A stretch of 64,000 nucleotides of DNA from an uncultured Rickettsiales bacterium (GTDB lineage: Bacteria > Myxococcota_A > UBA796 > UBA9615). Under the pieces are notes generated by a model. The model did not search any database and was not told the DNA's origin. It saw only the letters and a list, made by a program, of their open reading frames with translations. Position numbers and translations under genes: made by a program. The stretch spans positions 6,771-70,770 of the forward strand of contig CAZEKB010000023.1 in assembly GCA_964512225.1 (NCBI GenBank), in the 5' to 3' direction. Below are positions 1-64,000 of this stretch, piece by piece. Each line of letters opens with the position of its first letter. The first letter of the stretch is position 1.

Positions 1-94
1 CGGGGGCCGCATGCCGCTGACCGAGTACGGCCTGCCCGACACGGACCTCGACGCCATCGAGGAGTGGATCCTCGCGGGGGCTCCGAAGGACTAG
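1..94 (+). CDS. C-terminal fragment of an upstream gene (…MPLTEYGLPDTDLDAIEEWILAGAPKD*); function unknown
   Basis: A frame open from the window edge to TAG at 92-94 with normal, non-Arg-rich composition. It converges on the minus-strand lipoprotein gene and their stops overlap by 3 nt. Confidence 0.3.
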   Translation, partial: GGRMPLTEYGLPDTDLDAIEEWILAGAPKD

Positions 95-3000
95 GGGATG
101 TACTCGATCTCCACGCGACCGATGGGCCCGGCCGCGTCTTCGACGGCTACGGGGCCGGGCGCCCCCAGGGGGGTGGTGCCGGTGGGGTTCAGGGCGAGGT
201 TGGCGTCGTACTCCAGGCGCCACACCTGAACCGTCGCGCTGCCGTAGGGCACGACGACGGGGGTGACCCCGGGGACCGTCGAGTCCTGGCTGTACATCGA
301 GTGCATCGGCGTATTGCCGCGGCCCCCGAGGACGCCGATCTTCTCCCCGGCCAGCACCGGGATGTTCACGACCATCACGTCGGCCGCGGGCTGGAGCGCG
401 GCGTAGAAGAGGCTGATCGGCGTCGTGGTGCTGCTGCCCGCGCCCCAGGTCGAGGGGAAGACCAGCACCTCCACGTTCTGGAAGTCGCCGGCGTTCGAGT
501 CGGCGGGGATCCACAGGGTCGTGATCGTCATGTTGGCCGGGGCCTCGAACCACATGCCCCGCGTCTCGGTGTCCTGCGAGTAGGTCGAGCCCGCGGCCCC
601 CGGCCCCAGCGTGAGGGCCGGCTGCACGGTGACCGAGTCCGTGCCCGAGGGGCCCGGATCGAAGCCGTCGTGCCCGTTCATGGAGCAGGTCCACAGGTCG
701 TTCACGAAGGTGAGGCTCTCGTCGATCGTCTGGCCCGTCTGGAGGACCGACTGACCGTTCCGCGTCCAGAAGCGCGCCGTGGAGACCGGGTCGCCGTCCG
801 GGTCGATCGCGGGCGTCGTGGCGAGGCACGTCAGGTCGTTGAGCACCCCGGGGACGTCCGGGGTGATGTCGACCACGGGAGCCAGCGGCGGGGAGTTGGC
901 GACGGTGAGGTGCGTGCTCTCCTGCCACGCCCCGTAGTCCCAACCGTCGTGCGGTCGGGCCCGGCACCAGACCGAGTCCCCCCGGTCGAAGAACGTGGCG
1001 GTCCCGGTCTGGATCGCGCCCCCGTCGAGGCCGGCCGTCGTCGCCACGACGGTGCCGCCGATCACCCCCACCGGCTGGACGAGCCACTCGTACTCCCACG
1101 TGACCGCGTCGGGGTCGGGATCGGTGATCACCCCCGTAGCGCAGGTCGCCTGCGTCTCCGTGTAGAGGATCGCGGGGACCACGGCGGGCGCGGTCGCCGC
1201 GGGCACCGTGTTGAGGATCGGCACGACGTTGGAGAGCACCTCCGGGCCGACCTCCGTGCCGTCGTCGATGGTCACCCCCACCCAGACATCGTCGAAGTGG
1301 TCGAAGTCGGCGCCGGTCAGGGCCGCGGTCGTCGCGCCGGCGATGGCCGTGGGGGGGATCGTCGCGTTGTCGCGGTACCACTGGTAGGCCACCGTGGTGC
1401 TCGCGCCCTCGGGGTCGACGCCCCCGGTGTAGGCCGCCTGCAGCGGGGTGTCCTCGTAGCCCGGCGTGGGGGTCACGGTCACGGCCGTGGGCGCCGCGGG
1501 CACGTTGATGAACGCGGGCGCCGACAGGAACATCGGGCCGATGTCGGCGCCGTCCCAGGGCGTGAGCTCGCAGTGCAGCGGGTCCCCGGCGACGGCCGAC
1601 GTCCCGGGCACGAAGGTCGCGCTCGTGGCGCCCGCCACGGCGGCGCCGCTCACCACCCACTGGTAGAGGTAGCCCTCGGGGTCGCCGTCGACGTCCTGCC
1701 AGCCGGTGGTGGTGAGGCTGAAGGTCGTCGCCGTCGTGCCCAGGGTGGGGGATGCGGTCGCCGACCCGCCCACCGGGGGCGTGTTGTCGATGATTACGTC
1801 CGCCGTGCCCGGCGGCCCGTAGGTCTGGCCGTCGAACGCGCGGATGAGGACCTGCCAGGTCTCGGCCTTCGAGGTGGCGGTGTCCGGGATCGACTGCAGC
1901 CCGTCGTAGGCGGGGGCCGGGACGCCGTCGATCGTCCACGAGTACGCGTAGGTCAGGGGGTCGTTCTCGGGGTCGTTCGCGGGCGTCGCCACGGACGCGG
2001 TGAGCGTATCGAGGGTCGTGGGCCCCGGCGGGCCCAGGGCGGCCACCGGGGCGTTCGGGGCGCCGTTGACGAGGATCGTCACCGAGTCCGTCGCGGTGCT
2101 CCCGATCGAGTCGGTGACCTCGAGCGTGATCAGGTGCGCGCCCCCGACGAGCGTGTCCGGCAGGACCTCGTCGTCGAGCACGCCCGACGGCTCGGCCGCC
2201 TTGTCCGCGACGAGGCCCTCGCGATCGCTGAACCACTCGACGGTCAGGTCCTCGTTCGCGTCCTCCCGGTCGGTGGCGAGGCCCCCGAGGACGAGCGCGA
2301 GGTTGCTGCTCGCGGGCGTGGTGGCGGTGGGGGCCGTGATCTCGGCGACGGGGGGCTCGTCCACGACGATGTCCACCCGGTCCGTGCAGTCCAGCCCGAG
2401 GTCGTCCACGACGACGAGGGTCAGCTCGTGCGCGCCGACGCTCAGGGTCGGCGCGGTGAGGGCGACGTCCCCGTCGTCGTCCGGGGTCGCGTCGCCCAGG
2501 GGGCCGTCGACGTCGCTGGAGAAGCTCACCGCGAGCACGGGCCCGGGGACGTTGGGATCGGTCGCCTCGGCGAGCAGCTCCAGGTCCGGCCCGTGGGGCA
2601 CCACCGCTCCATCGAGCGGCGAGAGGATCGCGCAGTCCGGGGGCTGATTCGGCCCGCCGACCTCGACCGCGACGCCCGCGGTCCCGATGTTGCCGTGGGT
2701 GTCCACCACCCGCGCCTGCAGGACGTGGCGGCCGATCTCGAAGCCGCGCTCGATCGTCGTCACGCCCTCGGCGTCGGGCTCGAGCCCCTCGGCCAGACCC
2801 ACGCCGTCCTCCACCGCCCAGAACACGCGCAGGTCCTGGGGGTGGTCCTCCGTGTCGGACACCCGCGAGCGCAGGTTCAGGGGGCGGTCCACGTAGTAGA
2901 AGCCGTCGCTCCGGGGGGTGTCGATCACGATGACCGGGGCGTCGCCCGAGAGCACCGTCACGAGCACCGTGTCCGTGCACTGTTCGCCGTCGGGGTCGGT

Positions 3001-3327
3001 GATCGTCGCCGTGATCGTGTGGGCGCCGGGGGCGAGGTCGTCGGTGCTGAAGGCGTGGTCGCCGTCGTCGTTCAGCGAGCCCGACGGCAGCGCGTCGCCG
3101 AGGCTGGACGTCCAGGCGAACCCGATGAGGTTCGGGGTCGTCCCCCCGTCGCTCGCGTGGACCTCGAAGGCGACCTCGTCACCCACGTACACCGTGGCGC
3201 CGTCCTCGCCCGGCGCGACGATGAAGCAGGTCGGCGGCCCGGCTCCGGCGAGCTGTCCGCAGCCGGCGAGCGCGAAGCTCGCGGCGACCACCCCGATCCC
3301 CCCCGCGGCGGCGAGGAGGCGTCTCAA
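91..3327 (-). CDS. Giant (1079 aa) cell-surface lipoprotein with many Ig/cadherin-like β-sandwich repeats (recurring DPDGD / DGD motifs)
   Basis: TTG start at 3327-3325 with a GGAGG 6 nt upstream. N-terminus MRRLLAAAGGIGVVAASFALAGC carries a lipobox (LAGC). The rest is a long Thr/Pro/Asp/Gly-rich repeat region. The annotated ORF upstream of the TTG is Arg-rich junk. The start overlaps the stop of the β-barrel gene (TTGA). Confidence 0.8.
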   Translation of the reverse strand: MRRLLAAAGGIGVVAASFALAGCGQLAGAGPPTCFIVAPGEDGATVYVGDEVAFEVHASDGGTTPNLIGFAWTSSLGDALPSGSLNDDGDHAFSTDDLAPGAHTITATITDPDGEQCTDTVLVTVLSGDAPVIVIDTPRSDGFYYVDRPLNLRSRVSDTEDHPQDLRVFWAVEDGVGLAEGLEPDAEGVTTIERGFEIGRHVLQARVVDTHGNIGTAGVAVEVGGPNQPPDCAILSPLDGAVVPHGPDLELLAEATDPNVPGPVLAVSFSSDVDGPLGDATPDDDGDVALTAPTLSVGAHELTLVVVDDLGLDCTDRVDIVVDEPPVAEITAPTATTPASSNLALVLGGLATDREDANEDLTVEWFSDREGLVADKAAEPSGVLDDEVLPDTLVGGAHLITLEVTDSIGSTATDSVTILVNGAPNAPVAALGPPGPTTLDTLTASVATPANDPENDPLTYAYSWTIDGVPAPAYDGLQSIPDTATSKAETWQVLIRAFDGQTYGPPGTADVIIDNTPPVGGSATASPTLGTTATTFSLTTTGWQDVDGDPEGYLYQWVVSGAAVAGATSATFVPGTSAVAGDPLHCELTPWDGADIGPMFLSAPAFINVPAAPTAVTVTPTPGYEDTPLQAAYTGGVDPEGASTTVAYQWYRDNATIPPTAIAGATTAALTGADFDHFDDVWVGVTIDDGTEVGPEVLSNVVPILNTVPAATAPAVVPAILYTETQATCATGVITDPDPDAVTWEYEWLVQPVGVIGGTVVATTAGLDGGAIQTGTATFFDRGDSVWCRARPHDGWDYGAWQESTHLTVANSPPLAPVVDITPDVPGVLNDLTCLATTPAIDPDGDPVSTARFWTRNGQSVLQTGQTIDESLTFVNDLWTCSMNGHDGFDPGPSGTDSVTVQPALTLGPGAAGSTYSQDTETRGMWFEAPANMTITTLWIPADSNAGDFQNVEVLVFPSTWGAGSSTTTPISLFYAALQPAADVMVVNIPVLAGEKIGVLGGRGNTPMHSMYSQDSTVPGVTPVVVPYGSATVQVWRLEYDANLALNPTGTTPLGAPGPVAVEDAAGPIGRVEIEYIP

Positions 3328-4205
3328 GATTCGCCTCCGGGGGCGGGCGCCGGCGGCACGGGGGGGAAGGCCCCGAAGCGCACCGACCAGCGCATGTCCA
3401 GGGCCACCGCGGCGCGCTCCCGGCCGACGATCGGGATCGTCGCGCCCAGCTCGAACCCGAACCGGTGGCGGTCCGACAGGCGCAGGCCGATGGCGGCGGC
3501 GACCATCTCCACCGGCGCCTGGTACCCGAAGTTGCCCTGCAGGTCGACGACGATGGCGAGCGCCGGCAGCGGCCGCAGCTCCACGCCGAAGTTGCCCGCG
3601 AAGCCCGCGCGCGGTCCGGCCGCCCCCGCGCTGATGGCGGCCGACGCCATGAGGCCGACCTGGCCGCGCAGGTGGACCGTCGGGTGGACCCGGCCGAGCA
3701 CGCCGACGCCCACGTCGAAGGCGATGGGCCGGGCGTTCTTGTAGAGCCAGGTGGTGGGGAGGACGACCTTGCCCGTCACCCCGAGCGTCGCCCGCTCGAG
3801 GTCGAGGAAGCGGCCCGTGCCCCCCAGCGAGAGGTGTCCGAGCCCGATGAAGCTCGCGCCCAGGGGAGCGAGCACCTGCTCGTAGCGGAAGGCCTCCCAG
3901 CTCGCGAAGATCTCGATGCGCTCGTGCACGGCGTAGCTGCCGTCGAGCGTGACCGCGCCCTTGAGTCGCCCGTAGAAGTTGGCGGCGTCGGCGATGAGCG
4001 ACAGCCCGCCCACCACGCCGAACTCGTTGCGGCCGCACAGCCTGCGCGCCGTGCCGAGGTCCCCGTCGAGCACGCCGGACTGGAGCGCGCCCTGGCCGAG
4101 GCCGTAGGAGAAGTCGTCGCAGGGGCCCGCCTGCGCGGTGCTCGGGGCGGCGAGCAGCGCGGCGAGCGCGAGGGTCGCGAGGGCGAGGGTGGTGCGCGGG
4201 CTCAT
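3324..4205 (-). CDS. Outer-membrane β-barrel-like protein (293 aa) with a Sec signal peptide
   Basis: ATG at 4205. Signal peptide MSPRTTLALATLALAALLAAPSTAQA, then alternating hydrophobic β-strand patterns. Near-C-terminal …RWSVRFGAF is followed by a Pro-rich tail. ATGA overlap with the upstream PHP gene and TTGA overlap with the downstream lipoprotein gene. Confidence 0.7.
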   Translation of the reverse strand: MSPRTTLALATLALAALLAAPSTAQAGPCDDFSYGLGQGALQSGVLDGDLGTARRLCGRNEFGVVGGLSLIADAANFYGRLKGAVTLDGSYAVHERIEIFASWEAFRYEQVLAPLGASFIGLGHLSLGGTGRFLDLERATLGVTGKVVLPTTWLYKNARPIAFDVGVGVLGRVHPTVHLRGQVGLMASAAISAGAAGPRAGFAGNFGVELRPLPALAIVVDLQGNFGYQAPVEMVAAAIGLRLSDRHRFGFELGATIPIVGRERAAVALDMRWSVRFGAFPPVPPAPAPGGES

Positions 4206-7168
4206 CGGTCGGCTCCGTCGAAGCCGTCGCCGTCGCGATCGATCAGCAGCGGGTTGGTGAACGACATGGGGAAGCCGTGCTTGACCACGGTCTGGAACAG
4301 GTAGCCGGGCGACGTTCGATCCGTGGGGATCGGCGGGTCCGTGACCGGCCCCACGTCTTCGAGGCACTCGGTCCCCGGGTCCTCCTCCAGGCCCTCGACG
4401 TCGCGCCAGTCGATCGTCCCGTCGCGGTTGTTGTCCCCGGTGTCCGGGAAGCCGTCGCAGTCCAGGTCGGCGTTGGGCTCGAGGGGGACGCCCGCTTCGA
4501 CCGAGATCCAGGCGTCGCCGCTCGCGGGGAGGATGTCGGCGAGGGGGATGCTCGTATCGAGGCGCAGCAGCCCGTCCTCGCCGAGCGGATCGGCGGGCTG
4601 GGCGAGCTCGGTCGCGAAGGTGCGGACGACCTCGCTGTTCACCACCACCCGGACCTCCGTGATCGGCACCCACGGCGCCCCGGTCACGGTGATGTCGAGG
4701 GTCGCGTCGGCGCCGGGCACGAACCCCTCGGTCGACGGCGTGCGCACGGCGCCCCCGTCGTCCGTGGTCGCGACCTCGACGACGGGTCCGTTGGTCCCCA
4801 TCATCCGGCCCTCGCGGATCGCCCGGTTGAAGCGGGCCTGGTCGAAGGCGCCCACCTCGTCGTCGCTCCAGACCAGCGTGCGGGGCGTGCCCAGCACGTT
4901 GCCGCCGAGGCTGTGCGAGTCGCTGTTGGCGGTCCCCGCGCGGACCACGCCCTGGTCGAGCAGGTAGTGCCAGTAGGCCCGGTAGCGCACCAGGTACTCG
5001 TTGTCGGTCCCGTTCATCACCTCCTGCGCGTGGTAGTCCGCGTTGGAGAAGGCGGCGCCTTCGGGGACGGCGTCGAAGAGGCCCGGCAGGGAGCCCTCGG
5101 GCGCGTCCGCGAGGTTCTGGTTCGCGTCGATCGCCATGGCGGCGGCCCACCCGGTGTCGCGTCCGAAGTCGAACCCGCTCATGGGGTGGTTGAGCTGGAT
5201 CACGCCGGTGTCCGCGGGCCAGCCCACCTCCTGCGCCCGCGTGAACAGCTCGCCGGGCAGGGCGAGCTCGTCCCAGGGGCCGCCGTTGTAGGGGAGCGTG
5301 GGGTCGTACGTGAAGGGCCAGAGGTTCCAGTGGCCGATCACCTGGGGGTACTCGGGATCCTCGATCAGGTCGAAGAGGATGTGCCCGGTCGTCTCCATGC
5401 CGACCATCAGCTCCATGCGGTCGTAGGCCTCGAGGTCGAGCATGGCGGTGGCGTAGTCGCCCACGGCGTCGTGATCGGTGGCGGCGATGACGTCGATCCG
5501 CGACGCGAGGAACGCCGCGACCCGCGGGTGATCGGGGATCGAGGCGTCGAACGACTTGCTCCCGTGCACGTGGAAGTCGGCCGACAGCGCGCCCGCCGGC
5601 AGCAGGTCGAGCGACGTCACCGCGAGGTCCGCCGTCGCCTCTCCGCCCGCCGTCACGGTCACGCCGCGGGCGGCCGCGAGCGTGGAGAAGGGCCCGGTGG
5701 ACGTGAACACGTCGTAGGTGCCGGGGAGGATCGCGACGGTGGAGGCGCCGTCCGGGGGCACGAGGACGCGGTTGCAGGCCGGGGAGCCGCCGTGGGGCGG
5801 GCCGAGGAGGGGGGCGCACTCGTGGAAGACGCCGTGCATCGCGGCCGCGACGGCGTCGTGGGTGGCGTCGTCGGCGGGGTGGACGAAGGCGAGGAGGTGG
5901 TCGTCCGCGCCGTCGACCGTGCCGTCGATCGTGAGCAGGCCGACGGCGGGGATCGTGATGTCGACGGTGCCCGAGGTCGCGTCCACGGTGGCGGCCGCGG
6001 GCGGGGTCCGAACGCCGAACACCTCGATCTCCACGAGGTAGTCGCGGTCCGGGGGCACGGCGACGCTCCAGGTGCCGTCGCCCCCGGGGCGGGTCTGCGT
6101 CCACGGGACGCGCTCCTCGACGGGCGTGGCGGCCGTCCCCTCGGTCACGAGCACGACCGCGCGCAGGCCCTCGGGCAGCTCCGTGCCGTCGGCGCCGTCG
6201 ATCGTGATCGTCCCCCCGAGCGTGGCCACCGCGTCGCCCCGCGTCACCATCGCGAGCTCCACGGCGGGGGCCAGGTCGGGGCCCTCGGTCACGCCGATGA
6301 AGCGCTCGTGGACCATGTAGTCGCGCGGCGCCACGATGCGGTTCTTGCGGCCCACGAGGGTCAGGTCCTCGCTCTGCAGGCCGGAGAGGTCGGGCTCGTC
6401 GTCGTTGCAGGAGACCGCGAAGTAGGTGGCGGCGGGCGCGGTGTGCTCGCCCGCGACCATGAACGGCATCGTGTGGATCGCGTCGGGCAGCGTGGAGAGG
6501 CCGAAGGAGGGGTGCTCGAACCCGCGGCCCGCGACGGGGCTGAAGCCGACGTTCTCCCGGCCGCCCCAGTAGAAGGCGTCGGACATGGTCCAGGACCAGG
6601 TGTCGGCCTCGAGGTTCACGACCTCGGTGCGCACGCGGACGCCGGGATCGCAGGTCCTCATCTCGTAGCGGGTGGCCACGGGCACGTCCGGGCGGCCCTG
6701 GAGCGTGCCCCGGAACTGCACGCCGACGATGCCCGGCTCGCGCAGGGGCAGGACCTCGGTGTAGTGGAAGGCCTCGTCGGGCAGGACCCCGACACCGTGC
6801 TCGATGTGCCGGAGCGAGTCGTTGTCGTCGCCGGTGGTCGACAGGTCGAGCAGAACGCCGCCCGTGGGGGCGATGTAGTGGGGGTGGTCCAGGGCGTCGA
6901 TGACGGCCGTGGCCCGGCCGTTGCTCAGGAGGATGTCGCCGACGGCCCCGAGAGAAGCGATCCCGCCGGGGACCTGGTCCTCGGAGTCGATGAACTCGAC
7001 GACGAGCCCGGAGGTCGCCTCGGGGCAGTCCCCGAAGGTGAGCTCGGCGCACGGCGACGGGACGATGCAGCCGTCCGCGGGGTCGAGGCACCCCTCCTTG
7101 GCACAGCCGGCGAGGTGGAGCGGGAGGACGAGGAGGAGCAGCGCGCCGAGCAGAGAACGTGGAGACAT
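4202..7168 (-). CDS. PHP-domain (polymerase/histidinol-phosphatase-like metal-dependent phosphoesterase) lipoprotein, 988 aa
   Basis: ATG at 7168. N-terminus MSPRSLLGALLLLVLPLHLAGC has a lipobox. PHP signature HVHGSKSFDASIPDHP…IAATDHDAV. The long upstream extension in the tool ORF is Arg-rich. Confidence 0.75.
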   Translation of the reverse strand: MSPRSLLGALLLLVLPLHLAGCAKEGCLDPADGCIVPSPCAELTFGDCPEATSGLVVEFIDSEDQVPGGIASLGAVGDILLSNGRATAVIDALDHPHYIAPTGGVLLDLSTTGDDNDSLRHIEHGVGVLPDEAFHYTEVLPLREPGIVGVQFRGTLQGRPDVPVATRYEMRTCDPGVRVRTEVVNLEADTWSWTMSDAFYWGGRENVGFSPVAGRGFEHPSFGLSTLPDAIHTMPFMVAGEHTAPAATYFAVSCNDDEPDLSGLQSEDLTLVGRKNRIVAPRDYMVHERFIGVTEGPDLAPAVELAMVTRGDAVATLGGTITIDGADGTELPEGLRAVVLVTEGTAATPVEERVPWTQTRPGGDGTWSVAVPPDRDYLVEIEVFGVRTPPAAATVDATSGTVDITIPAVGLLTIDGTVDGADDHLLAFVHPADDATHDAVAAAMHGVFHECAPLLGPPHGGSPACNRVLVPPDGASTVAILPGTYDVFTSTGPFSTLAAARGVTVTAGGEATADLAVTSLDLLPAGALSADFHVHGSKSFDASIPDHPRVAAFLASRIDVIAATDHDAVGDYATAMLDLEAYDRMELMVGMETTGHILFDLIEDPEYPQVIGHWNLWPFTYDPTLPYNGGPWDELALPGELFTRAQEVGWPADTGVIQLNHPMSGFDFGRDTGWAAAMAIDANQNLADAPEGSLPGLFDAVPEGAAFSNADYHAQEVMNGTDNEYLVRYRAYWHYLLDQGVVRAGTANSDSHSLGGNVLGTPRTLVWSDDEVGAFDQARFNRAIREGRMMGTNGPVVEVATTDDGGAVRTPSTEGFVPGADATLDITVTGAPWVPITEVRVVVNSEVVRTFATELAQPADPLGEDGLLRLDTSIPLADILPASGDAWISVEAGVPLEPNADLDCDGFPDTGDNNRDGTIDWRDVEGLEEDPGTECLEDVGPVTDPPIPTDRTSPGYLFQTVVKHGFPMSFTNPLLIDRDGDGFDGADR

Positions 7169-7209
7169 GGGGAGATCATCCTGCGCCAGAGCGCCCGTGA
7201 CAACGTCGT

Positions 7210-8595
7210 TCACTGCGACGCGGTCCGGGCCGCCTCCAGGTTGGCGGGGGTCCACATGGGCGACGGCCACCAGACCTCGGCCACGGGATCGGCGTACATG
7301 CGTCGCCATCGGGACGGGTCGAGCGGGGGGACGGCGCCCGTCGGCCACAGCAGGACGCCGGTGCGGAAGCGGCCCACGGCCTCGTCGAAGGTCGAGGCGT
7401 CTCCCGTGCGTCGGCGGAGCAGGTCGGCGACGTCGGGGCCGAAGACCAGGCGGCCGTCGGCGAGGACGGTGGACGTGGGCCACAGGCGGTAGAGCGCGTA
7501 GCCGGACCAGGCGCCGGTCGTATCGATGCCCGCGGGCACGCCCGTCCGCTCGAGGAAGTCGCAGGCGGCCACGGGGAAGCGGTCGCGCTGGAGGACGTCG
7601 AACCGCTCGTCGAGGGACCACCGGCCCCCGGCCCGGGCCCCCGCGACGACGACGCAGGCGGCGATCAGGGCGGCGGCGGCCCGACGGGACGGGGGTCGGC
7701 GGACGAGGAGGAGCCCGACGGGGATCGCGGCGAACCAGGCCCACCGGGCAGGGCCGCAGGCGGCCAGCGCGCAGCCGATCGCGGTCCACTTCTCCACGTC
7801 GACCGCGTCGTCGTCGCGCGCCAGGAGGACGGCCGATACGAGCCCCGCGCCGACGCCCAGGAGCATGACCATCCCCCACCATCCCTCCCGCAGGTACACG
7901 CGCGTGCCCCGCAGCTCCGGCACGAACTCGGCGGGCCACTCGGCGTGGGAGGCGACGGCCCCGGCGAGCCCGTCCCAGGCGCCGGGCGCGCTCGCGATGG
8001 CGACGGCCCCCAGGGCGAGGATCCCGAAGGCCCGGCGGGTGCGCAGGGAGACGGCCCAGGCGCCCACGAGGGCGAGCCACCACAGGGAGGAGACGGCGTG
8101 GAGGTTGGCCCAGACCGCGGCGAGCCCCACCGCGGCGAGCTCGGCCACGCCCAGCGCGCGTCGGCGGACCAGCCCCACGAGGCCGACGACGAAGAGGAGC
8201 TCGAACACGTGCGGCCGGGCGCGGACGCGGTCCTCGAACAGCACGAGCAGCACGGCGGCGGCGACGAGCGCGGCGCCGGTGGAGCCCGACGCCCGGCGGA
8301 CGATGCCCGCCCAGGCCCCCACCGCGGCGGCGATCACGGCGGCGTGCAGGGCGCGCAGACCGGCGGGGCCGGCGAGGTCGTCGAGGCCCGACAGGAGGAG
8401 CTCGTAGAGCCACTGGAACGTCGACCAGGCGGCCTCGGGGTGGGCGGCGCTGAAGACGTCGGTGGTGGGGATGCCGCCCGCGCGGATCGCGCGCCCGACG
8501 GCGACGTGCCAGAAGACGTCGATGTCCCAGAGCGGGCGCCACACCCAGGCGAGGGCGACGGTCGCGACGCCCAGGGCGAGCGCCCACGCCCTCAT
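7210..8595 (-). CDS. Polytopic integral membrane protein (about 11 TM helices plus a C-terminal soluble domain); possibly a GT-C-type glycosyltransferase
   Basis: A 461-aa ORF with many hydrophobic helices and an Arg/Trp-rich C-terminal domain. It lies between the methyltransferase and the PHP lipoprotein on the same strand, 13 nt after the methyltransferase stop. Confidence 0.6.
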   Translation of the reverse strand: MRAWALALGVATVALAWVWRPLWDIDVFWHVAVGRAIRAGGIPTTDVFSAAHPEAAWSTFQWLYELLLSGLDDLAGPAGLRALHAAVIAAAVGAWAGIVRRASGSTGAALVAAAVLLVLFEDRVRARPHVFELLFVVGLVGLVRRRALGVAELAAVGLAAVWANLHAVSSLWWLALVGAWAVSLRTRRAFGILALGAVAIASAPGAWDGLAGAVASHAEWPAEFVPELRGTRVYLREGWWGMVMLLGVGAGLVSAVLLARDDDAVDVEKWTAIGCALAACGPARWAWFAAIPVGLLLVRRPPSRRAAAALIAACVVVAGARAGGRWSLDERFDVLQRDRFPVAACDFLERTGVPAGIDTTGAWSGYALYRLWPTSTVLADGRLVFGPDVADLLRRRTGDASTFDEAVGRFRTGVLLWPTGAVPPLDPSRWRRMYADPVAEVWWPSPMWTPANLEAARTASQ

Positions 8596-8608
8596 GCCGG
8601 CGACGCGC

Positions 8609-9352
8609 TCAGTCGGTCCGCCGGGCGAGGGCGATGATCGACGCCCCGGCGGGCAGGTCGACGGCCTTCATGAGCTTCGACTCGACCTTGAGCGCCCCGA
8701 TGAGGAGGTTGTTGATCCAGTCCGGGACCTCCACGTAGGAGGCGCCCTTCTCGTGGGACGTCGGGTCGAGGCCCTGGGCGATGCGGAAGCCGATGATCCC
8801 GAGCAGCGGGATGGAGATGGCGTAGCTGCGGCGGATGACGGAGAAGCCGCCGCGGTTGAGCAGGCTGTGGAGCTCCGAGGCGACGTAGCGGCGGCGGTGG
8901 CCGAGGGCTTCGTCGTGCACGGACCACAGGAACCGGTAGGCGGGGACGGTGAGGAGGACGAGGCCGGACGGGCGCAGGACGCGCCGCATCTCGGCGAGGC
9001 CCTCGGCGTCGTCGTCCAGGTGCTCGATGACGTCGAAGGCGCACGCGAGGTCGAAGCTGCCGTCCTCGAACGGGAGCGCCAGCGCGCCGCCCTCGGCGAC
9101 CCGGTCCGGCCCGAGGCCCCGCTCCCGGCACGCGTCGAGGCCGGGGCCGGGGGGCTCGACACCCACCGCGCGGCCGAACTGATCGAGCAGCTCGAGGTTG
9201 CGGCCGGAGCCGCACCCGACGTCGACGATGTCCATCGAGGCCTCGGGCCCGACGTACCGCTCGAGCGTCCGGCGGATGAGGTACCGGCGGCCCACGTGCC
9301 ACCAGTACTTCTCCTCCATCCGCGCCATGCGATCCTGTTCTACGGCGTCCAT
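8609..9352 (-). CDS. Class I SAM-dependent methyltransferase (Methyltransf_11-like)
   Basis: Motif I VDVGCGSGRN, an acidic post-I residue, and LRPSGLVLLTVP (motif III). The start is taken as MDAVEQDR… at 9352. Alternative in-frame ATGs lie at 9328 and 9319. Confidence 0.8.
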   Translation of the reverse strand: MDAVEQDRMARMEEKYWWHVGRRYLIRRTLERYVGPEASMDIVDVGCGSGRNLELLDQFGRAVGVEPPGPGLDACRERGLGPDRVAEGGALALPFEDGSFDLACAFDVIEHLDDDAEGLAEMRRVLRPSGLVLLTVPAYRFLWSVHDEALGHRRRYVASELHSLLNRGGFSVIRRSYAISIPLLGIIGFRIAQGLDPTSHEKGASYVEVPDWINNLLIGALKVESKLMKAVDLPAGASIIALARRTD

Positions 9353-9452
9353 CGGCGGGGACTCTACGCGTGCCCGGGGGGTCCGCACCAGTCGGCGGGG
9401 CCCCCGGGGGGGGCGAGGGCAGCCGACGCGGCAGCGGGCTATCATCGGCGCC

Positions 9453-10187
9453 GTGACCAGCTCCGACATCGACGGCAACCCCGCGCTCACCCTCGTCGTG
9501 CCCCTCCTGGACGAAGAGGGGAACGTCGAGTCCGTCGCCGAGGATCTCCTGTTCGCGTTCCGCACCGCCGACATCCCGCTCCGGCTCCTGCTCGTCGACA
9601 ACGGCAGCAAGGACGGGACCCGCGCCAAGGTGCGGGTCCTCGAGGCGAACAACGACGAGGTCCGCGGCATCTACCTCGACGAGAACGCGGGGTACGGCGG
9701 CGGGATCCTCGCGGGCATGGCCGAGGCCGACACCCCGCTGCTCGGCTGGATGTGGGGCGACGCGCAGATCGAGGCGGGCGACGTGGTCCGCGTGTACCGG
9801 CGCCTCCTCACCGACAAGGCCGACCTCGCCAAGGCCCGCCGCGTCCAGCGCGTCGACGGCTGGCAGCGCAGCATCGTGACCCGCGTCTACAACCTCGCGA
9901 CCCTGTGGCTCTTCCACGTCCCCAGCGTCGATACCAACGGCTGCCCCAAGATCTTCACCCGCGCCGCGTGGGAGGAGCTGGCCCCGAAGTCCACCGACTG
10001 GTTCCTCGACCCCGAGGTCATGATCGGCTACGGCCGCAAGGGCCTGAAGCTGGCCGAGGTCGACGTCCTCGCGAAGCCGCGGACCAAGGGCGTCAGCAAG
10101 GTGGGCACCGGCACCGTCGCCGAGTTCATCGTCAACCTGCTGCGCGCCCGCGCCAAGGTGAACAAGGGCGAGGCGGACCTGCGGTGA
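9453..10187 (+). CDS. GT2 family polyprenol-phosphate sugar transferase (DPM1/GtrB/ArnC-like)
   Basis: LTLVVPLLDEEGN…LLLVDNGSKDGT…ENAGYGGGILAGM…R.DGWQRSIVTRVYN…VDTNGCPKIFTR. A GTG start at about 9453 is inferred from the domain boundary; the 255 nt of tool ORF upstream of it is Arg-rich. The stop overlaps the rfbF start (GTGA). Confidence 0.7.
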   Translation: MTSSDIDGNPALTLVVPLLDEEGNVESVAEDLLFAFRTADIPLRLLLVDNGSKDGTRAKVRVLEANNDEVRGIYLDENAGYGGGILAGMAEADTPLLGWMWGDAQIEAGDVVRVYRRLLTDKADLAKARRVQRVDGWQRSIVTRVYNLATLWLFHVPSVDTNGCPKIFTRAAWEELAPKSTDWFLDPEVMIGYGRKGLKLAEVDVLAKPRTKGVSKVGTGTVAEFIVNLLRARAKVNKGEADLR

Positions 10188-10978
10188 GCGATCCGCGCGT
10201 CGTCATCCTCTGCGGCGGGCAGGGGACGCGCCTCCGCGAGGAGACCGAGTACCGCCCCAAGCCCATGGTCAGCGTCGGCGGGCGGCCCCTGCTGTGGCAC
10301 ATCATGCGGATCTTCGCCCACCAGGGCCTGGACAGCTTCGTGCTGTGCCTGGGCTACAAGGGCGAGATGATTCGGGATTACTTCCTGAACTACCGCGAGC
10401 AGACCGCCGACGTCACCGTCAAGTTCGGCCGCGACGGTCGCAACAACGACCTCACCTTCCACGCCCCCCACGACATCGAGGGCTGGGAGGTCACCCTCGC
10501 GGACACCGGGGCCCTCACCCAGACCGGCGGCCGCATCCACCGCGTGCGCGACTACCTCGGCGACGGCCCCTTCCTCATGACCTACGGCGACGGCGTCGCC
10601 GACATCGACATCCAGGCGCTGCTCGCCCACCACCGGGCCTCGGGCAAGCTCGCCACCGTCACCGGCTTCCGCCCCCTGTCGCGCTTCGGGGTCATGGAGC
10701 GGGACGGCGACGGCAACGCGGTGGGGTTCCGGGAGAAGCCCCGGATGAAGGACTGGATCTCCGGCGGCTTCTTCGTCCTGGAGCGCGGGGTCCTCGACTA
10801 CCTCGACGACGAGTGCGTCTTCGAGCGCGAGCCCCTGAGCCGCCTCGCCGCCGACGGGCAGCTCGCCGTGTACACCCACGAGGGCTACTGGCAGTCGATC
10901 GACACCTACCGCGAGTACCTCGACATGAACCGCCGGTGGGACGCCGGCGACCGGCCGTGGGCGGTGTGGGAGCGATGA
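10184..10978 (+). CDS. rfbF: Glucose-1-phosphate cytidylyltransferase
   Basis: VSDPRVVILCGGQGTRLREETEYRPKPMVSVGGRPLLWHIMRIFAHQG… The alignment to RfbF/DdhA is strong. GTG start overlaps the GT2 stop. Confidence 0.9.
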   Translation: MSDPRVVILCGGQGTRLREETEYRPKPMVSVGGRPLLWHIMRIFAHQGLDSFVLCLGYKGEMIRDYFLNYREQTADVTVKFGRDGRNNDLTFHAPHDIEGWEVTLADTGALTQTGGRIHRVRDYLGDGPFLMTYGDGVADIDIQALLAHHRASGKLATVTGFRPLSRFGVMERDGDGNAVGFREKPRMKDWISGGFFVLERGVLDYLDDECVFEREPLSRLAADGQLAVYTHEGYWQSIDTYREYLDMNRRWDAGDRPWAVWER

Positions 10979-11958
10979 GCTTCTGGGGCGGACGCTCGGT
11001 CCTCGTCACCGGCGCGAGCGGCCTCCTGGGCGGCGCCCTCGTGCCCGCGCTCCTCGATCGGGGCGCCCGCGTCTCCGTGCTGCTGCGCGACGACGTGCCC
11101 GACTGTCGCCTCGTGCGATCGGGGGACATCGACCGCGTCATCCGCGTCCGGGGAGACATCACCCGCGTCGAGGAGGTCGAGCGCGGCCTCGCCGAGCGCG
11201 AGGTCCAGGTCCTCTTCCACCTCGCCGCCCAGGCCATCGTGGGCACCGCCCGTCGGTCGCCCTGGCAGACCTTCGAGTCCAACGTCCGCGGCACGTGGAA
11301 CGTCCTCGAGGCGGCCCGCCGGGTCGGGACCTGCCGCAGCATCGTCGTGGCGAGCTCGGACAAGGCCTACGGCCCCAGCGACGACCTGCCGTACCGCGAG
11401 ACGCACCCCCTCGCGGCCGTCGGCCCCTACGACGCCAGCAAGGCCATGACCGACATCGCCGCGCAGTCCTACGCCGCGACGTACGACCTCCCGCTGACCA
11501 TCGTGCGCGCGGGCAACCTCTACGGCCCCGGCGACCTGCACTGGAACCGGCTCATCCCCGAGATGATCCGCGCCCGGCTGAGCGGGGAGACGCCGGTGCT
11601 CCGCTCGAGCGGCCACGCCACCCGCGACTGGCTCTTCGTGGACGACGCCGTGGACGCCTACGTGCGCCTCGCCGAGCGCTCCGGCGACGCGGACGTCCGG
11701 GGCCAGGCCTTCAACGTCGCCCCCGGGGAGCCCGCGTCGGTGCTCGCCGTCTGCCGGGCGATCGACGACGCCCTCGGCATCCACGAGCCGCCCCACGACG
11801 TCCGGGGCACCGCCGAAGCAGACGGCGAGATCCCCGACCAGTCCCTCGATCCGAGCAAAGCCGAGCGGCTCCTGGGGTGGCGCGCCGCGACGGACCTGCA
11901 GGCGGGCATCGCCGCCACCGTCGACTGGTATCGGGCGCTGCTGACCCCGACGCCGTAG
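10975..11958 (+). CDS. rfbG: CDP-glucose 4,6-dehydratase
   Basis: SVLVTGASGLLGGAL…YDASKAMTDIAA… (SDR extended fold, YxxxK). ATGA overlap with rfbF. Confidence 0.9.
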   Translation: MSFWGGRSVLVTGASGLLGGALVPALLDRGARVSVLLRDDVPDCRLVRSGDIDRVIRVRGDITRVEEVERGLAEREVQVLFHLAAQAIVGTARRSPWQTFESNVRGTWNVLEAARRVGTCRSIVVASSDKAYGPSDDLPYRETHPLAAVGPYDASKAMTDIAAQSYAATYDLPLTIVRAGNLYGPGDLHWNRLIPEMIRARLSGETPVLRSSGHATRDWLFVDDAVDAYVRLAERSGDADVRGQAFNVAPGEPASVLAVCRAIDDALGIHEPPHDVRGTAEADGEIPDQSLDPSKAERLLGWRAATDLQAGIAATVDWYRALLTPTP

Positions 11959-12624
11959 TCAGAACAAGCTGCCTTGCGCCTCCGCGGCTACGATCCGTCG
12001 GGCCGTCTCCCACTTGGTGCGCACGCACGCCGGCCACGCCCGGTTCTCCGCCCACCGCTTCTTCAGGAACGCCACGGTGTGCGGGTCGCCCGGGTAGCCG
12101 GACCCCAGGGGCTCCCCTTCGAACGCCTCGATGCGGCGCAGCTCCGCGTCCCGGTGGACCTTCGCGAAGATCGACGCCGCCGAGCAGCACGGGTGGGTGT
12201 CGTCGGCGCCGTTCTCGGCCACGATCACCATCCCCCACACCCCGCGCGCGCTCAGCCGGATCGTGATGTCTTCGACGTACCCGGGGATCTGCTTCGGCGG
12301 GACCGGCGCGTCGAGCACCAGGATGTCCGGCCGCAGCTCCACCGCGAGGTCGACGATCACCTCCTTGCCGAGCACGTTCAGCGACTTGCTGTCCAGGATG
12401 GCGGGGGACAGCTCGACCACCCGGTGCGCGAGGATCGTCTCCGACATCGCGAGCGCCTCGTCGCGCAGCCTGACGCGCTTGTCCGCCGGGACCTTCTTGC
12501 TGTCCCGGAACCCGGCCGTGCGGAGCCGCTTCTCGCGGGTCGCGTCCACGAGGCAGGCCCCGAAGACCATCGGCCCCAGGACGCAGCCGCGCCCCGCTTC
12601 GTCGATCCCCAACCGTGTCGCCAT
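11959..12624 (-). CDS. rnhB: Ribonuclease HII
   Basis: MATRLGIDEAGRGCVLGPMVFG… DEAGRG is the catalytic motif. 221 aa. The exact start is ±1 nt because of an indexing ambiguity. Confidence 0.9.
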   Translation of the reverse strand: MATRLGIDEAGRGCVLGPMVFGACLVDATREKRLRTAGFRDSKKVPADKRVRLRDEALAMSETILAHRVVELSPAILDSKSLNVLGKEVIVDLAVELRPDILVLDAPVPPKQIPGYVEDITIRLSARGVWGMVIVAENGADDTHPCCSAASIFAKVHRDAELRRIEAFEGEPLGSGYPGDPHTVAFLKKRWAENRAWPACVRTKWETARRIVAAEAQGSLF

Positions 12625-12678
12625 GGGCGAAGGGTAGCGGCGCGCGGTAGAACCGGGGGCCCCGCCGGGAGGTTCTTC

Positions 12679-15006
12679 ATGTCCGTTCGCGCCGTCCTCG
12701 CCCTCGCCGCCGTCGCCGTCCTCGCCGCGTGCCCCCCCGAGCCCGCCCCGACCGACGACGACGACGCCGCCCTCGACGACGACGACATGTACGAGGAGCT
12801 CGGCATCCCCGACGACCGGGGCATGGCCGTCCCGTTCCTCGGGGAGGAGCCGACCCTCTCCGTATTCCCCGCGCGCCCCCACTCCGAGATGGAGGTCGCG
12901 ATGGTCCTGGACCTCGAAGGCGCCGTCTCCGCGACGCTCGACGTCTCCGGCCCCGGCTGCGGCGGCTTCCGCCCCCTGTCCGGCGAGCTCCCCCTCGAGC
13001 AGACCGCCCTCGCGGGCGCCCAGGGGGAGTGCTTCTTCAGCGCGCTCATCACCACGCCCGACGAGGACCTGATCGAGGAGGCGCGGTTCGTCGTCCAGCC
13101 CCTCGAACCGGACGTGCCCGACGTGGGCGTCGTGGGCGGCATCCTCCGGTACGACGCGTTCCCCGAGCCCTCCCCGGACGCGCCCCCCCTGACCACCCTG
13201 ACCGTGCCCGAGCTCGTCGACGTGCGGGAGCCCGTGGTGGTGAGCTTCGACCGCGACGAGGCCGCCGACGCCCGCGGGGTGCTGGTCGCCGTCGACGGAT
13301 ACGACGCCTGGTGGTACCTGCCCATCGAGGACCCGACCCTCTGGGACGCCTCCGTCGAGCTCGAGCTCGATCCCGAGCTGCTGAATCGCCTCGGCGAGCG
13401 CCTGAACGTCCAGATCCAGGTCGCCCTCCTCGTGGGCGTCGGCAGCCTCGTGACCCCGCCGCTGTCGCGCGCGCTGTCCGTCGGCGGGGTCCCGGGCGAG
13501 GTCGGGGTCGTCGTCGAGTGGGGCACGAACGCGGACATCGACCTGGTGGTGATCGGCCCCGACGGCGAGCGCGTCAGCATCGCCGGGAGCAACGGCCCGG
13601 GGACGCACAGCGGCGACCAGGGCTGCACCGGGTCCGCCCCCTACACCGAGACGATCTCCTGGGCCCCCGGGGTCTCGCTGCCCGGCGTCTACGACGTCGA
13701 GGTGCAGGTCACGAACGACTGCGACTACTTCTTCACCCCGGTCACCCTGTCGATGGTCTTCTGCGGGGCGGGCTCGCCCACCGTCGAGCAGCTCGAGCTC
13801 GGCGTGACGGGGGGGATCCATCGGACCTCCTTCACCAGCGACTGCGAGGCCACCGTGAGCGGACGGGTGCGCTACCAGGACTTCCCGGTCACGACCGGGG
13901 GGTGGGGCGCGAGCAACATGCTCCCCGCGCGGAACGTGGACGTGGAGGCCGTGCGGGGGACGGACGGCGCGGTCCTGGGGCGGGCCACGACCGACGCGGC
14001 GGGCGACTACCGCATCGACTTCTTCAACGGCGGCGACCCCGCCTACACCGTGCGCGTCGTGGCCGAGCACGTGGGCCCCACCGTGTCCCAGCGCGTCCAG
14101 ACCAACGCGGGGAGCCTGTGGGTGTGGAACTCCGTCGATACCTTCGACAGCTCCGCGAACCCGGTCGAGACGGACGTCGACTTCGAGATCCTGGGCGTCG
14201 ATGGAGCCGCCGTCCTGAACATCTTCGACCAGGGCGTCACCCTCGCCGCCTACGCCCGCACCCTCTCCGGGCGACGGCCGTCGGACTCCACGTGGCACTG
14301 GACGTCGGGGCAGCTGGCCAACCACCTCAACGGGTTCGGCGGCGGCGGCTCCCACTACACCCGCGACAGCAACCTGTGGATCCGCGGCGCGTCGACCCAG
14401 GGCGAGATCAACAACGGCATCCCCAACAACACGGACGAGTGGGACGACACGGTGATGGCCCACGAGTACGGGCACTTCGTCGAGGACGACTACTCCATCG
14501 GGGACAGCCCCGGCGGCCAGCACTTCATCAACGGGTACTCCGACCCTCGCCTGGCGTGGAGCGAAGGCTTCGCCACCTGGTTCGGTCAGGCCGCGCTGGG
14601 CAGCCCGTGGTACCTCGACCGCGCCGGGAACGTGTGGTCGGTCCGCTACAACGCCGAGTCGGGCGGGGGCATGCCGCTGGGCAACAGCCCCGCGCAGCTG
14701 TCGGGTCAGGTGTGCGAGGCGGTCGTGACGATGATCCTGTGGGACCTCTTCGATACGACGAACGAGGTGTTCGACTCACTCCAGGGGCAGACGGCGGGCA
14801 TCTGGGCGTCGTTCGGCACGTACCTGCCGGGCGCGAACTTCGCGGACCGCGGCGTGGCGGGTCGCGACCTCGTGGACTTCGTGGACGGCCTGCGCTGCCT
14901 CGGCGCGATCGCCGACGGGACGGTCCTGGACGGCCTCACGGGCAACGTCCAGACCCGGCACCAGATGTCCTACGACTGGCCGGTGCTCGCCTCCTGCGTG
15001 CCCTGA
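12679..15006 (+). CDS. Secreted zinc metalloprotease lipoprotein (HExxH: MAHEYGHFVED), 775 aa
   Basis: GGGAGG SD 6 nt upstream of the ATG. N-terminus MSVRAVLALAAVAVLAAC (lipobox), then a poly-Asp stretch and the HEYGH zinc-binding motif. Confidence 0.75.
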   Translation: MSVRAVLALAAVAVLAACPPEPAPTDDDDAALDDDDMYEELGIPDDRGMAVPFLGEEPTLSVFPARPHSEMEVAMVLDLEGAVSATLDVSGPGCGGFRPLSGELPLEQTALAGAQGECFFSALITTPDEDLIEEARFVVQPLEPDVPDVGVVGGILRYDAFPEPSPDAPPLTTLTVPELVDVREPVVVSFDRDEAADARGVLVAVDGYDAWWYLPIEDPTLWDASVELELDPELLNRLGERLNVQIQVALLVGVGSLVTPPLSRALSVGGVPGEVGVVVEWGTNADIDLVVIGPDGERVSIAGSNGPGTHSGDQGCTGSAPYTETISWAPGVSLPGVYDVEVQVTNDCDYFFTPVTLSMVFCGAGSPTVEQLELGVTGGIHRTSFTSDCEATVSGRVRYQDFPVTTGGWGASNMLPARNVDVEAVRGTDGAVLGRATTDAAGDYRIDFFNGGDPAYTVRVVAEHVGPTVSQRVQTNAGSLWVWNSVDTFDSSANPVETDVDFEILGVDGAAVLNIFDQGVTLAAYARTLSGRRPSDSTWHWTSGQLANHLNGFGGGGSHYTRDSNLWIRGASTQGEINNGIPNNTDEWDDTVMAHEYGHFVEDDYSIGDSPGGQHFINGYSDPRLAWSEGFATWFGQAALGSPWYLDRAGNVWSVRYNAESGGGMPLGNSPAQLSGQVCEAVVTMILWDLFDTTNEVFDSLQGQTAGIWASFGTYLPGANFADRGVAGRDLVDFVDGLRCLGAIADGTVLDGLTGNVQTRHQMSYDWPVLASCVP

Positions 15007-18000
15007 GGCGCGGCCGCGCCGGGCGGCGACGGCGGCTTCGGCGACTCCGGCCAGCTCCAGATGCCGCCCGACCGGAACTGCTCCCAGCCCCAGCGGAGCC
15101 ACCGCAGCAGGCGTGAGGCCAGCCACAGCGCCCACAGCAGCATCGCCACGCGCCACACCCAGATCGGCAGCCACAGGACGCCCGGCCGGGGGAGCTCCCC
15201 GCCGCTGGTGTCCGTGAACCACTGCAGGACGTTGCCCCAGCTCCCGCCCCCGGCGACCCCGAGGTCGGGCTGCAGCACGAGGCCCGCGTAGACCCCGGCG
15301 TAGAGCACGCCGAGGGCGCCGATCGTGAGGCCGAGGATCACGAGCTGCCCGAGGTCGTGCAGCGCCCACTCGTCGGGCTTGCGACGCCCGCGCAGGGAGA
15401 GCGCGATGAGCCAGAGCACGAGCACGCTCGACGCCGCGGGCGGCACCTGGGTGAGTCCGAGCCCGAGGAGGAACCAGTCCACGCCCGAGAGCGGGGTCGG
15501 CGCGTAGCGAGCGAGCAGGAACGCGATCAGGAACAGCAGCAGGATGTACTGCCACACCGTCACGACGGGCCCCCAGGCCGGCCCCCAGGTCCACAGCACC
15601 CAGCGGTGATCGGGCAGCGTCCACTGGATCTGGACGTTCGCGGCGTCCTGGCCGATGTCCACGGGCGGCGCGGACTGCACGAACCCCGACGCCACCGGCA
15701 GGCCCCACTCCACGTACAGCTCGGTGGCCCCCGGCTCGATCGCGAATACGAGCCGGTCCCCCTCGGGCTGCGCCGGGTGGTCCCGGCCGTTGAGCCGGAA
15801 CGTGCGGAGCATCGCCCCCGGCGGCAGCGTCAGCGACTGCTCTCCGCCCTGGCTCGAGCGCAGCGACACCGTGATGTTCGCCTCCTGGAGGCGACGCCCC
15901 GACGTCAGGTTCATGAGGACGGTGTCGACGGTGGTCGTGGCGCCCTCGGCGGGGGTCGGGCGCGCCAGGCCCAGCGTCAGCGTCTCCCCGGGCCACGGCT
16001 GCCACCGGGGCAGCCATCGCCCCTCGGCGAGGTGCCGCGTGGGCGCCAGCCCTTCGGCGGCGCACGACCAGATCGGGGAGCAGTCGAGGCTCCAGACCTC
16101 GGTCCAGGGGCGGTCGGTCGGCGCCGTGAGCTCGAGGCGCTCGGTCTCGGCGAGCGTCGAGTCCCAGGCCCGCGCGGTCTCCCCGGGCTCCAGGGCCACG
16201 ACGGCGACGTCGCCCTCCTGGACGATCCCCGGCGTCGTCACGGACTCGCCCGGCAGCAGCGGGACGCGCAGCAACACCGCCCGGTTCCCTCCGCCGAGGC
16301 GCAGCACCTGGTTGTGGACGAGCCACGGGACGCCCAGGTCGAGCTCGCGATGGATCTGCAGCCACGGCGGCAGCTCGGCGTTCTCTTCCGCCGACGTCCC
16401 TTCGAGGGCGTCGTCCAGGGGGCGGCTCCGCGACAGCTGCACGGCGCCCGGGGGCGCGGCGTCGGGCCGGTGGCCGGCGAGCGTCCAGCCGTCGCCCTTC
16501 CAGGTGAGCACGCGCGGCGGCGCCGGGAACTGCAGGGCCACCTCGTCGCGGGCGGGGCCCGACAGCTCGATGCGGTGGACGCCCGCGGGCACGCGCATCA
16601 CCAGGAACCCCGAGGCGTCGCGGTGGAGCGCCACCACGTCTCGTCCGTCGAGGCGGACGCGCGCCGGGGCCCACGCCGAGTCGGGACCGGGCAGCCGCCA
16701 CGGCGCCAGGGCCGCGGCGTGCACGTCGGCCACGAGGGTGAGCCCGGCCGCGTCGGCGCGCAGCTCCAGCTCGGCGCTCTGCACGCAGTTCGGCTCGCAG
16801 GCGGGCCGCTTCACGAGGTGGTCGCGGAGCTCGGCGAGGAGCTCGGGGGAGGGGGCCTGCGCCGCGGCGACCCCGGGCAGGGCGGGGAGCGCGAGGGCGA
16901 GCAGCAGGACCAGCGGTCCCATCCTCGGCAGCGTGCCGTGGGAGATCGTCAGCTCGTCCTCGTCGGTGTCGGTCTCGGGGTCGTCGCCGCCGTCGGGGTC
17001 GTCGTCGCCGTCGGGGTCGTCGTCGCCGTCGGGGTCGTCGTCGCCGTCGGGATCGGGCTCCGGCTCGGGTCCCGGCTCCGGCTCGGGCTCGTCGTCCGGC
17101 TCGTCGTCCGGCTCCGGGTCGGGGGGCACGGTCCCCGTGCGACGCGGGTCGCCCAGGAGGAGCAGGAGGAGGATCGCTCCCGCCACCCGGGCGAGCCCCA
17201 GGGCGCCGTTCGTCCCGGGCCCCAGCAGCGTGAGGCGGATCGTGTGATCGGCCGACACCGGCCCGTTCCAACGGAGCTCGTGCCGCTCCCAGACCCACCG
17301 CGGCAGCCCCGGCCCCGTCTGCACGACGGCCTGGGGATCGAGCCGCGCCGCGCGCTTGCCCCAGCCGATCGAGCTCTCGGAGTACCCGTAGCTCGCCCCC
17401 GCCTTTCCGGGCGGCGGGCTCTTCGGCCTCTGCTTCTTGTAGGCGTCGACGTTGGCCTGGATCACCTTCTGCTCGTGCTGCAGGTCCTCCTCGGCGACCT
17501 GGCTCATCACGTCGCCGCCCGCGTCGCCCAGGGTGTAGTCGTAGCTGTTCATGGCGCCCGCGCCGTCGCGGTCGAGCTGCGGGAAGAACGCCGCGCGGCT
17601 CGCCTCCCACGAGAACACGACGACGTTGACCGCGAGGCTGAACACCACGGCCCAGCGGACCCAGTGGACGAGCCTCCCGAACGGGCCCGCGGGGAGGACG
17701 CGCAGCAGGCCGAGCAGGGCGAGCAGCGTGATCCAGGCGAACTTCGGGGCGTCCGGCTCCTGCCAGGACAAGGCGAGAACGACCAGCGCGATCGCCCCCC
17801 AGCCGCGGGACGTGAGGCGGCCCACCGCGAGGGCGATCAGCAGCACGAGGAAGAGGTCCATCAGCGTCCATCGCTCGAGCCAGGACCGGGACGCTTCGTC
17901 GACCCCGCTCGCCGCGAGCAGGCGCCAGCCGGGGGGCAGGTGCAGGCTCGCCCGGAGGCTGCGAGCGTCGCGGTTCCACCCCACCGCGGGGAGGGTCGCG

Positions 18001-19268
18001 CTGCGGGCCCAGACGCTCGCGCCCACGAGGCGGAGGGCGCCGTCCCGCACCTCCACGCCGCCGCCGCCGCCGTCGCCCTGGGTGACCAGCTGGTCCTGGC
18101 CGCCGACGCGCGCCCGGCCGAGCGTCCCCGGCGCCGCGAGCTCGAGGCGGCCGCCCTGGAACAGGCTGCCGGTGACCTGATCGCGCACCGCGAACTCCTC
18201 GCCGTCGAGGGACAGCCAGATCTCACGCTTCACCTCGAGGCGATCCGGGGGCGGATCGGCCTCGCCCCGGCGCAGCTCCACGAAGTCCAGGGAGCCCCCC
18301 ACGCCCACGCGCCACGCGGGCAGCCCGCGCCAGGCGTCGGGCAGCGACGTGCGCGACGGGTCCACGCCGGGGGCGCCGTCCACCCGCACCGAGCGCACGG
18401 CGGGGGCGGCCTGGAACACCCACACCTCCTCCGCGGGCCAGGGATCCCCCACCTTGGGGGCGGTGAGCCCGGGCACGGGCCCGTCGGACCGGGACGCGAT
18501 CGTGATCTCCCAGTCGCCCGGGCGCAGCTGCACCTGCAGCGATCCCTCGCCGTCGAGGCGCGCGGGGAGGCTGCTCGACAGCGACGTGGGGGTGGTGCCG
18601 GCGAGGGTCGGGGAGCCGAGGTCGACCTCCCGGGATCGGCCGGAGACCCGCAGGCGCAGCTTGGTGGCGACCGTCACCGGGACGCCGTCCTCGATGCGTC
18701 GATGCACCTCGATCGCGAGGCGATCCTCCTCGGCCTCTTCGGAGCTGCCGCCCCGGAGCCAGAGCAGCCCGTCCGCGTCGCGGCGCGGGGTCTGCACCGT
18801 CGCGCCGTGGACGGTGAGATCGACGAGCGCGATCGTGGGCGGGACCGCCAGCGACTCGGGGAGGCGCGCCCAGCGGAAGCTGCCGGACACCCGCCGCGTC
18901 CCCGGCTCCAGCCGCACCGCCGGGCTCGACGACGACGCCAGCACCGCGGGCGCGCCCCCTTCGCGGAGGTCGCGGGGCCACCGGATCGCGTCGCCCGGGA
19001 GCGCGACCACCGCGGGGGCGTCCACCACGGCGTCGAGCGTGAAGCGGCCGCCCCGATCGTCCAGATCCAGCGTCAGGCGCCCGGGCCACACGCACAGGGG
19101 GCTCTCGGCGAGGCGCGCGCAGGCCACCTTCTCCTGGCCCCGCAGAGCCCACGGGATCCACTCCTGCAGGGGCGCCGGCACGGCCTCTCGGTCGGCGGCG
19201 GCGGCGATCGCGGGCGAGAGAAAGAGGACGGCCGCGAGGGCGGCGAAGGCGCGTGCGATCAGGGTCAT
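14970..19268 (-). CDS. 1432-aa secreted/membrane protein: signal peptide, large extracytoplasmic domain, 4 TM, acidic (DGDDDP)n linker, second signal-peptide-like segment, second extracytoplasmic domain, C-terminal 5-6 TM bundle
   Basis: A single uninterrupted frame with sensible composition. N-terminus MTLIARAFAALAAVLFLSPAIAAAA. Internal MGPLVLLLALALPALPGVAAAQA at codon 783 (ATG at 16922). The opposite-strand and alternate-frame ORFs are Arg-rich artefacts. Confidence 0.6.
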   Translation of the reverse strand: MTLIARAFAALAAVLFLSPAIAAAADREAVPAPLQEWIPWALRGQEKVACARLAESPLCVWPGRLTLDLDDRGGRFTLDAVVDAPAVVALPGDAIRWPRDLREGGAPAVLASSSSPAVRLEPGTRRVSGSFRWARLPESLAVPPTIALVDLTVHGATVQTPRRDADGLLWLRGGSSEEAEEDRLAIEVHRRIEDGVPVTVATKLRLRVSGRSREVDLGSPTLAGTTPTSLSSSLPARLDGEGSLQVQLRPGDWEITIASRSDGPVPGLTAPKVGDPWPAEEVWVFQAAPAVRSVRVDGAPGVDPSRTSLPDAWRGLPAWRVGVGGSLDFVELRRGEADPPPDRLEVKREIWLSLDGEEFAVRDQVTGSLFQGGRLELAAPGTLGRARVGGQDQLVTQGDGGGGGVEVRDGALRLVGASVWARSATLPAVGWNRDARSLRASLHLPPGWRLLAASGVDEASRSWLERWTLMDLFLVLLIALAVGRLTSRGWGAIALVVLALSWQEPDAPKFAWITLLALLGLLRVLPAGPFGRLVHWVRWAVVFSLAVNVVVFSWEASRAAFFPQLDRDGAGAMNSYDYTLGDAGGDVMSQVAEEDLQHEQKVIQANVDAYKKQRPKSPPPGKAGASYGYSESSIGWGKRAARLDPQAVVQTGPGLPRWVWERHELRWNGPVSADHTIRLTLLGPGTNGALGLARVAGAILLLLLLGDPRRTGTVPPDPEPDDEPDDEPEPEPGPEPEPDPDGDDDPDGDDDPDGDDDPDGGDDPETDTDEDELTISHGTLPRMGPLVLLLALALPALPGVAAAQAPSPELLAELRDHLVKRPACEPNCVQSAELELRADAAGLTLVADVHAAALAPWRLPGPDSAWAPARVRLDGRDVVALHRDASGFLVMRVPAGVHRIELSGPARDEVALQFPAPPRVLTWKGDGWTLAGHRPDAAPPGAVQLSRSRPLDDALEGTSAEENAELPPWLQIHRELDLGVPWLVHNQVLRLGGGNRAVLLRVPLLPGESVTTPGIVQEGDVAVVALEPGETARAWDSTLAETERLELTAPTDRPWTEVWSLDCSPIWSCAAEGLAPTRHLAEGRWLPRWQPWPGETLTLGLARPTPAEGATTTVDTVLMNLTSGRRLQEANITVSLRSSQGGEQSLTLPPGAMLRTFRLNGRDHPAQPEGDRLVFAIEPGATELYVEWGLPVASGFVQSAPPVDIGQDAANVQIQWTLPDHRWVLWTWGPAWGPVVTVWQYILLLFLIAFLLARYAPTPLSGVDWFLLGLGLTQVPPAASSVLVLWLIALSLRGRRKPDEWALHDLGQLVILGLTIGALGVLYAGVYAGLVLQPDLGVAGGGSWGNVLQWFTDTSGGELPRPGVLWLPIWVWRVAMLLWALWLASRLLRWLRWGWEQFRSGGIWSWPESPKPPSPPGAAAPQGTQEASTGQS
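16990..17060 (-). repeat. Tandem 21-nt coding repeats (gtcgtcgtcgccgtcggg ×~3) encoding the (DGDDDP)n acidic linker
   Basis: Direct nucleotide repeats are visible on the plus strand at 16984-17055. Confidence 0.6.
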
Positions 19269-19455
19269 GGAGGCTCCCGAAGAACGGGAGGTTCGACAGC
19301 CTGCCCTCGATCGGGTTCCCGGCTGCCCGCTCCTCCCGACCCCAGCCTACAGATCCACGGGCCGAAACTCGCCCGGTCTCGCGGTCCGCCGAGTGCTTCG
19401 GTTGTCTCGTATGCAATCGGCTGGAAATCGGCACGCGGATCGGCAATCAGGCTCA

Positions 19456-19485
19456 TTGACACCCATTTCCGCGCGTCCTTATATT
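19456..19485 (+). promoter_or_regulatory. σ70-like promoter (TTGACA – 17 nt – TTATAT) upstream of the lipoprotein operon
   Basis: ttgacacccatttccgcgcgtccttatatt lies in the 325-bp divergent intergenic region, about 105 nt upstream of the ATG at 19594. Confidence 0.4.
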
Positions 19486-19593
19486 GACGCTCCCGAGGTC
19501 CCGGCCGCGGTGGGTCCCCGTTTGCCCTCCGCGCGCGACAGGCTGAGACCGATCCCCATGAAGGGGAGTCTTACGGGGGAGGAGTTCCGCCCG

Positions 19594-21474
19594 ATGACGT
19601 TCAGGACCCGATTCCCCATCGCCCTCGCCGCCGCCTTCGCGGTCGCGGGCTGCACGATCGAAGCCGATCCCAACACCGTCGAGGTCGTGGAGGCCGAGCC
19701 CCTCGTGCGCGTCAGCCCCTCGGCGGGCGGCCAAGGGATGGCCTACGAGGTCAAGCTCCGCGGGCTCAACACCCAGTGGCAGCCGGGGGACGTCACCCTC
19801 GACCTCGGCCCCGACATCCAGATCGCGTCGGTCGAGGTGACCGGCCCCAACCACGCCACGGCCGCGATCCAGGTCGGCGAGAGCGCCCAGCTGGGGTTCC
19901 GGCCCATCACCGTCGGGTTCCTGCGCGACGGCGAGGCCACGAGCTTCACGCTCGAAGGCGACGAAGGCTTCCTGGTGGAGACGGGCGGCTTCACCGTGTC
20001 GCCGTCGACCGCGCGCCTCGGCGAGACGCTCACGATCGACATCGTGGGCACGAACACCAACTTCCAGGACGGGTCCACCTGGGTCGACTTCGGCGAGGGC
20101 GTCTTCGTCAACTACGTCACGGTGCTGGACGAGACCCACGCCGTCGCCTCGGTCTCCGTGGATCAGCGCGCGTTCCCCGGAAACCACGACATCGTCGTCT
20201 TCAACGGCCCCACCGGCTGGTCGCTGCAGGACGGGCTGTTCGTCGACCGCACCGCCATCGCCATCGAGATCGACCCCGCCTTCGGCAACCAGGGCGAGCA
20301 GCTCTCGTTCACGCTGCAGGGTCGCAACACGCACTTCCAGGACACGACGCTCGTCAACGAGGCCGGGCTGACCGTCCGTCGCACCACGCTCGTGGACCTC
20401 GGCCCCAGCATCTGCGTCAACGAGTTCTGGCCCAACTGCCAGGACCGGGTGCGCCCCGGCGGCGAAGTGCAGGTCGTCAACGGCGAGCTCGCGCTCGGCC
20501 AGATGCACATCAGCAACGGCGCCCAGCCGCAGACGTACGACGTGCGCATGTACGTGCTCGAGGAGCTCCTCGGCGCGCCCCCCGAGGAGTACACGATCGT
20601 CGAAGAGGTCATCTGCCACGACTGCTTCGAGGTGCGACCCGTCCCGATCAACTGCAAGGACAACCCGGGCGTCAGCCTGTCCTTCAGCATCTCCCGGAAC
20701 ATCAACAACGACACCTGCGCCATCGAAGAGCGCGTGTCCGCCGGGGTGGTCTTCTACACGCCGCTCGATCCGCCCTGCGGCAACCCCGGCCAGATGCCGC
20801 CCCCGCCCTGGGACGTCAACGGGATCCTCACGCCCCCGCCCCCGGCCGACTGCCCCGGGCCGCGCACGTGCGACGCGGGCGACTTCGTCTACTTCGAGTC
20901 GGATCTCAACGTCATCACGATGGCGAAGAACGAGAACCCGTTCACGGGCGAGATCGGCTACTCGCCCATCGCCCCGCTGACGCTCGACGACTACAAGTTC
21001 GGCTACGTGGACTACGACCTGCGGGCCGAGGGCAGCGACGACCCGACCCAGATCCCGGCGTTCACGATGGAGGACGTGCTCTTCACGCTCCCCGCCGACT
21101 TCCAGCTCCTCGAGCCCATGGTCTGCGAGAACTTCACGCACGACCCGGCCCTCGAGCTGCCCATCGCCTGGACCCCCGCGCAGACGTACGACGTCGCCGG
21201 GCTGTCCTCGGTGTACGCCACGTCCGACGCGGAGGGGCAGGCCTACCAGCTGCTCGCCTTCCCCTGGGACGACGGCGAGTACGAGTTCCCGTCCGACTGG
21301 CTCGGCGCTCTCCCCGAGGGCGGCGGCTACTTCATCTTCGGCGCCGGCGTGAACGAGCCGAAGTGGTTCCTGGACTTCGGCGAGGGCCCCGTGGGGCTCG
21401 AGAACCAGGCTCGCTCGGGCCTCTCCTACCGCGGCTTCATGCTGCTGCAGGGCGCCGAAGAGGACGAGGAATAG
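19594..21474 (+). CDS. Lipoprotein (626 aa), function unknown
   Basis: GGGGAGGAG SD 8-9 nt upstream of the ATG. N-terminus MTFRTRFPIALAAAFAVAGC (lipobox). An in-frame ATG 36 nt upstream, at 19558, is less likely to be the start. Confidence 0.7.
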   Translation: MTFRTRFPIALAAAFAVAGCTIEADPNTVEVVEAEPLVRVSPSAGGQGMAYEVKLRGLNTQWQPGDVTLDLGPDIQIASVEVTGPNHATAAIQVGESAQLGFRPITVGFLRDGEATSFTLEGDEGFLVETGGFTVSPSTARLGETLTIDIVGTNTNFQDGSTWVDFGEGVFVNYVTVLDETHAVASVSVDQRAFPGNHDIVVFNGPTGWSLQDGLFVDRTAIAIEIDPAFGNQGEQLSFTLQGRNTHFQDTTLVNEAGLTVRRTTLVDLGPSICVNEFWPNCQDRVRPGGEVQVVNGELALGQMHISNGAQPQTYDVRMYVLEELLGAPPEEYTIVEEVICHDCFEVRPVPINCKDNPGVSLSFSISRNINNDTCAIEERVSAGVVFYTPLDPPCGNPGQMPPPPWDVNGILTPPPPADCPGPRTCDAGDFVYFESDLNVITMAKNENPFTGEIGYSPIAPLTLDDYKFGYVDYDLRAEGSDDPTQIPAFTMEDVLFTLPADFQLLEPMVCENFTHDPALELPIAWTPAQTYDVAGLSSVYATSDAEGQAYQLLAFPWDDGEYEFPSDWLGALPEGGGYFIFGAGVNEPKWFLDFGEGPVGLENQARSGLSYRGFMLLQGAEEDEE

Positions 21475-21487
21475 GAAGAAGGCCCGC

Positions 21488-22366
21488 ATGACGCGACTCT
21501 CGACGAACCTCTCGATCCTCCTGATCTCCGGCGCGCTCCTGGGCGCGACCGGCTGCCAGGACAACGGGATCCGCGCGCTGAACTTCGGCAAGACGGCGAT
21601 CATCACCGGCGACTTCGACACCGTGGAGCAGCTCATCCAGGAGGTCGCGAACGTCAGCGAGGTCCAGGCGGACATCCACCGCTACCACGGGTACGTCGAC
21701 GGTCCCCACTTCGAGACCGAGGTGGACCCGGCCCCCAGCCTCCAGGTGGAAGACCTCCTGCGCGGCAACATCAATACGCTGTCGTCCTTCTCGACCGTCT
21801 TCTTCTCCTGCGGCATGCGGGGCGTGGGCGAGTTCCGATACAACGGCGTGGCCGAGGACGATCACCTCGTCATCGACGGCACGGTGATCGACAACCTGCA
21901 GAACACGGCCCGGCGCGGCGCGAACCTGTACTTCTCCGACTGGACGTACGACTTCGTGAAGGCGTCGTGGCCCGACCAGATCGACTGGCTCGGGGACGAC
22001 GACCTCGACTCCGCCCAGAAGGGCATGGCCGGTCCGGTGGCGGCGCGCGTGGTCGACGAGGCGCTCGCCGAGCAGATGGAGGTGCCCGTGGGCACCGAGA
22101 TCGAGATCGAGTTCAACCAGAGCGGGTGGGCCGTGATCGAGAGCGTGTCCGACGACGTCGAGGTCCTCGTCGAGGGCGACATCCTCGTGGACGACGTCGA
22201 GTCCGGGCAGCCGCGCGCGATCGCGGGGGCCCCGCTCGTGGTGGCCTTCGACTCGCCCACCGGCAGCGGACGCATCGTCTACACCGCGTTCCACAACGAG
22301 GCGCAGCTGACGGACGACGCCCGAGACGTCCTCCGCTTCCAGCTCGGCCAGCTCGCAGGAAACTGA
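21488..22366 (+). CDS. Lipoprotein (292 aa), function unknown
   Basis: N-terminus MTRLSTNLSILLISGALLGATGC. It starts 13 nt after the preceding stop. Confidence 0.7.
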   Translation: MTRLSTNLSILLISGALLGATGCQDNGIRALNFGKTAIITGDFDTVEQLIQEVANVSEVQADIHRYHGYVDGPHFETEVDPAPSLQVEDLLRGNINTLSSFSTVFFSCGMRGVGEFRYNGVAEDDHLVIDGTVIDNLQNTARRGANLYFSDWTYDFVKASWPDQIDWLGDDDLDSAQKGMAGPVAARVVDEALAEQMEVPVGTEIEIEFNQSGWAVIESVSDDVEVLVEGDILVDDVESGQPRAIAGAPLVVAFDSPTGSGRIVYTAFHNEAQLTDDARDVLRFQLGQLAGN

Positions 22367-22370
22367 AGGC

Positions 22371-24164
22371 ATGACCCCACGCATCTTCCGCCGCGGCCTC
22401 GCCGCGGGCGTCCTGCTCGTGTTCGCCTTCGCCGCGGGCGCTTGCGAGAACGACATCCGGCTCTTCGAGAAGACCCAGAACGACGTGTTCGTTCAGGAGC
22501 TCCGCCGCAAGGTCGACGTCCTCCTCGTCGTCGACAACTCGTGCTCGATGATCGACGAGCAGCAGAAGCTCGCCGCGAACTTCGACAACTTCATCGCCCA
22601 GTTCCTCAACGCCGAGGTGAACTACCAGATCGGCGTCACGACCACGGACATGTCCGACCCGACCCAGAGCGGGCGGCTCGTGGGCGATACCAAGATCATC
22701 ACCGCGGACATCCCCATCGACGAGGCCCGCGGCCTGTTCCAGGACAACGTCAAGGTCTGCTCCCAGGGCAGCGGCTTCGAGCGCGGGCTGGCGGCGGCAG
22801 AGGCCGCGCTCACGACCCACATGGACGACGGCGGCGCGAACGTCGGGTTCCTGCGCGAGGACGCGGCCCTGTCGGTCGTGATCGTGTCCGACGAGGACGA
22901 CCTCAGCCCCAAGCCGGTCGGCGAGTACCTGACCACGATCAAGGGCGTGAAGGGCGCGGCCGGCTACCGGGACGACACGCTCGTGAACATCTCGTCCGTC
23001 GTCGGCGATCCCCCGAGCGGCTGCGAGCAGCCCGCCCCGGTGATCCCCGACTGCACGGACGGCGTCGACAACGAAGAGGATGAGCCCGACGGCGACGTGG
23101 ACTGCGCGGACGACGACTGCGCGACCTCCCGCTGGTGCCTGTTCGACAACTTCGGCGAGCTCGACTGCACGGACGGCGTCGACGACGACAACGACGGCGC
23201 GGTGGACTGCGCGGACGCGGACTGCGGCGGCTTCAACCACTGCCGCGAGAGCGAGTGCGCCGACGGCGAGGACGACGACGGCGACGGCCAGGCCGACTGC
23301 CGCGACATGGACTGCCTGGTGGATCAGCCCGAGGTGTGCGGGGAGCTCGACTGCGAGGACGGCGAGCTGCTGCACAACAGCCCCGACCCCCAGGACCGCG
23401 TGCCCAACTTCTGGCTCGACTGCGGCGACCCGTCGTGTTTCGCCCAGGAGGAGACCGCCGAGCTGTGCCAGGGCGGGCGGTTCGACATCGGCGTGGACGA
23501 CCCGACCTGGGGCGGGGGCTACAAGGACCGCTGCGAGCTCACGGTCGAGTACGACGCCGCCAACGGCAGCCTCGACCAGGCCGACGGCCTCGACATCGAC
23601 GACGCGTCCGGCCTCGACGGCGAGCTGGCGGGCTGCGCGGACCCCGACTGCGCGACCTACTGGCTGTGCGCCGTCCCGAACCTCGACGTGGAGGGCACGG
23701 CCGAGTGCGGCGACTGCCTCGACAACGACGGGGACGGCGCGGAGGACTGCGAGGACCTCGACTGCCTCGAGTCGGACTTCTGCGACAACCCCTACCCGAT
23801 CGACCCGGGCAGCCGGTACATCGACGTGTCGCACCGCAGCGGCGGGATCGTGACGTCGATCTGCGCCGAAGAGTTCTCCGGCCTCGTGCGCGAGCTCGGC
23901 CTGAACATCTCGGGCCTGCGCTCGATCTTCTACCTGTCGTCCTGGCCCCAGCGCGGGAAGATCCAGATGCGCTACAACGACGCCCGGTCGGACGAGCTGA
24001 TCACCGAGGGGTGGGCCCACGACGTCGACCAGAACCGCATCGTCTTCGACGAGGAGGCGATCCCCCCCGAGGGCACGATCATCTACGTCACCTACCCGCG
24101 CGCCACCCGACCGCCGTCCGAACAGGCCGAGCCGGAGCCCGAGTCCGAGGACGACGCCCGATGA
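22371..24164 (+). CDS. Lipoprotein with N-terminal von Willebrand factor A domain (MIDAS DNSCS) and C-terminal Myxococcus-type cysteine-rich repeats (CxDGxDxDxDGxxDCxDxDC)
   Basis: MTPRIFRRGLAAGVLLVFAFAAGAC, then VDVLLVVDNSCSM, then multiple CTDGVDNEEDEPDGDVDCADDDC-type repeats. Confidence 0.8.
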   Translation: MTPRIFRRGLAAGVLLVFAFAAGACENDIRLFEKTQNDVFVQELRRKVDVLLVVDNSCSMIDEQQKLAANFDNFIAQFLNAEVNYQIGVTTTDMSDPTQSGRLVGDTKIITADIPIDEARGLFQDNVKVCSQGSGFERGLAAAEAALTTHMDDGGANVGFLREDAALSVVIVSDEDDLSPKPVGEYLTTIKGVKGAAGYRDDTLVNISSVVGDPPSGCEQPAPVIPDCTDGVDNEEDEPDGDVDCADDDCATSRWCLFDNFGELDCTDGVDDDNDGAVDCADADCGGFNHCRESECADGEDDDGDGQADCRDMDCLVDQPEVCGELDCEDGELLHNSPDPQDRVPNFWLDCGDPSCFAQEETAELCQGGRFDIGVDDPTWGGGYKDRCELTVEYDAANGSLDQADGLDIDDASGLDGELAGCADPDCATYWLCAVPNLDVEGTAECGDCLDNDGDGAEDCEDLDCLESDFCDNPYPIDPGSRYIDVSHRSGGIVTSICAEEFSGLVRELGLNISGLRSIFYLSSWPQRGKIQMRYNDARSDELITEGWAHDVDQNRIVFDEEAIPPEGTIIYVTYPRATRPPSEQAEPEPESEDDAR

Positions 24165-24736
24165 ATCGGCTCGCGGCCCTCTTCGCCGCGCTGTGCGCCT
24201 GCGCCCTGATCCTCGGCGCGGGGGCGTGCGATCAGGCCGAGTGCGAGACGTCCGCCAACTGCCCCCAGGGCGAGGTGTGCAACGCCGACGGGCGGTGCGA
24301 GATCCAGACCTGCGGCAGCTCCCTGGACTGCAACATCGAGGAGTTCTGCGACTTCGAGAGCGGCAACTGCACCAGCGGCTGCCTGAACGACCGCGACTGC
24401 CTCCCCACGCACGCCTGCGAGACCGAGTCGCGCACCTGCGTGCGCCCGGGCTGTCGAAACACCCAGCTCGACTGCAACATGGGCGAGTTCTGCAACAACC
24501 TCACGGGCGAGTGCTACGACGCCGGGGGGTTCTACTGCTCCACGTGCGAGAGCAGCGAAGACTGCGGCTCCGCCAACAACGTGTGCCTGCGCATGGGCGG
24601 CTCGAACCAGACCTACTGCGGCGTCGACTGCTCCGGCGGTCAGGAGTGCCCGCGCGGGTACGAGTGCGCGCGCGTGCGCAGCCTGGGGGACGTGACGGTC
24701 GGCTTCCAGTGCATCGCCGCCTGCTGGGAGCTCTGA
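24161..24736 (+). CDS. Small cysteine-rich lipoprotein (191 aa; five C-x3-DC-x5-C-x5-C modules)
   Basis: ATGA overlap with the VWA gene. N-terminus MNRLAALFAALCACALILGAGAC. Contains 30 Cys. Confidence 0.7.
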   Translation: MNRLAALFAALCACALILGAGACDQAECETSANCPQGEVCNADGRCEIQTCGSSLDCNIEEFCDFESGNCTSGCLNDRDCLPTHACETESRTCVRPGCRNTQLDCNMGEFCNNLTGECYDAGGFYCSTCESSEDCGSANNVCLRMGGSNQTYCGVDCSGGQECPRGYECARVRSLGDVTVGFQCIAACWEL

Positions 24737-24740
24737 GACC

Positions 24741-27632
24741 ATGCTGCGAGCCGCTCGCCTCGTCCTCGCCCTGGCCTGCGTCGTCGTCGTGGGGTGCCCC
24801 ACCGACGGGGAGGATCCCACCCCCGAGCCCACGCCCCCGGACTGCGACGGCGAGTACACGCCGCCCGAGCTGGCGATCGTCCCCATCGAGGACGGCCGGC
24901 CCACCGGCTTCCCCGTGGACGTGATCGTCGAGGCCGTGGACGAGGACGGCATCAACAACGTCCTGCTGTACTACCGGACCGAGGGCGTCCTCGACTGGGC
25001 CTTCATCTTCCTGAGCGAGATCCCCGACCAGGAGAACCTGTACGGCGGCCAGATCCCCGCGGGCGTCGTGCGCGAGCCCGGCGTCGACTGGTACATCGTG
25101 GCCGAGGACGTGGGCGAGTGCGCGACCGACGCGCGCCTGCCGCCGGACGCCCCGGACAGCTGGCTGAACTTCAAGACCGAGGTCTCGGTGCACCCCATCC
25201 CGGTGTCCGAGAACTTCGACACCGAGAACTGCGGCGAGGACCTCGACGACCTGGGCTGGACCTCGTGGATCGGGTCGTTCCCCCAGGAGCGCCACGCCTG
25301 GAAGACCGACCCCCGCGGCCCCCTGTCGGGCGGGTGCTCGGCCTACCACGACGAGGGCATCCCGGGGGGCCTGTGGCCCTGCCCCGCCGACGGCGGCGGC
25401 ATCGAGCGGGACAACTGGCTGATCACCCCCGCGCTCGACTTCACCACCAAGGAGGCCGTGGCGGTCCGCTGGTTCGAGCGGCACCGCGAGTCGGGCATCT
25501 GCGCCGAGCTGCACGAGCTGTACGTCAGCACCGGCTCGCCGGACCCGGCGGGCGAGGACTGGCAGCTGCTGGCGGGCGACCTGCCCCTGCCGGGGGCGTC
25601 CTGGCAGTCGTCCGACTGGTACGACCTCACGGAGCTCGCGGGCACCGAGCGCGTCTACCTCGCGCTGCGCTACCTCGGCGGCTCGGCGGGGCGCTGGCAG
25701 ATCGACGACTTCTACGTGGGCGAGCCGCTGGCGGACCTCGTGCTCGCCGAAGCGCCGACCCTGGACGAGACCGTCGAGCCCGGCACCACCGGCATCGAGC
25801 TCGCGCTGACCGTGCGGAACACGTCGGAGCTGTACGGCTCGCCGCAGCTCAACGCGACGCTGACCACGGGCGACGACGACCTCTCCATCACCGCCGCCGA
25901 GACCACGCTGCCCCCGCTGGCCGTGGGCGAGAGCGCGCCCCTGGACGCGAGCTTCGTCTTCGACGTCCTGGCCACGCACCCGGACAACGCGTACCTCGAC
26001 TTCGGTCTCGTCCTCGACGACGGGGACGCGGGCCACACCTGGACCATCCCCATCCGCATGCTCATGGGCCAGGAGAGCTACGTGACCGTCACGGTCACCA
26101 CGCCCGCCCTCTCGGAGCTGGACCTGGAGCTGGGCTACGGGTCGTTCGCGGCGCCCACCTTCTCGGTCGCGACCAACAGCGAGCTCCAGCCGGAGGTGCC
26201 GGACACGGACACGCGCACCTGGCGGCTGGACGTGACGGAGCACGCGGCGGTCCTGCCCCCGGGTCCCGGCGACGCTCGCTGGTACCTCGAGTGGGAGAAC
26301 GACACGGGCTTCGTGGGCGCGACGGTCGACTCGCTGGTCTTCGAGGTCGGCGGGGTGCAGTACGCCCCCGAGGACCTGCCCGCCGTCGTGAACGATCGGG
26401 AAGGCGACCACCTCCTCTTCCCGCCCCCGCCGGTGCTCGTGGTCGAGAGCTTCGAGACGGACCCCGATCCGGCGGCCCCGGGCACGAGGGTCACGCTGCA
26501 GAACGTCGTCCTGCGCAACGACGGCGCGGCCACGGCGGGGGCCGTCGACTGCATCGCGGGCTCGGCTCACCCCCACGCCGTGAACTTCTCCACCGCCCCG
26601 TCCGGGTTCGGCGGAGCGATCCTCGAGCCCGGGGCGACGGGCACGTCGGACACCGATCTGTCCTTCGACATCGCGCCCCAGCACACCGACAACACCGACA
26701 TCCCCGTGACGCTGGTATGCACGGACGGCGCGGACACGCTCACCCCCGGGCTGGACGTCCCCGTGCCCTACCCGAACATGACGACCCTGTCCGTCCGCAT
26801 CGACGACGACGCGGGGAACGACGACGGCTACGCCGACGCGGGCGAGACCGTGGACGTGTGGATCACCGTCACCAACGACGGCGCGCTCCCCACGGGCGGC
26901 GCCGTCACGGCCACGCTGACCCCCGCCCCCGCCGACAGCACCGCCGTGTTCGTGGCCCCCGGGAGCACTGCGCTGACCTTCGGCGCGGCGGCCTTCGATC
27001 CGGGGACGTCCGCCGAGGCGGACCAGAGCTTCTCGCTGGCCGTCGACGGCGCGGCGCTCATGGGCGACACGATGGTCTTCGACGCCGTCTACGAGTCCGA
27101 CGGCGATACCTGGACCGAGCAGGTCGTCGTCGAGGTCACGGGGCTGCCCTGGACCGACTGCTCCGAGCCGGACGACCCGATGGGGGACAGCGTCGGCACC
27201 TTCGACTTCGACATCAAGGGCTGCGCGAGCCGCAGCGACGACACGCTGCTGCAGATCCGCCTGGACTCCTGGACCCCGTTCAACCCGGCCACGACCGCCG
27301 TGTGGTTCTTCCTGTACGAGGTCCCCCTGCTCTACAGCATCGAGTACGTGCCCCCGGGCCTCGACTTCGAAGAGGGCTGCGTGGCGGGCGACGACATCGT
27401 CGGGCCGACGATGATGCCCACGGTCCTGAGCGACGGGCTCAGCTCGACGGTCCGGCTCCACCTCGACGACCTCGGGACCAACGGCGAGATCGGTCGCAAC
27501 GTGCAGGTCGCCTTCGGGGTCGGGTACTGCAGCGAGATCAACTACTGCGACACGTATCCCGTGGGCGCCGTCGCGTTCAGCGGGGGAGCCGCGAGCTGCA
27601 ACGAGAGCGCGTACATCCCCATCAACTGGTAG
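24741..27632 (+). CDS. Large lipoprotein (963 aa) with adhesin/MAM-like and Ig-like domains
   Basis: N-terminus MLRAARLVLALACVVVVGC. Starts 5 nt after the preceding stop. Confidence 0.7.
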   Translation: MLRAARLVLALACVVVVGCPTDGEDPTPEPTPPDCDGEYTPPELAIVPIEDGRPTGFPVDVIVEAVDEDGINNVLLYYRTEGVLDWAFIFLSEIPDQENLYGGQIPAGVVREPGVDWYIVAEDVGECATDARLPPDAPDSWLNFKTEVSVHPIPVSENFDTENCGEDLDDLGWTSWIGSFPQERHAWKTDPRGPLSGGCSAYHDEGIPGGLWPCPADGGGIERDNWLITPALDFTTKEAVAVRWFERHRESGICAELHELYVSTGSPDPAGEDWQLLAGDLPLPGASWQSSDWYDLTELAGTERVYLALRYLGGSAGRWQIDDFYVGEPLADLVLAEAPTLDETVEPGTTGIELALTVRNTSELYGSPQLNATLTTGDDDLSITAAETTLPPLAVGESAPLDASFVFDVLATHPDNAYLDFGLVLDDGDAGHTWTIPIRMLMGQESYVTVTVTTPALSELDLELGYGSFAAPTFSVATNSELQPEVPDTDTRTWRLDVTEHAAVLPPGPGDARWYLEWENDTGFVGATVDSLVFEVGGVQYAPEDLPAVVNDREGDHLLFPPPPVLVVESFETDPDPAAPGTRVTLQNVVLRNDGAATAGAVDCIAGSAHPHAVNFSTAPSGFGGAILEPGATGTSDTDLSFDIAPQHTDNTDIPVTLVCTDGADTLTPGLDVPVPYPNMTTLSVRIDDDAGNDDGYADAGETVDVWITVTNDGALPTGGAVTATLTPAPADSTAVFVAPGSTALTFGAAAFDPGTSAEADQSFSLAVDGAALMGDTMVFDAVYESDGDTWTEQVVVEVTGLPWTDCSEPDDPMGDSVGTFDFDIKGCASRSDDTLLQIRLDSWTPFNPATTAVWFFLYEVPLLYSIEYVPPGLDFEEGCVAGDDIVGPTMMPTVLSDGLSSTVRLHLDDLGTNGEIGRNVQVAFGVGYCSEINYCDTYPVGAVAFSGGAASCNESAYIPINW

Positions 27633-27717
27633 CCGCGACACCCGCTCCTTCGTCGCTTATGTTGTAGGCGTTCAGGATCCCCGCCCGCCGATCGGCGAGC
27701 GGTCTGCAGGAGTTCGA

Positions 27718-28515
27718 ATGGCCCCCAAGGCGCTCCCCGACGGATACCACCTCTCGCTCTCCATCTCCCAGTCGCTGTGGTCCGACCTGCTGGGACAAGC
27801 CCTCCCGATCCAGGTCGGGACCGGCGAGTTCGAGCTCATCGAGCAGAGCCGCAAGCTGCTGCACATGGCCGAAGACCAGGTGAAGGGGCTGCTCACCGGC
27901 GCCGGCGAGGCCATGGACTCGGCCCCCGTCATCGGCGGGTCCGTGGGCAAGGGCGTGCGCGGCAAGCTCAAGGGCGTGGCCAAGCGGGGCCGGAACTTCC
28001 TCTCGCGCAAGGTCGAGGAGAGCGTGAAGGTCACGGGCAACTGGAAGGTCAACGTCGCCAAGGACGGCAGCTCGTTCGACTACCACGACGACGGAGTCAC
28101 CCTGGACGCGCGCGTCGGCGTGGAGGTCGAGGGCCGGGCCCTGCTGCTGGGCGACCAGTTCGAGATCCCGTTCACGATCACGCACGACGTCAACGGCACC
28201 GCCTCCCTGGACGAGGTGGGCTTCAACAGCGACCGCAACCAGCTCGAGGGCAGCCTCGGCAGCGTGTCGCTGTCCCTGGGTGAGAGCCTCCCCCTGCGGC
28301 TGCTGAAGACCGTCGCCGACCGGCTGATCGAGCAGCAGATCATCAAGATGAACCCGCTGCCCCTCATCCCGAGCTCGACCATCGAGAACATGGTCCTGCC
28401 CGCGGGCGGGCCGCTGCGGCTGTCGGCCTCGATCGAGGACCTGTTCGTCGGCATCAACGGCGAAGACCTGACGCTGTCCGTCCGCTTCGCGTTCACGGGC
28501 GACGCCGCCGCTTGA
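27718..28515 (+). CDS. Hypothetical cytoplasmic protein (265 aa)
   Basis: GCAGGAG SD 5 nt upstream of the ATG. Composition is normal. The stop overlaps the downstream start (TTGA). Confidence 0.55.
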   Translation: MAPKALPDGYHLSLSISQSLWSDLLGQALPIQVGTGEFELIEQSRKLLHMAEDQVKGLLTGAGEAMDSAPVIGGSVGKGVRGKLKGVAKRGRNFLSRKVEESVKVTGNWKVNVAKDGSSFDYHDDGVTLDARVGVEVEGRALLLGDQFEIPFTITHDVNGTASLDEVGFNSDRNQLEGSLGSVSLSLGESLPLRLLKTVADRLIEQQIIKMNPLPLIPSSTIENMVLPAGGPLRLSASIEDLFVGINGEDLTLSVRFAFTGDAAA

Positions 28516-29720
28516 CCAGCCCCGCCGGATCCATCGCCGGACACGTCCTGACTCCCCGCGGCGACGGGAAGACGGCCCTGCTGCGCGACGCCCGCGTGGC
28601 GTGGGCGGGCGGGCGCATCACCGAGATCGGCTCCGGCACCGGCGACCTGTTGCTGATCCCCGGGCTCGTCGACGTCCACGTCCACCTCCCCCAGCACCGC
28701 GTCCGGGGCCGCTTTCAGGACGCGCTGCTGCCGTGGCTGCGCGACAGCATCTGGCCCGAGGAGATGCGTTTCGCCGAGCGCGAGTACCGCGAGGGGTGCA
28801 CGCGCGAGTTCCGGCAGGGGCTGATCGCGGCGGGCACCACCGCGGCCATGGTGTACGGCTCCCCGCTGGGCGACTCCGCCTACGCCGTCCTGGAGGACCT
28901 CGCGCCGCTGTGCATCAAGGGCGGCGACGTGCTGATGGACCGCAACGGCCCCGCCGCGACCCTGCGCGCGGCCCCGGCGGCGATGAAGGAGGCGGCCGAG
29001 CACGTGGCGACGTTCGGGGAGCGGTACGCGGTGACCCCGCGGTTCGTCCCCACCTGCTCCCCCGCGCTGATGACCGCCTGCGGGGAGCTGCTGGCGACGA
29101 CCGACGCGCGCATGCAGACGCACCTGTCCGAGAACCTCGACGAGGTCGCGTGGGTGCGGGATCTGCACCCCGAGTGCGACTCCTACACCGCCGTGTACGC
29201 GGAGCACGGGCTGCTGGGGCCGCGCTCGATCTTCGGGCACTGCATCCACCTGTCGGACGCCGAGCTGACCATGCTCGCCGAGTCGGGGTCGTGGGTCGCT
29301 CACTGCCCCACGTCGAACGTCGCGCTGGGGAGCGGGCGCATGCCCCTGGAGCGGATCCGCGCGGCGGGGATCCCGATCGCGCTGGCGACGGACGTGGGGG
29401 CGGGGCCGGAGCTGTCGATGCTGCACGTCATGGCGACGTGCGTGGACGTGCACCGGGGCGTGGTGGACGTCGCTCCGTCCGAGGCGCTCCGTCTGGCCAC
29501 CGTCGCGGGGGCCGCCGCCATGGGCGAGCCCGCGCGCGGAGCGTTGAAGCCGGGTTTCCACGCCGACGTCGTGGGGCTCCATGTGCCCGGCGGACTGCGC
29601 CGGAGCGACGACGCGGACAGCGTCCTCGCGCGCATCTTCGAGGAGTTCCGAGATCGCTGGGACGACGCCGTCGCCGCGGTGTTCGTGAGCGGCGAGCGCG
29701 TCGACGCCGCGCTATCGTGA
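28512..29720 (+). CDS. guaD: Guanine deaminase-like amidohydrolase
   Basis: GLVDVHVHLPQHRVRGRFQDALLPWLRDSIWPEEMRF aligns with the GuaD signature HIHYPQ…LLEWL…FP.E.R(F/Y). TTG start overlapping the upstream stop; a downstream GTG is also possible. Confidence 0.75.
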   Translation: MTSPAGSIAGHVLTPRGDGKTALLRDARVAWAGGRITEIGSGTGDLLLIPGLVDVHVHLPQHRVRGRFQDALLPWLRDSIWPEEMRFAEREYREGCTREFRQGLIAAGTTAAMVYGSPLGDSAYAVLEDLAPLCIKGGDVLMDRNGPAATLRAAPAAMKEAAEHVATFGERYAVTPRFVPTCSPALMTACGELLATTDARMQTHLSENLDEVAWVRDLHPECDSYTAVYAEHGLLGPRSIFGHCIHLSDAELTMLAESGSWVAHCPTSNVALGSGRMPLERIRAAGIPIALATDVGAGPELSMLHVMATCVDVHRGVVDVAPSEALRLATVAGAAAMGEPARGALKPGFHADVVGLHVPGGLRRSDDADSVLARIFEEFRDRWDDAVAAVFVSGERVDAALS

Positions 29721-29748
29721 CCGGGCGCCGAGGAGGAGCCGACCGACG

Positions 29749-31481
<1,733 letters not shown>

Positions 31482-31485
<4 letters not shown>

Positions 31486-31880
31486 CGCGGGAGGTCACGA
31501 TCCGGGTGGGCACGGTCCGGCTGGGCGACGACGGAGTGGTCCGGCAGGACTTCGTCGAGGGGGCCTACATGGAGGTCGCCGACTCCCGTGAGGCCATCGC
31601 CGCCGTCCGGGAGCTCACCGGGGACGTGCCCGCGTTCCTCCTGACGGACATGCGACACGTGAAGGGGGCGTCGTCGGAGGCGCGCGCGTTCGGCTCGACC
31701 CCCGAGATGGTCCCGTACATCGCCGCGATCGCCCTCCTGACCTCCTCGCCGCTCACGCGGATGATCGCCAACTTCTTCGTGCGGTTCACCCGCCCCGCCT
31801 ACCCCGTGCGCATGTTCACGGACCGGGACGAGGCGCTCGCCTGGCTCCTCGCCGCCAGGACCCGGGCCGCAGCGAGCTGA
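31482..31880 (+). CDS. Small STAS/SpoIIAA-like domain protein coupled to the hybrid kinase (hypothetical)
   Basis: ATGA overlap with the kinase stop. 132 aa ending …DRDEALAWLLAARTRAAAS. Confidence 0.5.
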
Positions 31881-31887
31881 CCGCTCG

Positions 31888-32499
31888 TCAGTCGTTGGCG
31901 GCGCCCGCGTCGATCCAGTTCTCGATGCCCGTGCGGTGATCTTGGTTGATGGGGAGGATGGCGCCGAACGGCATCGTCGCCCCGGTGTCCTCCCCCTCGG
32001 CCGGAGGCGCGTTCCCCTGGGTCCAGTTGATCTTCGCGAGCAGGAAGCTCTCCGCCGGGTTCCCGGGGTCGACCCTCAGCCACGTGCTCTCGGTCGACTG
32101 CGCGCCCACGACCCGGTCCCAGCCGTCCGGCTCCGTGATCCCGAACATGCCGCTCACGTGGGTCTCGGCCCGGTGACAGCCGCAGCTGACGGTGAAGACG
32201 TCCAGCTGAATCTGCGTCCAGGAGTACTCGTCGAGGGTGCCGTCGCAGTCCTGGTCGAGGCCGTCGATGAGCTCGGGGGCGCCCGGGTGGACGGTGGGGT
32301 CGTCGTCGTCGCAGTCGACGTCGTCCCCGAACCCGTCGCCGTCGTTGTCGGGGCCGTCTCCGACCACGTCGTCGTCGTCGGTCGCGTCGTCGTCGTCGGC
32401 ATCGGCTGCCGAGTCGTCGTCGTCGACGTCGGGGGAGGGGCAGGCGAAGAGGCCGAGCGCGGCGACCGCGCCGAGGAGGGGACGGGAGCGCCGGGTCAT
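31888..32499 (-). CDS. Asp-rich lipoprotein (203 aa)
   Basis: ATG at 32499. N-terminus MTRRSRPLLGAVAALGLFAC, then a poly-Asp region. Confidence 0.6.
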   Translation of the reverse strand: MTRRSRPLLGAVAALGLFACPSPDVDDDDSAADADDDDATDDDDVVGDGPDNDGDGFGDDVDCDDDDPTVHPGAPELIDGLDQDCDGTLDEYSWTQIQLDVFTVSCGCHRAETHVSGMFGITEPDGWDRVVGAQSTESTWLRVDPGNPAESFLLAKINWTQGNAPPAEGEDTGATMPFGAILPINQDHRTGIENWIDAGAAND

Positions 32500-32516
32500 G
32501 GCCTCAGGATAGACCG

Positions 32517-33047
32517 TCAGCCGGGGGGCGGCCCCTCGTCGCGGGCCCGGTACACGGCCGCGCCTTCGACGTAGTGGCTCCACGAGTAGCGGATCCACTC
32601 GAGCTCCTCGGCGGTGGTCTCGCGGACGCGTCGGCCGGGGCTGCCGAGCACGAGCGAGCGGGGCGGGACGACCGTCCCCATGGTCACGAGCGCGCCCGCC
32701 CCGACGATGCTCCCGGCCCCGATCACGGCGTTGTCCATGATCACCGAGCCCATCCCGATGATGCACCCGGACTCGACCCTGCAGCCGTGCAGGATCGCCC
32801 GGTGTCCGACGGTCACCCGCGGTCCCACGACGGTCACGGACTTGCCGCCGGTGTTGTGCAGCACGGCGCCGTCCTGGACGTTCGTATCCTCGCCCACCAC
32901 GAGGGGGCCGTCGTCGCCGCGGAGGACCGCGGTGGGCCACACCGACACGCGGGCGTCGATGCGCACCTCGCCGATCACGACGGCGGATCGATGCACCCAG
33001 GCGGTCGGGTCGATCTCGGGGAGCATCCCCGCGTACGGCTCGATCAC
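32517..33047 (-). CDS. Gamma-class carbonic anhydrase family protein (hexapeptide repeat, PaaY/YrdA-like)
   Basis: (V)IEPYAGMLPEIDPTAWVHRSAVVIGEVRIDARVSVWPTAVLRGD…NVQDGAVLH. GTG start at 33047 overlaps the Rieske stop (GTGA). An alternative ATG lies at 33026. Confidence 0.85.
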   Translation of the reverse strand: MIEPYAGMLPEIDPTAWVHRSAVVIGEVRIDARVSVWPTAVLRGDDGPLVVGEDTNVQDGAVLHNTGGKSVTVVGPRVTVGHRAILHGCRVESGCIIGMGSVIMDNAVIGAGSIVGAGALVTMGTVVPPRSLVLGSPGRRVRETTAEELEWIRYSWSHYVEGAAVYRARDEGPPPG

Positions 33048-34159
33048 TCGGGGCCCCCCACCCAGCGGTTCAGGACGGTGTGGAAGTGGGAGACCGCCGC
33101 TTCGTCGTCGTGCAGGACCTGCGTCTCCAGTCGCCCGCTCGCGACCCCCGCCTGGAAGCGGTCGAGCATGTCCAGGTCCTCGGCGAGGATGTACCGGGAC
33201 GCCGCCGCGGTGGCGTGGGCGCGCAGCAGCTCGAGGCCGCGGGCGCCCCGGCGCTTGCAGAAGAGGTAGTGGAGGCGGCAGGACGTCGCGTCGACCGGAT
33301 AGACCTGCATCACCGTGAGGTGGTACGGCAGCACGTTGACGAGGAAGTTCGGGAAGATCAGGTACTTGTGCAGGGCCGTCAGCTGCTTGTCCGTGTAGGG
33401 GCCGCCCCGGGTGCAGCGCCGGTCGAGGGCGCGACGCCAGGAGTAGAGCGCGATGTCCAGCCGTTGGCGGGTGTGGTCCCCGTACGACGCGAAGTCGGGG
33501 CCGTCGGAGACGTGCCGATTCACCGTCCGGGAGTGCACGACGGGCACGTGATAGAAGTCGACGACGTTCTCGAGCATCGCCTTCCAGTTGACCGGGACCG
33601 TGAGCACCTTCTCCTTGATGGCCCGCATGTCCTCCAGTCGGTAGGGCTCGAGCTCCTCGGGGATCCCCGCGAGCGTGTCCAGCAGCGGGGGGGCTTCGTC
33701 GTCGAGCGTGCCCCACAGGAAACCCATGAACTCCGCCGTGCGCACCGGGTGCAGCCCCATGCGGTCCTTCCTCAGGCGCTTCAGGCCGTCGGGGCGGGGG
33801 ACGTGGGCGAGCTCGCCGTCGAGCCCGTAGCCCCAGCCGTGGTACGGGCAGTGCAGACGGTCGGTCGTGCCGCGCCCCTCCAGGATCTTCGAGCCCCGGT
33901 GGCGGCAGGAGTTGTGGAAGGCGCCGAGGCGGCCCCGCTCGTCGCGCACGACCGCGATCGACTCGCCGAGCTCGTCCACCGTCCAGTAGTCGCCCGGCCT
34001 CGGCGCCCGCCACGTCGGCCCCAGGCAGAGCCAGGCGCGCCGGAAGACCGCGCGCCGCTCGACCTCCAGGAACTCGGGGTCCGTGTAGCGCGAGCTGGCG
34101 ACGCGACGCACCGAGCGGTGGGGCTCCAGGGGCGTGACGTTCGCGCGCGTGAAGGTCAT
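33044..34159 (-). CDS. Rieske [2Fe-2S] non-haem iron oxygenase, α-subunit-like
   Basis: Rieske motif CRHRGSKILEGRGTTDRLHCPYHGW. 371 aa. Confidence 0.85.
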   Translation of the reverse strand: MTFTRANVTPLEPHRSVRRVASSRYTDPEFLEVERRAVFRRAWLCLGPTWRAPRPGDYWTVDELGESIAVVRDERGRLGAFHNSCRHRGSKILEGRGTTDRLHCPYHGWGYGLDGELAHVPRPDGLKRLRKDRMGLHPVRTAEFMGFLWGTLDDEAPPLLDTLAGIPEELEPYRLEDMRAIKEKVLTVPVNWKAMLENVVDFYHVPVVHSRTVNRHVSDGPDFASYGDHTRQRLDIALYSWRRALDRRCTRGGPYTDKQLTALHKYLIFPNFLVNVLPYHLTVMQVYPVDATSCRLHYLFCKRRGARGLELLRAHATAAASRYILAEDLDMLDRFQAGVASGRLETQVLHDDEAAVSHFHTVLNRWVGGPE

Positions 34160-34471
34160 GGGCGCGTGGAGGTTAGCCGTCGCGGGGCCCGTTCGCAGGC
34201 GTCACGGCGCCGGTCTGCGGGGGGCGTCCGCGGGGTCGGGCGACGCGGCGCCCCCCGGGATCGAGTGGACGTCCGGAAATCCGAGGCTAAACTGCGTCTT
34301 AGAGGTCAAAGCCCGGCTTTTTCGGAGCTCCTTCGGGACTTCGCTGGAGTCATCCCGTCAACCCCCGCAGGGAGGCAGCGTCCGAAGGTTCCTGTTGACA
34401 CTCGCCCACCGCGACGGTCAACATGATGGTGCTCGCAGACGGACCCACCCCGCATTTCGAGGAGGCATGGC

Positions 34472-34531
34472 ATGAACTGGCGTCCCGCTCCGATTCCGAA
34501 GCCGACCCCGAAGCCCCGCCCCAAGTCCTAA
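34472..34531 (+). CDS. Candidate 19-aa proline-rich sORF MNWRPAPIPKPTPKPRPKS
   Basis: GAGGAGG SD at 34460-34466, 5-6 nt before the ATG. A TTGACA lies about 65 nt upstream. TAA stop. It sits in a 400-bp intergenic region and has no downstream plus-strand gene. Confidence 0.3.
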   Translation: MNWRPAPIPKPTPKPRPKS

Positions 34532-34647
34532 GGGCGGCGCCTCGCCCCTCACCCGGGGTCTTCAATTGCCGGTTCGCCCGGCGCTGAAGTAGTCGACAAA
34601 CTTCGTGTAGACCGCCGTCGCTCGCGACGGCGTTTCTACTTGGGGCT

Positions 34648-37600
34648 TCACAGGTCGAAGAAGACCTCGGGGGGCGGGTCCGTACAGGGCCCGCCTTCGA
34701 TCGTCTCGGCGTGCACGCGGCCTCCCGGCGAGACGATCCTGACGTTCAGCCGGTGCCGAGGCTCGGCCCCCTCTTCCAGCCCCTGATCGGTGCACGTCGG
34801 CGCGTTCGGCTCGAGGAACCGCACCGAGCGCATGTCTTCGGAGGGGTCGGTCACCCGCACCCGCCCGGGGGGCGTCGGCGGCACTCGGTAGCGTCGGAGC
34901 TCCAGGTGCTCGAAGGACCAGCTGCCGTCGGGCAGCAGGTGGTCGTCGGCCCACTGCAGCGCCCTCGCCGCGGCGTCGGCCGAGAACTTCGCGCGCCCGA
35001 ACATGCGCTCGTCGACCACGCCGACCCACAGCCGGTGGAAGTGCCCGTTGGTCGCGCTGGTCTCGAACGGGAGCGCCTCGTCGATGGCCTCGAGGAAGAC
35101 GCGCTTGCCGTCGATCTCCCACGCGACGCCGTCCTCGCGGTCCACGAGGCGGGCGTCCCCCCGCGTCAGGTAGTGGCTCAGGGGACCGCGTTGGCCCCAC
35201 AGGGGCAGGACGGCCACGGCGTCGCGGTCGGCGAGTTCGGCGAGGATGCGGTCGGCGGCGTCGTCGTAGGCGGGCCGCGGCGACGCCGCCGGGGCGATCG
35301 CGAGGCGGAAGGCCGACAGGGTCCACAGCAGCCCCGCCGCGACGACGAGGAGACGCTCGACCCGGCCCGCGCGGAACGCGAAGACGACGCCCAGCGCGCC
35401 GCACCCCATCAGCAGCGGCGCGAACCACGACACCCAGCGGAAGCCGTAGAACACCCGCCCGTCGAGGTGGTCGACGAGGTTGGCGTGGAAGAAGAAGGTG
35501 CCTCCCGCCCAGGCGGCCGCGGCGGCGAGGAGGAGCAGGCCGATCTGGGCGTCGCGACGCAGGACGGCCACGAGCCCCACCGCGGCCAGGCCGAACCCGA
35601 GGAGCGCCCCCCCGGGCCCGTCGCCGGGGTGGGCGCCCGCGGTGACCGTCGCGAACTCGCCCAGGAACGCCCACCGGCCCGGGTCGAGCGGATAGACGGA
35701 CGCGAACAGTCGCGTATCCAGCGCGACGGTCGCGAACGAAGCGAAGTGCAGGAAGGACCAGCCGAGCGGCAGCGGCGCGAGCAGCAGCGCGGCCTTCAGC
35801 GCGCTGCGCCCCGCCTCCGCCCAGCGGGGATCGTCCCGGCGCCGGGCCACGAAGACGCTCACCGCGACCACCTGCGCGGCCCCCAGGATCGCGACCGTGT
35901 AGTGGCACAGGAACCCCGCCACGAGGCACCCCACCCAGGCCCGCCACGAGCCCGGCGTGCCCTGCTCCAGCGCGCGGATCATCAGCTCGATCGAGCCCAC
36001 CGACACGAGGGCCGTGAACGCGTACGGCGTGGCGTCCGCGCCGGGGTGCACGCCCGTGGCCGTGAGCGCGTACAGCCCCGCGGCCAGCAGCCCCGCGGTG
36101 GGGTCGACCCGGCGCAGGAGCCGGTGCAGCACCCACACGGTCGCGAGGGACGCCGCGAAGGACGGCAGGCGCAGGGCCCACGCGGCGTCGGTGATCGCGC
36201 CGATCCCGGAGAGGAGCGCGTGCCACAGCGGGGGGTGGGTGACCTCCAGGCTCGCGGGCTCGAGCACGGCCTGCAGGACGCGCTCGCCCAGGGGCGTGGC
36301 GATCGTGCCGTCGACGTCCACCGGCACGATCCGGCGCGAGCCGGGCCCGTAGGTGTGCTCGATGAGCTCGAGGGGACCGGAGACCAGGCGCGGGATCCGG
36401 GCGATCGCCGCCGCGACCAGGATGGCGATGAGCCCCATCCGCTCGCCGGGGACCATCGGGGGGGCCTCCCCCCCGGCCCGTGGAGCCCCCGTGCGTCGGC
36501 CCGCGCCGGGTCCGATCGACGCCGTCCTCGGCCCCGGGCCCGGGGCGGGCGCCGCGGGTCGCAGGAGGCGCAGCCCGAGCAAGCCCCCGCCGTAGAGCAG
36601 GAGCACCAGGAGGACCGGTGCCATCCACCAGCCCGCGAGCGGGCCCCCGTCCGCGCGGGCCAGCGCGGGGCCGCGAGGCAGGGCCCGGAACCGGACGAAG
36701 CCGCGGGGGCCCCGGGGGGGGACCGGCGCGAGGTCGTGGGGCAGGTGGAACGTCACCGTCGGGCCGTCGGGCCGGAGGATCCGCTGCCGCAGGAAGACCC
36801 ACACGTCGCCGTCGGGCTCGTCGTACTCGGCGACCCAGGTCCCGTCCTCCCGCACCGGGACCGTGGCGAGCGGGGGCTCGGCCAGGTCCAGCGATCCGAC
36901 GACCAGCACCTCGTGGGTGGAGCTCGGGTCGAGGGGAGCGACCGACCCCCGCAGCTCCGCGGCGGCGGCGGGGGCGGCGAGCGTCCCGGCGAGCACGGCC
37001 GTCAGGGCGAGGGCGGTGAGCGTCGTCCGCGGGTCCCGGCGGGGCAGGCCCGCGCCGAGCCCCAGGAGGAGCATCCAGCCGACGGCGCCCGCCGCGAGCG
37101 TCCCGACCAGGCCGGGGGGCCGGAAGCGGAGCCGGAACGACGTCGTCCCGGCGGGGACCACCACCCCCGTCTGCACCTGGTTGACGGGGAAGGTGCGCAG
37201 CGTGCCCGACGCGGTCTCGGCCCGGCGGCCGGCGTGCGTCCGCTCGGGGAGCACCACCACGACCTCGCGGTCCGCCCGGACCACGACGCGGCCCCCGTCC
37301 ACCGAGCAGGTCGCGCCTCCGGGGAGGCCGGGGGAGTCGGCCGACTCCAGGACACCGAGCTCGAGGCCCGCGGCCAGGCTCGCCTCCACGCGCGCCGAGG
37401 GATCGTCCACCCGCTCCCACCGCGTCGGGAACCAGCACGGCGGGGGCGGGGCGGGGGACCGAAACGCGATCTCGTCGCCCCACACGGCGACGGGCACGGC
37501 GTGCAGGGCCATCGTGCGGGTGCCGAGGCCGTCGGGGGTGCCGAACAGCGCCCGCAGGACGTCGTCGTCCCCCTGCACGGTCTGCAGCTGATCGGCCAGG

Positions 37601-39264
37601 GGGGTGAGCGCGGCGATCTGTCGCGCGGGCGGCAGCTTGCTCCGTCCCGCGACGCCCCGGATGCCCGTCGCCACGCCGTAGTGCGGCGGGATCGCCCGCC
37701 CGAGCAGGTCCGCCTGCTGGGCGGGGGCGTCGATCTCGGGCACACGGACGTCCCACTCGACGCCGGTCCGCACGTCGGCCTCCCCGGCGGCGGTCAGCGC
37801 GGAGTCGAACCCCTGGGCGAGGTCCTGGATGTCGAGGTAGCCGTCGGCGAGCAGGGCCGGATCGGTGCGGATGGCCGAGGCGGGCACGAGCGGGGTGGAC
37901 GGCACGACGGCGTGGGCGCGGATCGAGAAGAGGGCGACATCCGCCGCCGCGACCAAGAGCAGCAGCCCCCGACGGCGGTCGGCGGACTCCACCGAGCGGA
38001 AGATCACGACCACGAGCGCGAGGGTCGCGGCGGCCTGCGCGGCCCCCAGCGCCGAGGTGCCCACCGGCGCCTCGCTGCCGAGCAGCCACCGGGCGAGGGG
38101 CCGCGCGAGGGTGGCCAGGGCGAACAGCCCCAGGACTGCCATCGGGGCGGCCCCCGCCCGCAGGCGTCGGACGAGCGCGGGGGCGGGGATCTCCGTGAGG
38201 CGGTCCAACGCCTGCGCCCCCAGGATCGCGGCCGGGTAGAGGGCGAGCGCGGCGTAGACGAGGTCGACCGGCGACGACACCACGCGCAGGGGGGCGAACA
38301 CCCAGCGCAGGCCGGGCACCGCGGAGGCGCCCGCGCCGAAGAGGAGGAGCGCCCAGAGCACCATCCGGCGGTCGCGGAGCGGGACCACGCGAAGGGCGCC
38401 GAGCACGAACGCGACGGCGAGCACCGGCCCCGGGGTCAGGTCGCGGACGAGGACCCGCGGGGTGGGGGCGAGCCACCCCGCGAGGTTGCCGAGGCCGAGC
38501 GCCTGGTCGACGGGCAGGCCGCCCCCGCGGGCCCCCGCCTCCCCCAGCTCCAGGAGCATGGGGACGTACCCGGGCGCGCCCGCGAGCAACCCCAGTCCGC
38601 CCGCGATGGCCGCGCCGCGCAGGTCCCGTCCGCGCACGACCGCCCACAGCGCGAGCGCGGCCCCGGCCGTCGCCGCGACGCGCAGGTGCGTCCCCAGCAG
38701 CAGGAGCGCGATCGCCGCGCCCCCGGCGGCGAGCAGCCGTCGTCGTCGTCGGCCCTCGGCCTCGGCCGCGAGGTGGAGGCAGCCCAGCACGACCGGGAAC
38801 CACACGAAGGCGGGCCAGGAGTCGAACTGCGCGTCGATCACGGCCGACGCGCCGATCGGTCCGACGGCGATCGCCAGGCCCGCGATGGTGGCGGACGCCG
38901 AGCTCGCCCCGTGGACTCGCACGGCCCAGCGCGTAGCCACGAACGTCCCGATCCCATGGAGGATCGTCACGACGAGCAGGGCGGGGAGCGCGGGGGCGAC
39001 GAGGCCCGGCAGGACCCCCGGATAGAAGGGGCCCATGGGGACCACGTCCGCGAACAGCGAGACCCCGCCGAGCTTGCCCGGGACCCACCACGGCGACGTG
39101 CCCGTGGCGAGCGCGTGGCGCAGCCACTCCCACGACGGCAGCGCGTAGTAGAGCGCGTCGTCGGGCACGTCGACGCCGTCGGCGACGAGCAGCGGCCCGA
39201 GCAGCGCGGCGAGGGCGACCCCGGCGACGGCGAGCTGCGTCCTGGGATCCTCCCACCGGCTCAT
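34648..39264 (-). CDS. Very large (about 1540 aa) polytopic membrane protein with two GT-C-like modules (N-terminal YfhO-like, C-terminal GT39/ArnT/PMT-like)
   Basis: Coherent hydrophobic-helix-rich frame (tool ORF 34648..39273). The alternate frame 34562..39337 and the antisense ORF are Arg-rich junk. The preferred start is ATG at 39264 (MSRWEDP); TTG at 39273 is the alternative. The second module begins at about MGLIAILVAAAIARIPRL. Confidence 0.6.
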   Translation of the reverse strand: MSRWEDPRTQLAVAGVALAALLGPLLVADGVDVPDDALYYALPSWEWLRHALATGTSPWWVPGKLGGVSLFADVVPMGPFYPGVLPGLVAPALPALLVVTILHGIGTFVATRWAVRVHGASSASATIAGLAIAVGPIGASAVIDAQFDSWPAFVWFPVVLGCLHLAAEAEGRRRRRLLAAGGAAIALLLLGTHLRVAATAGAALALWAVVRGRDLRGAAIAGGLGLLAGAPGYVPMLLELGEAGARGGGLPVDQALGLGNLAGWLAPTPRVLVRDLTPGPVLAVAFVLGALRVVPLRDRRMVLWALLLFGAGASAVPGLRWVFAPLRVVSSPVDLVYAALALYPAAILGAQALDRLTEIPAPALVRRLRAGAAPMAVLGLFALATLARPLARWLLGSEAPVGTSALGAAQAAATLALVVVIFRSVESADRRRGLLLLVAAADVALFSIRAHAVVPSTPLVPASAIRTDPALLADGYLDIQDLAQGFDSALTAAGEADVRTGVEWDVRVPEIDAPAQQADLLGRAIPPHYGVATGIRGVAGRSKLPPARQIAALTPLADQLQTVQGDDDVLRALFGTPDGLGTRTMALHAVPVAVWGDEIAFRSPAPPPPCWFPTRWERVDDPSARVEASLAAGLELGVLESADSPGLPGGATCSVDGGRVVVRADREVVVVLPERTHAGRRAETASGTLRTFPVNQVQTGVVVPAGTTSFRLRFRPPGLVGTLAAGAVGWMLLLGLGAGLPRRDPRTTLTALALTAVLAGTLAAPAAAAELRGSVAPLDPSSTHEVLVVGSLDLAEPPLATVPVREDGTWVAEYDEPDGDVWVFLRQRILRPDGPTVTFHLPHDLAPVPPRGPRGFVRFRALPRGPALARADGGPLAGWWMAPVLLVLLLYGGGLLGLRLLRPAAPAPGPGPRTASIGPGAGRRTGAPRAGGEAPPMVPGERMGLIAILVAAAIARIPRLVSGPLELIEHTYGPGSRRIVPVDVDGTIATPLGERVLQAVLEPASLEVTHPPLWHALLSGIGAITDAAWALRLPSFAASLATVWVLHRLLRRVDPTAGLLAAGLYALTATGVHPGADATPYAFTALVSVGSIELMIRALEQGTPGSWRAWVGCLVAGFLCHYTVAILGAAQVVAVSVFVARRRDDPRWAEAGRSALKAALLLAPLPLGWSFLHFASFATVALDTRLFASVYPLDPGRWAFLGEFATVTAGAHPGDGPGGALLGFGLAAVGLVAVLRRDAQIGLLLLAAAAAWAGGTFFFHANLVDHLDGRVFYGFRWVSWFAPLLMGCGALGVVFAFRAGRVERLLVVAAGLLWTLSAFRLAIAPAASPRPAYDDAADRILAELADRDAVAVLPLWGQRGPLSHYLTRGDARLVDREDGVAWEIDGKRVFLEAIDEALPFETSATNGHFHRLWVGVVDERMFGRAKFSADAAARALQWADDHLLPDGSWSFEHLELRRYRVPPTPPGRVRVTDPSEDMRSVRFLEPNAPTCTDQGLEEGAEPRHRLNVRIVSPGGRVHAETIEGGPCTDPPPEVFFDL

Positions 39265-39323
39265 GGACCCCAAGAGTAGACGACGACGGTCCCGGGGGCG
39301 GTGTCGGCGGGCATGATGCGACC

Positions 39324-40751
39324 GTGCAAACGGCCATCGTTCAGGCGGGGGCGGTCGACGAGTCGCTCGCGCTCTGCGACCTCGCCGGGGAGCTCGGAGC
39401 GGCGGGTCACGACGTCGGGCTCGTCCTCGAGGCGCAGGAGCCGGACTTCGAGGCCGCGGTCGCGCGGCTGGCCCCCGACGTCGTGTTCGTGCAGGCGGCG
39501 TTCATGGGCGAGCAGTGGGTCCGGCGGATCCTCCCCCGCCTGCCCCCGGGCGTCCCCGCCGTCCTCGTGGGCACCGCGGCGACGTTCGACCCCGACCTCG
39601 TCGTGCGGGTGGGGGCCTGGGGCGCGCTCCAGGGAGAGCTCGACGACTCCGGGCCCGCCCTGGTCGCTGCGCTCGCCGGGGGCGACCTCGCCGCCGTCCC
39701 CGGCCTGGTCCGGCCCGACGGCGTCGGGGGCACGACCGGCGTCCCCTGGGGCGATCCCCCGGGCGACCTCGACGTTCGACCGCTCCCGGACCGCGCGCTG
39801 TACTTCGACCGCTACCCCGCCCTCGGCCGGTTCCCCTGGAAGCGGTTCGCGACCGGCCGGGGGTGCGTCCACTCCTGCGGCTTCTGCTACCTGCCCGGCC
39901 TGCGCGAGAGCTACGGCGGGGCCCGCGCGGCGGTGCGGCGCAAGTCGGTGAGCCGGGTCATCGAGGAGGTGCGCGCGGTGCGGGCCCGCTGGCCGCTCAC
40001 GCACATCCACTTCGCCGACGACCTGTTCGCCCCGAAGCGGGCGTGGCTCGAGGAGCTGGCGGAGCGCTTCCCCCGGGAGATCGGCGTCCCCTTCTCCTGC
40101 AATACGTCGCCCGAGACGATCACGGAGCGCAACGCGGTGCTGCTGGGGATCGCGGGCGCGCGCGTGGTGGGGATCGGCCTCGAGACGGGCACCGAGCGCA
40201 ACCGCAGCGAGCTGCTCGGTCGGCCCACGAAGGACGCGGCCATCCGCGCGGCGGCGTCGCGGCTCAAGGCCCAGGGCGTGCGCCTGCTGACGTTCAACAT
40301 GATCGCGAACCCCGGCGAGACGGTGGAGGACGCGATCGCCACCGTGCGGCTCAACCAGGAGCTCGGCACGGACTTCCCCCGCATCAACCTGGCCTACCCC
40401 GCGCCCGGGTCGCACCTGGAGACGCTGATGGCGGAGCGGGGCATCCCCCCGATCGCCCCCGACGCTCACGAGCGCAGCGACTGGCGAGCGTGGTGCGCCG
40501 AGGGCGACCCGGTGCCCTACGAGGTCCTGGCTCGGCTGTTCCGCCTCGCCGTGCGCCGCCGCCTCCCCGAGCCCCTCCTGCGGCGCCTCATGACTCGGAT
40601 CCCGGACGCGAAGTGGTTGCTGCCTCTGGTCTTGTACGATGCGAGCGTCGAGATGCGGTGGAGCGGTGTCCCGTTGTGGGAGGCCGTGCGCTACGGGTGG
40701 CGAGTGGGCCCCCCGAATCGTCGCGTGACGTACCACGAGAGCCTCCCCTGA
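39324..40751 (+). CDS. B12-binding-domain radical SAM protein (class B rSAM)
   Basis: N-terminal Rossmann-like cobalamin-binding-type domain, then GRGCVHSCGFC (the CxxxCxxC rSAM cluster motif). GTG start. 475 aa. Confidence 0.85.
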   Translation: MQTAIVQAGAVDESLALCDLAGELGAAGHDVGLVLEAQEPDFEAAVARLAPDVVFVQAAFMGEQWVRRILPRLPPGVPAVLVGTAATFDPDLVVRVGAWGALQGELDDSGPALVAALAGGDLAAVPGLVRPDGVGGTTGVPWGDPPGDLDVRPLPDRALYFDRYPALGRFPWKRFATGRGCVHSCGFCYLPGLRESYGGARAAVRRKSVSRVIEEVRAVRARWPLTHIHFADDLFAPKRAWLEELAERFPREIGVPFSCNTSPETITERNAVLLGIAGARVVGIGLETGTERNRSELLGRPTKDAAIRAAASRLKAQGVRLLTFNMIANPGETVEDAIATVRLNQELGTDFPRINLAYPAPGSHLETLMAERGIPPIAPDAHERSDWRAWCAEGDPVPYEVLARLFRLAVRRRLPEPLLRRLMTRIPDAKWLLPLVLYDASVEMRWSGVPLWEAVRYGWRVGPPNRRVTYHESLP

Positions 40752-42205
40752 TGATCTGGAAGAAGCGCCCCGGGCGGCGCGACGAGAAGGCGACCAGGCG
40801 CTTCCCGGGGGCCGAGATCTCTCGGTCCGGGGCGGACCTCGTCGTGCCCGAGGGGGACGCCGACGACACATTCGACACGGGCGCCGAAGAGGCCCCGCTG
40901 GTCCTCATCGTGGTGGACGGCCGGCCCGGCGCGGCCGCTCCGGAGACGGCCTTCCGGGCGCTCGGCTACCGCACCCGGGTCGAGCAGTCCGGGCCCGACG
41001 CGGTGTTCGCGCTCGACTCGGAGTCGCCCGAGGTCGTATTCCTCGACTGCTGGCGGTCCGAGATGGACCCCATGTCCTTCCTGAACGTCGCCCAGCGGAT
41101 GCGCCCCGACCTCGGCGCGTCGGTCATCGCGCTCGTGCCGTCGGAGGACGACGGCTTCCGCAGAGCGCTCCTCGAGGACGCGGGCGTCGAGGCCCTGGTG
41201 TCGCCCCCCCTCACTGCGGGATCGGTGGCCGGGGCCGTGGGCCGGGTGCGCCTGCGCGAGCTCGCCCCCATCGGCGCGGCCACGGTCGCGGAGACCGAAG
41301 ACGTGGCGGTGGTGGAGGAGGCCGAGCCCTCGATGCGCGTGCAGGTCGTGCCGTCGGGCGAGGTGCGAGCCCCGGGCGAGGTGATCGACGGTCGGTACGA
41401 GGTCCTGGGCCTGTTCGGCAAGGGCGGGGCGGCCCACGTCTACCGGGTCAAGGACCGGGTCCGCGACGAGGAGCTCGCCCTCAAGCTGCTCAAGGCCAAC
41501 GCGCTCGACCCCCACGCGGAGCGGCGGTTCGAGCGCGAGCTGCGCATCCTCGCGTCGCTCGAGAACCCGAGCATCGTCCGCACCTACGACAACGGCCGCC
41601 TCGACGGTCGGCCCTACTTCACGATGGAGGCGCTGGACGGTCGCACGCTGCGCCGGTTCATGCGCGAGGTCTCGGCTCGCGACCTGTCCACCCGCTTCGC
41701 GATCGAGCTGCTGCTTCACATCTGCCGGGGGCTCGCGGCGACCCATCGGCTCGGCGTCATCCACCGCGACATCAAGCCGTCGAACCTCTTCGTCGTGGGG
41801 GACGGGCCCCAGGTCAAGCTGACGGACTTCGGCATCGCCCGGGACGACGATCCGAGCTCGGCGATGACGACGATCGGGATCGTCGTGGGCACGCCGGGCT
41901 ACGTCGCCCCCGAGCGCCTCGTCGTGGGCGGGCCGCACGCTCCGGCGTCCGACATCTTCAGCCTCGGCGTGGTGGGATACGAACTGTTCGCGCGGCGGCG
42001 TCCGTTCCAGGGGAGGAACCCGGCCGACCTGCTGCGCGCCATGACCGAGGAGTCTCCGATGCCGCTGACGAAGATCGATTCCCGTGTGCCCCACTCGCTC
42101 GACGCGCTGCTGCGCTCGATGGTCGCGCCCGAGCCCGGGCAGCGGCCGCGCAGCGTGGTCGACGTGGCCTCCGAGCTCCGGCGGATCCGGGCGGCTCTGC
42201 GATGA
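40751..42205 (+). CDS. Ser/Thr protein kinase with N-terminal receiver-like (pseudo-CheY) domain
   Basis: ATG overlaps the rSAM stop (TGATG). LVLIVVDG…VVFLDCWRSEMD. Kinase motifs GKGGAAHVYRV, HRDIKPSN, DFG, GTPGYVAPE. Confidence 0.8.
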   Translation: MIWKKRPGRRDEKATRRFPGAEISRSGADLVVPEGDADDTFDTGAEEAPLVLIVVDGRPGAAAPETAFRALGYRTRVEQSGPDAVFALDSESPEVVFLDCWRSEMDPMSFLNVAQRMRPDLGASVIALVPSEDDGFRRALLEDAGVEALVSPPLTAGSVAGAVGRVRLRELAPIGAATVAETEDVAVVEEAEPSMRVQVVPSGEVRAPGEVIDGRYEVLGLFGKGGAAHVYRVKDRVRDEELALKLLKANALDPHAERRFERELRILASLENPSIVRTYDNGRLDGRPYFTMEALDGRTLRRFMREVSARDLSTRFAIELLLHICRGLAATHRLGVIHRDIKPSNLFVVGDGPQVKLTDFGIARDDDPSSAMTTIGIVVGTPGYVAPERLVVGGPHAPASDIFSLGVVGYELFARRRPFQGRNPADLLRAMTEESPMPLTKIDSRVPHSLDALLRSMVAPEPGQRPRSVVDVASELRRIRAALR

Positions 42206-43248
42206 AACGCTTCCTGGTCGGCCTCCTCCCCGTCGCCCTCCTCGCCTGCGATCCGCCCCGGGAGGGGGACGAGCCCGGCGAGTGCAGCGACGGCATCGAC
42301 AACAACAACGACGGCGCGGTCGACTGCGCCGACGAGCAGTGCCTCCGGTCGCCGGACTGCGCCGGGGACGACGACGACGTGGTGGACGACGACGACGCGG
42401 TGGACGACGACGACGCGGTGGACGACGACGACGCGGGCCCGGGCGACTGGGTCGACATCACCGCCGGCGACTTCCACTCCTGCGCGCTCGACTCGAACGG
42501 GAACGTCGCGTGCTGGGGCTGGAACCACGCGGGCCAGGGCACCTCCCCCGGCGTCGCGTTCACGAACATCGGCGCCGGGTGGTCCCACACCTGCGGGCAG
42601 GACGAGGCGGGCGTCGTGCACTGCTTCGGCCGGGACGACGAGCTCGACTGGGGCCAGGGCGAAGCGCCGGAGTCGCCGTTCGCGAGCATGGGCGTCGGGT
42701 CCCACCACACCTGCGGCGTGGGCGAGGACGGCGCCTCCACCTGCTGGGGTCGCAACGAGGACGGGCAGACCGACGTCCCCGCGGGGGCCTACGTCGAGAT
42801 CCAGGGCGGCAAGTTCCACACCTGCGGGCTGCGCACCGACGGCGAGATCACGTGCTGGGGCGACGAGAGCGAGGGGCAGCTCGAGGCGCCCCCCGGCCCG
42901 TACGAGCACTTCGCGGTGGGCGAGTTCGCGGGGTGCGGCGTGCTCCGCAGCGGCGACGTCGTGTGCTGGGGGATCGACCAAGGCGACCTGCTGAGCCCCC
43001 CGCAGGAGCCGTTCACGGCCCTCACGGTCGGCAAGGCGCACGCCTGCGGCCTGAACGTCGGCGGGAGCGTGACCTGCTGGGGCGTGGGCCGCAGCGGCGA
43101 GACCGAGGTCCCCGCGGGGTCGACCTGGGTCGCGATCGACGCGGGATCGAGTCACACCTGCGGCATCACGACCGGCGGCGAGCTCGGCTGCTGGGGCAGC
43201 GACGAGACCGAGAAGGGCGAGGAGGTGGGTCAGTCGACCCCGCCGTGA
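42202..43248 (+). CDS. RCC1-repeat lipoprotein with poly-Asp linker
   Basis: ATGA overlap with the kinase. N-terminus MKRFLVGLLPVALLAC. Repeated HTCG…G.V.CWG RCC1 signatures (about 7 blades). DDDDVVDDDDAVDDDDAVDDDD linker. Confidence 0.8.
   Translation: MKRFLVGLLPVALLACDPPREGDEPGECSDGIDNNNDGAVDCADEQCLRSPDCAGDDDDVVDDDDAVDDDDAVDDDDAGPGDWVDITAGDFHSCALDSNGNVACWGWNHAGQGTSPGVAFTNIGAGWSHTCGQDEAGVVHCFGRDDELDWGQGEAPESPFASMGVGSHHTCGVGEDGASTCWGRNEDGQTDVPAGAYVEIQGGKFHTCGLRTDGEITCWGDESEGQLEAPPGPYEHFAVGEFAGCGVLRSGDVVCWGIDQGDLLSPPQEPFTALTVGKAHACGLNVGGSVTCWGVGRSGETEVPAGSTWVAIDAGSSHTCGITTGGELGCWGSDETEKGEEVGQSTPP
42367..42438 (+). repeat. Tandem 24-nt coding repeats (gtggacgacgacgacgcg) encoding poly-Asp
   Basis: Direct repeats visible in the sequence. 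Confidence 0.55.
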
Positions 43249-43258
43249 TCGAGAGCCG

Positions 43259-45859
43259 ATGACGGAGTCCTCGTCCGCGCGACGAAGCCTCGCCGTCGCG
43301 GCGGGGCGGGGCGCCTTCGCGGCGCCCTTCTTCGTCATGCCGGCGTTCCTCACGATCGACGCGCCGGACCTTCATCAGGGCCACGGAGTCCACGTCCAGG
43401 AGGCGATCGCGCTGGCGCTGCTCGGCGCCGTGATCGGGCTGGTCCGGGGCTTCGACGGGGGCGGGGGCGGGGCGGACTTCCTGCGGCGGCTCGGTCGGGC
43501 GGGGGCCGTGGTCCTGGGCGTCGCCGCGACGATCGCCGCGCTGCCGTGGATCGCCGTGCGGGCCGCCGACCGCGCGGCGGATCTGCTCGACGTCTTCCCC
43601 GCCGACGCTTACGGCTGGGGCGACCGGTACGTGCCGGACGCGCCGACCCTCGTCTTGATCGCGCTGGTCGCGATCGGCGAAGCGATCCGACGGCATCGCG
43701 GCGTCGCGTACGCGGGCCCGCACGTGGCCCTGATCGCCTGCGTCGGGGTCGCCGGGGCGCGGTTGGCCGAGCTCGCCGCCGTCGCCGGACCCGTCCCGCG
43801 GTGGGCGCTTTGGGGCCTCCTCGCCGCGCTGCTCCTGCCCCGGGGCGTGGCCTGGGAGGAGGCCCTCGACGCCGTCCCGGCCCGGGCGGCCCTGGCCGTC
43901 GCGGGCGTGCTCGCGGTGGGGGCCGTCGCCCCCCCGACGCTGCCGTCGCTGTTGCTCGACGCGGCGGTGGTCGCCATCGCCTGGAGGTTCGGCCAGTCCG
44001 GGCGCGGCGCGCTGCGGATCCCGCCGGAGCTGAGCACCCTCGGCTTCGCGGCGGCCGCGGTCTTCCTCGTCCCCGCGGCCTGGCTGCTGCTCACCGTGAT
44101 CCCCGCGGCGGCCGGGGCGCTTGCCTCGCTCTTCCCGGCCGAGCACCCGGACGGCTTCCGCGCCTTCGCCGCCTGGGTTCGCGTCCCCGCCATCGGCTTC
44201 GGGCTCGTGGGGCTCGCGCACGTCGTCCGCGGGGGCGATCGGCGCTGGGTCCTGGGGGCCGGGGCGTGGATCGCCGTGGGGTTCGTCGGCGCCGCCCTCG
44301 TGGGGGTGCTGTACGGCACGCCGGCGGCCGATCTCGCCTCGATCCTGCCGTCGCTCGGCGCGGGCGTCGCCGCCATCGCGCTCCTCCGCGGCCCCTCGCC
44401 GGCGGGGCGCGCGCTGGGGGCGGGCCCGGTGGTCCTGGCCGCCGTCGTGGGGGCGACCGCGGGGCGGATCGTATGCGCCTCCTTCCTCCCGATGATGTCG
44501 CCGGTCGCCTTGCAGCTCGGCGTCGGCGCGCTGATCGGGGGCTTCGCGGGTCGAGCCCTGGCGGGTCGACTCGAGGGGCCGCCCGACGCCCCCTGGGGGT
44601 ACGCGGGCACCCTCTTCGTGTGGGTGTATTCGGCCTACCTGCCCATGTTCGTGGCCGTCGCCTACGGGCTGCATCGGGAGTGGGTCCTGGCGGTGCTCGC
44701 GGTGGCCGCCGTCGTGCTCGCCACGACTCGGGTGCGGGCCCGCTGGGTGGTGTACGGCTGCTTCTACGCGACGTTCGCGATCGTCGCTTCGTTCAAGACG
44801 GGCCCGTCCGAGCAGCACTGCGCGACGGTGGCGGCGACGGGGGGCGCCGACCTGGTCTTCCCCCGGTTCGGGGCCGATCACGACCGCACCCTCGTGGAGC
44901 CCTACGACGTGCTCCCCGTGCGGGGGACGTCCCACGTGATCGTGGCGCAGAAGCGGTACCAGAAGACGGGCGGGCACCTCGCGCTGATCGACGTCGAGCG
45001 AGGCGTGGAGACGGGGCGGCTGCGGCCGGGCGACCTCCGCGTCCCCGGCAGCCCGGCCACCTGGCCCGAGCGGATGGAGTGGGACCCCCGGCGCGGCACC
45101 GCGTGGGTGCAGATCCTCGCCGGGGACAGCTACTCGATGTGGGAGGTCGCCGCGACGCCGGCGACGGCCCCGACCCGGCTCGAGCTCCGGCGGCGCGTGC
45201 CCCTGCTGTGGGAGCCCGGGAGCCCCGGCATCGACGAGCGCCTCGATCGGCTCGTGGTGTCGCTCGTGCCCAACCGGGAGGAGAGCGCGCCCCCGCTGCT
45301 CGGCGCGTACGACCTCGAGACGCTCAAGGGCCGGCTGCCCGACCGACTCGCCGACGACGCGCGGGGCGTGTTCGAGATGGCCGACTACGTGGCCGTCGAC
45401 GCGTGGTCGGGTGCCTACTACGTGCCCGCGTTCATCGACCTCGTCCGCTTCGCGATCGTGGAGGTGAGCGCGGAGGACGGGCGCAGCCTTCGCCGTCGGG
45501 AGACCTTCCACCCCACCGTGGGCCTCGCCGCCGACGGGCGCCGGGGGCGGATCCACCTCACCAACTCGATGGCGAGCACCCTCGACATCCGGTCCACGGC
45601 GGACCTCCGCCTCCTGCAGCGCCTGCCCACGGGGGCGTTCCCCCGGGACGTCGTCTTCGACGCCGACCGGGGCCTGCTCTTCGTCGCGGGGTACGGCGAC
45701 GGCGTGGTCACCACCTTCGACGTCGCCGGCGCGGAGGCCCGCCCCGTCGCGGAGGTCCGCCTGGGCCCCCTGCTCCGCGGGTTGGGGCTGGATCCCGTGA
45801 GCGGGCGCGTCTTCGGCGCGTCGGGGTGCGGGGTCTTCGAGGTGCCGACGGCCCGGTGA
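43259..45859 (+). CDS. Membrane protein: N-terminal about 12-TM domain plus C-terminal β-propeller-like domain (866 aa)
   Basis: Hydrophobic Ala/Gly/Leu/Val-rich N-terminal half with many predicted helices. The C-terminal half is soluble. Starts 10 nt after the RCC1 gene. Confidence 0.55.
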   Translation: MTESSSARRSLAVAAGRGAFAAPFFVMPAFLTIDAPDLHQGHGVHVQEAIALALLGAVIGLVRGFDGGGGGADFLRRLGRAGAVVLGVAATIAALPWIAVRAADRAADLLDVFPADAYGWGDRYVPDAPTLVLIALVAIGEAIRRHRGVAYAGPHVALIACVGVAGARLAELAAVAGPVPRWALWGLLAALLLPRGVAWEEALDAVPARAALAVAGVLAVGAVAPPTLPSLLLDAAVVAIAWRFGQSGRGALRIPPELSTLGFAAAAVFLVPAAWLLLTVIPAAAGALASLFPAEHPDGFRAFAAWVRVPAIGFGLVGLAHVVRGGDRRWVLGAGAWIAVGFVGAALVGVLYGTPAADLASILPSLGAGVAAIALLRGPSPAGRALGAGPVVLAAVVGATAGRIVCASFLPMMSPVALQLGVGALIGGFAGRALAGRLEGPPDAPWGYAGTLFVWVYSAYLPMFVAVAYGLHREWVLAVLAVAAVVLATTRVRARWVVYGCFYATFAIVASFKTGPSEQHCATVAATGGADLVFPRFGADHDRTLVEPYDVLPVRGTSHVIVAQKRYQKTGGHLALIDVERGVETGRLRPGDLRVPGSPATWPERMEWDPRRGTAWVQILAGDSYSMWEVAATPATAPTRLELRRRVPLLWEPGSPGIDERLDRLVVSLVPNREESAPPLLGAYDLETLKGRLPDRLADDARGVFEMADYVAVDAWSGAYYVPAFIDLVRFAIVEVSAEDGRSLRRRETFHPTVGLAADGRRGRIHLTNSMASTLDIRSTADLRLLQRLPTGAFPRDVVFDADRGLLFVAGYGDGVVTTFDVAGAEARPVAEVRLGPLLRGLGLDPVSGRVFGASGCGVFEVPTAR

Positions 45860-45902
45860 GTCGCGCCGGCGACACGCGCGCGCCGCCCCGTGATAGACCC
45901 CC

Positions 45903-46775
45903 GTGATGCTTCGCCTCCTGCTGTTCGCCTCGTTGCTTTCGCTGGCGGTCGGATGCCCGGCCGAGCGACCCAGCGAAACCCCCGCTCCCGCAGGCCCCTC
46001 CGCGTCGCCTTCCGAGGTCCGGCCCCGGGCGGTGACCGTGAGCGTTCGCCCCCACGCGACGCTGCCGTCGGAGTCCGCCCTCGTCTTCCTGGGCTTCGCC
46101 GACGCGGACGTGGACGGCGGGCACCCGAAGCAGCGCAAGCTGCCGAACTGGTACTGGAGCAGCGAGCGGCTCGAGATCCGGCCCGAGATGAAGCTCCAGG
46201 TCGACATGCCCGACCGGACGAACCTCATCGTGATCGTCGACGCCAACGAGGACGGGCGGCCTTCGCCCGGAGAGCGAAGCACCCAGATGCTCCGCGGACC
46301 CGGCGACGCGGCGACCTTCACGGCGACGATCGATCGTTCGTTCGGGGAGCTGTGGGGGGACGTGCGCCTCAGCGACGTCGACCCCTCCGAGGGTTCGGGC
46401 GTGGACGCGGCGCCGGGCCGCAGCACGACGTTCCGGATCGACGCGGATCCGCGGGTCAAGGTCGCGGGGGGGAGCATCCTGTTCGTGGGCTACGAGGACA
46501 CCGAGCTCGAGGGCGGCAAGCCCATGCCCGACGCGCAGGCCTGGTTCTTCTGGAGGGTGATCCAGGACGAGATCACCTGGCCGATGACGGTCGCCGCGCG
46601 CGTCCCCCGCGAGGGCAAGTACTTCGTGGTGGTCGATCTCGACGGGGACGCGCAGGCCGGCCTCGGGGATCTCACGACCCCGGCGCTCGCCCCTCCGGAC
46701 CCCCGGACCGGGACGGACGCGCTGGAGGTGGTCCTGGACCGGACGTGGACCTTCGCCGAGGAGGAGGAGGAGTGA
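45903..46775 (+). CDS. Lipoprotein (290 aa), function unknown
   Basis: N-terminus MMLRLLLFASLLSLAVGC. Ends EEEEE*, overlapping the hslO start. Confidence 0.65.
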   Translation: MMLRLLLFASLLSLAVGCPAERPSETPAPAGPSASPSEVRPRAVTVSVRPHATLPSESALVFLGFADADVDGGHPKQRKLPNWYWSSERLEIRPEMKLQVDMPDRTNLIVIVDANEDGRPSPGERSTQMLRGPGDAATFTATIDRSFGELWGDVRLSDVDPSEGSGVDAAPGRSTTFRIDADPRVKVAGGSILFVGYEDTELEGGKPMPDAQAWFFWRVIQDEITWPMTVAARVPREGKYFVVVDLDGDAQAGLGDLTTPALAPPDPRTGTDALEVVLDRTWTFAEEEEE

Positions 46776-47638
46776 CCGATCGGCTGCTGCGCGGGATCTC
46801 GCGCGACAAGCTCCACCGCGTCTTCGTGGCCCGCACCACCGAGGCCGTCCGGGAGGCGACCGCCCGGCACCAGCTGGCGGGGGTGCCCGCGATGGCCCTC
46901 GCCCGCGGCATGACCGCCGCGCTGATGGCGGCGGTCACCGACCCCGAGTGGCACCGCGTCTCCTTTCAGTGGGCGACGCGGGCGGCGCTGGGGACGATGC
47001 ACGTGGACGTGCGGGCGCCCGGTGATCTGCGGGGGTACGTGAGCCTCGCCGAGGACGCCGCCGAGTCCGTCGGTCGGCCGCTGATCGACTGGGTCCGGCC
47101 CGGCCTCCTGGTCGCGCTCCGGCAGGAGGCCTCGGGGCGCTTCTCCCAGGGACAGATCCCGATCGATCCGGGCGAGGTCGACGTGGACGTCGAGACCTAC
47201 CTGCGACGCAGCGAGCAGGTCGCTTCCGGGCTGCGCGTGCTCGCCACGGAGGACGCCGCGGGCGGGCCTCGCGAGGTGGTCGGCGTGCTGGTGCAGACGC
47301 TCCCGGGCGGAGACCCGGGGCGCGCGATCCTGCCCGACGAGCTCCGCGAGCGGACGCGGGCTCCGGGTCCCCTGAACGACATCGCCGCCGCCGCGCTGCC
47401 GGGCCTGGCCATCGACATCCTCGAGGAGACGCCCCTGCGCTTTCAGTGCGCGTGCAGCCGGTCCCGGGTGGAGATGAGCATCCGCCTGCTCGGGGCGTCC
47501 GACCTCGAGCAGATGATCGCCGCGGGCGAGTCCACGGCGGTGCGGTGCGAGTTCTGCGCGGCGGTCTACGACGTGGGCGTCCCCGACCTCGCGCGCATCC
47601 TGCAGGGCCTGCGCGAGCACCCGATCGGCGAGGCCTGA
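46772..47638 (+). CDS. hslO: Hsp33 redox-regulated chaperone
   Basis: GTG start overlapping the upstream stop and preceded by GGAGGAGGAGGAG. C-terminal zinc centre CAC…(n)…CEFC (CxC…CxxC). Confidence 0.85.
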   Translation: MTDRLLRGISRDKLHRVFVARTTEAVREATARHQLAGVPAMALARGMTAALMAAVTDPEWHRVSFQWATRAALGTMHVDVRAPGDLRGYVSLAEDAAESVGRPLIDWVRPGLLVALRQEASGRFSQGQIPIDPGEVDVDVETYLRRSEQVASGLRVLATEDAAGGPREVVGVLVQTLPGGDPGRAILPDELRERTRAPGPLNDIAAAALPGLAIDILEETPLRFQCACSRSRVEMSIRLLGASDLEQMIAAGESTAVRCEFCAAVYDVGVPDLARILQGLREHPIGEA

Positions 47639-47642
47639 CGGG

Positions 47643-48182
47643 CTAGGACGGGGCCGCGGCCTCCCAGGCGGCGTAGGCCTGCTCCCCGAACAGCACGAAG
47701 TCGATCGCCTCGAGCGCGCCCGCCTCCGCGCGGCACGTCGCCCACGCGATCTCCGCCGCTTCGTCCAGGGGGTAGCCGTACACGCCGCACGAGATGGCGG
47801 GGAACGCGATCCGACGCAGGCCGCGCTGGTCGGCGAGCCGCAGGGTGCTCCGGTACGCGGACTCGAGCAGCGGCGCCGAGGCTTCCGGCGATCGGTAGAC
47901 GGGGCCGACGGTGTAGAGGACCCACGACACGCGGAGTCGACCGAAGGCGGGCGTGATCCGAGCTTCGCCGGTGGGGCAGCGCACGCCGAGGGCGACCTGG
48001 GGCACCGCCTCGCAGGCCTTCCGCAGCGCCTTCCCGGCGGCCCGGTGGATGGCGCCGTCCACCCCGCCGCCGCCGAGCATGCCCTCGTTCGCCGCGTTCA
48101 CGATCGCGTCGCCCTCCCACTCGGTCAGGTCGCCCCGGATCAGGGTGGTCGTGCAGGCTGCGGTGAGGGCGAAGGTGCGCAC
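47643..48182 (-). CDS. Macro domain protein (O-acetyl-ADP-ribose deacetylase, YmdB-like)
   Basis: AIVNAANEGMLGGGGVDGAIHRAAG signature. Confidence 0.85.
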   Translation of the reverse strand: MRTFALTAACTTTLIRGDLTEWEGDAIVNAANEGMLGGGGVDGAIHRAAGKALRKACEAVPQVALGVRCPTGEARITPAFGRLRVSWVLYTVGPVYRSPEASAPLLESAYRSTLRLADQRGLRRIAFPAISCGVYGYPLDEAAEIAWATCRAEAGALEAIDFVLFGEQAYAAWEAAAPS

Positions 48183-48215
48183 CCGGACAGCGTAGTCCGG
48201 GCCGAAGCGGAGGAG

Positions 48216-50498
48216 CTACTCGGGGTAGCTGAGCTCGAGCCCGTCCTCCCAGCCGTCGGGCACGGGATCGGGCTTCACCTTGCGGTCCACGTGCACCTTC
48301 CCGCCGTCGAGCAGGGCGCCGAACAGCAGCTCGTCGGCCAGGACCTTGCGGATGTGCTCGTGGATCACGCGCGACATCGGCCGGGCCCCGAACTTCGGGT
48401 CGTAGCCCTTCTTCGCGAGCCACTCCTTGGCGGCGTCGGTGACCTCGAGGGCGACCTTCTTGTCGGCGAGCTGGCCGTCCAGCTCCAGCAGGAACTTGTC
48501 GACGACCATGCGCACGACGTCCGGGGGCAGGCCCTTGAACTGCACGATCCCGTCGAGCCGGTTGCGGAACTCGGGGCTGAACACCCGCTCCAGCGCCTTG
48601 TTCTTGCCCTGCTTGGCCCCCGGCGCGCCCCCGCCGAACCCGACCTTGTTGCGGTCCGCGTCTCGGGCGCCCGCGTTCGTCGTCATGATGATGACGACCG
48701 AGCGGAAGTCGGCCTTGCGGCCGTTGTTGTCGGTGAGCGTGGCGTGGTCCATGACCTGCAGCAGGATGTTGAACAGGTCCGGGTGCGCCTTCTCGATCTC
48801 GTCGAGGACGAGGACCGAGTGCGGGTTCTTGACGATCGCGTCCGTGAGCAGGCCGCCCTGATCGAAGCCGACGTAGCCCGGGGGCGCGCCGATGAGGCGG
48901 CTCACCGTGTGCTTCTCCATGTACTCGGACATGTCGAAGCGCAGGAAGTTGACGCCCATGACCGACGCCAGCTGCTTCGCCAGCTCGGTCTTGCCGACGC
49001 CGGTGGGGCCCGAGAACAGGAAGCTGCCGATGGGCTTGTCCGGCGCGCCGAGGCCGCTGCGGTTCATCTTGATCGCGGCCGTGACGGTCGAGATCGCGTC
49101 GTCCTGCCCGAAGATCAGGAGCTTCAGGTCCCGCGCCAGGTCCTTGAGCTTGACCTTGTCGTCCTTGCTGACGGTGCGCGGGGGGATGCGCGCGATCTTC
49201 GCGACGACCTGCTCGATGTCCTTCGGGCGGATCGTCTTGCGGCGCCGGTGCGCGGGCTGGAGCATCACGTAGGCGCCGGCCTCGTCGAGCACGTCGATCG
49301 CCTTGTCCGGCAGCTTGCTGTCGTTGATGTGGCGCGCCGCCAGCTCGGCCGCCGCCCGCAGGGCCGCGGTGGTGTAGCGGATCCCGTGGTGCTCCTCGTA
49401 CCGGTCCTTGAGTCCCTGGAGGATCTTGACCGTCTCTTCCACCGTCGGCTCCACGATGTCGATCTTCTGGAAGCGACGCGCGAGCGCTCGGTCCTTGCCG
49501 AAGGCGGACTTGTACTCGGCGAAGGTCGTGGACCCGATGCAGCGGAGCTCGCCGGAGCTGAGGGCGGGCTTGAGCATGTTGCTCGCGTCCATCGTCCCGC
49601 CGGACGTGGCCCCGGCGCCCACGACGGTGTGGATCTCGTCGATGAACAGGATGTTGTCCGGGTCCCCGGTGATCGTCTCGATCAGGGCCTTCAGTCGCTC
49701 CTCGAAGTCGCCGCGGAAGCGGGTGCCGGCGAGGAGCGAGGCCATGTTCAGCGAGTAGAGCTTCGCGTTCAGCAGGACCTCGGGGACCTTGCCCTCGTGG
49801 ATCGCGAGGGCGAGCCCTTCGGCGATCGCCGTCTTGCCGACGCCGGGGTCCCCGACCAGCACGGGGTTGTTCTTCCGACGCCGACACAGGACCTGGACGG
49901 TGCGCTCGATCTCGGCGTCGCGGCCGATGAGCGGGTCGATCTTCCCCTGCGCGGCGCGGTCGATCAGGTCGATGCAGAAGCTGCCCAGCGGGTCCGACAG
50001 GGCGCCTTCGCGCTCGCCGTCTTCGCTCACGCCCTTCGGCGTCTTGGACGTGACCCCGCCGGTCCCGTCCTTGGTGATCCCGTGGGAGATGAAGTTCACG
50101 ACGTCGAAGCGCGTGACCTCCTGCTGCTCGAGGAAGTAGACCGCGTTGCTCTCCTCTTCGCGGTACATCGCCACGAGGAGGTTGCCGGCGTTGATCTCGT
50201 CGCGGCCCGAGCTGCGGGTGTGCATGGCGGCCCGCTGCAGTACGCGGCGGAAGGAGATCGTCTGCTGGGGCTCGATGTCGGCGCCCTCGGGCAGAGGCTC
50301 GACGTCCTCGCTGAGGAACGCCGTGAGCTGGGCCCGCAGCTCCTCCAGGTCGGCGTCGCAGGCGCCGAGGATGTCCTTGGCCGTGGTGTCGTCCAGCATC
50401 GCCAGCAGGAGGTGCTCGAGCAGCAGGTACTCGTGGCGCATCTCCATCGCGGTCTCGACGGCGCGGCGAAGGGTCTCTTGGAGCTCTCGGGTCAGCAT
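48216..50498 (-). CDS. clpA: ATP-dependent Clp protease ATP-binding subunit ClpA
   Basis: Two AAA+ modules (GDPGVGKT and GPTGVGKT Walker A) and an N-terminal Clp_N repeat. 760 aa. Confidence 0.95.
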
Positions 50499-50595
50499 GG
50501 CGTACTGATAATCATTCCGCAGCCCCCGTGCCGGCGCCAGTGCGGCGCGCGAACCGTGACATCCTCGGGCTCGCGGCGCGACGCGGCGGCAGGGG

Positions 50596-50970
50596 TCAGT
50601 ACCGGGTCACCACCCCGGCGTCGGAGCAGTCGTCTTCGGGCTCGGTGCTGCTCGCGTCCACGGGATCGCCGCCGGTCGAGTACCAGTGCACGGTCTCGGT
50701 GTACGACGCCAGCCCGGCCTCGCAGTCGGCGGTCAGATCCGCGTCGGGGCAGGCCGTGCCGTAGGCGTACACGCCCCCGAGGCTGTCGCACAGCGAGCTG
50801 AGGGAGCTCGCGCAGGTCGCGCTGAGCTGGGTCGCGTAGAGGGGGTTGTCCGGCGCCGCGAACTCCACGCATCGGGACTCGTCGGCGATCAGGTCGCAGG
50901 AGCAGACGTCGGAGCCGCAGCCCGCCAGGGCGACGGCGGCGAGGACCGCGAGGGCGGGGGAGAGGCGCAT
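50596..50970 (-). CDS. Small Cys-rich lipoprotein (124 aa) between clpS and clpA
   Basis: ATG at 50970 preceded by AGGAG, which overlaps the clpS stop (TAGGAGccccgATG). N-terminus MRLSPALAVLAAVALAGC. Contains 10 Cys. Confidence 0.6.
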   Translation of the reverse strand: MRLSPALAVLAAVALAGCGSDVCSCDLIADESRCVEFAAPDNPLYATQLSATCASSLSSLCDSLGGVYAYGTACPDADLTADCEAGLASYTETVHWYSTGGDPVDASSTEPEDDCSDAGVVTRY

Positions 50971-50978
50971 CGGGGCTC

Positions 50979-51299
50979 CTATTCGGCTTCCATCGAGCAC
51001 TGCAGGGGGAACTCGTGCCGCTGGGCCGCGGCGAGGACCTGCTGCACCTTGGTCTCGGCGATCTCGTGGGTGAAGACGCCGGCGATCCCCACCCCGTGGT
51101 GGTGCACGTGCAGCATCACGCGCGTCGCGTCCACTTCGTTGAGGCGGAAGAGCTGCTGCAGGATGGCGACCACGAACTCCATGGGGGTGTAGTCGTCGTT
51201 GTGCAGCAGGACCTTGTAGCGCTTGGGGCGCTTGGTCTTGGGCTTTTCCTTGGTGGCGACGCCGCCCTTCCGGCGGGTGCCCGTCTGATCGTCGGCCAT
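50979..51299 (-). CDS. clpS: ATP-dependent Clp protease adaptor ClpS
   Basis: YKVLLHNDDYTPMEFVV…MLHVHHHGVGIAGVFTHEIAETK. 106 aa. Confidence 0.9.
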   Translation of the reverse strand: MADDQTGTRRKGGVATKEKPKTKRPKRYKVLLHNDDYTPMEFVVAILQQLFRLNEVDATRVMLHVHHHGVGIAGVFTHEIAETKVQQVLAAAQRHEFPLQCSMEAE

Positions 51300-51323
51300 G
51301 GCGGCGCCATAATAGATCCGTAG

Positions 51324-52460
51324 ATGGAGATGACCATCCAGGAGGGTGTCGCGGGCATCGATCCCGAGCAGTGGGACCGCCTCGACCACAGCCCCTCGCC
51401 GTTCCTGGAGCACGCGTTCCTGCACGCGCTCGAGACGTCCGGCTCCGTCGGCGACGGCACCGGCTGGAAGCCGCTCTTCGTGACGCTGGTCCACGACGGC
51501 GAGCTCCTGGGCGCAGTCCCCGCCTACATCAAGAGCCACTCGTACGGCGAGTACATCTTCGACTGGGCCTGGGCGAACGGGTCCCAGCGCTCGGGGCTGC
51601 CCTACTACCCCAAGCTCGTCGTCGCGGTGCCGTTCACGCCCGCCGCAGGGCGTCGGATCCTGCTGGCGCCGGGGCAGGGGCGCGAGACGGCGCTGGCCCT
51701 GTCGCGGGCCGTCCGGGAGCTCGCCCGCGACGTCGGCCTCAGCTCCGTCCACTGGCTCTTCTGCACCCGCGAGGAGCAGGAGCTGCTCGCCTCGGACCGG
51801 TGGATGGCCCGCCTCACGATGCAGTACCACTGGTTCAACCGCGGCTGGTCGACGTTCGACGACTTCCTGGGGGCGCTGCGGGGGAAGCGTCGCCGGGAGC
51901 TCCGGCGCGAGCGTCGCAAGGTCGCCGACGCCGGGATCGCGGTGCGGATGCTCTCCGGCTCGGAGATGACGTCCGAGCACTGGTCCGCGATGCAGCGCTT
52001 CTACCGGGATACGACCGGGCGCAAGTGGGGCAGCGCCTACCTGGAGCCCGCCTTCTTCTCGACGGTGGGCCGCACGATGCCCCACCGCGTGCGCTTCGCC
52101 GCCGCCGAGAAGGACGGCCGCCTGATCGCCGGGGCCCTCAACTTCGAGCGCGACGACGCGATGTTCGGGCGCTACTGGGGCTGCGACGAGGGGCACGCCG
52201 CGCTCCACTTCGAGACCTGCTACTACGCCGCCATCGAGCACAGCATCGACGCCGGCCTGAGCCGCTACGAGGCGGGCGCGCAGGGCGGCCACAAGATCCC
52301 GCGGGGGTTCCTGCCGGCCCCGACGTACAGCGCGCACTGGCTCGCCCACCCCGGCCTCGGGCGCGCGGTGGGGGGCTTCGTGGAGCAGGAGCGGCGCGAG
52401 ACCGAACACGCGATGGCGATGCTCGCCCGTCGCTCGCCCTTCGCCGACCCGCGTCGGTAG
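51324..52460 (+). CDS. GNAT-fold N-acyltransferase, DUF482/FemAB-like (BioF2-like) family
   Basis: SPFLEHAFLHALETSGSV…GWKP.H N-terminal signature of the DUF482 family. 378 aa. Confidence 0.7.
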   Translation: MEMTIQEGVAGIDPEQWDRLDHSPSPFLEHAFLHALETSGSVGDGTGWKPLFVTLVHDGELLGAVPAYIKSHSYGEYIFDWAWANGSQRSGLPYYPKLVVAVPFTPAAGRRILLAPGQGRETALALSRAVRELARDVGLSSVHWLFCTREEQELLASDRWMARLTMQYHWFNRGWSTFDDFLGALRGKRRRELRRERRKVADAGIAVRMLSGSEMTSEHWSAMQRFYRDTTGRKWGSAYLEPAFFSTVGRTMPHRVRFAAAEKDGRLIAGALNFERDDAMFGRYWGCDEGHAALHFETCYYAAIEHSIDAGLSRYEAGAQGGHKIPRGFLPAPTYSAHWLAHPGLGRAVGGFVEQERRETEHAMAMLARRSPFADPRR

Positions 52461-52469
52461 ACTCCCGCG

Positions 52470-54233
52470 GTGCCGCGGCTGCTCCTGATCGTCGGACTGA
52501 TCCTGCTCGTCCCCGTCGCCACCGCGGCGGAGGACGTCGAGCCCGCGGCCTCCGAGCCCGCCTACGAGCCCGCCTCCGAGCCCGCCGTCGAGCCCGCCGA
52601 CGAGTCCCGCTCGGACGCCCGCGTCGCCCTCGCCGAGGAGCGCTGGGACGACGCGCTGGCCGCCGCCGAAGCGGCCCTCCGCGCCGACCCCGCGGACTAC
52701 GACGCCCTCCTCGTGAAGGCCCTCGCCTACGAGGGTCGCGGCGATCTCGAGCGCGCCGAGTCCCTCCTCGTGGCCTTCCAGGAGCTGGTCTCGGGGCGGC
52801 TGATCCCCAAGGAGGCCAACGACGCTCTCGACCGGGTGCGGGCCGCCCGTCGCGAGGAGGGATCGACGCTCGCGGCCGCGGAGGTCGCGGCCCCGGAGGA
52901 CGAGGTCGAGGTCGACCTGCTCGTCCGCTCCGACCTGCACCCCGACGAGGTCGAGGCCCTGACCCGCCGGATCCGCGAGGCGGTGGAGGCGGGCCGATGC
53001 ATGGCCGCGATCGCCGACGCGAAGTCGATCGTGGACGCCGCGTTCGACGACCCGCGCGGCTGGGCCCTGCTCGGCGACGCGCGGCGCTGTGCGGGCGACA
53101 CCCTCGGCGCCGTCGACGCGTACCGGCGGGCGCGGGCGCTGGGCAGCGACGACCCCGGCGTCCTCGTCGTGCTCCGCAGCCTCGAGGCGACCTTCGGGGA
53201 GCTGCGGGTGCGGGTGGTGCTCGACCGTCCGCTGGAGGTCCCGCGCGTGGTCCTGCACATGGGCGATCGCGAGCGGAAGCCGGACTTCCGCCGCGGCGGC
53301 GAGTCCGTGTTCCGCGATCTCGACTCGCCGGGCACGTTCACCCTCGTCGTGAGCGGGCTCGGCCTGCGAGAAGAGGTGCGGGCCGTCGATCCGCTGGCCC
53401 CGGGCGAGCATCGCCGGGTCGAGATCGAGACGACGTACGTGGGCGTCGGCACGCTGAAGGTGGGGCCCCACGAGCCGTCGGACTGCCGCGTGCGGGTGCG
53501 CGACGCGAACGGGCCCGAGGTCGGCCCCGGGGGCGTCGTGGAGGTCACGGCGGGGGACGTCCGCGTCTACGTCTCCAACGAGTACGGCACTCTCACCCAC
53601 CACGTCCGCGTGCCCCCGGGCGAGACGGTCGAGATCGACCCCCTGCCGCTGGTTCCGTCCACGCTGACGGTCGTCGGCCTGCCCGTGGGGTCGACGGTCC
53701 GGGCGTACGTGGACGGGATGCAGGAGGGGACGTACGCGGAGCGGGAGGTGCGCGTCGACCGGGAGGGCGCGACGGTGGACGACGAGACCGGCGTCCTCAT
53801 CGCGCCGCCCCTGCGCATGGGCCCGCTCATGGGCGGCAGCGGGGGGATCTTCCTGGAGCACCCGCGCCTCGGGGTCGCGGCGGCGGACGTCTCCCTGCAG
53901 CCCGGCCGAGTGAACGCCACGACCTTCGCGTGGCGCACGCTCGAGGGGGTCGACGGGGTCAAGGACGAGTTCGCCCGGTGGAAGAACACGCAGGAGGGGC
54001 GCCGGTCGATGCGCGCGCCGCCCTGGGTGCCTCCGTTCGCCGTGGGGATCGGCTCCGCGTTGGTGGCGGGGGCCCTGCTCGCGGGGGGGCTCGACACCTA
54101 CGACGACGGCCTGTTCGCGAGCTCCGCGGGGACCGGGATCGTCTCGGGGATGGCCTTCGGGATCGCGATCGGGGTGGGCGTCGCCTCACCGCCCCGGGAG
54201 GCCTGGTCGGCCTGGCGTCCAGAGGGGTTCTGA
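52470..54233 (+). CDS. Secreted TPR-like protein with acidic N-terminal repeats and a C-terminal TM anchor
   Basis: GTG start. Signal peptide MPRLLLIVGLILLVPVATAAEDV, EPA-rich repeats, TPR-like helical region, and a C-terminal hydrophobic segment. Confidence 0.6.
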   Translation: MPRLLLIVGLILLVPVATAAEDVEPAASEPAYEPASEPAVEPADESRSDARVALAEERWDDALAAAEAALRADPADYDALLVKALAYEGRGDLERAESLLVAFQELVSGRLIPKEANDALDRVRAARREEGSTLAAAEVAAPEDEVEVDLLVRSDLHPDEVEALTRRIREAVEAGRCMAAIADAKSIVDAAFDDPRGWALLGDARRCAGDTLGAVDAYRRARALGSDDPGVLVVLRSLEATFGELRVRVVLDRPLEVPRVVLHMGDRERKPDFRRGGESVFRDLDSPGTFTLVVSGLGLREEVRAVDPLAPGEHRRVEIETTYVGVGTLKVGPHEPSDCRVRVRDANGPEVGPGGVVEVTAGDVRVYVSNEYGTLTHHVRVPPGETVEIDPLPLVPSTLTVVGLPVGSTVRAYVDGMQEGTYAEREVRVDREGATVDDETGVLIAPPLRMGPLMGGSGGIFLEHPRLGVAAADVSLQPGRVNATTFAWRTLEGVDGVKDEFARWKNTQEGRRSMRAPPWVPPFAVGIGSALVAGALLAGGLDTYDDGLFASSAGTGIVSGMAFGIAIGVGVASPPREAWSAWRPEGF

Positions 54234-54299
54234 GTCCCTTCGCCCCCGGCTCCGACGGGCGGCGTCGGGTCGGTTATTCTCCGCGCCGCGGAGGTCGGC

Positions 54300-56402
54300 A
54301 TCGCTCGTTTCGAGCCCGGACAACAGATCGGGACGTACACCCTGCGGCGCAAGCTGGGGCAGGGTGCGTACGCCGAGGTGTGGCTGGCCGTCCAGGAGGG
54401 GGGCACGCTCGGCTTTCGCAAGAAGGTCGCGCTGAAGCTCGTCCGTCCGGGCAAGGAGGACGACGACGACGAGACCCAGGCCTTCCTCCGCGAAGCGAGC
54501 CTGGTCGCCAACCTGCGGCACCCCAACATCGTCGACACGCTGAGCGTCTCCCAGGAGGGCGGCACGCTCCACATCGCGATGGAGTTCGTGGACGGCGGCA
54601 CGCTCCACGACCTCGTGAACCGGTGCCTGCGGTTCGGGCTCGCGCTCCCGAACTCCGTGGTGTGCTCGCTCCTGATCGACATCTGTCGCGGCCTCGCCGC
54701 GGCCCACGAGGCGGAGGACGTGGACGGTCACCCCCTCAAGGTGATCCACCGGGATCTCAAGCTCGGCAACGTGCTGCTGGACAAGACCGGGGTCGCCAAG
54801 GTCGCGGACTTCGGCATGGCCAAGGCGGCGGGGGACATGACCGCCACCGCCACCGGCTTCGTGAAGGGGACGCCCGCGTACGTCGCCCCCGAGGTCTGGG
54901 AGGGGGCGCGTGAGTTCACCCCCGGCGTCGACCTGTTCGCGGTCGGGTGCATCGCCTACTCGCTGGTCACGCGCAAGCGGCTCTTCGACGGCGAGAACGT
55001 CGCGTCGATCTACGGGCAGATCTGCAAGCGGAGCCCCGAGCAGGAGTCCGCTCCGGTGGGCGACAAGTACCCCGGCCTCGCCCCCATCACCGAGAAGCTC
55101 CTCCAGCGAGACCCGGCCGATCGGTATCAGCGGGCCAAGGACGTCGCCGACGACCTGCTCGAGCTCCTCCGGCGGACGCCCGCGGCGGGGGAGATCCACG
55201 ACTTCCTGTGGCTGCTCGACCGGATCGAGGCGTACGAGTCCGACGTGGACGCCGAGGACGAGACGCACGGGGCGGCCCCGTTCAAGATCCCCGAGCAGAC
55301 CGAGGCGGGCTGGGCCGTCGCCATCGAGCGCGCGCTGGGGCAGAGCGTGGGCGTGCTCCCCCTGGCGACGTCCGGCGGCGCGGTGGAGCTGCCCACCCCC
55401 GAGCGACCGCCCTCGAACAAGCCCGTCCAGCTGACCGCGCCCCAGGCTTCGGCGGTCGAGGGTCCCCCGCCCACGCCGCCGACCCCGCCGCCGAAGAGCG
55501 GGGAGGTCCTGCGCACCCAGCTCCTGCCGCCCCGCGACTCCGAGGGTGCGGGCGAGCGCACGTCGATGAACGTCGAGCTCGCCCTCAAGGCGGACAAGAG
55601 CGCGCGGATCGAGGCCCGCAAGCGCAAGCAGCGGGTGGTGCAGTCCCGCCGTCGGCTGCAGATGGTGATCCTCGTGCTGGTGGGCGTGCTGGCGGTGATC
55701 GGCGGCCTCATCCTCGGCCGGGAGGACACCGAGGAGGGGGCCGGGGAGTCGGCCGAGCAGGGGGAGCCGGCGGCGGTGCCCGACCTGATGATCGTGCGGG
55801 ACGACGGGGAGGAGGCGTCCGGCGAGGCGTCTCCGGACCCGGCCTCGGGCGAAGCGGCGGGCGAAGAGCCGGCGGATGCGAGCCCGGAGGCGGGGTCGTC
55901 CGAGGAGGCCGAGGGGACGCCGGGGGCGGACGCCGACGCGGCGGACGCGGAGCCGGAGGCGACCCCGGCGGACGGGGATGCGCCCGGGGAGGACGCCGAG
56001 GCCGCGGGGGAGGACGCCGAAGCGCCTGCCGAAGAGGGCGAGGCGGCCCCCGACGGCGAGGCCGCGGGCGACGGTGGGAGCGAGACCGAGGACCCGGCCG
56101 CCGAGACCGAAGCGACCCCCGCCGAGGCGGGCTCGACCGACGCGTGCGTCGTGGTCAGCGCCTCCCCCCGGGGGGCGAAGGTCTGGATCGACGGAGCGCT
56201 GAACGACCGGTCCGCGGGGTCGCCGTTCGGGGTCGTGGTCCCCGCCGGTGAGCATCGCGTGCAGATGGGGATGGTGAGCACCCCGAGCGTCGAGCAGACG
56301 GTCACGATCGGGGGCGGCGAGGCCAAGTCCGTGCACTGCACGCTCACGGGCGAAGCGGGCTGTCGCACCGCCGCCGCCGACATCGCCGCCTGCGGGCTCT
56401 GA
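54300..56402 (+). CDS. Ser/Thr protein kinase, single-pass TM, acidic low-complexity spacer, C-terminal PEGA domain
   Basis: Kinase motifs HRDLKLGN, DFG, GTPAYVAPE. TM helix MVILVLVGVLAVIGGLILG. PEGA-like SPRGAKVWIDGALNDRSAGSPFGVVVPAGEH. The first canonical start is GTG at 54378, which is downstream of the glycine-rich loop (GQGAYAEV); the listed start assumes an ATC at 54300 preceded by a GGAGG. Confidence 0.7.
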   Translation: MARFEPGQQIGTYTLRRKLGQGAYAEVWLAVQEGGTLGFRKKVALKLVRPGKEDDDDETQAFLREASLVANLRHPNIVDTLSVSQEGGTLHIAMEFVDGGTLHDLVNRCLRFGLALPNSVVCSLLIDICRGLAAAHEAEDVDGHPLKVIHRDLKLGNVLLDKTGVAKVADFGMAKAAGDMTATATGFVKGTPAYVAPEVWEGAREFTPGVDLFAVGCIAYSLVTRKRLFDGENVASIYGQICKRSPEQESAPVGDKYPGLAPITEKLLQRDPADRYQRAKDVADDLLELLRRTPAAGEIHDFLWLLDRIEAYESDVDAEDETHGAAPFKIPEQTEAGWAVAIERALGQSVGVLPLATSGGAVELPTPERPPSNKPVQLTAPQASAVEGPPPTPPTPPPKSGEVLRTQLLPPRDSEGAGERTSMNVELALKADKSARIEARKRKQRVVQSRRRLQMVILVLVGVLAVIGGLILGREDTEEGAGESAEQGEPAAVPDLMIVRDDGEEASGEASPDPASGEAAGEEPADASPEAGSSEEAEGTPGADADAADAEPEATPADGDAPGEDAEAAGEDAEAPAEEGEAAPDGEAAGDGGSETEDPAAETEATPAEAGSTDACVVVSASPRGAKVWIDGALNDRSAGSPFGVVVPAGEHRVQMGMVSTPSVEQTVTIGGGEAKSVHCTLTGEAGCRTAAADIAACGL

Positions 56403-56429
56403 GCCGCGCGGCAGTCCGAAGCCGCTGCA

Positions 56430-56578
56430 GGCGGCAAGAACCCGGGTGTTTCTCCGAACCGGGCGCGTTGTTGCCGGTTCTGCGGCAAGAACTCGGGTGC
56501 TTCTCCGAACCGGGCGCGTTGTTGCCGGTTCTGCGGCAAGAACTCGGGTGTTTCTCCGAACCGGGCGCGTTGTTGCCG
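56430..56578. repeat. Intergenic tandem direct repeat, 51-bp unit × about 2.9
   Basis: gcggcaagaac(c/t)cgggtg(t/c)ttctccgaaccgggcgcgttgttgccggttct repeated at 56430, 56481 and 56532. Each junction forms a TTGCCG-gttctg-CGGCAA hairpin. Confidence 0.75.
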
Positions 56579-56600
56579 CCTCGCGCCTACCGGATCCCCC

Positions 56601-56981
56601 TCAGTCGTCGGCGAAGCCCGCGCGCGAGACGTCGCGGAACGTCGCTTCGACGTGGGTCAGCACGCCCCGATCGGAGCTGTAGACCTCGAACGACGTCCCG
56701 TCGATCGCGCGGATGAGGAGCCACGGCGCGCTCGCGCCCGACCGGCGCGCCTCGAAGTCGCCCTCGACGGTGCGATCGATGCCCGCGACCAGCTCCAGGA
56801 ACTCCGCGCCGGGGATGTCCAGGCCCTCGTCCGCCGCGTGCTCCAGCGCCTGCATCGCCGCGCCCTCGACCTCGACGTACCGGCACCGCCACGTGGACCG
56901 CAGCGCGTCCTTTTCGCAGAGCTGCAGGATGTCGTCGAGGTCGAGTCCCCCGTCGTCGTTCGCGATCTGCACTCCGCGCAT
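56601..56981 (-). CDS. Small hypothetical protein (126 aa) divergent from the ECF σ gene
   Basis: ORF with balanced composition. The overlapping longer ORFs are Arg-rich. Confidence 0.4.
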   Translation of the reverse strand: MRGVQIANDDGGLDLDDILQLCEKDALRSTWRCRYVEVEGAAMQALEHAADEGLDIPGAEFLELVAGIDRTVEGDFEARRSGASAPWLLIRAIDGTSFEVYSSDRGVLTHVEATFRDVSRAGFADD

Positions 56982-57103
56982 GGCGCCTCCGTGCGGAGCA
57001 TGTCCCCGTCGCCGTCCTCACACAAATCTCTGACAAGGCCGCGACAATTCCGTACCGGTCCCTGACACCGAAGCGCAGGGGGCTGGATAGGCTGACTCGG
57101 CCG

Positions 57104-57718
57104 ATGCGGACGCCGCTGCCCCCGGACGCCGAGCTCATCGCCGCGCTGCGCGGCGGGGACGATGCCATGTTCGGGGCGATGCTCGACCACTGGACGCCGA
57201 GCCTCCGCCGCCTCGCCCGGTCGTTCGTGCGCACCGACGCGTCGGTCGAGGACGTGGTCCAGGAGACCTGGGCGGCGGTCGTGAAGGGCCTCGCCCGCTT
57301 CGAGGGGCGCAGCTCGCTCAAGACCTGGGTGTTCACCATCCTCGCGAACCGCGCGCGGACCCGGGGCGCCAAGGACGCGCGGACGGTCCCCGAGTCGGCC
57401 CTGTCCGAGCCCGGGGAGGCCTCTCCGATCGCCGATCGGTTCACCGATCGGGGGACGTGGCTGAAGCCGCCTCGACGATGGCAGGACTTCTCGGCCGAGG
57501 CCGTGACCCTGTCCAAGGAGACGGCGGAAGCCCTCGAGGCGGCCATCGAGGCGCTCCCTCCGCGCCAGCGGGCGGTCGTACTCCTGCGTGACGTGGAGGG
57601 CGTCGAGGCGCAAGATGCGTGCAACCTTCTGGAGATCAGCGAATCCAACCAGAGGGTGCTACTTCACCGCGGACGCAGTCGGTTGCGCTCGGCGCTGGAG
57701 CAGCACCTCGGAGAGTGA
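57104..57718 (+). CDS. ECF (σ70 family group IV) RNA polymerase sigma factor
   Basis: σ2 region VQETWAAVVKGLARFEG…WVFTILANRARTR and σ4 region RQRAVVLLRDVEGVEAQDACNLLEISESNQRVLLHRGRSRLR. Confidence 0.85.
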   Translation: MRTPLPPDAELIAALRGGDDAMFGAMLDHWTPSLRRLARSFVRTDASVEDVVQETWAAVVKGLARFEGRSSLKTWVFTILANRARTRGAKDARTVPESALSEPGEASPIADRFTDRGTWLKPPRRWQDFSAEAVTLSKETAEALEAAIEALPPRQRAVVLLRDVEGVEAQDACNLLEISESNQRVLLHRGRSRLRSALEQHLGE

Positions 57719-57730
57719 CCGACCCGGACG

Positions 57731-58039
57731 ATGCCGCTGATCTCGACCTGCAAGGACCTCACCGAGAACGCCGACGCCTACCTGGCCGGCGACCTGGGGT
57801 GGTTCGCGCGCGCCCAGGTCCGGCTGCATCTGTGGATGTGCGACCACTGTCGCCGGTACGTGGACCAGCTCGCGGCCACGATCGCCGCGCTGAAGGCGAT
57901 GCCCGCGCCCGAAGGGCCGCCCCTCGCCGAGCCCGTCCGTGAGGAGCTGATGACGTCGTTCCGGTCGCTCGAGGCGAAGGCGATCGTCGACGCCGAGGAG
58001 GCCTCGGACGCCTCCACCGACCCCGGTCCGTCGGGCTAG
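57731..58039 (+). CDS. Zinc-finger anti-sigma factor (ZAS family)
   Basis: HLWMCDHCRRY is the HxxxCxxC ZAS motif. Lies 13 nt downstream of the σ gene. Confidence 0.8.
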   Translation: MPLISTCKDLTENADAYLAGDLGWFARAQVRLHLWMCDHCRRYVDQLAATIAALKAMPAPEGPPLAEPVREELMTSFRSLEAKAIVDAEEASDASTDPGPSG

Positions 58040-59031
58040 GCCAGCGCCCCCCCGCAGCTGGAGCCCGCGCCCGCGGTGCAGCCGAAGCAGTGCTTCGCCA
58101 CCGCGATCGGACGCTCGGCCAGCTCCTGGAAGCTCCGGACGTCCCACACCGTGCGGGCCCCCACGGCGTCGAGGAGCGGCAGCTCCAGCATCTGGTTGAA
58201 GTCGCAGTCGTACATCCGCCCGCGCCAGTCGATGGAGACGAGGCTGCGGCACATCAAGCCGTCGACCGTGCCCGGGTTGAACGACTCGAGCAGCAGCGCC
58301 TCGTACTCCTCGCGCTTGCCGTCGCGCTCGAGATCGTGGAGGAAGCGGCTGATGGGCATGTTCGTGATCGTGATCAGGTTGCTGAACTCGACGCCGAAGT
58401 CTTCGCGCAGGCGGCGCTTGTAGTCGGCCTCCAGGCCCGCCTGGGCGGGGGGGAGGAACGGACCGCCGGGGTTGTAGACGAGGTCGAGCACGCCGCCCCC
58501 GGGCACGCCGATCCCGGCCGCGTTGAGCTTCGTGAGCGCCTCGATGCTCTTCGTGAACACGCCCCCGCCGCGTTGCTTGTCGACGTTCTTCTCCGAGTAG
58601 CAGGGCAGGCTCGCGGTGACCTCCACGCCCGCCCGCGCCAGGAAGTCGACCAGGTCGTCCTGGCCGGGCTCGAAGAGCACGGTGAGGTTGCAGCGATCGA
58701 TCACGCGCTTGCCGAGCCCTCGGGCCGCCGCTACGAGCCGACGGAAGTCGGGGTTGAGCTCCGGCGCGCCGCCCGTGAGGTCCACGAGCTCCACCTCGGG
58801 CGCCCCCTCGAGCAGCTCGATGAGCCGGTCGACGGTGTGCGACTCCATGATCTCGGTGCGCTTCGGGCCCGCGTCCACGTGGCAGTGACGGCAGGCCTGA
58901 TTGCACAGCTTGCCCAGGTTGACCTGCAGCCAGGTCACGGGCGCCGCGCGCAGCGGGCCCAGGTCGTGAGCGCGCAGCGTGCGCTCGAACGGAGCGGGGT
59001 CGTGGGACAGGACGGCAAGCGCGGTCGACAA
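58036..59031 (-). CDS. Radical SAM/Cys-rich domain protein (TIGR04167-like, ArsS-like (seleno)protein family)
   Basis: TTG start with an AGGAG 8 nt upstream that overlaps the upstream stop. LQVNLGKLCNQACRHCHVDAGP (rSAM CxxxCxxC). C-terminal KHCFGCTAGAGSSCGG Cys cluster. Confidence 0.75.
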   Translation of the reverse strand: MSTALAVLSHDPAPFERTLRAHDLGPLRAAPVTWLQVNLGKLCNQACRHCHVDAGPKRTEIMESHTVDRLIELLEGAPEVELVDLTGGAPELNPDFRRLVAAARGLGKRVIDRCNLTVLFEPGQDDLVDFLARAGVEVTASLPCYSEKNVDKQRGGGVFTKSIEALTKLNAAGIGVPGGGVLDLVYNPGGPFLPPAQAGLEADYKRRLREDFGVEFSNLITITNMPISRFLHDLERDGKREEYEALLLESFNPGTVDGLMCRSLVSIDWRGRMYDCDFNQMLELPLLDAVGARTVWDVRSFQELAERPIAVAKHCFGCTAGAGSSCGGALA

Positions 59032-59040
59032 GGAGCTCTC

Positions 59041-60930
59041 CTAGGGCTGGAGCTTGGATTCACGGGCGCCCGGCTGCAAGCCCAGCGCGGCCTCCACGAC
59101 GCCCGCGAGGACGTCGGGTCGGTGGAGCGACGCGAGGTGCACGACGTCGCCTTCGCGGTCGACGACGACCTGCCGGGGGTACGGGGAGATCGACTCGGGG
59201 AAGGCGTACGCGCTGCGTGAGCCGTCGTCCCAGGCGAGGGGGAAGGTGACGCCCGTGACCTCGCGGAACGACCGCAGCAGGGCGTCCGTCTCGGCCACCT
59301 GGCCGGACGCGACTCCGATCAGCACGAGCCCGTCGTCCGCGTAGGCCTGGTGGAAGGCCGACTCCAGGTCCGGAAACTCCAGACTGCACACGGGTCAGAA
59401 GGTGGCGAAGTAGGCGAGGAGCACGACGCTCCCGCGCAGGTCTTCGAGGGCGATCGCGGGGCCGTCGATGTCGTCGAAGACGGACGCGGCCGCGGGCTCA
59501 CCGACCCCGATCCCGGGCATGTTCGCCTCGACGTGAAGCCGGAGCTCGGGCTGGTCCGGGTCGTCCGTGAGGAGGAGGACGTCGGTGCTCACGCCCGCGT
59601 CGGTGATCGAGTCGTAGGTGACGGTCGCGGTCGCGGTCTCCCCGGGCGCGAGCACCTCCGGCACCTCCACCGAGAGCTCCTCGATCCGGGGGTCGACGCC
59701 GCGGAACGTGAGCTCGGTCTCTCCGCCGTTGGTGACCCGCACCGGAAACGACGAGGAGCTGCCCGGGGGCGTGCTCGAGAACAGCACCGGGTTGGGCGAC
59801 ACCTCGAGGTCCGGGGCCGCGCGGTCCGGGAACCACCGATACGAGACGAGCTCGGTCCAGTTGCCCGAGAAGATCACGTCTTCGTGGGTGGCGATGCCCA
59901 TCGTCCGGCTCTCCCGGCGATCGCTCGGGCCCAGCGGCAGGGGCTCGCGCGCGACGGGCAGCAGGGCCTTGGGCGTCACCTCGAACACGCGGACGTCGGC
60001 CCAGTCGGCGAGCGCGATCGCGGGTCGGTCCGAGGCCGACGGGGGTCGGAGCCAGGCCACGGCCGTGCCCGCGCCGGGGGTGTCGACGGCGTGCAGCAGC
60101 GTCGGCGCCGACGGGTCCTCGAGCGCGACGACGCCCACCCCGGCCGTCCCCATCGCGACCCCCAGGACGGGGGGGAGGCCCGCGTCGGCGTGCGCTCGCG
60201 CCGTCTGCTCGGAGGGCAGGGCCAGGTCCTTGGCCGCGCCCTGCAGCGGGAGCGTGTGCAGCACGGTGGGCGCCGCCGGGTCCGCGAGGTCGACGGTGAC
60301 GAGGCCCCCCGCCCCGTCCGCGACCCAGGCGCGATCGCCCCGCGCGGCCACGGCCCACGCGTTCGTCGTGGGGGCGCGCCCCAGCTCGACGAGGTCGCCG
60401 CCCTCGCGTCGATGGACGATCAGCCCCGCCTCGTGGGCCGCGAGCAGGAGCAGGTCGCCGTGGATCGTCATGCCCTCGGGGTTCTCGGGGATCGGGTGCA
60501 TGCCGATCTCGTCGGGGCGCTCCACGTCGGTCAGGTCGGCCACGCCGATCCACGACTGCGGCTGCATCGAGTTCGCGCGGTTCGTGACGTAGGCCCGTCG
60601 CTGGTCGTCGACCACCACGTGCTGGCACCGGGGGAAGCTCCGGCTGCCCAGGGAGAAGCCGATGCGGCTGCGGTAGTCCAGGTCCTCGGGGTCCGAGGCG
60701 TCGTACACGTTCATCCCCAGCACGCCGCTGCAGAAGTAGACGAGGCCGTCGCGGTACTCGACCTCGTTCAGCTCGCTGAAGGACGGGCCGCCGTAGGTGT
60801 CCAGCACCTCCACCGGATCGCCGTAGGGGGACTCGTACTCGGGGGGCGTGGCCCCGTCGGGAGGGTCCTCCGGTCCGTCGGGGACGCAGCCCACGAGGGC
60901 GATCAGGGCGATGGCGGGGAGATGCCTCAC
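59041..60930 (-). CDS. Candidate selenoprotein: lipoprotein with β-propeller-like domain fused to a TlpA/thioredoxin-like redoxin domain with a U-P-V-C active site (in-frame TGA at 59395-59397)
   Basis: GTG start at 60930 (GGAGG upstream). N-terminus MRHLPAIALIALVGC. The tool ORFs 59395..60930 and 59041..59391 share one frame and are separated by TGA-CCC. The read-through …VVLLAYFATF-U-PVCSLEFPDLE… matches the thioredoxin-fold WCxxC region. Confidence 0.5.
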
Positions 60931-60960
60931 GCACCTCCGAGTCTGCCCGGAGGGCGGAGG

Positions 60961-61512
60961 TTACGGGCGCGCGGTGGGCAGGAGCGTCGCCAGGGCCGTC
61001 AGCTGGGCGCCGAGGTCGACCGAGTCCGGGTCGAGGTGGCGCAGCACGAAGATGCCGAAGAAGAAGCTCAGCACCGTGGACGCCCCCGCCGGATCGAGGC
61101 CGAGGCGGTCCGACAGGACGCCCCGGTAGGCGGCGACGTTCTCGAGGATGATCCCGCGGACCTCGTCTCCCTCCTGGCGGCTGAAGTCGAGCGCCACCAG
61201 CAGGGAGCGCTGCAGGTCGTCCGCCCGCCCGACGATGAACGCGGCGGTCGCGGCGGCGGCGGTGGCGGGGTCGGCGCCGGCCGGGATCCGCTCGTACGCC
61301 TCGGCGACGTCGCGGCCCACGCGGCGGGCGTACATCGCCTGGGCCATGGCGACCTTGCCCTCGAAGTAGTGGTAGAGCGTGCCCGTCGACACCCCGAGCT
61401 CGCGGGCGATCCCGCGCATCGTCAGGGCGCTCCAGCCCCGCTCGGCGAAGAGCTCGAAGGCTCCGTCCAGCAGCTCTGCGCGGCGGGCATCGTGATCGAC
61501 GATTCGGGGCAA
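60961..61512 (-). CDS. TetR/AcrR family transcriptional regulator
   Basis: HTH: ALTMRGIARELGVSTGTLYHYFEGK. Confidence 0.85.
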   Translation of the reverse strand: MPRIVDHDARRAELLDGAFELFAERGWSALTMRGIARELGVSTGTLYHYFEGKVAMAQAMYARRVGRDVAEAYERIPAGADPATAAAATAAFIVGRADDLQRSLLVALDFSRQEGDEVRGIILENVAAYRGVLSDRLGLDPAGASTVLSFFFGIFVLRHLDPDSVDLGAQLTALATLLPTARP

Positions 61513-61525
61513 CGACTCTCCGGGG

Positions 61526-62578
61526 TCAGGCGGCCAGGCGCGCCTGCTCGCGAACGATCTGCCGATCCATGACCGAGTGGAACACGGGGGGCAGCAGCGC
61601 CAGCAGGATCATGCCCGGATACCCCGTCGGCAGCTGGGGGCCGCCTTCGTGGTGTCGCAGCTGGGCGAAGTGACGACGCGCGTTGGCGTGGTGATCGGCG
61701 TGCCGGGTGAGCTCGAACAGCAGCGCGCGTCCGATGGTGTGGTTGCTGTTCCAGCTGTGGGCGGGGAGGACCCGACCGAGGCGGCCGTCGGCGCGGCGAT
61801 CGCGGCGCAGACCGTAGTGCTCGACGTAGTTGATGGTCTCCAGCAGCAGGAACCCGACGATCGCCGAGCCCACGAACGCGAGCGCGGGGACGAGGCCGAA
61901 CACGACACCCACGCCGGCGACCATCGCGACCTGGATCAGCTGGAAGCGGAGCATCTCGTTGCGCAGCGACAGCGTGGGGTTCGCGACCTTGCGACCGAGC
62001 CGCTGGGCCTCGAGCTCCCAGGCGTGCAGCCAACCCCCGATCGAGCTGCGGAGCCAGAAGCGGTACACGGACTCCCCGCGGCGCGAGGTGGCGGGGTCGT
62101 CCTCCGTGGCCACGCGGGCGTGGTGGCCGCGGTTGTGCTCGATGATGAAGTGCATGTAGAGGCTGGTCGCGAGCAGCACCTTCGCCGCGGCCTGGTCGAG
62201 CTTGTTCGCGCGGTGGCCGAGCTCGTGGCCGAGGTTGATGCCGAACGCGCCGCAGCAGATCCCCACGGTGAAGATCGCGCCCGCGATCTCCCACCCCGTG
62301 AGCGCGCCCGCCGCGATCTGCGCGGGCAGGTAGGCGACGAGGCCGATCTGCAGGGGGATGAGCCCGTAGACGAGGGCGTCCAGCCCGCGCCTGCGCAGGG
62401 GGGTCGGATCGGCCTCGGCGCGGGTGTTGTCCGTCGTGCCGGTGAAGACCAGCTCGGCGAGGGGGATCAGGCCGAACGCCACGGCGGGCAGCGCGAGCAG
62501 CCAGGCGCCTCCGAGGTGGAGGGCGACGAAGGCGATCGCGGGGAAGGCGTAGACGAAGAGGTAGGTGGCGGGGTGCAT
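61526..62578 (-). CDS. Membrane fatty-acid desaturase/alkane 1-monooxygenase (AlkB)-like di-iron enzyme
   Basis: His boxes HELGHR, EHNRGHH and NYVEHYGL…HADHH, with about 6 TM segments. Confidence 0.8.
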   Translation of the reverse strand: MHPATYLFVYAFPAIAFVALHLGGAWLLALPAVAFGLIPLAELVFTGTTDNTRAEADPTPLRRRGLDALVYGLIPLQIGLVAYLPAQIAAGALTGWEIAGAIFTVGICCGAFGINLGHELGHRANKLDQAAAKVLLATSLYMHFIIEHNRGHHARVATEDDPATSRRGESVYRFWLRSSIGGWLHAWELEAQRLGRKVANPTLSLRNEMLRFQLIQVAMVAGVGVVFGLVPALAFVGSAIVGFLLLETINYVEHYGLRRDRRADGRLGRVLPAHSWNSNHTIGRALLFELTRHADHHANARRHFAQLRHHEGGPQLPTGYPGMILLALLPPVFHSVMDRQIVREQARLAA

Positions 62579-62690
62579 CGGGGCTGCTTTCGGTCGAATC
62601 GTGCCTGGGATTTATTTCGAACGCTCGTTATAAAAACAGAGAGATCCGGGAGGGTCAACAGATTTCTCGACGCTGCCCTAGGCTCCCGAC

Positions 62691-63608
62691 ATGACACGAC
62701 CTGCGCGCGTTCTGATCACCGGGGGGACCGGGCTCGTCGGCCGACGCCTGGCCGCGGCCCTGATCGAGGACGGCTCGGAGGTCGTGGTGCTGTCCCGCGA
62801 CGCGGCGGCCGCCCGGGAGCGGGTGCCGGGGGCCGAGGCCTTCGACTGGGCGCCCGAGGAGGGCCCGCCGCCGACCGAGGCGTTCGCGGGCGTGGACGCG
62901 GTCGTGAACCTCGCGGGGGAGCCCGTCGACGGCCGCTGGACCGCCGTCAAGAAGGGACGGATCCGCGAGAGCCGGGTGGCGGGGACGGCCAACCTGGTCA
63001 CCGCGCTCGCGCGCCTGCCCGACGACGCGCGCCCGGGCGTCCTCGTCTCGGCCTCGGCGATCGGCTACTACGGGGAGACCGGGGACGACGAGAAGACGGA
63101 GACGTCACCGTCCGCGGACGAGTTCCTGGGCGAGGTGTGCGCGTCCTGGGAGGCGGCCGCCGAAGCCGCCGAGGGCCTCGGCCTGCGGGTCGTGCGGCTG
63201 CGCATCGGGCTGGTGCTCGACCCGTCGGGGGGCGCCCTGGCCAAGATGCTGCCCCTGTGGAAGCTCGGCCTCGGCGGACCGATGGGCGGGGGGCGTCAGT
63301 GGGTCGCGTGGATCCACCGCGCGGATCTCGTGCGCCTGATCCGGTTCGCGATCGGGAGCGACGTGTCGGGGCCCCTCAACGCCACCTCTCCGCACCCGGT
63401 GCGCCAGGCGGAGCTGGCGGCGGCGCTCGGGAGGGCCCTGGGTCGGCCCGCGTTCATGCCCGCGCCCGCCTTCGCGCTGAAGGTGGCCCTCGGCGAGTTC
63501 TCGGTGGAGGTCCTGGGCAGCCGACGCGTCGTCCCGGATCGCACGCTGGCCGTCGGCTTCGAGTTCGCCTTCCCCACCCTCGAGGCCGCGCTCGAGGACC
63601 TTCTCTGA
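62691..63608 (+). CDS. TIGR01777 (YfcH-like) NAD-dependent epimerase/dehydratase family protein
   Basis: VLITGGTGLVGRRL… Rossmann fold plus the C-terminal DUF1731-like region. Confidence 0.85.
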   Translation: MTRPARVLITGGTGLVGRRLAAALIEDGSEVVVLSRDAAAARERVPGAEAFDWAPEEGPPPTEAFAGVDAVVNLAGEPVDGRWTAVKKGRIRESRVAGTANLVTALARLPDDARPGVLVSASAIGYYGETGDDEKTETSPSADEFLGEVCASWEAAAEAAEGLGLRVVRLRIGLVLDPSGGALAKMLPLWKLGLGGPMGGGRQWVAWIHRADLVRLIRFAIGSDVSGPLNATSPHPVRQAELAAALGRALGRPAFMPAPAFALKVALGEFSVEVLGSRRVVPDRTLAVGFEFAFPTLEAALEDLL

Positions 63609-63642
63609 ATAACCGCGCGGCGACCCTCGTCACTCCTTGCAA

Positions 63643-63659
63643 CGGCCCTCTCGGGCCCG
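63643..63659 (+). promoter_or_regulatory. GC hairpin (CGGCCC-tctc-GGGCCG) in the 5' leader, followed by a GGAGG SD
   Basis: Perfect 6-bp inverted repeat 14 nt upstream of the ATG at 63673. No U-tract follows, so it is not a canonical terminator. Confidence 0.3.
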
Positions 63660-63672
63660 TGGAGGTGAGACG

Positions 63673-64000
63673 ATGCTACGCACCCTGTTGATCTCGGCGC
63701 CCGCGACGCTGCTGCTGCTGCTGCTGACGGCGGCCGGTCCGGCCCTGGCGCAACCGACCGGCGCGCCCACCTCGGGGGACGCCTCCCCCGCGGACGACCT
63801 CGACGAGCTCGAGGAGCAGGCGAAGCAGGATCACTCCCGCAAGGCCCGGGACCGTCGCTCCCGCAAGCGTCGAGCCCATCGCCACCGCCACCGCCACCGC
63901 CACGGCTGCGGCCACGTCGTGCTCCGCCATCGAACGGCGCGGCCCCGCATCGTCGTCGAGGAGGAGCCGGTGGTCGTCGCCCACGGCAACAAGCGACCCC
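63673..64000 (+). CDS. Secreted protein with HRHRHRHRH His/Arg repeat (5' partial; runs off the window)
   Basis: GGAGG SD 7 nt upstream of the ATG. Signal peptide MLRTLLISAPATLLLLLLTAAGPALAQP. Confidence 0.5.
   Translation, partial: MLRTLLISAPATLLLLLLTAAGPALAQPTGAPTSGDASPADDLDELEEQAKQDHSRKARDRRSRKRRAHRHRHRHRHGCGHVVLRHRTARPRIVVEEEPVVVAHGNKRP

Follow-up and report, generated by a model that had tools for sequence, protein, structure and literature searches.

Within the window, by which we mean the whole 64-kb stretch of DNA that was analysed, arsS closes a compact string of four genes read in one direction and carries its own ribosome binding site (RBS) and TTG start codon. The string begins with a gene for an AlkB-like hydroxylase, followed by genes for a TetR-family regulator, a Sec-lipoprotein redoxin and ArsS, with spacers of 9, 30 and 13 nt when counted back from arsS. 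On its other side, arsS converges with a pair of genes for an ECF sigma factor and its anti-sigma factor, and the stop codons of arsS and the anti-sigma gene overlap in a CTAG at 58036-58039. The features of the locus are listed here by position.

57104-57718, plus strand: ECF sigma factor gene (TIGR02937, 82 bits against a cut-off of 42.9), syntenic in loci L001 and L002
57731-58039, plus strand: gene for a soluble zf-HC2 anti-sigma factor with an HxxxCxxC motif (NF052368, PF13490), convergent with arsS
58036-59031, minus strand: arsS, a radical SAM gene in its Cys form, 331 aa with a TTG start (TIGR04167; Pfam Radical_SAM and DUF3641)
59038-59042, minus strand: AGGAG, the putative RBS of arsS, overlapping the upstream TAG (59041-59043) and lying 6 nt before the TTG
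59041-60930, minus strand: lipoprotein redoxin gene of 629 codons with the lipobox LVGC (Pfam LVIVD, HYDIN-type Ig and AhpC-TSA/Redoxin)
59368-59384, minus strand: candidate SECIS-like hairpin, GUCUGG-AGUUU-CCGGAC, with a 6-bp stem and a 5-nt loop, beginning 10 nt after the UGA
59395-59397, minus strand: in-frame TGA (Sec codon) at the first position of UxxC, in the motif FATF-U-PVC
60961-61512, minus strand: TetR-family regulator gene (PF00440), separated by 30 nt from the lipoprotein gene, which follows in the same direction, with synteny in L001 and L002
61526-62578, minus strand: gene for a fatty-acid-desaturase/AlkB-like membrane hydroxylase (PF00487, 107 bits) with the histidine motifs HELGH, EHNRGHH and RHADHH
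62614-62631, minus strand: AT-rich palindrome ATAACGAGCGTTCGAAAT, just downstream of TTGACC-N17-TTTTAT and conserved in the window, L001 and L002

The TTG start of arsS is credible because the reading frame opens just three codons upstream of it, because the N-terminus is conserved, and because the relatives begin at the same place. The N-terminal (M/L)S(T/S)AL is kept, with the same beginning point, in relatives at 69-83% identity, and the next possible start would cost conserved N-terminal residues. The gene in L001 likewise starts with TTG, as do the ArsS genes of the P0006 and P0007 lineages, whose first residue appears as L in the alignment. On the minus strand the junction between the two genes reads C-TAG-GAG-AGC-TCC-TTG, with the 9-nt spacer lying between the TAG and the TTG, and the redoxin gene and arsS share a reading frame. 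The corresponding spacer in L001 is 19 nt long, with GGAGA 5 nt before the TTG. An earlier account of this DNA, which we call the sequence-only reading, had pointed to the TTG start, the AGGAG overlapping the redoxin TAG, the tight co-directional junction and the adjoining ECF sigma/anti-sigma pair, and all of these can be read directly in the sequence. Given this arrangement, translational coupling from the redoxin gene to arsS is plausible, and we infer that the two genes are co-transcribed.

We compared the predicted protein to the NCBIfam model TIGR04167, "arsenosugar biosynthesis radical SAM (seleno)protein ArsS", an equivalog model with a curated cut-off of 300 bits. The protein scores 422.2 bits (E = 1.1e-126) and matches the model end to end, at positions 2-303 of 303, while the second-best radical SAM model in NCBIfam reaches 41 bits. 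Pfam finds Radical_SAM and the Cys-rich C-terminal domain DUF3641 (PF12345, 177 bits). The protein contains LQVNLGKLCNQACRHCHV, in which the CX3CX2C motif is formed by C43, C47 and C50, three residues that are invariant in 84 of 84 family sequences. The C-terminal Cys cluster HCFGCTAGAGSSCGG is also present, the protein ends in HCFGCTAGAGSSCGGALA, and the Cys set of DUF3641 is complete (C261, C276, C315, C318 and C326). The assignment to ArsS made in the sequence-only reading, from a sequence motif and the C-terminal Cys cluster, is borne out by the HMM search. Its further remark that some members of TIGR04167 are selenoproteins agrees with the literature (PMC13188914, PMC9312934); the copy in the window is a Cys form, with a Cys codon rather than TGA at the last conserved Cys (GSSC326GG). 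A search for the Sec form, with TGA at the position of C326, among 87 ArsS loci returned Cys forms throughout.

There is little in the protein to suggest divergence from its family. In an alignment of 84 sequences, 86 columns are conserved at 95% or more; the window protein agrees with the family in 85 of them, and none of the ten conserved Cys is missing. The sole deviation is Y174I, and other members, those linked to arsM included, show between zero and two such deviations. In a neighbour-joining (NJ) tree the root-to-tip distance of the window ArsS (0.202) is among the shortest, and the protein groups with members linked to ArsM, to the TIGR04282/TIGR04283 transferases or to an FAD disulfide oxidoreductase. 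The family is very large, with at least 8000 database homologues (E <= 1e-10); the best 120 of them span several phyla and are 61-83% identical to the window protein. Compared with the ArsS proteins of 80 genome loci, its identity is 50-67%. A sequence search of the PDB found no solved ArsS structure and returned only a weak match to SkfB. The AlphaFold model (pLDDT 80, pTM 0.83) shows a partial barrel of the radical SAM type that is extended at its C-terminus, and it resembles SPASM/twitch-type radical SAM enzymes at a TM score of about 0.5 (SkfB, BlsE, SuiB, MoaA and PqqE). These matches of the predicted structure are generic, confirming the fold and giving no indication of the substrate. 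Judged by its sequence, then, this ArsS is not diverged; it is typical of a well-known family and already receives the correct name from standard annotation.

The closest characterised system is the ArsS of Synechocystis sp. PCC 6803, a DDMAA synthase according to papers that cite Xue et al. 2019 and Cheng et al. 2021. The likeness runs through the family model rather than a direct sequence comparison: the window protein passes TIGR04167 and has the radical SAM core, CX3CX2C and DUF3641. Cyanobacterial arsS is co-transcribed with a neighbouring arsM (bioRxiv 10.1101/2022.09.23.509062), whereas the window gene has no arsM neighbour and is preceded instead by the gene for a Sec-containing lipoprotein redoxin. 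Other ArsS proteins, orthologous to the window copy, are encoded alongside an FAD disulfide oxidoreductase, a DedA-like membrane protein and transferases of TIGR04282/TIGR04283 ("arsenosugar biosynthesis glycosyltransferases"). Related Myxococcota-type MAGs (L008, L054, L057, L062 and L083) carry such partner-rich clusters, several with a convergent ECF sigma pair downstream; in contrast, none of these partners was found in the window. The Sec form of TIGR04167, exemplified by AAR34688.1 with the motif GxxU (PMC13188914, PMC9312934), belongs to the same family; its Sec takes the place of the final conserved Cys in the C-terminal motif GSSC, which is Cys326 in the window ArsS. Another radical SAM enzyme that forms a C-As bond is ArsL, the non-canonical enzyme of arsinothricin biosynthesis (PMC12159101). 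Unlike ArsS, it belongs to another family and transfers a 3-amino-3-carboxypropyl group, and no ArsL model was among the NCBIfam matches of the window protein.

The sequence-only reading had also stated that no arsM lies near the gene, and this holds. Using HMMs built from 27 ArsM-like neighbours of ArsS, with a threshold of E < 1e-5, we found no ArsM-like ORF in the 64-kb window. Sequence past the window end is available from a 123-kb contig of this organism (L092); it encodes a two-component system, an amidohydrolase, a GAF-PAS-EAL protein and otherwise hypothetical proteins only, and is likewise free of arsM. Thus, no arsM lies within about 58 kb of arsS on one side and about 15 kb on the other. 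HMMs for the recurrent partners found no FAD disulfide oxidoreductase and no DedA-like protein in the window, and Pfam searches of 20 further window genes found nothing related to arsenic or selenium. Two tblastn matches in the window were set aside. A weak "ArsM" match at 8963-9229 reflects a generic domain and has no ArsM HMM match, and a GT2 match at 9471-10118 is likewise generic, with the HMM scoring 35 bits at 9183-10184 compared to at least 172 bits for true members.

What this absence means depends on how often ArsS is accompanied by ArsM elsewhere. We surveyed the neighbourhoods of 80 ArsS genome loci from many phyla, clustering the ORFs within 6 kb and naming the recurrent clusters by NCBIfam. 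An ArsM-like methyltransferase was found near ArsS in 27 of the 80 loci, TIGR04282/TIGR04283 transferases in 23, an FAD pyridine-nucleotide-disulfide oxidoreductase in 22, a DedA-like membrane protein in 9 and an ECF sigma factor in 7, and HMM searches agree with these counts. Restricting the count to the 44 loci whose flanks both reach 6 kb or more leaves 15 with ArsM and 29 without it; in 16, all four partners (ArsM, transferases, oxidoreductase and DedA-like protein) are absent. Loci lacking arsM, or all of the partners, are dispersed over the whole NJ tree. The family had been described as normally paired with ArsM, a claim that these frequencies (27/80, or 15/44 with full flanks) contradict. 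A missing neighbour arsM is the commoner state in the ArsS family and does not define the family; as about two thirds of the sampled loci are without arsM, its absence is unfit as a signal of novelty.

The gene directly upstream of arsS is the less ordinary of the two. Its product begins with a lipoprotein signal and continues with an LVIVD beta-propeller, an Ig-like domain and an AhpC/TSA-type redoxin domain, within which the in-frame TGA falls. GC3 is high both before and after the TGA, and all database homologues of the lipoprotein end at ...YFATF. In the loci that we fetched, the TGA is present in 24 of 24 copies of the gene and is followed in each by an in-frame P-x-C and about 105 homologous residues; no Cys form was found among these 24 copies. 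The Rfam search of positions 56000-64000 (E <= 1) matched no SECIS family and gave a single chance lncRNA match, and the hairpin was therefore judged from the alignment of homologues. It is kept in six of six aligned homologues, with one compensatory change from G-C to A-U and changes from U.G to U-A. When folded as a lone sequence, the region after the UGA gives z = -1.66, which is not significant alone. A search for tRNA genes in the window found none, and no selenium-related family was found among the window genes scanned with Pfam or NCBIfam. With the TGA conserved throughout and a conserved hairpin showing a compensatory change, the redoxin, previously flagged as a possible selenoprotein, stands as a true Sec candidate, and the Sec reading is well supported by comparative sequence evidence. 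UxxC selenoproteins of the AhpC/TSA type are a known kind (PMC9312934), and the window redoxin resembles the Prx-like thiol:disulfide oxidoreductases among them (pfam00578, UxxC; PMC9312934) in its AhpC-TSA/Redoxin domain and its U-P-V-C. It differs from them in sitting behind a lipoprotein signal, an LVIVD propeller and an Ig-like domain, and in belonging to a family with no Cys orthologues among the copies compared. We found no description of the LVIVD-lipoprotein fusion, or of the lack of Cys orthologues, in two selenoprotein reviews.

We next consider how regularly the two genes occur together. Starting from ArsS, the lipoprotein redoxin adjoins it in 3 of 84 loci, namely the window lineage, L001 and L013. 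L001 encodes an ArsS that is 83% identical, with the redoxin gene in the same orientation as in the window. In L013, a complete Myxococcota genome, lipoprotein identity is 27-39%, and arsS and the redoxin gene point away from each other across an 89-nt spacer; apart from the ArsS-redoxin pair, this genome shares no neighbour with the window. The sister lineage L002/L003 has an ArsS that is 75% identical and the order AlkB-like hydroxylase, TetR, ArsS, anti-sigma, sigma as in the window. Here the redoxin gene has been deleted, leaving as a remnant its last 33 codons and stop, followed by the RBS and TTG of arsS. In L004, where ArsS is 69% identical, the gene upstream is a divergent DUF4331 gene. 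Starting from the redoxin, which has about 25 database clusters, we could distinguish about 14 lineages through contig look-ups and a scan of metagenomes. The redoxin lies beside ArsS in three of them, the same three as found from the ArsS side; the 11 others have no ArsS within flanks of at least 2 kb and no neighbour that is common to them. The sequence-only reading had proposed an unusual two-gene redox/radical module. Neighbourhood comparison instead finds the pairing to be sporadic from both sides, which is the outcome that this reading had itself named as speaking against the module.

The adjacency is most likely lineage-specific, confined to a small number of marine Myxococcota-like genomes, rather than a conserved functional module. 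By our estimate, which is not a computed figure, a handful of chance adjacencies with thioredoxin-fold genes may be expected in 84 ArsS loci, such genes being common. Two observations run against a plainly lineage-specific reading. The pairing in L013 slightly exceeds simple inherited synteny, and the Planctomycetota loci L014 and L081 have exported CxxC redoxins, one TlpA-like and one AhpC-like, beside ArsS in clusters that also have ArsM.

The palindrome ATAACGAGCGTTCGAAAT is unique in the window, where 0.01 chance matches would be expected; taken with TTGACC-N17-TTTTAT, it may serve the string as promoter and TetR operator. The sigma gene is preceded by a conserved motif, CACAAATCYNTGAC. 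A scan for sigma-70 promoters and terminators over positions 56400-63000 was uninformative in DNA of 73% GC. The idea of the ECF sigma factor driving arsS was set aside as unsupported, with its upstream motif occurring once in the window.

Taken together, the explanation we favour, with a probability of roughly 0.72, is that the window gene is an orthologous, Cys-form ArsS (a DDMAA synthase) and that its adjacency to the redoxin is lineage-specific, with no conserved module. The main competing possibility is that the redoxin and ArsS form a functional pair, in which the exported selenol/thiol redoxin reduces pentavalent methylarsenicals of seawater, e.g., DMAs(V), to DMAs(III), or else protects the envelope, while ArsS adenosylates DMAs(III), so that arsenosugars could be made without ArsM. 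The tight junction, with 9 nt and an RBS on the stop codon in the window and 19 nt in L001, is consistent with such a pair, as is the adjacency in three lineages that include L013, where nothing else is syntenic and the genes are divergent. No ArsM is within reach in the window, L001 or L013, exported TlpA-like and AhpC-like CxxC proteins adjoin ArsS in L014 and L081, and a disulfide oxidoreductase is frequent near ArsS in general (22/80 loci). However, the lipoprotein is missing from 81 of the 84 ArsS loci and ArsS from the neighbourhood of 11 of the approximately 14 lipoprotein lineages, and L002/L003 have lost the redoxin gene yet keep ArsS intact. The possession of ArsM by L014 and L081 argues against the redoxin there being a substitute for it, and the few chance adjacencies estimated above would account for some pairing. 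Furthermore, the two proteins would act in different compartments. ArsS needs cytoplasmic SAM and Fe-S clusters and has no signal peptide, whereas the redoxin, having a lipobox, is predicted to be exported. We consider a functional pair unlikely. The specific scenario for a small marine Myxococcota-like group, in which the exported Sec redoxin lipoprotein would reduce environmental dimethylarsinate to dimethylarsenite outside the cytoplasm and ArsS would build arsenosugars without ArsM, we regard as decidedly unlikely; if true, it would be a selenoprotein-dependent scavenging route into organoarsenic metabolism.

Two further explanations concern the regulation and the substrate of ArsS. The gene could belong to the regulon of the adjoining ECF sigma factor and zinc-binding anti-sigma factor, with the pair sensing thiol-reactive trivalent arsenicals and switching on the redoxin and ArsS. 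The redox-sensing HxxxCxxC of the anti-sigma factor would suit this role. Moreover, the pair directly adjoins ArsS in the window, L001 and L002/L003, and in L054, L055, L062 and L083 a convergent sigma/anti-sigma pair with about 30% identity to it is found downstream of ArsS-DedA-oxidoreductase, so that the ECF sigma pair is retained by ArsS more widely than the redoxin is. The orientation in the window is convergent, however, with overlapping stop codons, the motif CACAAATCYNTGAC recurs nowhere else in the window, and the only conserved promoter-like element of the ArsS string looks to be of the sigma-70/TetR type, which together make this regulon very unlikely. It is most improbable of all that the window gene is a neofunctionalised ArsS paralogue acting on a substrate other than dimethylarsenite, e.g., a selenium or sulfur species, even though this would explain both the missing arsM and the selenoprotein neighbour. 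In favour of such a change, TIGR04167 first drew attention because of its selenoprotein members, and the earliest descriptions of its partner transferases relied on that association alone. TIGR04167 is also listed as a selenoprotein family (PMC13188914), and no arsenic gene was found in the 64-kb window. Against it stand the single deviation (Y174I) in 86 conserved columns, where arsM-linked members have up to two, a short branch nested among arsM-linked sequences, a score far above the TIGR04167 equivalog cut-off, and the dispersal of arsM-less loci across the whole tree.

With the window gene read as an orthologous ArsS, DDMAA synthase activity is most likely its function, by orthology, and its chemistry would follow that described for ArsS (PMC13598754; bioRxiv 10.1101/2022.09.23.509062; PMC12159101). 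The [4Fe-4S] cluster held by CX3CX2C would cleave SAM reductively, and the resulting 5'-deoxyadenosyl radical would then add to the arsenic of dimethylarsenite. The arsenic-centred radical would hand an electron back to the cluster in a reaction that would be redox-neutral overall, and the expected product is 5'-deoxy-5'-dimethylarsinoyl-adenosine, the first committed arsenosugar intermediate. We infer that the DMAs(III) is supplied by an unlinked ArsM or from the environment.

For ArsS itself, the finding as originally framed changes little, as the gene is a standard member of its family. Among non-photosynthetic phyla of the sea and the soil, ArsS is widespread and often unlinked to arsenic genes. 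The more interesting object at this locus is the neighbouring lipoprotein, the member of a small family with a predicted Sec in every copy examined and a beta-propeller fusion, and this selenoprotein deserves an evaluation of its own.

The redoxin gene directly upstream of arsS, the radical SAM gene of the window (58036-59031, minus strand), belongs to a small family of Sec-lipoproteins that we found in about 14 lineages, chiefly in marine metagenomes. The features of the window copy are as follows:

59041-60930, minus: Sec-lipoprotein redoxin gene, encoding an LVIVD propeller, an Ig-like domain and an AhpC/TSA redoxin
59395-59397, minus: in-frame TGA of this gene
59368-59384, minus: hairpin 3' of the UGA

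The first redox position, within the motif F-x-x-F-U-P-x-C, is encoded by TGA in all 24 copies of the family that were examined and by a Cys codon in none of them, and the UGA is followed by a conserved hairpin that carries compensatory changes. Each copy is cut in two by gene callers, i.e., into a protein of ~490-510 aa and a fragment of ~85-116 aa.

At other fetched loci, ArsS lies next to a thioredoxin-fold protein of this or another type, or to what is left of one:

L002 2537-2668 and L003 705-836: 43-aa ORF directly upstream of ArsS, a redoxin-gene remnant
L013 8018-9903, minus: paralogous Sec-lipoprotein with the motif YFALF-U-PICG
L013 from 9993, plus: ArsS
L014 9051-9428 and L081 11123-11800: exported CxxC thioredoxin-fold proteins, one TlpA-like (Candidatus Jettenia) and one AhpC-like (Bythopirellula)

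In the sister lineage represented by L002 and L003, the ORF matches the window redoxin at 58% identity over its last 33 codons, and the remnant still has the redoxin stop codon, the ribosome-binding site and the TTG of arsS; the lipoprotein gene has therefore been lost by deletion and arsS retained. The complete 6.87-Mb Myxococcota genome of L013 has the paralogue and ArsS in divergent orientation with an 89-nt spacer, and shares no other neighbours with the window. A paralogue of the same type stands in tandem with a standard-type Sec-lipoprotein in L105, where ArsS is absent from the vicinity. In both Planctomycetota clusters (L014 and L081) the exported thioredoxin-fold gene adjoins ArsS co-directionally, and ArsM is also present.

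The window redoxin and arsS are the last two members of a co-directional four-gene string that begins with AlkB-like hydroxylase and TetR genes, upstream of which lies a candidate control region:

62580-62690 (core 62614-62631), minus: TTGACC-N17-TTTTAT element and palindrome ATAACGAGCGTTCGAAAT, upstream of the AlkB-like hydroxylase gene

The palindrome occurs only once in the window, and both it and the TTGACC-N17-TTTTAT element are kept in L001 and L002. Together they probably act as promoter and TetR operator for the AlkB-like and TetR genes, and possibly for the whole string.

Elsewhere in the window, a second radical SAM protein, unrelated to ArsS (39324-40751, plus; 475 aa, Pfam Radical_SAM only), is encoded next to a 1541-aa ORF. 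Several long high-GC3 ORFs of up to 1010 aa, in 11974-15006, 21488-28515 and 43259-46775, gave no Pfam hit at E <= 1e-5. An intergenic tandem repeat (56431-56578; 51-nt unit, 2.9 copies, 96% matches) separates a Ser/Thr kinase gene ending at 56402 from a 126-aa ORF (56601-56981, minus) for which no family match was found.

At its 3' end, arsS converges on the anti-sigma gene of an ECF sigma/anti-sigma pair, and the two stop codons share the palindrome CTAG (58036-58039), with no space left between the transcription units to accommodate terminators. Pairs ~30% identical to that of the window were found in four other Myxococcota-type MAGs (L054, L055, L062 and L083), again convergent and ~1.8-3.9 kb downstream of ArsS, beyond ArsS and an FAD oxidoreductase; three of these four loci have a DedA-like gene in between. 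As a neighbour of ArsS, the sigma pair has thus been kept more widely than the redoxin.
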